Assembly: GCF_000497125.1 (NCBI RefSeq)
Contig: NC_090596.1
Location: 1,860,001-1,924,000, forward strand
Direction of reading: 5' to 3'
DNA: 64,000 nucleotides
Source of the DNA: Spironucleus salmonicida
Lineage: Eukaryota
Part shown: piece by piece, positions 1-64,000 of the stretch
How positions within the stretch are numbered: the stretch's first letter is position 1
How the letters are laid out: each line of letters opens with the position of its first letter
Translations under genes and position numbers: made by a program
Notes under the pieces: model-generated
Seen by the model: the letters and a program-made list of their open reading frames with translations, nothing else
Told to the model about the DNA's origin: nothing
Database searches by the model: none

Positions 1-1984
1 ATTCAAGCAGTATTGAATAAGTCTGAGTAAAATGATGTAAATAAATTTGTTTTATAGGGTAATAGCCATCTTTTATTACTAGTAGACGAAGTTTTGCATT
101 AATAAAATATAATACGAGAAAAAAATCAAACTAATATTTTAAATAAGTATGAACAATATTTTAGATTAGATAATCTTTTAGATTATTTGTAGTTATTAGT
201 TTAAAATTCACCATCAATAACACACTAAAGAAATTTAAAACGTAGCACTGATCACTATACTAATTTGATTACTGAGAATGGTAAGTTTCATGGTTTATTC
301 TTATTCATATAGGAACTATATAATTTAAGATCGATAGTGTCTATATTTTGGAGAAATATCAGTCATTATTTATAGAATAAGAGATGACCAAACAGATTAA
401 ATTCTGATTACAAATCAATGTATATATTCTGGAACTGATATGTCCTTATTCAATTTTCTAAACATTAATAAGATTTAGTAACATTTTTATTCTAGTGGAA
501 CCTCTTTAGAGTATTAACATGGCAGAATTATTGGATTACCATATCCTCATGTTACATTATGCAAACAGTTAAATAGTAACTAGGAAATAATTATTGCACT
601 AGCTACGGATGAGTTTTTATAAAGCTATTGTAGATCATTAGCATAAATTAATTATACTGATTACTATAATATTTAATGTCCTGAAAATTCGTTACCAAAA
701 TAACTTTATTTACCACTTATATCGCCATAATTATGGTTATGTCCAAATAAAAGAGAATAATCTGTGCAGTTATCTTTCAATTCTTTGACTAAACTAAAAA
801 TCAACAATCAATATTCATATTTTATAAATAAATAAAGTTGCTTTAATAAATATTTTGAAATTAAAAAAGTTAAAACAGCAATCTAATATCATATCAATCT
901 TGAGGAATAGGTGAAATCGACTTTATTAACTACTTCTTCTGGGTATATTAATTTAAAATATATTGCAGTGTTTTATTATTTAGTATAACAGCAGTTCGAT
1001 GAGTTAATTATTAATATCGATATTTTGAGTATAAAATAATTATTAGTTTAATAGAAGCTTCAATATTTGACAGAAATTAATGCTTTATTATTATTCTTGT
1101 ATACAATTGTTAAAAATGAAAATGTTTTGTCTAAATTTAAATTGATCTTATAAGAATAAAAATTGTGTTCAATGTATTTTAGTATTGTCGGTAGCTTTAT
1201 TTCATAGAGAGAATCAATGGATTTACTAAAAGAGGTATGCTAAGGCTCTAACTTTATATTATTACAATAACCTTTTGACGATTTTATTTATGAAAATACT
1301 AGTTTCAGTTAATTTTAATAAAATATTCGAGCTTATGGTGTTAATTATTCGAAACTAGTTTTTGAATCACTAAAGCAAACAAAATAGATAAAAACCTTAA
1401 TTTGCGCTATCTCTATTGATAAATAGAAGTTTTTTTCTAAATTTTTAAAGATTGACTAAAAACACCCTGACTTTTTAGTTACTTTTCATGGGTTTGAGGG
1501 ACTATAATAAATAAGCAATGTTTAAAATGGAGTTTATTATATTTCATATGCTTCTGGTAATCCAAGCGATGTTGGGTTACACGAAAAAACTAAAAATATT
1601 TCTAGGTCTATTATTTAAGTAGGACCAAATTAATCAGATATTTTGTTTTATTTTTCAGAAATTAATTTGAATTAGTAATTATTGCTTAAATAAGTAGAGG
1701 AACTAAATTAATTTTTGAATAGTCTTAATCAAAAGTAACAATAAATATTTCATTTATATAGTATATTTTATAATATATAATAATTGTTATTATATTCACT
1801 GTTGTGTAAAATAATTATTTACAATCTATATATATCCAAATTATACTTGTACTACTCTAGATTACTTAATATGTTTTTTAAATAATAATATTTATAAGTA
1901 ATGAACATTAAAGTAATTTATATACTGTTTATTTTAAATAATTAGGATATAAAATATTTATCTACCTTTCTAACTAGAGTCTGA
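1..1984 (+). CDS. 5'-truncated, divergent paralog (copy 0) of the large P-loop NTPase family; frameshifted, 3' end uncertain (coding-like sequence may run to about 4,580)
   Basis: Code-6 translation gives family motifs in order: LLLLVDEVLHQQ (Walker B, ~70-105), LYNLRSIVSIFWRNI (~316-360), IYSGTDMSLFNFL (422-460), IIGLPYPH, LICAISIDK and DFLVTFHGF (~1470-1495). Frame changes near 370-420; next in-frame TGA at 1982. Confidence 0.7.
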
Positions 1985-4900
1985 CTTAGTGAATCAAAAA
2001 TCATCTAGCTTATAGTTATGAAAATCTAATAAACTAATCTAATAGTGTTTATTATACATTATCTTATTACTGAAATTTGTAATACAGAATACGATATATT
2101 GCTGTAAATATCAATGTATTTATATTATTAATAATGCTATAAATAAAATACCTTACACTCATAATTACTAAATGTTCTGATGAATAAACTAAGTTGCTAT
2201 TGTGTAATAACAAAAATAATTTTAAACCTTCAGTAGATACAATAATTATTAATAATTTTATCGTATCACAATATAGACTATCTAAGTATAATAACTAAGT
2301 GGAAACTTATTATAATTTGTAATTTATACTCAGTAATTTAATTTACTAATAATAAACAAATTATAACCGTCTAAAAGTATTTTTAGCGAATTGAATGCCT
2401 GTGATAAAGAATTTAAGATTAAATAGGATATTTAATCATAAAAGTAACTTTTTCTAGATAAATTATATTATAATATACTTTAATCGAATAGGTTATAATT
2501 TATATTCATATAATCAATACTTTGTGTGTTGCGATTTATTAATGACCAGGAAATGATGTATAGATTAAAGTTATAAAGTTTACACAAACTAAGTAGAATT
2601 TTATATTCTTAATTTTCAGATTAATACTTTTAGCTGATTTTATGCAAGATAATGAAAGAGCATTAAAGAATCAGTTTTATAATAGACAAGCTATGCAATG
2701 TTTACTTTAGTATCAACTACTAAATATATGTATACATAAAATAATCATCGGTGATATTTATACTTACAATTATGTAGCATCTTTGTTAATTAGAAACTTA
2801 TTCATTTTTCCAGAATAATAATTATAATATAAATTTAAATAATTAATATTTTTAGTTAGTTTCATGTGTATAATTCTAATATCAAACTTACAGTACTAAA
2901 GATAAAGTTTCAACTACTTATCTTTACCTTGCTAAGATCTACCAAAATAATTTATATATTTAAAATGATGGCATAGTAAAAAATAATATAATTATTGAGT
3001 AAATTTAATACTATGTAAATAACATTATGATAATAGCTAAATGTAATAAAGGAAAATTACATTACTATTACATGTTCATACAGTTGGATTATACTATAGT
3101 AAATATAAAATGATATAGATATAATGTTCTAGCCAGTGCTCAGCTAAGAATATATAAAACATTTGTATATATTAAGGGTTTATCATCTAAGTTAATTTTT
3201 AAAAATTATTTAAATTACACGTTTTATTATTCGGAAATATTTCATATAAATATTTTTTAAGTTTCAGAGTATAGGTTATTAGGATAATACGTGATATGGA
3301 CCAAGAATGCTATACTATTGAAGAAAAACGATTCATATTTGTAAGTTAAAAGATATAAAATTATTATATAATATAGAGACTATATTTATTTCTATAGTTT
3401 AGAATTAAATACTTATTGAAGCCTAAGTTGTTCCCATTTATAATTTAAATTAATATTACTCTAAAGTTAAAATATTTTCGATAGTCTGTATAGTAGTAAA
3501 AATTGCTAGAGTTCTATATAAAATTAGTTGTTTTATTATCATAAATATTTGTAAACAAGAAAGCAGTAAAATATCATAAAATATCTGGCTTTATATACTA
3601 AAATTAGATTATTTTAACATAGATACGTAGTCTGCTAAGAAATCTAACTTTAATAATATTATAAATCATCAAAAGCCACTAATAATAAATTTATATTGCT
3701 ATGATCAAAAATTTGTGAAGGTATTTGTAATTTATGTGCTGCTTCGCACATGTTATTTATTTTTACATAGCATTTATTATAAACTCAATAAATTATGTTG
3801 AATATTGAAATTACGCAAGTTAAATAAGATTTTTAGCTTTATTACTATTTGACACATAGTATAGTATCAATACTATACAAAATTAGATAGATATATGGAT
3901 ACTTCCGATAAAATAAACTTTTATAAAATTAAATTATATTCTTACACATGATAATATTATCAAATCTATAATGAAATACAAAATTAATTTATGATATAGC
4001 GAGATTACAATTTTTTATACCATGATGTTACTATTTGATAAATTTTGATCGCTTATAGGATTGTTTAGTTGTATTATAAAGAGAACAAGTATCATAATAT
4101 CAACAGAGAATGCAATTACTTAGTTATGATTTATATTAATTCATAATTTATAAAAAGAGATGGTCAATGAAAATAATAATATCTTAAATTTTAGCAATAA
4201 ATATTTTTTTGCCAATTATATTCTGAAATGCATTAGAAGCAATAATTTTAAACTTAAAACGTTTAATCTTAATATCCAACTTTATTTTTCAAATTAGTAT
4301 AGAGATTTCCATCAATAGTTCACCTATTTAAATATTCATTTAATAAAGGTTAAGGTCTATTACTATAGTGAGTATAATGTCTACCAGAAAATGACTCAGT
4401 TTCTGTTTTAACAACAGTTGTAATTTTGGTATTAATTAGCAAAATAACATTGAGCTAAAACAACAAGCTGAGATAGTTACTTACATGCAAGGTGAAACTA
4501 TTCCAGGTGAAAAATACGAAGATTGAAACATCAGTACAAAACGGCAACTATGACAAAACACTAGAATATAATGCACCTGGATGAAATTGATCATACGCCG
4601 TAATTACATCAAGACGGACTCATCAACATTAATAAATTAAATATTTGGTATAGGTGATTGGAAACTTAGCAAGTGCAAACTATGTCAAATATCTAGTTTT
4701 AGGACAAGTATCATTATTTACGTTTTTAGTGTAACTATACTCCTCATGGTTAATAATATGGGAAATATTTATTTTTTGTCACATGTTTGCTGACATATGA
4801 GGAATGAAAATACTCTATATCATGACAAGGAGGTGTGAATATAACTGCTCTTTGCTTAGTAATAAGCCTATTTCCGGTAGGACGATAGATTGCAATTATG

Positions 4901-7365
4901 ATTATTTATTATTCATGAATATGAAGGAATCCATAATAAAATGCTTTAGATTCACTGAGAGTCAATTTAACCATACATGGGTATTCTATAAAACAAATAT
5001 GGGACTGGGCAAGTAGTAAGAAGTTCATAGCATCCTCATGGTTTAGCCTTTTCTATTTTCAATAAAACAGAAATAATTTTACGATTAGCGTTGAGAACAT
5101 AAAACATTTTTTCAAAATTGTAAATGCAAAATAGTTTTTATAATATGCACTACTTACTACTAAGTATCTGCAATATAATTACCGATGACAATTAAAATCG
5201 ATGGACTACCAACTTTCAAATACAACAAAAGCAGGTTATCATGTCTCGAGTCGGCCGTTGCTCTATAATTCTGTTATATTTGAAGCTATACCTATCTGTA
5301 CTTTATTTATTATTAATAAGCAATACTAGTACTTTCTTATGAAGAATTGTAGGCTGATATATAATTTTATATTGCCACTACGCGGCTTTCAGTAACATGC
5401 TTATTCAATAGCATATATTACAGCAGACAAAATTTCATTCGAAGTAGTTTCCTGCCACATCAATACATCCATGGTTTGGTGCATGTACCGGACACCAATT
5501 TGATGCGCATGATGTATTTTCAGTAAATTGATATGTATGTCATACTGCATTGCATAGACATGTAAAAGACAGTACGTTAAATCAAGTAGTGATGTTATTA
5601 AATTATTTTAACAGTTTATTTTTAAACATATTTCTGGTCTTAGCTGATGGGTACTTACCACCAATAGTGCCTAGTATCATATGAGAAACTCAACTTATGC
5701 GACTTAAATTATTTTGTTTCAAAGAACATACTATCTCTAATTAAGTTGATTTAAATGAATCTGCCTTGTGGGGTCGAGATGCAAGCTACTATATAATACT
5801 CGTATTTACCTTTGCTACTACTTCATAAAAATATAACACACCCACATACAGATAAAAGATATGGAAACTCATACATCATCCTACTGAATATAACATATTA
5901 TGTATATTTTTAAAATCTACTTGTAAGAATAGTATTTGAATTAGAATTATAACACTCTACCCACAATATCCATTCCGCACCAGCCTGCAGTTCATCGGCA
6001 CTCATAGCTGGTGCTCAACCACATATCATAGAATGAGCAAACCGTTAAAGACCACCTGGTATCCTAATGCAGTAAGTGCTCCCATCATCAGCAGCCTAGC
6101 ACCGACTCACACCAATCAGGCAGCAGGTGCACCTGATAGTTGGCATGGAACTGATACATTGGAGTGGATACCTTTCACATTGAGCAGAATTAAGAGCTAA
6201 CCCCACCCCACCTAAACTAATATGCTGCTCTCCCAGCGATCTTCAGGCGAGCACTGTTATTTTGATGCATATCAGGATGCCTGAGCTGCTGCCTCCGGTT
6301 GCGGCTAACAGTGGGGCATGCACAGATAAACTACGGTTGACTCGAATATGAAATAGGTGTATAGAATATAATGCATAAATATATAATGTAATTTAGAGAA
6401 TGAAGAATATATACTATTTACACTTTGGTACTGAGCCTATATTGGTTATGCCCAGAGGACACATATGATAATAGATATACTAGGCTAGCACGCACTAGTG
6501 AAATACTAAGCTCGGTAAGTTAGTTAGCTAGCGTCCTCAAGCAGCTAGTTGCTAGCTAGCAAGAGCTAGGGTAAGATTAAAGCACGAACGAAGAGCTACC
6601 TTTAATAGCACGGTAGGATCCCCATCTGCCGCATTATACTATACCCCAATAGAAGCATATCGGAATATATTCTATTAGACGAATTTGTATATAACGAGGT
6701 TAGGGAGTATATTGCTAGCCTGAACTATTTACGATAGTATTTAGTATGAATATATCTAGTTATAATAATATCAAAAAAAACGATACTATGTTCGCAAAAG
6801 CAATCTAATACAGCGAGGGAGAAGGGAAAGTTAATCAGAAAGTCAAAAACAAGAGATTAAAATTGTATATGGATATCATACCCAGAGCGAGCATAATTTA
6901 GTTAAGCTTCTGATGGGTTTGATGGATATGAAAACTTGCGTTTAAAGCTAATCGTTCTATTTCGCTGCAGCATTACTGGAAGGGTTTAGGCATCAAAACT
7001 ATTGCAAACTCTTATTTCGTTAAGTACAAGACGATGCCTCGGTTGCCAATAAGTTTTGATATTGGGTCCTACATTCTTGGGCATGGAGGCACAGGGTTGG
7101 ACTTAGTGTATTCTACTATAAAATAATACTTTCGGTACAATGTTGGTAGTAAGTTCTTATAGTAGTAATACTAGCATTACTTCTATATTACCTTTCACAT
7201 ATCAATATCATATATATTTAATATATGGGTAGAACTTAGCGAAGCGGATTTGCTAGATGGGGAGTATGCTTCTGCCGGTAGGCACTTAGTACGCCTGTAA
7301 GAATAAATTAGTTGGGAAGTTTGGAGATACAGGTATCAGCTGTCTTTCTAATGTTTGCTTTAGCC

Positions 7366-8245
7366 GGTGACGAGATAGCGCTAGCTGGTGGTCAGGAGCC
7401 AGCGAGGTAGCAATACCGTAATTTATCGTGAGCAGGGTTGACCCTATGCTAGCTTAGGACCTCCGCATTTTGGTGCTACGAGCCTGAGTCGATGCTGTTG
7501 GCATAGTGAATAATGGCTAACCTTCATATTTGGCATAGCTGCCTGCTACTGAAGTGGGTACCACTAGTACTGGACCCCAAGTATTTCCATAGACAGCACG
7601 AAGGCAGGCATGAGTGGTACTGCATAGTGCTCGATGACTATACAATACTATAGTATATATAGTAATATCTTAAATGGAGTTTAGTAGTATGTATGCATTG
7701 GGAGTGGTGCCTATAAGGATATTTAGTATATTACTATTGTATTTATATAATACATTACTATGCTTAATAATATATATTCACCTATGAGCCCAGGTGCAAG
7801 CTATCACTAGGAAGGCTATTCTCACTAGTAATGCAAGCAAGGCTATGCCGAAGACCGTTTGCATTCTATCTTTAATACCCGCATGATGCATAATCTATCC
7901 AAAATGGTACTCTGCAGTCTCACCCGGTATGTTTATTAAGACAGAAGCCTAGGGATGGATGAATGTTAGATGGTAACGATGCCTCGCAGGATGAGTGTTA
8001 CTGAAGAGAAGCGAAATCAGCAGAATATGATACTTATTGCATCTAGTAACGATAGGGATGCGTGGGATCATGCATAGAGTATGAGCTAATGTATTTTTAG
8101 GAAACACCTATATTTACTAATAATGCGTAATAGTTAAGTAGTATTGTATATTATTAATTCCATACTAGCGCTTAAAGGCAGATGGAAAAGTTACACGAGT
8201 TCATTTTATACTTTTTAGTTCGTAAAACGCCTAACATTCATTAAT
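7366..8245. repeat. About 0.88-kb duplicated block upstream of paralog A (copy 1)
   Basis: Runs from GGTGACGAGATAGCGCTAGCTGGTGGTCAGG to AACATTCATTAAT and aligns by eye with high identity to 31900-33120. Confidence 0.9.
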
Positions 8246-8369
8246 TATAATATGTATCAAATTATGTATTATAAATGCAAGTAGAGTTTTTTATTCATAG
8301 TATAATATTATATTAATATATAATATTAATATAATATTATACTTTACATCTTTCCTATTTCCTTATTAA

Positions 8370-11300
8370 ATGACTGCAGATTTATCTATCGAGTTTGATG
8401 TTTATTAAGTTGAAGCTTTTAATGGAAAATTGAGGTATGCAAAAAATGATATCTTCAATGTGGAATTTAAAATTACTAATAATGAAATAAAGCAGTCAGT
8501 ATAATTAAATCAAATAAAGTATGTACTACGCTCAACTATTACCAAAAAATAGTAACTTTGCGCAGTATAAGTTGTTTTACTTTATTAAAAACTGGGTAAA
8601 ATAGCCTAGAATATAATATTCTAACTAGTGTAACCTACGGAAATAGTAAAATATGAGCAGGATTTTTTTTGGAACAATATTGGAATAGTAGCTGCTTAAA
8701 TGGGAATTAAAGTTAAGTCAATTAAAACAGAGGGTGATGCTGATTATGAGAGTGCACTATAAGATATATCTTTATATGGTGTTCAGTACTTTTCTTACTA
8801 TGATGACTTTGACACATTGAAAATACTGAAACCATTAAGTACTATTCAGAATGACTTTCATCAGGATATGATTTTGACTCAGTTGGCAGCGATATAATAT
8901 TAGAGCATCGGAGATTATCCTTTGATTTTACCTCTAGTGTTTGGTTATTCAGGATTTAAGTTATATACAAATAGAATGGATGAAATTGTAAATCAAAATG
9001 TTTTATCAGTTGTAACGTAATAAAAATTAGTAGTCCTCAAAACAATATTTGGGCTGTCTAATACTGTTTATAATGAATAATTATTACCAAATAAATTTGA
9101 ATACATGAACCTGTTCCAACTACCTATCCACTTTATCGGGACTGGGATCAGTTTGTTCATGTTCTAGCAGCTCTGCCACGTGTCCTACCTCTTCAAGGCG
9201 GAATATTTTGCATTATTCTCATTGATTGGAAATGAAGTAGCAGACAATCTTACGAATGCAGTCATAAGCCAGAGCTCCAGGTCTGGGAAAAGTGTAGCAT
9301 TGTACACGCAGTACTTTTTCCACCTCCTGATGGGGAATGTTCCAATATTGTTTAATATGAGATCTGATAAGGAGTAACCTCTTTATGAGTACTACACAGA
9401 AAATTTTCATAGCAGTCTAGGTTAATAATATATAGATGTATATAAATTAAGCGAAATTAAACAAATAAGTAACGTTAAAGAATTAAAGGAAGTTGAAGAT
9501 TTAAATAAATAGAAAGAGTCAAAGGAAGTTGAAGATTTGAAGAAAGATAAAGAGTTAAATAAGATTATACTTCAAAGTGTATGTGCCTTTCATTAATTCT
9601 AATTGGATAGTATAGGCAAAGTTTCAGAGCTATTTTATAAAATGGTAATTTTCATAGAAAATATTACGAAAATTAAGAATGTTAAAGGAAATAAATCTTT
9701 TAATCTGTTGGATGCTGTGAAGAAGCTGTAATATAACAATCATATATTTACAAAATTTGAATTGTTTTAAAATCAGATTTTTTTTATTTACAACAATCAT
9801 AAGGATACCTCTGGTATTTCAGATGACTAAATATTGGAAAGATCAAAGAAACCAGCGTTGCATTTAACACCTATTATTCTAGTTGATGAATGCTTATAAT
9901 CTCAGAAGAGTAAGTTCCCTAAATGCGTTAAGTTGTGCCAGATGATCTTCATGCGTTATGAGGAGAAACTGATTTAGTTAGGCAAAAAATAGTATATAAA
10001 GATATAAACCATGTTGGATAGTGATGAATTTAAGGTGATAAATACATTCGCATCTATCAAATATAAACAACATCATTTGGTTATTAATGTTATTTTGCCG
10101 CTTCTGAGTAAAGAGCTTCTGGAATCAGCAAAAACTGAACTGGGCAAAATTAGTATGACAGATCGATTCTAAAATAAAGGTATAGACGTGTACCAAACTA
10201 TTGAAAACATCATAACCAGTGTTTAATCACAAAATGCAGATTAGATATTCTATACTATACACGGCAACCAAAAAATTATAGTGGAATATTTGAAATCTCT
10301 TAATAGTTTACTAGGAAAATCAGAGTACATTCTCATAGCGATGGAGTACCTTCGCCTCGAGATTGATGATTACGACCTTCTTGACGAGTTAGTCGTTCAC
10401 TCACCGCAGATATTAAACATTAGGAACAGAACATAATTTAGAAAGATATTATTTTCAGGAATGGTATCTTACAGGAATCGAGGACAATACTATGAAGAGT
10501 TTGAAACGAATTTCTACAAGTTGATCCTATCGTTGTTCAACCCCAGAGGGGTAGAAACAGCGTTTTGGAAGACTTTTTCCATTGTAGCAATGATAGATGT
10601 AAAACTAGACGCGGCTACATTAAAACCTAAGGATATAACAGCAAATACAGTCATTAGCATATAATTTGTTATGGAAAAATTTTGGAAATATTCGGTTAAA
10701 GAGTTAATCTAAGAGTACTTTGGTGTTAGTAAGTCGCCAGATTTGAAAGAAGATCAACGCAAAGAATAATAGGTTGACAATTTTATTTCAATGTTTCATA
10801 AAGAACATGAACCATTATTAGAAAGCTTATAAAAAACTTTTGACACCACGAAATTTATCTCTGTACCAGGTGTAAAGCAGTCTACTGTAATTATGGTGGG
10901 AACAGATCTCACCGTAATTAATTTCCTTACAGTAAATTAGTTTTGCTACAATGCCATGTCAAGTAGAGCTAATATGGGTTACATTAATACTTAAATATTA
11001 GGATATGTTCAGCCTCACGCATCATTGCTGTCTAGCTTGCAGTACGAGGAGCGTCGGATGGTAGTGGATGATACTGGTTACACCAAGTCAGTAGGTGCTA
11101 TACCAGGTACAGTCAAGAAGTTTGCTGAAGAAACACCAATTTTGGTATCGCTGCTGTACTCGATGATGACGGAGAAGTCGGTTGAGATGCAGTTCATGTG
11201 CTCATCGGTGTGTCCGTCTATATGGTTTCAGTATAACTAAAAAATATTAAATTTCAATGCAACCAGCAGGCATGTAGTCAGTTTTTGTATAGAAGGTAAA

Positions 11301-13733
11301 AAGTAAATTCCAGAGCAAACTATGTATCAGTTTGACAGCCTCACTTAAACCTATAGCAATATTATCATACACAAAGGTGCTGAGAATGACGCTAAATTTA
11401 AGCTCACAAAAGGAGATGCTCATTTTGAATTACTACAGGATAATCAAAATTATAATATCAGCTGCATTGCATCGTCGACTCTGAACTACGAGGTGGTATC
11501 CGTTTTGAACTATTAGCTCATGTTTGCATTTATAGCGAAATATTCAACCTCAGCGATAAGTGTAGCAGATGCTTAAGATACTCTGCATCAACTGTCTAAG
11601 TTCTTCTAAAGAAGCGTCTTGATGGAGTTTATGCAGGTCATCCTGTTCGTGGCGAAGCTCACATTGCAGACGGCAACCCTAATTACGAACATTTCCCTGA
11701 TTATGAAGTAAGTGGACACTGGAAATATCTACGTCTAATACTTGCATGATGGAAGTATTACTGCAACGAAAAGCAAGGATGTTTTTAAGTTGCTAGAAAG
11801 AACGTCAGTCCCATATAAGTTTATGTTCCTAAACCCCACCTTTGACTACGCGTTCTAAAATTTTAATAAAAAATCATCTATTTCTATATATGAATAGGTG
11901 CTGAAAGATTCAGTAGCAGCTGCGAACGAAACTTTTCAGTTGCTGCGTTATAGACCGCCAGCCTAGCCAGAAAGTACCACCAAAAAGGACGAATCCTTCG
12001 CCAAAGAAGCCACTGTGGAGTAGGATGGTGGAACTCAGACTGATGTTGGCAGCACAGCCCCACCATAAGAGAGTTAACTATCTACAACTCAGGATGAAGC
12101 GTAGGAAAAATTAAAAGACTAAGAAACATGCCCTATGTTAATTATTGTGATCCCTTTCGACAAGAAGATGTGCTTTACGGATAGTTTGGACAAAGCAAGG
12201 CACAAAATATTTGACTTCATCGTCACGTTCCACGGGTACCCTGACCTCGGTTTGGAGACAAAAGATGGCTGCCAAGTGCTTCCGATAGAGTGCGGCCACC
12301 ATATCCCCGAAGTGTTGGCCGAAAAGGTTAAAGCGTTCAAGCTTAATAATGTATTGCAGATTGGGCTTGATAGGAAAGGAGCAACCTAGTTATTAGAAAT
12401 ATAGGACAAGTCTGAGCAGTTTGTATTAGACCAGTAGACCAAGGAAAGACTACCTAAGCAAAACGCACCACCCAAGTTTGAAGACAAGATGCAGTGCCAG
12501 GTTTTCAAAATAAATGGTACCAAGTTGGATTACACTAAGATATTTGCAGCCTTAGATGACTAAAATATAATGATAAATATTTTCAAAGATAATGACTATT
12601 AATACCTTTTGCTTATCGATGAGAAGAACAACTGTGCTACGAAGTATGATGCGATATGTGAGAAATTTAGTGTGGACGCTAAGAATTCTACCTTAAATAT
12701 TGATAAAGTTTGGAGTGTGAGAGGAACTTCCATTTTGCATTAGTATGTATCATAAGGTTTTATCTTACCGAAGTAGACGTTGAATTTAGATTTACAGTTA
12801 ATAGAGGACTATAGTATTGTTGTTAAGAAACTGGCTACTAAGTTTTAGTCATTGCATTTTACATGTAACAACAGTAAAAATGAGATTTAAGTCACATTCA
12901 ATACTGATACCGTTCTATTGAAGTTTTTGACATCGTTAAGTCTAGGAATTGTGTCCATTAATGAAAAAAATAATATCTACACCATGCTAGTTGTATATAT
13001 ATATGATGAGTAAGATATTGCTAATATGGACTAAGAAGCCTTATTGGAAAAGGAAAGATTAAAAAAGATATACAAAGAACCTCTATACGAAATCTGCAAG
13101 AAGAATTACGATGCCTATGGAAAATCTGGCAAGGTGAAAATGCTATCTGAAAAAGAAAATTAATACGAGCATATTAGATTATTTGAGAATTACCCAATTA
13201 CATGCACGTATGGACAGAAGGACAGGGCATTTACGCTATCTAAGGAGGAGTTGCTTGACCATCTAGCCGTATACCAAAGCATTATATCCAAATTCGAAGA
13301 GGATATAGTTTATTTAGATAATGTAGAGCCCTCAGTAAAGCAAATGCTAAACGCTAATTAGTAAAGTTTAGTTAATTTTAATGATTAGGGGAACAAGTAC
13401 TTTGCCATGTTTTTAAACGCGTTGAGATTAAAGAGTTATAAACTAACCTCTGCGTTTTAAGGTGAGGCTCCACTATTAATAAAGTTTAATAAATTAGTAG
13501 AAATCTAGAAAGAGTATAACGGAGAGTATGGTTTAAATATTTGCATTAATATATAATCTGCAGCTAGGAATTCGTTATTACTTAAGATGCTCATATTGGA
13601 AAATAAGTTTTTGACGTTCAAATAAAATACAAAATTCAATTAGGCGTAAATTTACGAATTATTTTTTAGCTTAAAAATAATTTTGCATGATATAGTTAAG
13701 GATGTCGCCCACATTGTTATCTTGCCTGAGTGA
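8370..13733 (+). CDS. Large P-loop NTPase family protein, paralog A (1,787 aa, code 6)
   Basis: ATG 8370 (MTADLSIEFDVYQ...). ORF fragments at 9180, 10461, 11025 and 12135 share this frame and join through TAA/TAG. Walker A VISQSSRSGKS (9261-9293), Walker B PIILVDEC (~9870-9893). Ends VAHIVILPE-TGA. Confidence 0.88.
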
Positions 13734-13954
13734 TCAAATTTAAACGAGATGGCTGTATTTAATTATTATTTTGTGACGCTACACATCTATTTATTTGGGC
13801 CAATCAGTAGATGTTTCGACATAGCTTTAATTTGATGTCTTATCTATAGGGATATAATACTATAAACAGTATCTACTTCACATACTCATGGATAGGAACA
13901 TTAAGCAGGATTATACCATAGAGATTTCATCCAGTGTGATGTTTCATTTTATTA

Positions 13955-14058
13955 ATATTATATTATATTATATTATATTATATTATATTATATTATATTA
14001 TATTATATTATATTATATTATATTATATTATATTATATTATATTATATTATATTATAT

Positions 14059-14093
<35 letters not shown>

Positions 14094-14741
14094 ATATTAT
14101 ATTATATTATATTATATTATATTATATTATATTATATTATATTATATTATATTATATTATATTATATTATATTATATTATATTATATTATATTATATTAT
14201 ATTATATTATATTATATTATATTATATTATATTATATTATATTATATTATATTATATTATATTATATTATATTATATTATATTATATTATATTATATTAT
14301 ATTATATTATATTATATTATATTATATTATATTATATTATATTATATTATATTATATTATATTATATTATATTATATTATATTATATTATATTATATTAT
14401 ATTATATTATATTATATTATATTATATTATATTATATTATATTATATTATATTATATTATATTATATTATTATTTATATTATATTATATTATATTATATT
14501 ATATTATATTATATTATATTATATTATATTATATTATATTATATTATATTATATTATATTATATTATATTATATTATATTATATTATATTATATTTTTAT
14601 ATTATATTATATTATATTATATTATATTATATTATATTATATTATATTATATTATATTATATTATATTATATTATATTATATTATATTATATTATATTAT
14701 ATTATATTATATTATATTATATTATATTATATTATATTATT
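13955..14741. repeat. (TATTA)n pentanucleotide satellite with an internal poly-T tract (~14068-14093)
   Basis: Directly visible tandem array between paralogs A and B. Confidence 0.98.
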
Positions 14742-14776
14742 AATATTTAGATATAAATTTTATTACCACTCCTTAA

Positions 14777-17700
14777 ATGACCGATCAAGACTAGAATACC
14801 AAGGCAGAAGCTAAGCCTACCTAGCTCACTTTTTCCTCTTTAGACAAAGATCTGATGGAGCTTCAATAGGATGTGGTGTTTTCATTTATCGGAATTTAAT
14901 TTAAGATAAGCGAAGTTGGCGATGCCGTATGTTACCTAAAAGTAGCCATTGATACTGTTGAAACCCTCAGCCTACTGCACCTCTTCATGTGGCAGCATAG
15001 ACAAGGCCTGCTACTCAGAAGCGACATCCAACTGATCATAATACAAGATGACCTGAAGGATCCTAGTATATCAGTATCTGAATACTGGTGTAACTTGGCT
15101 TCGTTGTCCCTTCAAATGGGGTTTTCCACTATGTCATTTAATGAATATAATGATATTTTGTTATAGAAGTCAACCCATTAGATGATTATAGTATCAGACT
15201 TCCCCAGAATCGACTCTCAGTAGCTAGACACCATGGAGGGATTGAGCAACTTCCAGTTTGATGATAAAATGTCCTATTCCATGAAATTGGTTATTTTGGA
15301 GCGAATTGGCTTGGCTGCCCATAAATAATAGCAATATGCGCATCTCCTGCCAATGATACTAGGCTATAGCGCCTACATTATTTACAATCAAATTATTTAA
15401 TATTAAAAATAGGATATGGAAATTCTTGTTGAAGATGCTGGTTATATTAATAATGTGAAATCTGGTAAAACAATTCATCTCCCAAATTTCCCTCAGATTT
15501 ATATTCATCATGCATAAGAAATGTATACAACTGCAACCCACCCATCTGCAATTTCATATAAAACTACTTTTATAGACTAGAATAGAAATGATAGGATCGA
15601 AAATTTTACAGTCCGTAAAATCACTTAAGTCTTCAAGAATATCTTTGAGCTCCCAGTGCATTTACTAAACATATTAGACTTTAACGATAGCAACTAGTTC
15701 ATCTTCCAGCAAATGTGCGACGTGTCCTACCTGTTCAAGGCGCAGTACTTTGCGGTGTTCTCAGCCTTCTTCCCTCTCGAAAATGCGGTTATGAGCCAGA
15801 GCTCGAGGAGCGGTAAAACTGTCACCCTGCACACCATCTTCTACTTCAACCTGTTCTCGGGGCTGAAAATTCCCATATTGATCAACACTGGATTCACAAA
15901 AGATTCACATGATCTGAAAACGCAGCCTTTATATAATAGAGGTTCTATCGAGATGGATTAAAAACTAAAAACTTTATTTTCCGCTTATCAAAGTCAAACT
16001 GACCTTGGAGATGTTATTAGTAGTAATTTGAAAGATGGAGTTGAATATTCTAAAACGATGGCTTATGTTAAAAAAAAGTGTTTCAACCTAATCAAAACAT
16101 ATGATATGCATACTGCCTAATAATAACTTAAAGGTGCATTTGAGTTATATTTGTAGGGTACGTCAGTATTTTGTGAATTTTCTGTGACCGGCCTGCTTGA
16201 TTTTTTTAAATTTGATCCGAGCGAGCAATTAGAATAAACTAAACAAGTCTTAAAATTAACTACAAAAGCTTTAGATGATGAAATTTAGAAGTTTACACAT
16301 GAAAGAGACGTCGCTAAAAAAATAATAGATACACAAAATTAAGAAGACAAGAGTAAAAAATAGAAAGATATTAAAAAATATGAAGACAGTATTAGAGCTA
16401 TAGAGTAATAAATTGGGATATTGTAGTAGCGTACAGACTATTATGCAACATAAAAAACTTCGATTTAGTCCGATAATGTTGAATCGTATAACTCCAATAA
16501 GGAAGTCATGCTCTTAGTCGATGAGTGTCTGGCCTAACAAAAGGGCAAATATGCATTGTGCACCAGCGCGCTAGTCAGAATAACCTACTAATTCGTTGAC
16601 AAATTTACGAAGAAGGCAAAATATAGTATTGATGAAATACTTAAAAAAATAGATGATATATCAGTTTATTATCTCTCATAATTATTAGACTGGCTAGAGA
16701 TTCGTCAAAATAAATTGCCAATAGATAAAGTTGAGAGTGATGAAGCACAGTAATACTTAGAATAGGCAAAGTAGAAAATAGAATACATCCTTGGTGACCC
16801 TATAGAGATTGACCGATATTTCCTTAGGTTAATACTGTCTGAAGTATTTAAAAATTGTAAAGCTTATAAACTTATTGATCTAATGGGCATTTCGTCACCA
16901 AATTTTATCAACCTTAGAGAGTCATTAATTGTAAAGAAGTCATTCTAGGAAATGATGTCAGATCTTACAAAATATACTACGTTGGAAGTATTTAGAGAGA
17001 AACTCTACTAGTTTCTCCTTATGCTGTACAACCCGCGTGGGATCGAGACTATATTCTGGCGAAACATTTCTTTTGTTATGAATTAAGGAGCTGATACCAT
17101 CAGTTCATTTCATAAGTCAATCGAGGTTAAAGATAAACTAAACGAATATTTGGGCGAATAGTTTGGTACAGAAGAACAGTACATAAAATTCTTCAAGAAT
17201 ATATATGCTATTACTATAAAATTCCCTATATTGAATGTTTATTAGGAAATACCCTTTATCTCAGTAAAAGTAACTCACCTTCTGGCTGCAGGAACTGATC
17301 TAGCCCTTATAAACTTCCTCAGATAAAATTAGTTTCTTTATACTTCCGAAAATAGTAGAGGTAAAACTCCGTATACACAGTCGAATATCCTTGGCACCTC
17401 CTAGATGCACCCTTCTTGTCTGACCTAAAGCTACTACAGGGATATGCGAATTACCACTCAAACAAACAAATCTATGATAGAATAGGTAAACGATAAGGTA
17501 AAAGATATGAGCATCAAGGACTTCTACCTCACGATGATGCCAGAGCTAGCTGCAGAGCTGCAGTTCCTATGCCCCTTGGTGTGCCCATAGATAATTATTA
17601 ATGAGAGTGCAACTAAGTACCTTTTCAATTCCACATACTAATTCTAGTTAATTATTAATTCAAAGTCTATTCTTTTGAATTAGATTTCTTCTCATATGTA

Positions 17701-20700
17701 AATTCACAATTCATTGTTCATAATGAGGAATAAGGATTTAGTTGGAGCTAATTAGTTAATAAATTAAGAAAGCAAAACGGAATTGTTAAAATTGTAGTCA
17801 ATTGCAGAATTTAATTAACAATTACATCTCACTTCATCTTCATCGCTGAATCGAGATGTGGTGTTCGTATTACATTTCTTAGCAAGCTAGAGGTTTCTAG
17901 ATACGCTTACCATGCTTAATGGAGAATCGGATTAAGCCTAACTTAGCCAGTTATGCACTACAGGACAAATCGAAGGCATGTTTAAATAGCAGCAGATATC
18001 AGAAATTTCATCCGCAATAATCCTTGTTATATCCTTGTGTAGATAGTACCCTACTCATATGAGTGGATTAACTAAGCTTTTTAAATAGATTATCAAGTAT
18101 TCACAGTATCTGGAGATTTATGTGAATCCACTGTAGGTCTAATAGAATAATATCACCACGCTGAAAGAAATTTATACAGAGTTTTAGTCGCTTTTTAAAG
18201 GTGCATTTTTCATGTTTTTACAAAAATCTTTCGATAAATACTGGAACGTCGATACGCCAGATATAGATATGTACATTCGTGACGCTATTCAGAACTCCAG
18301 CGTTTGCTATGTAAAGCTAAAACAACTAGGTCTACTATAGAAGGATGAGAAACTTGCGATCGTAACTATTACTGATAAAACTTGCATTTCGAATCTATTT
18401 TTTGAGACATCTCCGCCGATGCCGGATTATCTAATTTCACTATTCGGGGTGGAGGATACAATAAGAGATTCATTTTCTAACAAAAAAATGCTATCAATTA
18501 AGACCCATGACGTGGATGAAGAGAAAGTTTCAAGCATTAATCTGTTGATGGATTCAGGAAACCACACTGGGGAAGAAATGTTTAAAAAATAAAAAGATAC
18601 CGGGATTGCAACATGTTTCCAGGTAACAAATAAATACCAGCAAAACTTCAAGTAGATTTGCCTGCACCACTAGGTGAGTCCATAATATGAAGCAAGAACG
18701 GAAAAAGTAGAAGCATACTAAGCACAGAAAGAGGTGAAGGTTTTAAGTGAAGTAAAAGCCAAAGTAGAATAGCTGAATAATGATGTAGCCCAAGCAAATG
18801 ATAAAGTAGAATAGCTGAAGAACGAAGTAGACGAAGCTGAAGCAGAACTAACTACAGCTAAATTAAAAGTAAAGGAATTAAAGGTTGAAGTCAACCAAGC
18901 GGAAGCAGAACTAACTACAGCTAAATTAAAAGTAAAGGAATTAAAGGTTGAAGTCAACCAAGCGGAAGCAGAATTAACTACAGCTAAATTAAAAGTAAAG
19001 GAATTAAAGGTTGAAGTCAACCAAGCGGAAGGAGAACTAGATACAGCCAAAACCAAAGTTAATTAAGCAGAAACAGAACTAACTACAGCCAAAACCAAAG
19101 TTAATTAAGCAGAAACAGAACTAACTACAGCTAAATTAAAAGTAAAGGAATTAAAGGTTGAAGTCAACCAAGCGGAAGCAGAATTAACTACAGCTAAATT
19201 AAAAGTAAAGGAATTAAAGGTTGAAGTCAACCAAGCGGAAGCAGAACTAACTACAGCCAAAGCCAAAGCAAGCTAACCAAATATAGATGCTAAAAATATA
19301 GTTATTTAGTACGAAAAACGGTAAGAATACGCAATGTTAAATGCAGTGTAAGAGATTGAAAAAGCAGAAAAAGCATTACTATATGCATAATATGCATCAG
19401 TTTCTCCAAGAAAATAGTTTAATATTGAATAGGCAGAGATATAGTTATAATAAGCAAAAGATTGGTAATAAATACTAACAGAAAATACTAATAAAGATAA
19501 TGATATTGAAAAAGCGGCCATAAAAGCGTAAGCTGAGTTTGAAATGTTATAAGCAAAGTATGATAATATTATTCATTCATAATAAATAAAGCATATGGCA
19601 GAAAAAGTAATAAATGTAAATTATTAAACTGAATTATTAACGTAGAATTAAACAGAAGCTATGAACATGACTGCGACTGCGAAATAACGGGTTGAAGACG
19701 CTTAAACAGATTTAACATCCAAATAAATTATATCAAAAGAACGCGAAGATTCTGTAAATGCCGCCAGGAATAAACTGAACAGATTAATAGAAATATTGAA
19801 GAAAAAAAAGGAACGGTAATCTACGACACAGGAAGAAACTACATTATTAATATAACAGGCTAGTAAAGAATTTGAATAGGTATAAGAAAACGCTAAGTAG
19901 CCAACAGCAGACACATTAGTTGCTACATAAAAACATTAAAGTGCAGTGGCAGATTAGAGTTTTGTTGATAAAATGCTAACATGTATAAAAGGTGAGTTAC
20001 TATTAGGAGAGAAATCATAAAAGGATGTACAAATCTAAATAGGGAAACAATCACCTTAAGACTAAGTTGAAATTTAATAATATATGAATATATGGAACTA
20101 GGCGATAGGATTTTAAACACCAACTAACGAATCTGAAACAAATTACGAAGACGTAGGACTATCGGTACTAGACTAGTAACTTGTGTTTGATATGCTCGAA
20201 TTATGTTAGCTATTTGATTAATTATCTTAAATTTAGTTGGCAAAAGAATCGAGTTGCTAATAGTAAATTCTAACCGCATCAAAATATGCGGCACTATCCG
20301 TAATACGACTAACAGAATAATATAACTAAGGCAATAACAGAAAAGTATTATAATAGCATGGCGGTGCAACTCCGAATTAGGTAAAAGTAATGTCAAAAGA
20401 GGAGAATAAGTAGTTACAAAACGTAATATCAGAATGGTGCACTAGCGTTCTAAAGAAAGGATAATAAGCATAAATCGAGATTAGTGATTTTATCACTTAG
20501 TGGAAAAATCTGTTCGGAGTGCCATAAATCATAGTTCATTTTGCGTTTAAAGTGTTATTAAGAAAGATAAAATAATTACTATAGTAATTAAAAGATTAAC
20601 TACAATTGCAGTAAAATATTTAAGATAAGAACGCGAAATCATATTACGGAACAAAAAATACAATTGTAGCTAATTAATTATAATAACCAGAAGAAAAATA

Positions 20701-21864
20701 ATAGTACTAGAAAAACAAATAGTTATTCAATGATAAATTTTTCTGTCTTGACATTTTCTACTTTGTGAACTGTAAACGCAACAGTACTTCTTCTATGTTT
20801 TGCATAGATTATCTAAGAAATATAGAAAATTAGACTGTTAAGAAGATTATCTAATAAAAAGATTTAAACCATTAGAAGAAAAAGACAGAAGAGCCTGCTA
20901 AATAATAAACGGAGGCTTAACCGTAAGTAGATCTTGAAATAAATCAATCCTATATATATTTCAAATTTAACTTACCTATAGAAGCAATTAAAGTTATATT
21001 CGTAGGAAAAACTATATAAGAAAAAAATAATTATTTTTATTTTAAAAAATAAAATGATTAAACTATAGAAAGCGTGTTACTTTAGGCAACGATTCCAATT
21101 AAATGTGGAAAATAGGTTACTAAAGTAGTTACTAAGTAATAGGGTAAATATTTATAAGTCTCATTTAATTTAAATATGAGTCATATTTTTGTAAACTTGG
21201 TAATTTCTATCCATTAGATAAATCCATAATTAAAGGTATTAATGGTATTAATGGCATGTGGATTTCAAATAATTGCTAATCAGGGACTATCAACGCTATA
21301 AAGTTTACAAATAATGTTTTGCTCTAAATTCTAGAGAAAATAAATTAATGTTTACTTGAATCAGCTATAACCTATAAGATACTGGCCAATGAAATTACTA
21401 TAAAATAAGTTATTGTTAAGAAAGATATTATTGGATTTTTGCTTAAAAATCATCTTTTCCCGGTCTCTATCGATGGAACTACTTTAATCGTCGATCGTCT
21501 AACCGAGGACAATAAAGAATTCTTGTACTCTTCGCAGTACGAAATTCTATGCAAGATTGCAATCCTAAAGTATAGAAACGCGCTTTCAGATCCCTAAATC
21601 GAATTCCTGCAAAAGAACGAAACCGAGGTGTTTGATGCAGCATGCAAGTTGATAGAATCTAAGGATGAAATTTTGACATTGAAAGTAAAATATTTACGTT
21701 AAAGCCCTATTGTAGAAGGGTAGAAAGGATATTTTGAGGAGTATTGTTTTGAAGTTTTTTAAACATCCAAAGAGAACTTAATGAATACGTTAACACAGCT
21801 GAATGCGGTTATAGTGGACATCGAGGAAGGCTTCCTCCACGTGATAATTCTTGAGAAAAAGTGA
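14777..21864 (+). CDS. Large P-loop NTPase family protein, paralog B (~2,360 aa) with a long coiled-coil insert; one apparent frameshift near 21,160-21,200
   Basis: ATG 14777 (MTDQDQNTKAE...). Walker A VMSQSSRSGKT (~15788-15820), Walker B VMLLVDEC (~16505-16528), YNPRGIETIFW, LAAGTDLALINF. The start frame hits TGA near 21650; the adjacent frame gives a more protein-like C-terminus ending FLHVIILEKK-TGA at 21864. Confidence 0.82.
18839..19270 (+). repeat. Intragenic coding tandem repeat: five 63-nt units (EAELTTAKLKVKELKVEVNQA), two 42-nt units (ETELTTAKTKVNQA-like) and one partial unit
   Basis: 63-nt units start at 18839, 18902, 18965, 19112 and 19175; 42-nt units at 19028 and 19070. Unit lengths are 3 and 2 heptads. 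Confidence 0.95.
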
Positions 21865-24800
21865 GGGTTTATTTGTTCTACTGCCTGATGTCACTACATG
21901 GGAAACTGGTGGGCTAAATAACTGCTTATTTATATTATCCGTTTCGTATATATTATATTGTAGAATTTTGAACGGCTTCCTTAAGCTAGAAATAAGGAAT
22001 TCCTAAATAAGTAAGGTTTTAAGAATAGATCAAAACTCTGTAAAACATCTCAGTGTTCAGATAATTTTTAAGCATTCTGGCTACATGATATTTTATAGGA
22101 ATTACTTTGCTTCAGCGCTTCAATTGCTAAATATTGGATGCTGCATTTGCGATAAACTTTGTTTCCCGATTTAGATTGGTGAATATCCTTGGTCGAGTGT
22201 GCTAAACATTCTTTTGCACTGGCCGTTTGGCGGTCTAAGATGACACATATTTCCATTATGGCGTCAAGAAAGTTTGCTCGTTTCCGTTTCAAGCGCATTT
22301 ACCATCTTAACTCAAACTGCCGATCAAGTAATAAAAGACAGCCTGGGCCGGCAAGCCGGTCTGCAGTACAATGTAGATACCCAAAATAGGTAAATGTGCG
22401 GTTTATGTTATTTTGAAAAATGGAATTACTGTGCTGAAAGTCTAGCTTCATGTACTACTCCGGGAGTATTAACAGAGCGGTATGGTGGTTTTGAGCTGGA
22501 CCAGTAGCGCATCTGCAAATTTAAAAAATTTAGGATAGTGGTGCTGAATTTAAGCTTAACATATATTGGTGCCTGCAATTTCAATTAGAAGGAGTAGTGA
22601 TTTAATACGATAGTGTATTTTGCTGATTAAAGTGGTTGCAAATGCACCATACTGGCATAGAGCTGATTTACGATACATTAATGATGAAATATTCTATCTG
22701 CAGTTTTCGCCATTAGCAGTGATCTTCGTTCCTGGTATTGCTAAGACATCGAGCCCCTTTATATTTCTTGGTTGAGGCTGGCCATAACTTCTAGGTTTGG
22801 GTTAACAGTCAGTGTTATTATTATGTAACATGACTTTGACAGATCAAAATAGCTGGATATCCTTCGTAATACTTAAAACACAGTCATGTAAACTATTTGC
22901 CAATAGGTAGCTGTAGGTTAATAGAGCAGACAAATTATTTCTAGCAACAGTAACTTGTTTCCGTATGCTAGTATTGCGATAGCGTAAGGAGTTAATATAA
23001 TGACTAAGTATGCTACGTATTATTAGAAGATTATAATTCCTATAATTCTCGCCTCCTGGAATGTACCTCGATTCTGGAGGTAAAACCGATATACAAGACA
23101 CACCATGTGACGTTCCTGACCATATTCATACTTAGTGAATCTGAAACTATTATTTGGCGATCGGTCGATCAGTAATGATGTTATCAAAGGATGTAGGAAA
23201 TTTCACCCCGCCTAATTGCAGTTATGTTACTTACAACTTAAGTAAGAAATAATGCTACAGGCATACTAGATGATACTCAGGTAAGTCAAATTACCATAAT
23301 AGTGGAAGAGAATCTGGTTAGGAGGCCTCGTGACGCAGAAGCATATTACAGCAATAAACTGGACAGCGCGAAATCCATAATTATTGTAGAAACGAATTCC
23401 AGCATACCATGCATAGTACACAACTTATGGGTTGAGCAGCGGGTAGCTGATGACTGTTGTGAGATGGCCTTTCTTCCTCCGAAGATACACGTGGCCTTTT
23501 AATAAAATTACAGACTACATCCGCTGACAGTGGTTAGGAATGCTGAATACCAACGCAGATAATGTAGTAGTGCAGTAGATGAAGATACACATGGCAAATG
23601 TAGATAGGCAGCAGGTAGTGTATATTGTAGTACTTCTGAGGAGTTATATGTTATTTAAAACTTTTAAACTACTTGCATTCATTTACTTTTCAAGTTTTTG
23701 AACACAAACCGCCACGTAGGAGTTGTAGCATGTTTACTATACCAATTTATATTGTATGTTAGTGTAGAATAAGATCTAGATCTTCAGTGTTGCGAATACC
23801 CAGCCTGCAAGCTTGCAAATTATCAGGATAGAGGATTGTGTAAAGAGGCGCATACACAGACTCTCGACTGGCATCTCAAAGCGAGGAAATATATAATTTC
23901 GCTGTCGTATGGTGGTAGCGCGTGTCTATTGGTTGTCAGTTTTCCTCGAGCAGTATCTAGCGTTACAAGTTTCTGTGGCAAGAAATACTAGATCTATAAA
24001 GAAGCATATTGATCATAAATATCTATGAATATTAGCTACTACGAAAGAGGAAATAAATAAAATTTTGTCATGCAAGGAGCAGCTGGAAGTATGGACTCCA
24101 AGGGCCATGCCAATAAAGTTGGTTAGAGCGGAACTGACTGATAATACATTGTCGAGTACAAAGCTAATTGGGCGAATAATAAGAAATCATATCAACTATA
24201 CAAGTACAATCACCTAGAATACCAAGCAACACGCAGTTTATCTTTGTATACAAGTACCAGTAAGTAGGCTGGACAGATAGAACTGTCAGCAGTAGCGAAG
24301 GAAGAAAAATATATAATCTCACATTTGGATCAGTTTTGTAGTTAGAGGTGTATTGATCAGGCTTGGCAAGGCTATCAGTACACTTAGAACCAGGTTTGCA
24401 TTTTTCATAATCTTACGATAATTGCGAAATTCAAATTCAAATCGCGAATAACAAGAATAATACTTACATATGTCATATTATCTCGATAATAGTATGCAGG
24501 TTTTGAAATTTTTATAATTAAATTTAGGTACTCTAATATAATTATATTCAGATAAATATATAGCATCCTATTACATGAAATAGCTATACTTGGAGAAATT
24601 GCTATTGAAGGAACATACTTATTTGCTATATAATAGTTATTGATAGAAATATTTAAAAAGATTATACCGAAACATCGTCACTAGTCTTTTTTAGCCTATT
24701 AAGTCATCGCATACATGAGGTAATAAACTATGCAAACTATAAAAATTATTGCTTATTTAACCTACGGGTAGATTATTACTGACGCAACAACGACTTCTAC

Positions 24801-25675
24801 TACTCATAATAGTTATATCCACGAAATACGTTATCTGAAACGCTATATATCAATAATTTAACCTAAATTTTTCAAAAGCTTATCAATAACTGCTCAACTA
24901 TTTATGCACCCATTTGTGTGTTTAATAATGTAAAATAATAACCATTGGTGCTTTCAAAAATATTGAGCACAATTTCATTTTCCAAGCAATATTCTTGAAA
25001 CAGTTTGAGTTCTAGATACAAATTATAATGGATCAAAAACTTGTAATACATAGCAGTGATGTATTTTTTGGACAGTTTCATACTTAATAATATCACGATT
25101 TTGAGTATATATCATTTAAATATTTGTAGATAGAGATGGATAGAGTGGTATTATTTGCATATCATTTTATAGGCTTTATCGTAAAATACTGTATTTAACG
25201 CAACTGGATTGGGTTTCTTCTAATATGAAATTTATGTTAGGATAAATTAATTGATTTTTGCAATGTATATGAGCATTACTAACAATTTGTATGGTGTGGG
25301 AATGTTCGAGCATAGTAACATATTTATATAACAAAAGAGCACTAGTCTAGAAACAGTACGAATGCCTTTTCAAGAATGTTAAGGCTTATTAGAATGTAAA
25401 TACTAATGTAATTAGTACAGATGCATATTGGTGACGACTACTAATGTATTTATAATAGTTATTGGTAAAGATGAGTTTTGACAAGATTGCAGACTAAGCA
25501 CAGTATATGGTGCAACATTATGAGTCATACATTATTTATAATGAAATTTTCTTAAGAGTAATTAGATAGTCTGGAATATCCTAAATTCAGCAGCGTATTA
25601 ATTTTCTGCTGGTTTACCGCATATTACTGTAAGCGGATTGAATATTTAAGCATGAACGAAAAACATAGCACTGAG

Positions 25676-27200
25676 TCACTTTTCTAAGACACTGCGCAAG
25701 CTACAACCTTTGAGCCGAAAATACCCTTAAGTACGGCATCGCACATCATAATTGGGGCCTTTACAACGCATTGTCTTATTTTCTTAGCTGCTTCTATGCG
25801 TTCATTTTTAGGGATAGGCTTGGAAAGCTATACAGTAAGTCTAACAGCTTCGCCATTCTCAACTGCAGTAGATGTACAAAATGTTCTAAACGGTTCCACA
25901 ATTTCTGGTTTAGCGTAGTTTATGCCGCCTTTGCATTAATTGATTGTGATTTCTTCAATCTCATTGGCATCCCGATTTTTACAAATATGGTACACCCATT
26001 GGGACATAGAACACAAGTGATCTATATTTGAGATTTATCAATCGCCACTTCTTCAAACTTTTCAATGGCGACAGGTACATTACTAACATATTACTTTATA
26101 CGAACGTGCAGCATCTCCGCTGGGACTGCGTGAGCAACCTCCGTCTCTCCCGCAACTTGCATCTCCCAATAACCTTGCTAACACGCATGCTTATTGACTA
26201 CGAATCGAGCTCTTACCAAGGAATTGCGGCGCAGAGAACAATATGTTTTCATCAGCTAGTACAACCGGTGTACCGGGGGCTGCAGATGTTTCCAAAAGAA
26301 GAGCGGCCCTCTTCGGCAGCATCGTCCACCAAATTATGAACCTAAATGCAATTTCCGGCTGAAAGAAGCGCCCGCTAACAAGCTTGAACGAACCAGCCTC
26401 TATAGGCCTGGCTTTTGGATTAACTTTTCCACCCAAAGACACGGCAACTTTATCCTGAGGAATAAGGCCAACCGAGAGTGACAAACAGCCGCATTCGAGC
26501 CTTGTAGTTTTCGTGAGATCTGGCTGCAAAGTTACAGGATCCATCGGAGCAAGGTACACCGCGGCAACCCGAGTTTCCCCAACTAGATTTAAAGCCGTGG
26601 TTACCAGATGGAGCGGAATTCCGAAATCTGTTCAGCACTATTCGATATTTCGCTAAAGGCCAGAGCAGCGCGGTAAGAGCCCGTAGACGCCCAAAGCGCG
26701 CGCCCTCCAAAGTGCACCTGTGGACCATAGTCAGACCGATAGCGCCAGAACCCAGGATTCCACGTTCTTCCCAGGCGGCTACCCGTCCATGTTGATCATT
26801 TGCTGCGCCGAGTACCGGAATGCTCGCTCCCCCTCACGGCAGCCGCTCCCGAAATCAACACCTTTGCCGAGAAGTGCCGCACACAGAGGCCCCTCGTGAC
26901 GGTCGAAATTGTGTACCCGCTGCCAGTTTCTGTGCACTGAAACACGAACGAGTGCATAAGAATGCTCGAATTCGACTGAAGGCAGTCCGCCTCGAGCAGC
27001 TCCGCATACTCGGGCCCGTGAGCTCCTGCTTGTACTTGCAGAGCCCGAAGCCGCCGTGAATGCACTGCGCCAGAATTCACTACCACGTGTGCTATTTTCT
27101 AGCACCAGGTCCGCTTTTCCGAGTATCGTGGCCGTACGCTGCAGTAGCACCAGTCGAGATATTTCAGCACCGTTCGTTCCAGAGCGCGGAAGGCCCAGGT
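25676..27200 (-). pseudogene. Multiply frameshifted FAD/NAD(P)-binding oxidoreductase fused to a DUF1667-type CxxC domain (resembles the C-terminal half of anaerobe/diplomonad glycerol-3-phosphate dehydrogenase fusions)
   Basis: Motifs stitched across frames: [91 protein letters not shown], then ITCVLCPNGC...QCKGGINYAKPEI...KPIPK...VKAPI. Ends at AAGTGA. The 5' boundary is approximate. Confidence 0.8.
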
Positions 27201-27240
27201 GAACATCAGCTTCCAATTGGTATCTTGCGTCTCCTTGCTT

Positions 27241-27578
27241 TCATCGAGTGGCACGCCATCTATGCAGGCGTTGTAACGCAACGTTTCTGACCGCGGGCTG
27301 CTCGCTCTGCGCGAGGTGCCGGAGGATTTCGCCCCAGCTCCCGTCCACCTCCTTCTGGATCTTGAGCCCCAGCTGCTGCTTCTTGGCCCTGCATACCGAG
27401 TTTTTGGGCGAAACGCGGTGCGCGAAGTCCAGCACGAGCTGGTGCGAGGGCGCGATCAGCGAAGTTAGGAGTCTGTGAGCGTGATCTCAATATCTGTTGG
27501 CAACAACTGTGGGGGCAGCGTGAATGCTACGAAAATCGTAGTACTGGATTCCGAGATCTCGTATGACAGGGAAAGCAT
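27241..27578 (-). pseudogene. CS (p23/HSP20-like) domain fragment resembling the DYX1C1/DNAAF4 N-terminus, frameshifted
   Basis: MLSLSYEISESSTTIFVAFTLPPQLLPTDIEITLTDSQLR / IAPSHQLVLDFAHRVSPKNSVCRAKKQQLGLKIQKEVDGSWGEIL matches the CS beta-sandwich pattern ending K....W..L. One frameshift near 27458. Confidence 0.5.
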
Positions 27579-28585
27579 TTTTCAAATGTGGCAAGGGATA
27601 ATATATAAGAATTAATGTATAATATTGTGTAAATGTTTATTCGTAAAACGTGTTTTGCTATATTTTGTATATATCTTGAAAAATGAACTGTGCTCAGAAA
27701 GTCTCCGAAAAGGTAAATCCTTCATTAACGAATATCGTAAAATATGCAGGCGGTGGGAATGCACCGTCACATGTCTGTGGAGCCTTGTATGCAGTTTAGC
27801 TGGCAAATCCCAGTGTATAACCGTTATTGGAGGAATAATTCTCAAAAAAATTGGAGGTGTTGAGTGCAGTGAGCTTTATGGGAAAATATCATGCGATGAA
27901 TTAGTTGAGTATGCAGTCAGTTTAGTAAAGTGATGATTCATTCGTTCTCTTCTAATGTCATTAGAATTCTTTTCTTTGACTTATTGTTTAACTTAATAGA
28001 TTCCGATGTGACGAACTCAATTTTCAGTAACAGAAAATTTCATCAGAATGATTTTCTAAACCCTGGCTACTCCTATTTTTCCTGAACTTGATCTTTTATT
28101 TTTTTGTTTGGATCCTTTTGGATCAGAAATATAGTTCTCTTGAAGCTGGTTAAATATTTTAAATAGTTTTCACTTCATCTTTAGTTAATAAATATTAGAT
28201 TTGTTTATAGTATGAGCCAAATTGATATGTTTCAATCTTATTAATTATTATAAACTTACTATAGTCTTGCATAGTGCTAAGTACATCAGGAGTATGATAA
28301 TAGTTCTATTGTGCAATTTCTTAAGGTAGTACAACTATTACTTCTCTATCTTTATTAAGCAATCTTATTTATTCAACTTTGCTACATACGTTATTACTTT
28401 CAAATTTCTATTTAGTACTAGCTTTCTTATTTATCTTTATGAGTTCATTATTTATTACTAATTCGATGAAAGCTAGGTCATCTCTTTTTCTTCAATCAGC
28501 AGTTTTGCGTTTATGAACTTCACCATTTCTTTGGTTAAAAAATGAAGGTACTATCTTTTAAATATAGATAAAAATTAACAGATAT

Positions 28586-29662
28586 TCACTTAACTTGCTT
28601 ATCAAAGTTTATAAAGATCATTGGGTCTGGTTAAATAATTATATATAAAAAACTATATTTGAATTAGCCTCTCTTCGAATAGTCGTTTCCAAAATAATCA
28701 ATTGATCTATTATACAATTCAATAAACTATTTCTATTCGAATTCTTAACTTGTTATCCTTCCAATATCCTTAAAGATATCTTTTATATGTTCTTCCTTGA
28801 GACCGTTCATTAACAAGAAAGTTGTAAACAACTATCTAAAAGGTCCATACAATTTCTTAATAGAATGCAAACATGAAATGGTCCCCCAAATTCCAAGATA
28901 TATTCTTTAAATAATTAGTTTATAGAAATCAGATTCAGTTGTAGTTTGAAATACTGAACTTCCACTCATGTCATCTAATAATAAAACTATTTTTATATTC
29001 GTATCTAATATTTATTATAACGCAATCCAATTTATTCATACAGCAACTACGTATACTAATCAACATCATCACCTAAGCAATCTTTCTATAAAACTAAACA
29101 TTCTTAATACTATTGCTTTAGCCACTCGAATTGTGAAAGTATGTTTTTGAAAACTTGGAAGAATAGTTTTTGATCTCCATTTTTTAATTTCTTTATCTTT
29201 TAAAGTAGTTCGTATCTAATCTTATGTTATCAATGATAGATTTATAATGGTTTTCATTTTCTATAATTCTTGACATAACATTAATAACTTTTATTTTGAA
29301 GTCATTCCATTCGAATCAACAAATGGTATATTAAGTATATTGTCTTTGGTTTTTGATTTTTAATAAGTTTAATCACAATCGATAGTTGGACTTAAGAAGA
29401 ATGTATGAGTTATAGCTCTATTATTTAAATGAGGGTCATCTAAATTATACTTTGATAGCTTACTTTAATCTAATACGCTTAATTTATTTTATTCATTGAA
29501 TACGTTTTGACTGTTCCTGCTGAACCCATAAGTCCAAAATAACAATAACCATAGCTCATTATTTCAATTTAGACCTCCTGGGATCCGGACGGTTGCGTCA
29601 GAGTATTTTTTTTGTTTTTATATCAAAAATTGAATTTCGTCTTATTGTATATTGTACTCCAT
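28586..29662 (-). pseudogene. Degraded A32-like (FtsK/HerA-clade) viral DNA-packaging ATPase of Polinton/virophage type
   Basis: Code-6 minus strand: GLMGSAGTVKTYS (decayed Walker A), HTFFLSPTIDCDQTY, KIVLLLDDMSG (Walker B), FYKLIIQRIYLGIWGTISCLHS, FIELYN...KYSFLYI...FINFDKQVK-TGA. The 5' half has frameshifts and an in-frame TGA. Confidence 0.68.
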
Positions 29663-29707
29663 ATATTTAATTGAAGCAAAAATAATAATAAATTAAATGA
29701 ATGAATG

Positions 29708-30520
29708 TCACCTTAGCAAAAACCTACAAAAGATATAAACTGATTCTTGTTAAACTTCTGCTTGTGATGCAACTCTTATACTATCAGTTTAGTTTAAAAT
29801 ATTAAATGATAATTAATTAGTTCTGTTAGTCATATCTTTCCAAACAAATATATATGGATTCAAAGGCTACAGCATTAAACTTTTATATATTAAGATACTA
29901 ATGGTTTCATCACATTAATTTGCCTTTATATAAACTGTATTTAAGTATCTAAAGAACTTAGCTGAATTAAGTTCACTTGTAAGATCTCTTTTAATAATTA
30001 ATATTTCTTTTGTTATTTCTAAATCTATCTTTGGTTAATAGCTGAAACATGCATTCAAATTTAAATTTTTACTGTTGGATCAGTAGTATACTCATCGAAT
30101 GGTAATTTAAACTAATCATAAAACATCTTATATTCAACTTCAGGAAGGATGTGATATTAATTATTGATACGATTATGTGAATCTTAATAAACCAATTTAA
30201 AATGTTTATCGTTTATTATTTGCAATGGTACTTTATCATTTCTAAAAGCTGTTAAAATTTTATAATGAGTAATATTTATATAGTATGTCAATATTGAACT
30301 TTATAAATTACATTACTTTTAAAAGATGAATGTTTCAAATATATTATCATTACCAGGGTTTAGTTACGATTGACCATGGTCCTCTTAGGGATCAGTAGCC
30401 CAATGGGATGTTACTGTCCTTTGTTTTGCCTCCGCTAGCAATAATCCCTTTTAATTGATCCTAACTAATAACCTCCTGTTAATTATGTTTTGAAAAAAAT
30501 AGGGGCCTGTTGCCAAAAGC
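29708..30520 (-). pseudogene. Degraded ORF directly upstream of the packaging ATPase; possible minor capsid (penton)-like C-terminus
   Basis: C-terminal part reads YLNTVYIKANQCDETISILIYKSLMLQPLNPYIFVWKDMTNRTNQLSFNILNQTDSIRV...VYIFCRFLLR-TGA and stops about 45 nt before the ATPase ATG. The identity is a weak pattern impression plus context. Confidence 0.25.
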
Positions 30521-31899
30521 TGACCTAGCATTATCTAGTATATCCTTTCTCTGCTTTGGAATATCCGTGATAGTGTAGGATATACTATTATTTTACTAGA
30601 TAGGAGTTAGCAGAGCGAATCAGAGTAACAATACTAAAAGCAAGTGAAATTATTTGTGCAAGATGTATCAGTAGGTGCTCAGGATGTGAGATTCGCCAAA
30701 AATATAACCAGAGCTTGCTAAATATATTATTTGTGTAGCATTATATTGCTCTATGTATTTGAAAGGATTGATCCTGATATCTTGGGCTGCTAGAGCACTT
30801 ATTTTACTAAGTATGTATTTTATAACTATGCAGATATATAATATATTAGCAAGGCGCACAGTAGGTAATTAGTTGTATACAGAAACTAAACACAAAATAG
30901 ATTTAAAAGCTTACCCATAATTAGTATATTTCGATGCAGTTGGTAATAATTACAATACTAGTTTATATAAAGATCGTTTACTCAGTATTAGACATGATCT
31001 GCTTGATGTATTTAACTTAACTAATCCTGCACAGTATCAAATTTATCCCTATCACTATGCATTAAATTGTTGCTAATGCATTCCATAGGATACAATGTTC
31101 TGGTTTTGAGTCGAAAATATGCTATGAATTATAAGAATATCAAATATTTAGAACTAATTAGTTTTAACCTGAATTTTTGATATAAAATAATGCTAAATGT
31201 TTACAATATATATTAAATACTAATATAGTATAATCAGTAAACAAAACTTATACTAGTAAATATAAATATAACTAAATCTGCTCATATGCATACTTTGAGT
31301 TTCCCTATATAATAACACTAGCTATGCATATTTTTATAAAATATCATATAATATAATTTTAATTATCAGAGCAGTAATTTTAAAGTCTTAAATGTCGCAG
31401 CCTCTCATCGATAGCGGAAGCGCTTTAAAAATCGAGATTTCATATTTTATTATACATTAAATTTAACTAAAATGCTATTCCTTCAAAATGCGTTCAATAA
31501 GTTACCCAGACAATTCACAAGCGCCATTTGGCTAATGCTATCCACTACATATCGAATGTACCTATCATACCTCCATTTATCACTATTTCATCATTCCTGA
31601 TACCGCCAAGAGTAAATGCAAAGCACCCTGCAAACCGATCCTCAGAAGTTTGAAAACAGCATCGTCAAGATGTCCCAAAGCGGTACGGTTTTAATTCTGC
31701 AAAATACGCCGATTGCACCGATTTAAAGTTGATAAATTCGTGAAATTTCAGCGGAAATTTGGTCGATAACTGCATGGAATCTCGAGAGCGCGAGAGCGAA
31801 GTATACACTGAAGGGAATTTATTAGGGACGAAGTTGCATGAGCTGCACGAAATCTAGAGATTTGGGAGCGAAGAGGGCCAGCGAAAATGTGACTATCAG

Positions 31900-33120
31900 G
31901 GTGACGAGATGGCGCTAGCTGGTGGTCAGGACCCAGCGAGGTGGCAATATCATAATTTATTAAGAATAGGACTGACCTTATGCTAGCTTAGGACCTCCAC
32001 ATTTTGGTGCTACGAGCCTGAGTCGATGCTGTTGGCATAGTGAATAATGGCTTAAGCGTAAGATTTGGCATAGGTGGCTGCTACTGAAGTGGGTACCACT
32101 AGTACGGTACCCCAAGTAGTTCCATAGACAGCACCAAGGCAGGCATGAGTGGTACTGCATAGTGCTCGATGACAATACAATACTATAGTATATATAGTAA
32201 TATCTTAAATGGAGTTTAGTAGTATATATGCATTGGGAGTGGTGCTTGTAAGGATATTTAGTATATTACTATTGTATTTATAGTATATAGCACTACCCTT
32301 ACTAATATATATTCACTTATGAGCCCAGGTACACAGTACACTAATAAGGCTATTCTCACTAGTAATGCAAGCAAGGCTATGCCGAAGACCGTTTGCATTT
32401 TATCTTTAATACCTGCCTGCTACCGAACTGGGCACCACCAGTACGGTACCCGTAGTAGTTCCATAGATAGCACCAAGGCAGGCGTGAGTGGTACTGGGAT
32501 AGTGCTTGATGACAATACAATACTATAGTATATATAGTAATATCTTAAATGGAGTTTAATAGTATATATGCATTGGGAGTGGTGCTTGTAAGGATATTTA
32601 GTATATTACTATTGTATTTATATAATATACTACTATGCTTACTAATATATATTCACTTATGAGCCCAGGTACAAGGTACACTAGGAAGGCTATTCTCACT
32701 AGTAATACAAGCACAGGCTATGCCGAAGACTGTTTGCATTCTATCTTTAATACCCGGATGATGCATAATCTATCAAACATGGTACTCTGCAGTCTCACCC
32801 GGTATGTTTATTAAGACCGAAGCATAGGGATGGATGAATGTTAGATGGTAACGACGACTCGCAGGATGAGTTTTACTGAAGAGAAGCGACGTCAGCAGAA
32901 GATGATACTTATTGCATCTAGTAACGATAGGGATGCGTGGGATCATGCATAGCGGATGAGCTAATGTATTTTTAGGAAACTCCTATATTTACTAATAATG
33001 CGTGATAGTTAAGTAGTATTGTATATTGTTAATTCCTTACTAGCGCTCAAATACAGATAGAAAAACTACATTAGTTTATTTTATACTTTTTGTTTCGTAA
33101 AACACTTAACATTCATTAAT
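31900..33120. repeat. Duplicated upstream block (copy 2) before paralog C, with an internal ~340-bp tandem duplication (~32078-32413 / 32414-32754)
   Basis: Matches 7366-8245. The segment CTGCTAC(T/C)GAA...TATCTTTAATACC occurs twice in tandem here and once in copy 1. Confidence 0.92.
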
Positions 33121-33227
33121 CATACTATTTATTAATATATAATAAAAATACATAAAGTTTTCAAAGGATAGCAAAGTATTTTATATAATAATACCCTATT
33201 TTACATCTTACCTCTTTAACTCCTTAA

Positions 33228-36200
33228 ATGTCATCAGGTTTATCTATTGAGTTTAAAGCTCTTCCATATTCAGTTGACTAGGGTTATAATGTAATAATTA
33301 ATAAAAAGATTAAAAAGCTTAAATTTACTATAAGAGATAACGAAATTAGTTAATCTATCTAACTTGATAGTCAATAGTAATATATTCTGCGCGCCAATAT
33401 TAGTACTAAAGAACAACTTTGTGCTGTATAAATAGTGCTACTATACAAAAAGTTAAAAAAAATTATACCAAACTGTGCTATATAGCTAGTATAAAAACAC
33501 GAACTTTTTGTTTATGACGATCTTTACTTCTGGAATAATATTGGAATTGTAGCTGCCCAAATGGGACTTAAGACCAAATCAATTAAGATATATAAAGACC
33601 ATAAAGGGGAAAATTAAACACCAGATTTAGATCTTTATCTAGCAGAGATCAATTAGTACGATTTACAGTATATTTCATTTTATGATAGCTTCGACACATT
33701 GACGATTCTATAACCAGAAGGTATAAACAAGTGTGCTTTCCATGAAAATTTAATACTGATCTAGTTAGCTGCAATCTAATACCAGCATACAGAAAAGTAC
33801 CCGTTAATATTGCCATTAGTTTTTGGATTTTCTGCATATCAGTTATATACTGACAGATTTGTTCAAATTTTTTAGAAAGCTGAAGTTGCATCAGCATAGG
33901 ATCTTAAGCATTCTATTTTAAGAAAAATATTCGAATTGTCCAATATTGTTTATAACGAACAAGTATTACCAGATAAATTTAAAGTTATGAATCTGTTCCA
34001 ACTACCTATCCACTTTATCGGGACCGGGATCTGCCTGTTCATGTTCCAGCAGCTCTGCCACGTGTCCTACCTCTTCAAGGCGGAGTATTTTGCACTATTC
34101 TCGTTGGTTAACAATGATTTTTACGAAACTCTTACGAATGCTGTCATAAGCCAGAGTTCCAGGTCTGGGAAAAGCGTAGCTCTCTACACGCAGTACTTTT
34201 TCCACCTCCTGAAGGGAAATGTTCCAATTTTGCTCAATAAGAAAGGATCTGATGACTAACCTCTATATAAGTACAGGACACACTCATTTCACGAGCAACT
34301 AGTTGATCAGTATAAAGATATATTCGAGTTACAGAATTTAAAAAATTACAAAGAAAAAGTACTTGCTGATGTTTGTAAATTCCATACCTTTCAGTTGGAA
34401 AGCTTAGACTAGATGTCTTTTATTTACTAGACTATGATTATATTTATTAACAAAATTGAGGGCAACTTGTAATTAGTTCAAAAGCTAAAATACGATAATT
34501 CTATATAGTTGCAATTCGATTAACTAAAACTAGCTTCGTTTTTCATTATAGATACTGCAAATATTATAAATGATATAGACTAAGTATTTCTTGAATAATA
34601 AAAGCGAAATAATATATAATTGAAACACCCTATCATTTTGGTAGATGAGTGCTTGCAGTCATAGAAGAAGAAGTTTTCGAAATGTGTTAAATTGTGTCAG
34701 TCGTTGTTCAAATATTACGAAGAGAAGCTGATAAAGTTAGGTAAAGATTAGTATCTAGAGATACAAAGCACATTGGATAATGCAAAATTTTGGTAGATAG
34801 GTAGATTAGGAAATATCAGAAATACCAAATATCATTTAGCTATCAATGTTATTTAACAGCTTCTGAACACTGACTCACTTTTAGCTGTAAAAAGGAAACT
34901 GGATCGAATTAGTGGGAAGCTAAAATATGAATACTAGGATATTAGCTTGTACCAAACTGTTGAAAACATTATAACCAGTGTTTAATCACAAACTGCAGAT
35001 TAGAGATTCGATACTATACACGCCAACTAAGAAATTATAGTGGAATATTTTAAATCTCTTAATAACATACTAGGAAAATCAGAGTATATTCTCATAGCGA
35101 TGGAGCACCTTCACCTCGAGATTGATGATTACGACCTTCTCGACGAGCTAGTCGTTCACTCACCGCAGATCCTGAATACTGGGAACAGAACAGATTTTAG
35201 AAAGATATTATTTTCGGGAATGTCGTCTTACAGGAATCGAGGACAGTACTACGAAGATTTTGAAGTGGATTTCTACAAATTGATCCTATCGTTGTTCAAC
35301 CCCAGAGGGGTCGAAACATCATTTTGGAAAGCATTTTCAATTATTGCATTTAAGAAAATTGAACATAGCTAAGTGGATGACAAGTTATCTAAGGATAAAA
35401 AAGAAGAAAAAACTAGTAGAGAGAATGCTTTCCCTATAAGTTAGCAGGGCATGCTAAAATAATATTGGTCTTCTTCAGTCCAGTCTTTAATATGTAAATA
35501 TTTTATGAATACAAATACAGAGGATTTACATTAAGATCTATAACAGATGATTCTAAAACTGCCAAAAATGTCGGAATAATACAGTACTAAATACGAAATG
35601 CCTAATTTTGACTATTTTACTGTTATAATGGCTGGAACAGATCTTGCCATCATCAATTGCCTTACTCTCAATTAATTTTGCTACAATACCATGTTAAGTA
35701 GAGGTTGGTTGCACTATATTAATACTTAAATGTTAGGATATGTTCAGCCTCACGCGTCATTGCTGTCTAGCTTGCAGTACGAACAGCGTCGGATGGTAGT
35801 GGATGACAAAAGTTATAAGGATTCTATTAATAATGTAGAATAATCAGTCAAGACATTTGCTAAAGACACCCCAATTTTGGTATCACTACTGTACTCGATG
35901 ATGACGGAGAAGTCGGTTGAGATGCAGTTCATGTGCTCATCGGTATGCCCGTCTATATGGTTTCAGTATAAGTAAAAAATATTAAATTTCAATGCAACCA
36001 GCAGTCATGTAGTCAGTTTTTGTGTAGAAGGTAAAAAGTAAATTCCAGAGCAAACTATGTATCAGTTTGATAGCCTCACCTAAACCTATAACAATATTAT
36101 CATACACAAAGGTGCTGAGAATGACGCTAAATTTAAGCTCACAAAAGGAGATGCTCATTTTGAATTACTACAAGATAATCAAAATTATAATATCAGCTGC

Positions 36201-38561
36201 ATTGCATCGTCGACTCTGAACTACGAGGTGGTATCCGTTTTGAACTATCAGCTCATGCTTACATTCATAGAGTAATATTCAACCTCAGAGATAAGTGTAG
36301 CATATGCTTAAGATACGCTATAACAAATGTCTAAATTATTCTAGAGAAGCGTATTGATGGAGTTCATGCAGGTTATCCTGTTCATGGCGAAGCTCACATG
36401 GCAGTCGGAAATCCTAATTAAGAACATTTCTCTGATTATGAGGTACGTGGACACTGGGCATATCTACGTCTAATACGTGCATGGTGGAAGTATTACTGCA
36501 GCGAAAAGCGAGGATGTTTTTAATTTGCTGGAAAGAACGTCCGTGCCGCATAAGTTTATGTTCCTAAACCCCACCTTTGACTATGCGTTCTAAAATTTTA
36601 ATAAAGACCCAACTATTTCTATATATGAATAGGTACTGGATGATTCGGTAGCAGCTGCGAACGAAACTTTTCAGTTGCTGCGTTATAGATCACCCGCCTA
36701 GACAGAAAGTACTAACAAAGAGGACGAATCCTCCATCAAAGAAGCCATTGTGGAGTAGGATGGTGGAACTCAGGATGATGTTAGCAGCACAACCTAGATT
36801 GAAAGTACCACCAAAAAAGGGAATCCTCCACCACAGAAGTCAATATGGAGTAGAATATAGGATCGTACTAAGATGTTGTTAATGCAGGTATATACGATAA
36901 AAACTATATCGCAGGAGAATCAGTGCAAGGCATAGGAAAACTTAAAATACTAAGAAACATGCCCTATGCTAATTATCGTGATCCCTTTCAACAAGAAGAT
37001 GTGCTTTACGGATAGTTTGGACAAAGCAAGGCACAAAATATTTGACTTCATCGTCACGTTCCACGGGTACCCTGACCTCGGTTTAGAGAAAATAGATGGC
37101 TGCCAAGTGCTTCCGATAGAGTGCGGTCACCATGTCCCCGAAGTGTTGGCCGAAAAGGTTAAAGCGTTCACGCTTAATAATGTATTGCAGATTGGACTTG
37201 ATAAGAAAGGAGCACACCTGATATTAGACGTTAACTATAAATCTTAAAATTGGTAATATAATTTGTAAAAAGCTGAAGATTTAGTAAAGCTGCAGTAATA
37301 AACGGAAAAAGACAAAAATGTCAAACATGCTGAAATTTTACAATCAGAAAAATAAAAGATTGTAAAACACTCATTTTATAAAATAAGTTGCCGCTAAGAT
37401 TGCTATACCGAAAGTTTTATTGAATTTTTAAAAATCAATATTCCATTCAATGTGTTTTAAGATTATGGATCTAATTTTATTTAAATAAAACAAGAGTTAG
37501 ACTAGACTGCTAAAGATAAATTAGATACAATGGAATAATTTTAGAAATGCATTAATTTTGATATTTAATTCTAACCATAAGGCATAACTTAATTTGAATT
37601 GGGTAGTACTACAATGAAAGCATAAACGAATGATAAATAGATTCGGCTGTCAGTTTTATTCATATAAGATAAATAAAGAATTATCTATCAATTAAGCCAG
37701 TTATATCATATGCTAGGCTTTAACATATGCAATGACGAAATTATTAGTGTATTTTTCACTGTCAGTGTTGATATATACAAATTTTTAGAGAAATTGTAGC
37801 TTCGTCTCGTATTTGCATAAGGTGAAAATGATTATCAGTATTTATATGTAGAAAACAATCCTGACACGATACAATAGAAAGAAGAAGTATTGAGTGCATA
37901 AATTTTGATGGATGCAAACCTAGCAGCTGTGTAAGCCTTAAATAACTAATAGAATTTTTCCGCAGATGCACGTAATCTTGTCATGTATACTGCCATAATT
38001 TTGTCATTCAAAGCAGATGTTAATATTAAGTGTTAGTATTAAGCCAAAAATTTTTAATTTACGATAACTTATAATGATTTACTTGAACAACTGTCCACTT
38101 TTGGTAGTATAATTTATTAATATAAAAATGGTACCTTATTCTTAAAAAATAGCAATATCCATTTGATTTCTATTTTCCGACTTAACTCACCTAGTTTTTA
38201 GAGTTTTTGCGAGGATGATTGGAAATATTTTAGCTTATTAACACAATTTTGCAATTAGTAAGAGAATACGAGGTAGTAGTTATTTTAATAAAAGTTCTAG
38301 ACATACTTTGATTAAATTTCGAAGCTGCTTCAGAAAGTTACCGTCGATAAAGTTGTTTACTTTGGATTTTAATACGAATGTGAATAGATTACTTATGGCA
38401 AGCGTGAACAATTTAGTTAACGTTAATTTTTAAGCCCAAACAAGTTAGACAGTAAATAGTTGCTGAAGTTATTTGTGGAATCGAAAGTAATTATACTTAG
38501 TACCAAAATAAAAGATAACAAGAAGAATAAAGTTTTGGTAAAAATTTATTTTTTTGAGTGA
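33228..38561 (+). CDS. Large P-loop NTPase family protein, paralog C (1,777 aa, code 6)
   Basis: ATG 33228 (MSSGLSIEFKAL...). ORF fragments at 33936, 35040 and 36966 share this frame. Walker A VISQSSRSGKS (34143-34175), Walker B PIILVDEC (~34629-34652). Ends VKIYFFE-TGA. Confidence 0.9.
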
Positions 38562-38641
38562 AGCTTTATAATTTAGTAATTTCCAATTAACATGGCTAGG
38601 TAATGATAGTTGCCTTGATGATACTTAGTTCATAGTTGACT

Positions 38642-38673
38642 ATTTATTCATTTATATATATAAATGAATAAAT
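38642..38673. repeat. Perfect 32-bp palindrome at the left edge of the large satellite
   Basis: ATTTATTCATTTATATATATAAATGAATAAAT equals its own reverse complement. Confidence 0.9.
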
Positions 38674-38679
38674 TATTAT

Positions 38680-41600
38680 AATATAGTAATATAGTAATAT
38701 AGTAATATAGTAATATAGTAATATAGTAATATAGTAATATAGTAATATAGTAATATAGTAATATAGTAATATAGTAATATAGTAATATAGTAATATAGTA
38801 ATATAGTAATATAGTAATATAGTAATATAGTAATATAGTAATATAGTAATATAGTAATATAAATATAGTAATATAGTAATATAGTAATATAGTAATATAG
38901 TAAATATAGTAATATAGTAATATAGTAATATAGTAATATAGTAATATAGTAATATAGTAATATAGTAATATAGTAATATAATATAGTAATATAGTAATAT
39001 AGTAATATAGTAATATAGTAATATAGTAATATAGTAATATAGTAATATAGTAATATAGTAATATAGTAATATATAATATAGTAATATAGTAATATAGTAA
39101 TATAGTAATATAGTAATATAGTAATATAGTAATATAGTAATATAGTAAATAGTAATATAGTAATATAGTAATATAGTAATATAGTAATATAGTAATATAG
39201 TAATATAGTAATATAGTAATATAGTAATATAGTAATATAGTAATATAGTAATAATAATATAGTAATATAGTAATATAGTAATATATAGTAATATAGTAAT
39301 ATATATATAGTAATATAGTAATATAGTAATATAGTAAATATAGTAATATAGTAATATAGTAATATAGTAATATAGTAATATAGTAATATAGTAATATAGT
39401 AATATAGTAATATAGTAATATAGTAATATAGTAATATAGTAATATAGTAATATAGTAATATAGTAATATAGTAATATAGTAATATAGTAATATAGTAATA
39501 TAGTAATATAGTAATATAGTAATATAGTAAAATATAGTAATATAGTAATATAGTAATATAGTAAAATATAAATATAGTAATATAGTAATATAGTAATATA
39601 GTAATATAGTAATATAGTAATATAGTAATATAGTAATATAGTAATATAGTAATATAGTAATATAGTAATATAGTAATATAGTAATATAGTAATATAGTAA
39701 TATAGTAATATAGTAATATAGTAATATAGTAATATAGTAATATAGTAATATAGTAAATATAGTAATATAGTAATATAGTAATATAGTAATATAGTAATAT
39801 AGTAATATAGTAATATAGTAATATAGTAATATAGTAATATAGTAATATAGTAATATAGTAATATAGTAATATAGTAATATAGTAATATAGTAATATAGTA
39901 ATATAGTAATATAGTAATATAGTAATATAGTAATATAAGTAATATAGTAATATAGTAATATAGTAATATAGTAATATAGTAATATAGTAATATAGTAATA
40001 TAGTAATATAGTAATATAGTAATATAGTAATATAAATATAGTAATATAGTAATATAGTAATATAGTAATATAGTAATATAGTAATATAGTAATATAGTAA
40101 TATAGTAATATAGTAATATAGTAATATAGTAATATAGTAATATAGTAATATAGTAATATAGTAATATAGTAATATAGTAATATAGTAATATAGTAATATA
40201 GTAAATATAGTAATATAGTAATATAGTAATATAGTAATATAGTAATATAGTAATATAGTAATATAGTAAATATAGTAATATAGTAATATAGTAATATAGT
40301 AATATAGTAATATAGTAATATAGTAATATAGTAAATATAGTAATATAGTAATATAGTAATATAGTAATATAGTAATATAGTAATAATATAGTAATATAGT
40401 AATATAGATATAGTAATATAGTAATATAGTAAATATAGTAATATAGTAATATAGTAATATAGTAATATAGTAATATAGTAATATAGTAATATAGTAATAT
40501 AGTAATATAGTAATATAGTAATATAGTAATATAGTAATATAGTAATATAGTAATATAGTAATATAGTAATATAGTAATATAGTAAATATAGTAATATAGT
40601 AATATAGTAATATAGTAATATAGTAATATAGTAATATAGTAATATAGTAATATAGTAATATAGTAATATAGTAATATAGTAATATAGTAATATAGTATAT
40701 AGTAATATAGTAATATAGTAATATAGTAATATAGTAATATAGTAATATAGTAATATAGTAATATAGTAATATAGTAATATAGTAATATAGTAATATAGTA
40801 ATATAGTAATATAGTAATATAGTAATATAGTAATATAGTAATATAGTAAATATAGTAATATAGTAATATAGTAATATAGTAATAGTAATATAGTAATATA
40901 GTAAATATAGTAATATAGTAATATAGTAATATAGTAATATAGTAATATAGTAATATAGTAATATAGTAATATAGTAATATAGTAATATAGTAATATAGTA
41001 AATATAGTAATATAGTAATATAGTAATATAGTAATATAGTAATATAGTAATATAGTAATATAGTAATATAGTAATATAGTAATATAGTAATATAGTAATA
41101 TAGTAATATAGTAATATAGTAATATAGTAATATAGTAATATAGTAATATAGTAATATAGTAATATAGTAATATAGTAATATAGTAATATAGTAATATAGT
41201 AATATAGTAATATAGTAATATAGTAATATAGTAATATAGTAATAATAGTAATATAGTAATATAGTAATATAGTAATATAGTAATATAGTAATATAGTAAA
41301 TATAGTAATATAGTAATATAGTAATATAGTAATATAGTAATATAGTAATATAGTAATATAGTAATATAGTAATATAGTAATATAGTAATATAGTAATATA
41401 GTAATATAGTAATATAGTAATATAGTAATATAGTAATATAGTAATATAGTAATATAGTAATATAGTAATATAGTAATATAGTAATATAGTAATATAGTAA
41501 TATAGTAATATAGTAATATAGTAATATAGTAATATAGTAATATAGTAATATAGTAATATAGTAATATAGTAATATAGTAATATAGTAATATAGTAATATA

Positions 41601-44600
41601 GTAATATAGTAATATAGTAATATAGTAATATAGTAATATAGTAATATAGTAATATAAGTAATATAGTATATATAATATAGTAATATAGTAATATAGTAAT
41701 ATAGTAATATAGTAATATAGTAATATAGTAATATAGTAATATAGTAATATAGTAATATAGTAATATAGTAATATAGTAATATAGTAATATAGTAATATAG
41801 TAATATAGTAATATAGTAATATAGTAATATAGTAATATAGTAATATAGTAATATAGTAATATAGTAATATAGTAATATAGTAATATAGTAATATAGTAAT
41901 ATAGTAAATAGTAATATAGTAATATAGTAATATAGTAATATAGTAATATAGTAATATAGTAATATAGTAATATAGTAATATAGTAAATATAGTAATATAG
42001 TAATATAGTAATATAGTAATATAGTAATATAGTAATAATAGTAATATAGTAATTATATTGTATATAGTAATATAGTAATATAGTAATATAGTAAATATAG
42101 TAATAATATAGTAATATAGTAATATAGTAATATAGTAATATAGTAATAATAGTAAATATAGTAATATAGTTAATATAAGTAAAATATAGTAATATAGTAA
42201 ATATAGTTAATATAAGTAATATAGTAATATAGTAATATAGTAATATAGTAATATAGTAATATAGTAATATAGTAATATAGTAATATAGTAAATATAGTAA
42301 TATAGTAATATAGTAATATAGTAATATAGTAATATAGTAATGATAGTTAATATAGTAATATAGTAATATAGTAATATAGTAATATAGTAATATAGTTAAT
42401 ATAGTAAATAGTAAATAGTAATATAGTAATATAGTTAATATAGTAAATATAGTATATAGTAATATAGTAAATAGTATAAGTAATATAGTAATAAAATTAG
42501 TAATATAGTAATATAGTAATATAGTAATTAGTAATATAGTAATATAGTAATATAGTAAATATAAGTAATAATAGTAATATAGTAATATAGTAAGTATATA
42601 TATAGTAATATAGTAATATAGTAATATTAAGTAATATAGTAATATAGTAATATAGTAATATAGTAATATAGTAATATAGTAATATAGTAATTATAGTAAA
42701 TTTATAGTAATATAGTAATATAGTAATATAGTAATATATAAATAGTAATATAGTTTAATATAGTAATATAGTAATATAGTAAATTATAGTAATATAGTAA
42801 TATAGTAATATAGTAATATAGTAATATAAGTAATAATAGTAATAGTAATATAAGTAATATAGTAATTATAGTAATATGTAATATAGTAATATAGTAATAT
42901 AGTAATATAGTAATATAGTAAAAATATAGTAAATATAAAAGTAATGATAGTAATATAGTAATATAGTAAATATAGTAATATAGTAATATAGTAATATAGT
43001 ATTATATAGTAAAAAGTAAATAGTAAATATTAAGTAATATAGTAATATAGTAATATAGTAAATATAGTAATATAGTAATATAGTAATATAGTAATATAGT
43101 AATATAGTAATATAGTAATATAGTAATATAGTAATATAGTAATATAGTAATATAGTAATATAGTGTAATATAGTAATATAGTAATATAGTAATATAGTAA
43201 TATAGTAATTATAGTAATATAGTAATATAGTAATATAGTAATATAGTAATATAGTAATATAGTAATATAGTAATATAAATATAGTAATATAGTAATATAG
43301 TAATATAGTAATATAGTAATATAGTAATATAGTAATATAGTAATATAGTAATATAGTAATATAGTAATATAGTAATATAGTAATATAGTAATATAGTAAT
43401 ATAGTAATAATAGTAATATAGTAATATAGTAATATAGTAATATAGTAATATAGTAATATAGTAATATAGTAAATATAGTAATATAAGTAATATAGTAATA
43501 TAGTAATATAGTAATATAGTAATATAGTAAATATAGTAATATAGTAATATAGTAATATAGTAATATAGTAAATATAGTAATATAGTAATATAGTAATATA
43601 GTAATATAGTAAAATATAATATAGTAATATAGTAATATAGTAATATAGTAATATAGTAATATAGTAATATAGTAATATAGTAATATAGTAATATAGTAAT
43701 ATAGTAATATAGTAATATAGTAATAGTAATATAGTAATATATAGTAATATAGTAATATAGTAATATAGTAATATAGTAATATAGTTAAATATAGTAATAT
43801 AGTAATAATAGTAATATAGTAATATAGTAATATAGTAATATAGTAATATAGTAATATAGTAATATAGTAATATAGTAATATAGTAATATAGTAATATAGT
43901 AATATAGTAATATAGTAATATAGTAATATAGTAATATAGTAATATAGTAATATAGTAATAATAGTTAATATAAGTAATATAGTAATATAGTAATATAGTA
44001 ATATAGTAATATAGTAATATAGTAATATAGTAATATAGTAATATAAATAGTAATATAGTAATATAGTAATATAGTAATATAGTAATATAGTAATATAGTA
44101 ATATAGTAATATAGTAATATAGTAATATAGTAATATAGTAATATAGTAATATAGTAATATAGTAATATAGTAATATAGTAATATAGTAATATAGTAATAT
44201 AGTAATATAGTAATATAGTAATATAGTAATATAGTAATATAGTAATATAGTAATATAGTAATATAGTAATATAGTAATATAGTAATATAGTAAATATAGT
44301 AATATAGTAATATAGTAATATAGTAATATAGTAATATAGTAAATATAGTAATATAGTAATATAGTAATATAGTAATATAGTAATATAGTAATATAGTAAT
44401 ATAGTAAATATAGTAATATAGTAATATAGTAATATAGTAATATAGTAATATAGTAATATAGTAATATAGTAATATAGTAATATAGTAATATAGTAATATA
44501 GTAATATAGTAATATAGTAATATAGTAATATAGTAATATAGTAATATAGTAATATAGTAATATAGTAATATAGTAATATAGTAATATAGTAATATAGTAA

Positions 44601-47600
44601 TATAGTAATATAGTAATATAGTAATATAGTAATAGTAATATAGTAATATAGTAATATAGTAATATATAAGTAATATAGTAATATAGTAATATAGTAATAT
44701 AGTAATATAGTAATATAGTAAATATAGTAATATAGTAATATAGTAATATAGTAATAAGTAATATAGTAATATAGTAATATAGTAATATAGTAATATAGTA
44801 ATATAGTAATATAGTAATATAGTAATATAGTAATATAGTAATATAGTAATATAGTAATATAGTAATATAGTAATATAAAAGTAATATAGTAATATAGTAA
44901 TATAGTAATATAGTAATATAGTAATATAGTAATATAGTAATATAGTAATATAGTAATATAGTAAATATAGTAATATAGTAATATAGTAATATAGTAATAT
45001 AGTAATATAGTAATATATAGTAAATAATATAGTAATATAGTAATATAAGTAATATAGTAATATAGTAATATAGTAATATAGTAATATAGTAATATAGTAA
45101 TATAGTAATATAGTAATATAGTAATATAGTAATATAGTAATATAGTAATATAGTAATATAGTAATATAGTAATATAGTAATATAGTAATATAGTAATATA
45201 GTAATATAGTAATATAGTAAATATAGTAAATAGTAATAGTAATATAGTAATATAGTAATATAGGTAATATAGTAATATAGTAATATAGTAATATAGTAAT
45301 ATAGTAATATAGTAATATAGTAATATAGTAATATAGTAATATAGTAATATAGTAATATAGTAATATAGTAAATATAGTAAATATAGTAATATAGTAAAAT
45401 AAAATATAGTAATATAGTAATATATATATAGTAATATAGTAAATATAGTAATATAGTAATATAGTAATATAGTAATATAGTAATATAGTAATATAGTAAT
45501 ATAGTAATATAGTAATATAGTAATATAGTAATATAGTAATATAGTAATATAGTAATATAGTAATATAGTAATATAGTAATATAGTAATATAGTAAATATA
45601 GTAATATAGTAATATAGTAATATAGTAATATAGTAATATAGTAATATAGTAATATAGTAATATAGTAATATAGTAATATAGTAATATAGTAATATAGTAA
45701 ATATAGTAATATAGTAATATAGTAATATAGTAATATAGTAATATAGTAATATAGTAATATAGTAATATAGTAATATAGTAATATAGTAATATAGTAATAT
45801 AGTAATAATAAATAGTAATATAGTAATATAGTAAAATATAGTAATATAGTAATATAGTAATATAGTAATATAGTAATATAGTAATATAGTAATATAGTAA
45901 TATAGTAATATAGTAATATAGTAATATAGTAATATAGTAATATAGTTAATATAGTAATATAGTAATATAGTAATATAGTAATATAGTAATATAGTAATAT
46001 AGTAATATAGTAATATAGTAATATAGTAATATAGTAATATAGTAATATAGTAATATAGTAATATAGTAATATAGTAATATAGTAATATAGTAATATAGTA
46101 TATAGTAATATAGTAATATAGTAATATAGTAATATAGTAATATAGTAATATAGTAATATAGTAATATAGTAATATAGTAATATAGTAATATAGTAAATAT
46201 AGTAATATAGTAATATAGTAATATAGTAATATAGTAATATAGTAATATAGTAATATAGTATATAGTAATATAGTAATATAGTAATATAGTAATATAGTAA
46301 TATAGTAATATAGTAATATAGTAATATAGTAATATAGTTAATATAGTAATATAGTAATATAGTAATATAGTAATATAGTAATATAGTAATATAGTAATAT
46401 AGTAATATAGTAATATAGTAATATAGTAATATAGTAATATAGTAATATAGTAATATAGTAATATAGAATATAGTAATATAGTAATATAGTAATATAGTAA
46501 TATAGTAATATAGTAATATAGTAATATAGTATATAGTAATATAGTAATATAGTAATATAGTAATATAGTAATATAGTAATATAGTAATATAGTAATATAG
46601 TAATATAGTAATATAGTAATATAGTAATATAGTAATATAGTAATATAGTAATATAGTAATATAGTAATATAGTAATATAGTAATATAGTAATATAGTAAT
46701 ATAGTAATATAGTAATATAGTAATATAGTAATATAGTAAATATAGTAATATAGTAATATAGTAATTATAGTAATATAGTAATATAGTAATATAGTAATAT
46801 AGTAATATAGTAATATAGTAATATAGTAATATAGTAATAGTAATATATAATATAGTAATATAGTAATATAGTAATATAGTAATATAGTAATATAGTAATA
46901 TAGTAATATAGTAATATAGTAATATAGTAATATAGTAATATAGTAATATAGTAATATAGTAATATAGTAATATAGTAATATAGTAATATAGTAATATAGT
47001 AATATAGTAATATAGTAATATAGTAATATAGTAATATAGTAATATAGTAATATAGTAATATAAATATATTATAGTAATATAGTAATATAGTAATATAGTA
47101 ATATAGTAATATATAATATAGTAATATAGTAATATAGTAATATAGTAATATAGTAATATAGTAATATAGTAATATAGTTAATATAGTAATATAGTAATAT
47201 AGTAATATAGTAATATAGTAATATAGTAATATAGTAATATAGTAATATAGTAATATAGTAATATAGTAATATATAATAGTAATATAGTAATATAGTAATA
47301 TAGTAATATAGTAATATAGTAATATAGTAAATATAGTAATATAGTAATATAGTAATATAGTAATATAGTAAATAAATATAGTAATATAGTAATATAGTAA
47401 TATAGTAATATAGTAATATAGTAATATAGTAAATAGTAATATAGTAATATAGTAATATAGTAATATAGTAATATAGTAATATAGTAATATAGTAAATATT
47501 AGTAATATAGTAATATAGTAATATAGTAATATAGTAATATAGTAATATAAGTAATATAGTAATATAGTAATATAGTAATATAGTAATATAGTAAATATAG

Positions 47601-49297
47601 TAATATAGTAATATAGTAATATAGTAATATAGTAATATAGTAATATAGTAAATATAGTAATATAGTAATATAGTAATATAGTAATATAGTAAAATAAATA
47701 GTAATATAGTAATATAGTAATATAGTAATATAGTAATATAATAATATAGTAATATAGTAATATAGTAATATAGTAATATAGTAATATAGTAATATAGTAA
47801 TATAGTAATATAGTAATATAGTAATATAGTAATATAGTAATATAGTAATATAGTAATATAGTAATTATAGTAATATAGTAATATAGTAATATAGTAATAT
47901 AGTAATATAGTAATATAGTAATATAGTAATATAGTAATATAAATATAGTAATATAGTAATATAGTAATATAGTAATATAGTAATATAGTAATAATATAGT
48001 AATATAGTAATATAGTAATATAGTAATATAGTAATATAGTAATATAGTAATATATATAGTAATATAGTAATATAGTAATATAGTAATATAGTAATATAGT
48101 AATATAGTAATATAGTAATATAGTAATATAGTAATATAGTAATATAGTAATATAGTAATATAGTATATAGTAATATAGTAATATAGTAATATAGTAATAT
48201 AGTAATATAGTAATATAGTAATATAGTAATATAGTAATATAGTAATATAGTAATATAGTAATATAGTAATATAGTAATATAGTAATATAGTAATATAGTA
48301 ATATAGTAATTTTATAGTAATATAGTAATATAGTAATATAGTAATATAGTAATATAGTAATATAGTAATATAGTAATATAGTAATATAGTAATATAGTAA
48401 TATAGTAATATAGTAATATAGTAATATAGTAATATAGTAATATAGTAATATAGTAATATAGTAATATAGTAATATAGTAATATAGTAATATAGTAATATA
48501 GTAATATAGTAATATAGTAATATAGTAATATAGTAATATAGTAATATAGTAATATAGTAATATAGTAATATAGTAATATAGTAATATAGTAATATAGTAA
48601 TATATAAGTAATATAGTAATATAGTAATATAGTAATATAGTAATATAGTAATATAGTAATATAGTAATTATAGTAATATAGTAATATAGTAATATAGTAA
48701 TATAGTAATATAGTAATATAGTAATATAGTAATATAGTAATATAGTAATATAGTAATATAGTAATATAGTAATATAGTAATATAGTAATATAGTAATATA
48801 GTAATATAGTAATATAGTAATTATAGTAATATAGTAATATAGTAATATAGTAATATAGTAATATAGTAATATAGTAATATAGTAATATAGTAATATAGTA
48901 ATATAGTAATATAGTAATATAGTAATATAGTAATATAGTAATATAGTAATATAGTAATAGTAATATAGTAATATAGTAATATAGTAATATAGTAATATAG
49001 TAATATAGTAATATAGTAAATAATATAGTAATATAGTAATATAGTAATATAGTAATATAGTAATATAGTAATATAGTAATATAGTAATATAGTAATATAG
49101 TAATATAGTAATATAGTAATATAGTAATATAGTAATATAGTAATATAGTAATATAGTAATATAGTAATATAGTAATATAGTAATATAGTAATATAGTAAT
49201 ATAGTAATATAGTAATATAGTAATATAGTAATATAGTAATATAGTAATATAGTAATATAGTAATATAGTAATATAGTAATATAGTAATAGTAAGTAA
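38680..49297. repeat. (TATAGTAA)n octanucleotide satellite, about 10.6 kb
   Basis: Directly visible. Mostly perfect, with scattered indels and a noisier zone around 42000-43050. Confidence 0.99.
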
Positions 49298-50573
49298 CCT
49301 TATATGCTTTTAAATAGTAACTAACTACTCACGTATACGACTTAGGTTACATAACAAGAGTTAAAGCTAAACCTAATTCTCTAATTAGTTTCACCAAAGG
49401 TAATGATATGATTATAAATGAGTATTTAGAAATCTATAATTTTTTATAGATTTAGTAGTTTGTTATTATCTATTAAGGTTTCAAATTCAAATTATGGATC
49501 AAGTTAAAGAATCACTTCAAATAATAAATAGTTATCATATTCTGTTGTGTTATGGGCATATGAATATGTCACATCATACGTTTTAATATTAGTAACATAT
49601 GTCTAATAGATCTTATTAGTTGGTATCAAGTGATAAAATATAATTCCACTAGTAAGCTACTATCATCAAACACAAGTGTATCTCATTATTAATTAAAAAA
49701 ACGATATATCATCATTCGCGTTGCGAACACTGAAATACCTTTCCTTTTCTAACATAAAATTGGTATATATTTATTTACTTATGGTGGCTTACTACTAATC
49801 TAATCAAGTAAGATCTAAAGTGCGTTGTCTGAGATATCATAGACAGAATTACCTAAAAACAGTGATATTTGCATTTCAATTAGCATGCATTAGGATATTT
49901 ATACTACTTGGGATTAAAAAAACTGAAGAATAATTCGAATATAATCTTATAAAAATGAGTATATAATTAGTATATCTTAATTATTATATAAAATATCAGA
50001 TCAAAATTGTATGAATGGTAAAATAATGTAAATGTCATATATACCTAACAAATAAGCAAGCGATATTTGAATGAACAAGATCGGTACGTTATGTTTATAT
50101 TAATTTAATGAAGCATATCTTACTTTAATATAGGATGAGTACTCTAATTATATGTAAAATATATTCAAAATTTTAAGCTTAAAAATACTTCGGAGCAATC
50201 TGAACATTCTGAGACGCATATATTTTAAGTAGTAATACTAAATAGGCAATATCATGGGATCTTTGCGTGGAAAAATAATTCAATAGCAAAGCTCAGAGAA
50301 ATATTTATTAAGATGCATCAAGCACTTATATGATTCAACACCATAGAAAAAACATCACTAATAGATCATAACCTATAAACTACAATATCTATTGTTTTAG
50401 ATAGGTTTTCTTGATTTTAATATCTGCTGTAGTAAACATACAGGGGAGAACTGTTAATAGTTATCTGATCAATGAGCACCTAATCAAAAGTTATAAAAAG
50501 TAAATGAGTAAATTATATTTTATCGTTTTTGCTGTATTTTAAATGGATAAATAATAAATCATAATATTACCTG

Positions 50574-52271
50574 TCATTTCACTGCCTCAATTATTCTAGG
50601 AATCTCAATTAAGGTTGTACAGACTGCTGCTATTACTAGCGCACAGAACACCGTAAATATAATCTTCTTCAGCAAAATATGCTGATCCAAGATCTTGGTT
50701 GCCGTCATATCACCACAAATAATAGCTCCAGTAAATCCACCGCCTGGGAAGCTCCACGCAGATGAAAAGCACAAGTTTTTGTACATGGGATGGAAATTCT
50801 TCATTCTGTGTTGAGAACCAAATTCGTCAGGATTGTATCCATATAGTGATCCAGATTCACTTCTTGTGTATCTACGCATTGTGTTAGGAGTACCAACCTC
50901 TATATGATCAATCACAGCCTTTATGCCAGGGTAGTATTACTCTAGTCTATTGATGTAAATATCAGCAACTTCCTATTTCTTCAGCTTATATGCATCTGGA
51001 GTAAGATCCTTCCACTCCTGAATATAGGCTGCGGTAGTAATATTACAGAAAGTTCTGCCTGATGCGGTTAACCTGGAATCGACTTTTGAGTGGTCTACAA
51101 ATACAAATGAACGTTCTTCTATCTTTTCATACGCCACTAGGTTAAGGTCAGAGAGTGGGCGTGACAGATCGTTAGAGAAGAAAGTAGAGTATGCATTATT
51201 GGGGAAAAGCGTATTGAGATCAGCATTGCATACGAAGTAAATGACAAACAAAGATACTGCTGGCGCCTTACGTTTAGACCTCTCATCAAAAGTATTTTTA
51301 AGCTTCGGTATCATTCTGCCAAATACTAGGTCTGGAGCACAATTGCAAACAATCTTGTTGGATTTGGAAATCTTAGTCAGGTTTACATTTACCTAAGTTT
51401 TGGTTTTTCTATCGAAGTAGCTCACGCCAGTACAAATTGGTTTCTTAGCATGTTCGTCCTGAAGAATTATCTTAGTTACATCCGCCATGAGCCGCACTTC
51501 GCCACCATGCTCGCGGATCACTGAAACCAGGTAATTTGAGAGGGTTCCTGAGCCACCTTAAATCTAAACAGCTTTCTGGTAATAGCAACACTAAGGAATG
51601 GCGTGATAGATTAGATTCATATTGTAAGGATTGTCGGAGTAGTAAACAATGTTTGTGTTAATTACATTTTTGAGCTTTTCATCAGTAATATAAAAATCCA
51701 ACCATTAACCTATAGTATGTTTTCTGATCATTGGCCAGGTGAAGTGGACAGAGTGTACAATGGGGAAGAAAAAGAACTAGAAGTAACCCATGTTATAAGG
51801 AAGCGTAGTAGCACATCTGGCAGTATTGTATATTTTTTTGAAGTATCTTCTGATACCCTTCTCTTCATGAGGGAACTTTTCAATCAGATAATTTCTTGCA
51901 TTATCTAGACCATGAGGTATAGAATAGTGATTCTCTTTATCTGCTATATCCCAGACTGAGTTAGATGACACAAAGGTTATATTTTTATCAATACCTAGTT
52001 CTTTAAATATCCTGTGTTTTCCATCTGTCTTCTTATCTCCAAGATCCATCTCGTGCAAAGCCACTTCATACACATCCTTACCACGTTTGAAGGTAGTTGC
52101 ACACCCTCCTGCCTGGAAGTGCTATTCAAGGACAATAACTTTCTTCCCATTAAGGGCAAGCTTAGCAGCACAGATCAGACCACCAAGACCAGAGCCTATA
52201 ATAATATGATCAAATTTATTCTGAAGACTACTATCTGTAGGACTGTAAAGGATTCCGAGTTCACTCGTCAT
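50574..52271 (-). CDS. FAD-dependent oxidoreductase, phytoene desaturase / all-trans-retinol 13,14-reductase family (565 aa) with a C-terminal hydrophobic helix
   Basis: The three supplied fragments are in frame under code 6. N-terminal [44 protein letters not shown] (Rossmann), then IEVGTPNTMRRYTRSESGSLYG and NLCFSSAWSFPGGGFTGAIICG, then tail IIFTVFCALVIAAVCTTLI. Confidence 0.92.
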
Positions 52272-52671
52272 TTTAGAAATGCCCTGTTTTAAAAATGTTA
52301 TTAGTTAATTATGATTATATTATAGGAAATATATAGAGTAATAAAGATAGGTATTATTGTCTTATATATAGTATACTTAAAATTTATGAGATAAAATGCC
52401 AGATAATGTATATTAAAATTTATATTTACCTTGTTGTATAAAATTTAAACAGTGTATTCTTCTAAATAATTTTTATTTAGAAAAACTAAAATTGTAATGT
52501 AATATGTAAAATTAATTATATTTATTTTATATATATCTTAAAATAGTGTCAATGAAAATTTTACTGTGACTATAGTATTTCAATATTATATGTAATAAGC
52601 GATTTTTTTAATACGTATAAAATGCAACTTTTGCAGTATAATATACTATTTATTATTTTTTCTAAACATAT

Positions 52672-52700
52672 ATAAATAAATAAATAAATAAATAAATAAA
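52672..52700. repeat. Short (AAAT)n microsatellite
   Basis: About 7 tandem AAAT units in AT-rich intergenic DNA. Confidence 0.8.
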
Positions 52701-53649
52701 TATATATTTAAAGTATTTAACTACATTATACATTTGTAGTGTGACTTTTATCTCAATTACTGACTATTGAATTAATTGATATGTATTTCACCATTTTTAT
52801 CAAATAATAGTATGATAAGTATTAAAAGTAAATTTTACAGTATACAATATCACAAATTACCAAGAAAGATATTGATCAGGCTAAGTAAATTGTAGAATGT
52901 GTTAAAATAATAGTTTTTAAGTCTATTTACAGGTTATCTATACCGCATATCCAAAATTTTATTTAAGTAGTAACTTATCTACAATTACCAATAACATTAG
53001 CGTGCAGAATATGGCTTTAAAAGAACCAGAATATTCTATTGCTAAAAACTTACATTATCTTAAGAATTATTATTAATAACGAATATAACACAACTAACCG
53101 CTTACTCGCAGTAGTCAAATTCACATGCACAAACTGCTCGTCAATAGCTTGCAAAAACACGTAGCCATAATTTCATAGTTGTGCTTGAATTTGTATGGAT
53201 TTTATTTGCTGAAATTCGAGTTTAAGGAAAAGGTAATTTGAGCATTTTTAGTTAATTTTTAGAGTTTTAGACGCTTTTGAATGGAAATTCAAAGTGTGAA
53301 ATTATTATTTACTTGTATGTTTTGCAAGCGTCGTAAGATGCTGAGTCGCACAGGTGGCTGCGTAATACTCAGTCAATTTGTGAGATTCTTGATTCCGTAG
53401 GGTTGTTTGCATTATGGCGGTGCACAGATGTAAGCAATTTATTTTTAGCATGCTGACGTGATCAATAGGTTAAAAAGAGGGTTGAACGGGTAGATTAATT
53501 TTAAAATTTCGTAGTTTGATGTTTAATAAGCCTAGGCTGGAGTTGGAAAGGCGAAGATGAAAAGATTGCAGACTAAATATGAAAAGAGAGCATGAGCTTA
53601 TGCTTTAAGTATCTGGCGGGATTTCAAAAAATAGTTATTCTGAATCGAT

Positions 53650-54330
53650 AGAAAACTTTGTATAATGCAAATCCATAGATATCCCAAAATGCATATATTT
53701 TAGTAATATGATGTGGGTTATGGATTTGCGGGTATGTAATAGACTGGCAAAGTTGCTGTATGTCAATAAAAATTTTTAGATCAGGAGGTTAATATTTTGA
53801 TCGTTGCAGGTGTAAAATTATTGAAAATGGAATTAAACTCAGCTATAGCTCACCAGATGAATGTGAAATCTGTGCATATTAATTTATCGCTAATAGGGAT
53901 GGAAGTATGTGCCTGTTGTTAACTTGTGCTGACTAAACTGTTCATTGGGGTATGATAGCTAATGTGGGCAGTGCTGGGCTAATTTATAGTTTAACTTGTT
54001 TTAATGCGTTTTAGGGTCTCCAACAGGTTGTTACCTTGAGAATATATATGTTAGAGAACAACTTATGTTGATATTGGAACTTGTTTGAGCACGGCAGTTA
54101 ATTATAATAGTTATTTTTATGCTGACAAGAGGGCTGCGATATTGCCAAGCTTAATGGGTGCGTTATGATGATATAAAAAGTTGTATAAGTATGGGTATGT
54201 ATAAATAGATCAAGGTGTGTAAGATCTGTGCCAGGGTGGTTCTAATGCTTGTGATGTCTGCGATGGAGAAATGAGTTATCTATCGAAACTGCGAGAAGGG
54301 AACTTAAAAAAATGTACTTGGCTTTAGTTT
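53650..54330 (+). pseudogene. Degraded cysteine-rich (CxxC) surface-protein-like fragment
   Basis: Different frames give PDECEICAYQF...GSMC, DSQCGQCWAN...QC...GC and LCQGGSNACDVC, interrupted by frameshifts and TGA. Confidence 0.35.
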
Positions 54331-55332
54331 TATTGTTTATATTATTATAAATGGTAATACAAATATAATTAGTGAGCGAACCAAGTAAAGTGCGGAAAAA
54401 GCGATTACGTCAACTTAAATTCATTCATTCGATTTTAACAAAATAAAATTCATAGATTTAAATTATCTTAATCACCTTTAGGTAGTTAACTTTATTTACT
54501 TACTACGTTAGTGATGCCTACCGACGCTGGGCGGAAGATGCAGGGCGACTTGAGTTGATGCGTTTATTTTATATTGTATACTAATATATAATAGGTTCGT
54601 AACACATAATTGGAAAGAATGCCAGCGGAAATGGGATGCGATGCCAAATCGGAATGCTGAAAGAACTAGCCTGATAATAGTATTATATGGACATAAAGAT
54701 GATACTATACGCGATATAATCAATTTTACCATTACGGTAATATCGAAGCAGAGCATCGTGATATTTTAGCGCTGGCGCACCATTTGAGTGCATCGCCAGA
54801 AATTTATTGGAAATGCAGACACAGCCAGCTGGGAAGGTTATACCATGAGTAGCTGCTACGAGGGCTAGTTTCCTGCAATTTGCTTGTTTCCATAATTATT
54901 GGTTGAGGTCTCAGGGTGGTGGAAGGTCTATAGTACAGAAGTTTCATAAACAAAATTCTGCGAACTTCCTGATAACGGTGTCCAGAGTGTTATGTAATTG
55001 ATATATGATGCCGCGGACGTAGTGGAGTGAGTGACGCATTCCACAGTGCACGAGAGCTGGATCCTCACCTCTACCATACAACGCAAGGAGAGGCAGATCA
55101 CTGTGCCAGGAAATACATACAGGATGCACAATAAATATTATAATTGACTTGCGCCGAAGGATGGGCAGCACGCCAATCTGCCTAAGGGCCACGCCAATAG
55201 AGACCTTGTCTGCAATTTTTAATATATTATTAAATATAGTATTATATACAATACTACCAGTTTATATGATATATGGCTGAAAGTGCAATTACTTACTACC
55301 TAACATATTTAATTACACGGGCTTCACTCAAA

Positions 55333-64000: not shown

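What the first reader, a model, noticed from the sequence alone, without database searches (positions are those of the whole stretch)
28000..30520. Fossil Polinton/virophage-like element recoded to the host genetic code
A decayed A32-like packaging ATPase (28586-29662, minus) shows the FLSPT..D..Y, LLLDD and FxELY...KYxFLYI pattern I associate with Polinton/PLV/virophage ATPases. It is closely flanked by co-oriented ORF remnants: one ends at 29708 and may be penton-like, another starts near 28526. It uses TAA/TAG as sense codons and ends in AAGTGA like host genes, implying a virus adapted to a code-6 host. I am not aware of such elements being well described in diplomonads. No TIRs, polymerase or integrase were seen.
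Basis: partly seen in the sequence, partly recalled or inferred. Interest (0 to 1): 0.75.

Follow-up and report, generated by a model that had tools for sequence, protein, structure and literature searches.

The report
Fossil Polinton-like virus genes in Spironucleus
A broken viral DNA-packaging gene and two broken neighbour genes in a fish-parasite genome are the remains of a small DNA virus lineage of diplomonads that reads TAA and TAG as glutamine, as its hosts do.

Summary
Window 28586-29662 (minus) is a pseudogene of a P-loop ATPase: a family profile matches it at E 6.6e-54. It has four frameshifts and damaged Walker A and RRH motifs.

The family was found only in diplomonads (Spironucleus salmonicida, Hexamita inflata, Giardia) and in unnamed metagenome proteins. 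A confident model of an intact member (pLDDT 85.8) is closest to viral genome-packaging ATPases: STIV2 B204 at Z 16.0, and A32-like proteins of giant viruses.

One metagenomic relative lies on a 22-kb contig. It sits beside a protein-primed DNA polymerase B (PF03175, E 1.4e-28), and all these genes use TAA/TAG as sense codons and stop at TGA.

The two ORF remnants flanking the window's ATPase weakly match two further genes of that contig, and nothing else in the 64 kb does.

The window holds a roughly 3.2-kb dead fragment, repeated on at least eight contigs of this genome. It has no polymerase, integrase or terminal repeats. Capsid identity ("penton-like") could not be tested, and nothing points to a virophage. 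This is a new member of a known kind, of moderate interest.

The parts
28586..29662 (-). Pseudogene of an A32-like (FtsK-HerA superfamily) genome-packaging ATPase, stop codon included. It has four frameshifts. Walker A is degenerate (GSAGTVKT), Walker B is kept (LLLDD), and RRH has become RIY.
   Evidence: Family HMM E 6.6e-54; frame map; alignment A1; fold of intact relative P0008.
29471..29583 (-). Segment of the ATPase that carries Walker A. It lies in a different frame from the segments on either side.
   Evidence: The P0007 and P0037 copies read through the 29470 break in one frame.
28991..29211 (-). Segment of the ATPase (helical insert up to the strand before Walker B), again in the other frame. 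The break near 29211 is shared with another genomic copy (P0037).
   Evidence: The P0006 copy reads through the 28990 break.
29708..30564 (-). Remnant of a 285-aa gene with one frameshift near 30058-30079; ends AGGTGA. Its C-terminal part weakly matches a gene of at least 512 aa on the PolB/ATPase contig L001. Fold unknown; a capsid role is inferred only.
   Evidence: P0088 and P0075 are unbroken copies. Match to L001 1-1584(-): E 6.9e-4, 13.7 bits, 0 of 1000 shuffles reach it.
28123..28491 (-). Remnant (122 codons stop-to-stop plus TGA) that matches the 165-aa gene next to the PolB on L001. Function unknown.
   Evidence: E 2e-4, 16.9 bits over about 92 residues; 0 of 1000 shuffles reach it.
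28170..28526 (-). 118-aa ATG ORF that overlaps the previous part in another frame. It is annotated as a hypothetical protein in four copies and ends AAGTGA. No homologue was found outside this genome. Either it is not the original frame, or the gene changes frame after its start.
   Evidence: The N-terminal likeness to the L001 gene is not significant (336 of 2000 shuffles).
30565..31285 (-). Part of the repeated unit with no recognisable gene. It is colinear with another copy (P0075 ORF, several frames). It may be the decayed 5' half of the capsid-candidate gene; this is inference only.
   Evidence: P0075 aligns from 31285 to 29711. No match to the L001 protein's N-terminal half.

Best explanation
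Window 28123-31285 is a dead fragment of an endogenous Polinton-like DNA virus of diplomonads. It holds three co-oriented gene remnants: a gene related to a protein of at least 512 aa of the intact-looking relative, the genome-packaging ATPase, and a small gene.

In a live element the ATPase, a FtsK/HerA-type motor of the A32/B204 kind, would pump the linear dsDNA genome into a preformed capsid. That role is inferred from the fold and from the family's known function.

The lineage is expressed by the host nucleus's rules. TGA is its only stop, TAA/TAG are read as a residue (glutamine under code 6), and it uses the host's AGTGA stop/poly(A) motif.

The window copy cannot work. It has four frameshifts, a Walker A glycine replaced, and the RRH motif lost.

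The fragment lies on at least eight contigs of this genome. Some breaks are shared between copies, so part of the copy number comes from duplication of an already dead fragment rather than from new integrations (inferred).
For: (1) ATPase homology. The family profile hits the window at E 6.6e-54. phmmer against 1.84 billion representatives gave 31 hits at E <= 1e-3, 16 at <= 1e-10 and 4 at <= 1e-30.

(2) Fold. The AF2 model of P0008 has pLDDT 85.8 and pTM 0.86.
- BFVD: the named rows among the top 50 are mostly A32-like or packaging ATPases, including Medusavirus (1.2e-8), ASFV B354L, mimivirus, adenovirus IVa2 and mavirus. The best row of all is unnamed (2.8e-11).
- PDB Foldseek: the top rows are HerA, STIV B204 and FtsK.
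- VIA-align against 48,161 chains: the top row is the STIV2 B204 packaging NTPase, Z 16.0, rmsd 2.9 A, 185 of 204 residues.

(3) Viral context of a relative. L001 holds 17,004 of the 22,362 bases of its contig. It carries an intact 363-aa ATPase (9914-11005) and a 1171-aa protein with DNA_pol_B_2 at E 1.4e-28. It also has two HNH endonuclease matches (one above Pfam's cut-off, one below it) and a protein encoded with internal DNA repeats.

(4) Both window flanks, and no other of 738 window ORFs, match L001 genes (12 queries). The E-values are 2e-4 and 6.9e-4, and 0 of 1000 shuffles reach either score.

(5) Code.
- 26 of 357 aligned codons are TAA/TAG, against 79 of 1787, 173 of 2291 and 103 of 1777 in long host ORFs.
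- In L001, TAA/TAG sit at PolB codons 779, 905 and 914, inside the Pfam match (555-960), and at ATPase codons 307, 309 and 353, ahead of the conserved C-terminus. All 7 complete ORFs checked stop at TGA; the eighth runs off the locus.

(6) 3' motif. The ATPase and the 118-aa ORF end AAGTGA. AGTGA makes up 72 of 1693 TGAs in the window and is the host motif (PMC3916229).

(7) Repetition. Pieces of the unit are annotated on six contigs of 1.07-1.92 Mb (the window's own included) and on two small ones. The same three-ORF order occurs at SS50377_14497-14499.

(8) Shared breaks. The window and P0037 share the break near 29211; the window and P0074 share the one near 30065.
Against: - Pfam finds nothing in the window copy. 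Pox_A32 passes its cut-off in only 2 of 10 relatives, and there over the P-loop only.
- The profile search against PDB sequences returns only generic P-loop (ABC) matches.
- No major capsid protein, penton, protease, integrase or terminal repeat was shown in the window or in L001.
- The flank matches are short and weak (13.7 and 16.9 bits).
- The gene order differs between the window and L001.
- 5,358 bases of the L001 contig were not seen. It is not known whether L001 is a free virus, an episome or part of a chromosome.
- BFVD holds viral proteins only, so by itself it cannot tell viral from cellular. The PDB searches give the control: viral B204 ranks first, but cellular HerA, VirB4 and DndH lie within 1-2 Z units.
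- Five IMG/VR scans found no relative.
Confidence: 0.75

Rival explanations
1. The ATPase is a diplomonad host gene family: an old capture of a viral A32-like ATPase, now cellular. The window copy is simply a dead paralogue inside a duplicated chromosome segment, not part of any virus-like element.
For: - The family occurs in all three sequenced diplomonad genera.
- The Giardia gene is highly conserved between isolates, 89.5-99.4%.
- Intact single genes exist, such as P0015 in S. salmonicida.
- The window copies share breaks, which fits segmental duplication.
- A neighbouring large host gene (33228-38561) also has a copy at >= 90% identity on an unplaced contig.
- H. inflata is reported to have widespread duplication (PMC11787283, passages).
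Against: - On L001 the relative sits beside a protein-primed PolB in a dense gene block.
- Both window flanks match genes of that block.
- H. inflata carries at least four lineages only 27-41% identical to each other, each in several copies of >= 90% identity on different contigs.
- The two S. salmonicida lineages do not group together in the tree, although support is weak (85/86 and 81/67) and branches are long.
Confidence: 0.12
2. The fragment comes from a giant virus (Nucleocytoviricota) insertion, since the closest named structural matches are giant-virus A32 ATPases.
For: The named BFVD rows near the top are Medusavirus, ASFV, mimivirus and others. A giant-virus genome that needs code 6 has been reported from metagenomes (PMC13524828, passage).
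Against: - BFVD holds few Polinton proteins, so the ranking is biased.
- The relative's polymerase is the protein-primed DNA_pol_B_2 type. From my knowledge of these families, this type belongs to Polintons, adenoviruses and linear plasmids, not to giant viruses.
- The related contig is 22 kb.
- No other giant-virus marker was seen in the window.
Confidence: 0.05
3. The element is a virophage-type parasite of a giant virus of diplomonads.
For: The mavirus FtsK-HerA ATPase is among the BFVD matches, at rank 46, E 9.9e-5.
Against: No virophage-type capsid protein, protease or primase-helicase was found. No giant virus of diplomonads appeared in the literature searches run here. The rank of the mavirus match is low.
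Confidence: 0.05

Closest known systems
Polintons/Mavericks and related endogenous viruses of Metamonada (Trichomonas vaginalis; Streblomastix strix elements that use TAA/TAG = Gln), Bellas et al. 2023, PMC10120064 (passages read)
   Same: Integrated small dsDNA virus-like elements in metamonad genomes. The S. strix elements use their host's reassigned stop codons, as these do. A relative here carries a protein-primed PolB.
   Different: The host group is different: diplomonads (Fornicata), against parabasalids and an oxymonad. That paper's text does not mention Giardia, Spironucleus or Hexamita; its supplements could not be seen. Those elements were defined by their major capsid protein, which was not shown here. 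The ATPase here carries a long helical insert between the second strand and Walker B (residues 96-180 of the model).
Tlr1 elements of Tetrahymena thermophila (Krupovic et al. 2014, PMC4028283, abstract seen in a search listing)
   Same: Polinton-related elements with capsid genes and an ATPase, living in a host that I recall also reads TAA/TAG as glutamine (recalled, not tested).
   Different: The host is a ciliate. No comparison of sequences was made here.
A32-like genome-packaging ATPases of double-jelly-roll viruses (vaccinia A32 / Pfam PF04665, STIV2 B204, adenovirus IVa2)
   Same: Same fold and same motif order: Walker A, second strand, Walker B, then R-H after the next strand. B204 scores Z 16.0. 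P0032 also passes the Adeno_IVa2 cut-off, 23.6 against 21.
   Different: Sequence similarity is too low for Pfam in 8 of 10 members scanned. The proteins are about 330-360 aa long because of a helical insert of roughly 85 aa. A histidine stands where I recall a glutamine in A32 (recalled, not tested).
Protein-primed PolB genes already noted in diplomonads: Giardia intestinalis pDNAP in Yutin et al. 2015 (PMC4642659, Fig. 6 legend) and PolB BLAST hits in Hexamita (PMC11296320, passage)
   Same: They show that Polinton-type replication genes exist in diplomonad genomes.
   Different: Those are single-gene mentions. No element, ATPase or genetic-code usage was described in the passages read. Table S13 of PMC11296320 could not be seen.

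Membership tests
FtsK-HerA superfamily, A32-like packaging ATPase | Walker A GxxxxGK[ST] | tested here: met
   Met in intact relatives: A3 consensus GxxGxGKT, and GNAGCGKS in L001. The window copy itself is damaged, reading GSAGTVKT.
FtsK-HerA superfamily, A32-like packaging ATPase | Walker B: hydrophobic strand ending in DD/DE | tested here: met
   KIVLLLDD in the window; aligned with IIMDD, MIDD and IFED in relatives.
FtsK-HerA superfamily, A32-like packaging ATPase | Fold closest to FtsK/HerA-type translocases and viral packaging NTPases | tested here: met
   Model pLDDT 85.8. B204 scores Z 16.0, rmsd 2.9 A, 185 of 204 residues, with HerA, VirB4 and FtsK below it. Foldseek PDB and BFVD agree.
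Pfam PF04665 Pox_A32 | Score at or above the gathering cut-off (22.8 bits) | tested here: inconclusive
   Window copy: no hit even at E <= 10. Of 10 relatives scanned, 2 pass (25.6 and 27.8 bits), mainly over the P-loop stretch.
Polinton/Maverick in the strict sense | [quoted passage not shown] | tested here: not met
   None in the window: the L001 PolB as query gave no hit among 738 window ORFs. It is present beside the relative on L001 (PF03175, E 1.4e-28).
Polinton/Maverick in the strict sense | Retrovirus-like (rve) integrase | tested here: not met
   No Pfam hit in the window flanks or in any L001 ORF scanned. A PDB sequence search with the 408-aa L001 protein gave 0 hits. 5,358 bases of that contig were not seen.
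Polinton/Maverick in the strict sense | Terminal inverted repeats | tested here: not met
   Only short AT-rich pairs, 71-86% complementary, in 22000-36000. 0 inverted pairs of 25 nt or more in L001's 17 kb.
Polinton-like viruses / double-jelly-roll virus lineage | Double-jelly-roll major capsid protein and single-jelly-roll penton | tested here: inconclusive
   The AF2 model of the 285-aa neighbour (P0088, 5-row alignment) has pLDDT 28.2 and is unusable. Pfam, the PDB sequence search and the ESM Atlas gave nothing.
Virophages | Virophage-type capsid protein, cysteine protease, dependence on a giant virus | not tested
   No candidate genes were recognised. The only link is the mavirus ATPase at rank 46 in BFVD.

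The most novel reading that the evidence does not exclude
Diplomonads carry their own old lineage of Polinton-like viruses, and it split along with its hosts.
- A standard-code branch includes Giardia. Its ATPase gene is 99.4% identical between the WB and P15 isolates, so it may still move or be under strong selection.
- A branch in Hexamita, Spironucleus and their relatives reads TAA/TAG as glutamine. The 22-kb contig L001 may be a near-complete, possibly still active, genome of this branch.
- The packaging ATPase of the lineage is a distinct subfamily with a long helical insert.
Probability: 0.4. Interest if true: 0.7.

Novelty: new member of a known kind. Interest (0 to 1): 0.55.

Why it matters
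It extends Polinton-like endogenous viruses to diplomonads, a group that includes the human parasite Giardia and the salmon parasite Spironucleus. It names a previously 'hypothetical' protein family in three genomes as a viral packaging ATPase.

It also gives a second metamonad case, after Streblomastix, of a virus lineage tied to a host with reassigned stop codons. Because Giardia keeps the standard code and the Hexamita/Spironucleus group does not, the family offers a way to ask whether viruses followed their hosts through a change of genetic code.

For annotation, it shows that several short S. salmonicida gene models are pieces or wrong frames of three pseudogenes.

Tried and rejected
Searches and tools that gave nothing
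- Pfam and PHROGs on the window ATPase: nothing meaningful.
- Word-index protein search with the read-through ATPase: no hit. It missed relatives that the full phmmer scan later found.
- Profile of A3 against PDB sequences: only ABC-type P-loop matches.
With P0075 residues 252-526 it gave only scores of 0.85 or less and TM of 0.36 or less, so no lead.
- AF2 of the 285-aa neighbour: pLDDT 28.2, useless.
- IMG/VR scans with P0032, P0025, P0008, the L001 669-aa protein and the L001 PolB: no relatives.
- JGI metagenome scan with P0032: none. Alignment A2 was too diverse for pattern scans.
- Rfam and tRNA scans of the window: nothing.

Ideas tested and dropped
- The in-frame TGAs at residues 198-209 of the one-frame reading are not premature stops; they lie out of frame.
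- The downstream gene might start at ATG 28526 and shift into the homologous frame. The N-terminal likeness to the L001 gene is not significant (336 of 2000 shuffles).
- The 408-aa L001 protein might be an integrase, a motif impression of mine. No Pfam or PDB support.
- A decayed N-terminal half of the capsid-candidate gene might lie in 30565-31285. No match was found.

Expression
- No RNA holder is listed.
- Three runs guessed to be RNA have low-depth contigs over parts of 28623-29662, mostly 85-95% alike, so they come from other copies. This is not evidence for or against expression.

Literature
- No paper in the library joins 'diplomonad' and 'Polinton' beyond two giant-virus catalogue papers. 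I read the passages of one (PMC13524828); the preprint I saw only in the search listing.
- No paper joins Hexamita inflata or Spironucleus salmonicida with Maverick, Polinton or virophage among the 25 rows listed of 374 hits.
- No paper cites the locus tags.
- The H. inflata genome paper has no occurrence of Maverick, Polinton, virus or viral. The S. salmonicida genome paper has none of 'transposable' or 'virus'.
- Supplements were closed and may hold relevant lists.
Full report
**What the window is.** The window is AT-rich DNA of a eukaryote that reads TAA/TAG as sense codons. Three ORFs of 1777-2291 aa carry 79-173 in-frame TAA/TAG each. Exact look-up shows that the window's own ORFs are on record on a 1.92-Mb NCBI contig. 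Near-identical copies are named Spironucleus salmonicida. No whole genome was available to search.

**The observation.**
- Read in one frame with TGA as X, 28586-29662 (minus) gives 359 residues with FFLSPT..D..Y, LLLDD and KYSFLYIIIQP. Walker A lies in another frame.
- Pfam finds nothing in it, and a word-index search found nothing.
- A full phmmer scan of 1.84 billion representatives gave 31 hits at E <= 1e-3, 16 at <= 1e-10 and 4 at <= 1e-30.
- I looked up 20 of these 31 clusters. Three are S. salmonicida, six are Hexamita inflata, and one is Giardia (97 members; isolates WB, P15, GS and DHA2). One has no organism, and nine are unnamed metagenome or Logan proteins. None is from a named virus or a non-diplomonad. 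The other 11 were not looked up.
- A profile of 27 members hits the six-frame translation of the whole window at this locus only (172 bits, E 6.6e-54, plus 21.6 bits for the Walker A frame).

**State of the gene.** Comparison with the intact S. salmonicida paralogue P0015, with H. inflata P0008 and with fragments of other copies gives the true reading:

| Segment | Frame |
|---|---|
| 29662-29584 | first |
| 29583-29471 | second |
| 29470-29213 | first |
| 29211-28991 | second |
| 28993-28589 | first |

- That makes four frameshifts.
- The TGAs seen in the one-frame reading are out-of-frame artefacts.
- Walker A is GSAGTVKT, against GxxGxGK[ST] in the family. The invariant RRH is RIY. Other copies read GSAGTGNT and RRH or RRY.
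- The break near 29211 is shared with the P0037 copy. The breaks at 29470 and 28990 are absent from the P0007/P0037 and P0006 copies.
- Contigs of a DNA run include variants with single-base indels at 29470, 29585 and 30065 (table 4).

**What the family is.**
- An AF2 model of P0008 from the 27-row alignment is confident (pLDDT 85.8, pTM 0.86).
- In BFVD the best matches include A32-like packaging ATPases of giant viruses, ASFV B354L, adenovirus IVa2, a corticovirus NTPase and the mavirus ATPase. The best named row scores 1.2e-8; the best row overall (2.8e-11) is unnamed.
- BFVD holds viral proteins only, so I used the PDB as a control. Foldseek ranks HerA, STIV B204 and FtsK first.
- VIA-align against 48,161 chains ranks the STIV2 B204 packaging NTPase first: Z 16.0, rmsd 2.9 A, 185 of 204 residues. 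HerA, VirB4, DndH and FtsK follow at Z 11.8-15.5.
- Pfam's Pox_A32 passes its cut-off in only 2 of 10 relatives, and there only over the P-loop.
- The family is therefore a divergent A32-like member of the FtsK-HerA superfamily, assigned by structure rather than by Pfam.
- It has a long helical insert, residues 96-180 of the model.

**Viral context.** One relative (P0019) lies on a 22,362-bp JGI metagenome contig, of which 17,004 bases were fetched as L001. Under code 6 the contig is densely coding. It holds:
- the ATPase, complete at 363 aa with all motifs;
- a 1171-aa protein with DNA_pol_B_2 (PF03175, E 1.4e-28);
- two proteins with HNH endonuclease matches, one above Pfam's cut-off and one below it;
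- a 669-aa and a >=512-aa protein with no database match;
- a 441-aa protein whose gene has internal DNA repeats.

TAA/TAG lie inside the PolB domain match and ahead of the conserved ATPase C-terminus. All 7 complete ORFs checked stop at TGA; the eighth runs off the locus. No integrase, capsid family or inverted repeat was recognised.

**The neighbours in the window.**
- The upstream remnant is one gene, 29708-30564, with a frameshift near 30058-30079. It is unbroken in copies P0088 (285 aa) and P0075.
- I used 12 L001 proteins as queries against 738 window ORFs, leaving out the two simple tandem arrays. Only four hits appeared. Two are ATPase pieces. The third is 28126-28491(-) against the L001 165-aa gene (E 2e-4, 16.9 bits). 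The fourth is 29711-30079(-) against the L001 >=512-aa gene (E 6.9e-4, 13.7 bits).
- None of 1000 shuffles of either window ORF reaches the real score; the maxima are 10.4 and 10.0.
- On L001 these two genes are adjacent, next to the PolB.
- The matches are weak. Still, they fall exactly on the two flanks of the ATPase and nowhere else in the 64 kb.
- The annotated 118-aa ORF (28170-28526) overlaps the homologous frame in a different frame. Whether it marks the original start could not be shown.
- The fold of the 285-aa gene could not be predicted (pLDDT 28), so 'penton-like' remains untested.

**Host-like expression signals.**
- 26 of 357 aligned ATPase codons are TAA/TAG, a density like that of the host's long ORFs.
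- The ATPase and the 118-aa ORF end AAGTGA, and the 285-aa gene ends AGGTGA. Two long host genes in the window end GAGTGA. AGTGA accounts for 72 of 1693 TGAs.
- AGTGA is the published overlapping stop/poly(A) signal of this species (PMC3916229, section 11, passages read).

**Copies.**
- Pieces of the unit are annotated on six contigs of 1.07-1.92 Mb, the window's own included, and on two small contigs. Once they occur as three consecutive genes in the same order.
- Colinearity with P0075 runs from 31285 to 29711. Contigs of other copies diverge near 28100-28112 (table 7).
- Shared breaks imply that some copies arose from a fragment that was already dead.
- No terminal repeats flank the unit.

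**Family history.** A tree of 19 rows, midpoint-rooted, separates Giardia plus one metagenomic cluster from the code-6 group (89/82). Within the code-6 group, the two S. salmonicida lineages do not join. Support is modest and branches are long.

**Literature.**
- Bellas et al. 2023 describe a Metamonada capsid group in parabasalids and Streblomastix strix. The S. strix elements use TAA/TAG = Gln. Their text does not mention diplomonads.
- Yutin et al. 2015 list a Giardia pDNAP in a figure legend.
- PMC11296320 mentions PolB BLAST hits in Hexamita.
- The H. inflata and S. salmonicida genome papers do not mention such elements.
- Within the searched library, the ATPase family and the element therefore appear undescribed for diplomonads, while the kind of element is known.

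**Verdict.** This is a real feature, correctly read by the first stage. It is a fossil three-gene fragment of a Polinton-like virus lineage of diplomonads that uses the host's code. Capsid identity and strict Polinton membership remain open.

Noticed in passing
window 25500-27600: A block of up to 58% GC in a genome region of about 30% GC. Its minus strand encodes a DUF1667 domain at 25700-25925 (E 8.9e-15, 54.9 bits). The rest has no Pfam hit and no long clean frame. It may be a gene or pseudogene of prokaryotic origin lying next to the viral fragment.
   Followed up: partly
window 278-1984, 8370-13733, 14777-21652, 33228-38561, 55273-59948: Several paralogous very large proteins (up to 2291 aa) with no meaningful Pfam hit (one has only a sub-threshold crescentin-rod match). 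One has 63-bp coiled-coil repeats (18834-19261). The last locus looks split into three ORFs. One paralogue has a copy at >= 90% identity on an unplaced contig.
   Followed up: partly
window 38679-49289, 60756-64000, 13946-14740: Long simple tandem arrays: (TAATATAG)n over 10.6 kb, (GGTA)n running off the window end, and (ATTAT)n over 0.8 kb.
   Followed up: no
window 32078-32754: A 340-bp unit repeated twice at 92% identity, between the viral fragment and the next large gene.
   Followed up: no
Giardia proteins P0052, P0053, P0054, P0055 (relatives, not in the window): The Giardia member of the ATPase family is 99.4% identical between isolates WB and P15 and 92.9% between WB and GS. As I recall, that is higher than the usual protein identity between these assemblages. 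It suggests strong constraint or recent movement.
   Followed up: partly
window 29662 (other copies): In three runs guessed to be RNA, contigs about 90% like the ATPase stop matching exactly at its start codon. They continue into the same GC-rich sequence, which is not in this window. At least one other copy therefore has a different upstream neighbour (tables 7 and 8).
   Followed up: no
L001 5704-8015: Two ORFs with HNH endonuclease matches lie between the polymerase and the 669-aa gene of the metagenomic element. One scores 35.1 bits, above Pfam's cut-off; the other scores 17.2 bits, below it. ORFs 6297-8015 and 7715-9724 overlap by 300 bases, so one of their starts is probably wrong.
   Followed up: no
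window 50574-52733 (minus): A 719-aa ORF whose C-terminal 550 aa is a flavin amine-oxidase/NAD-binding protein (PF01593, PF13450). The first 170 residues or so look like non-coding read-through, so the true start is probably further downstream.
   Followed up: no
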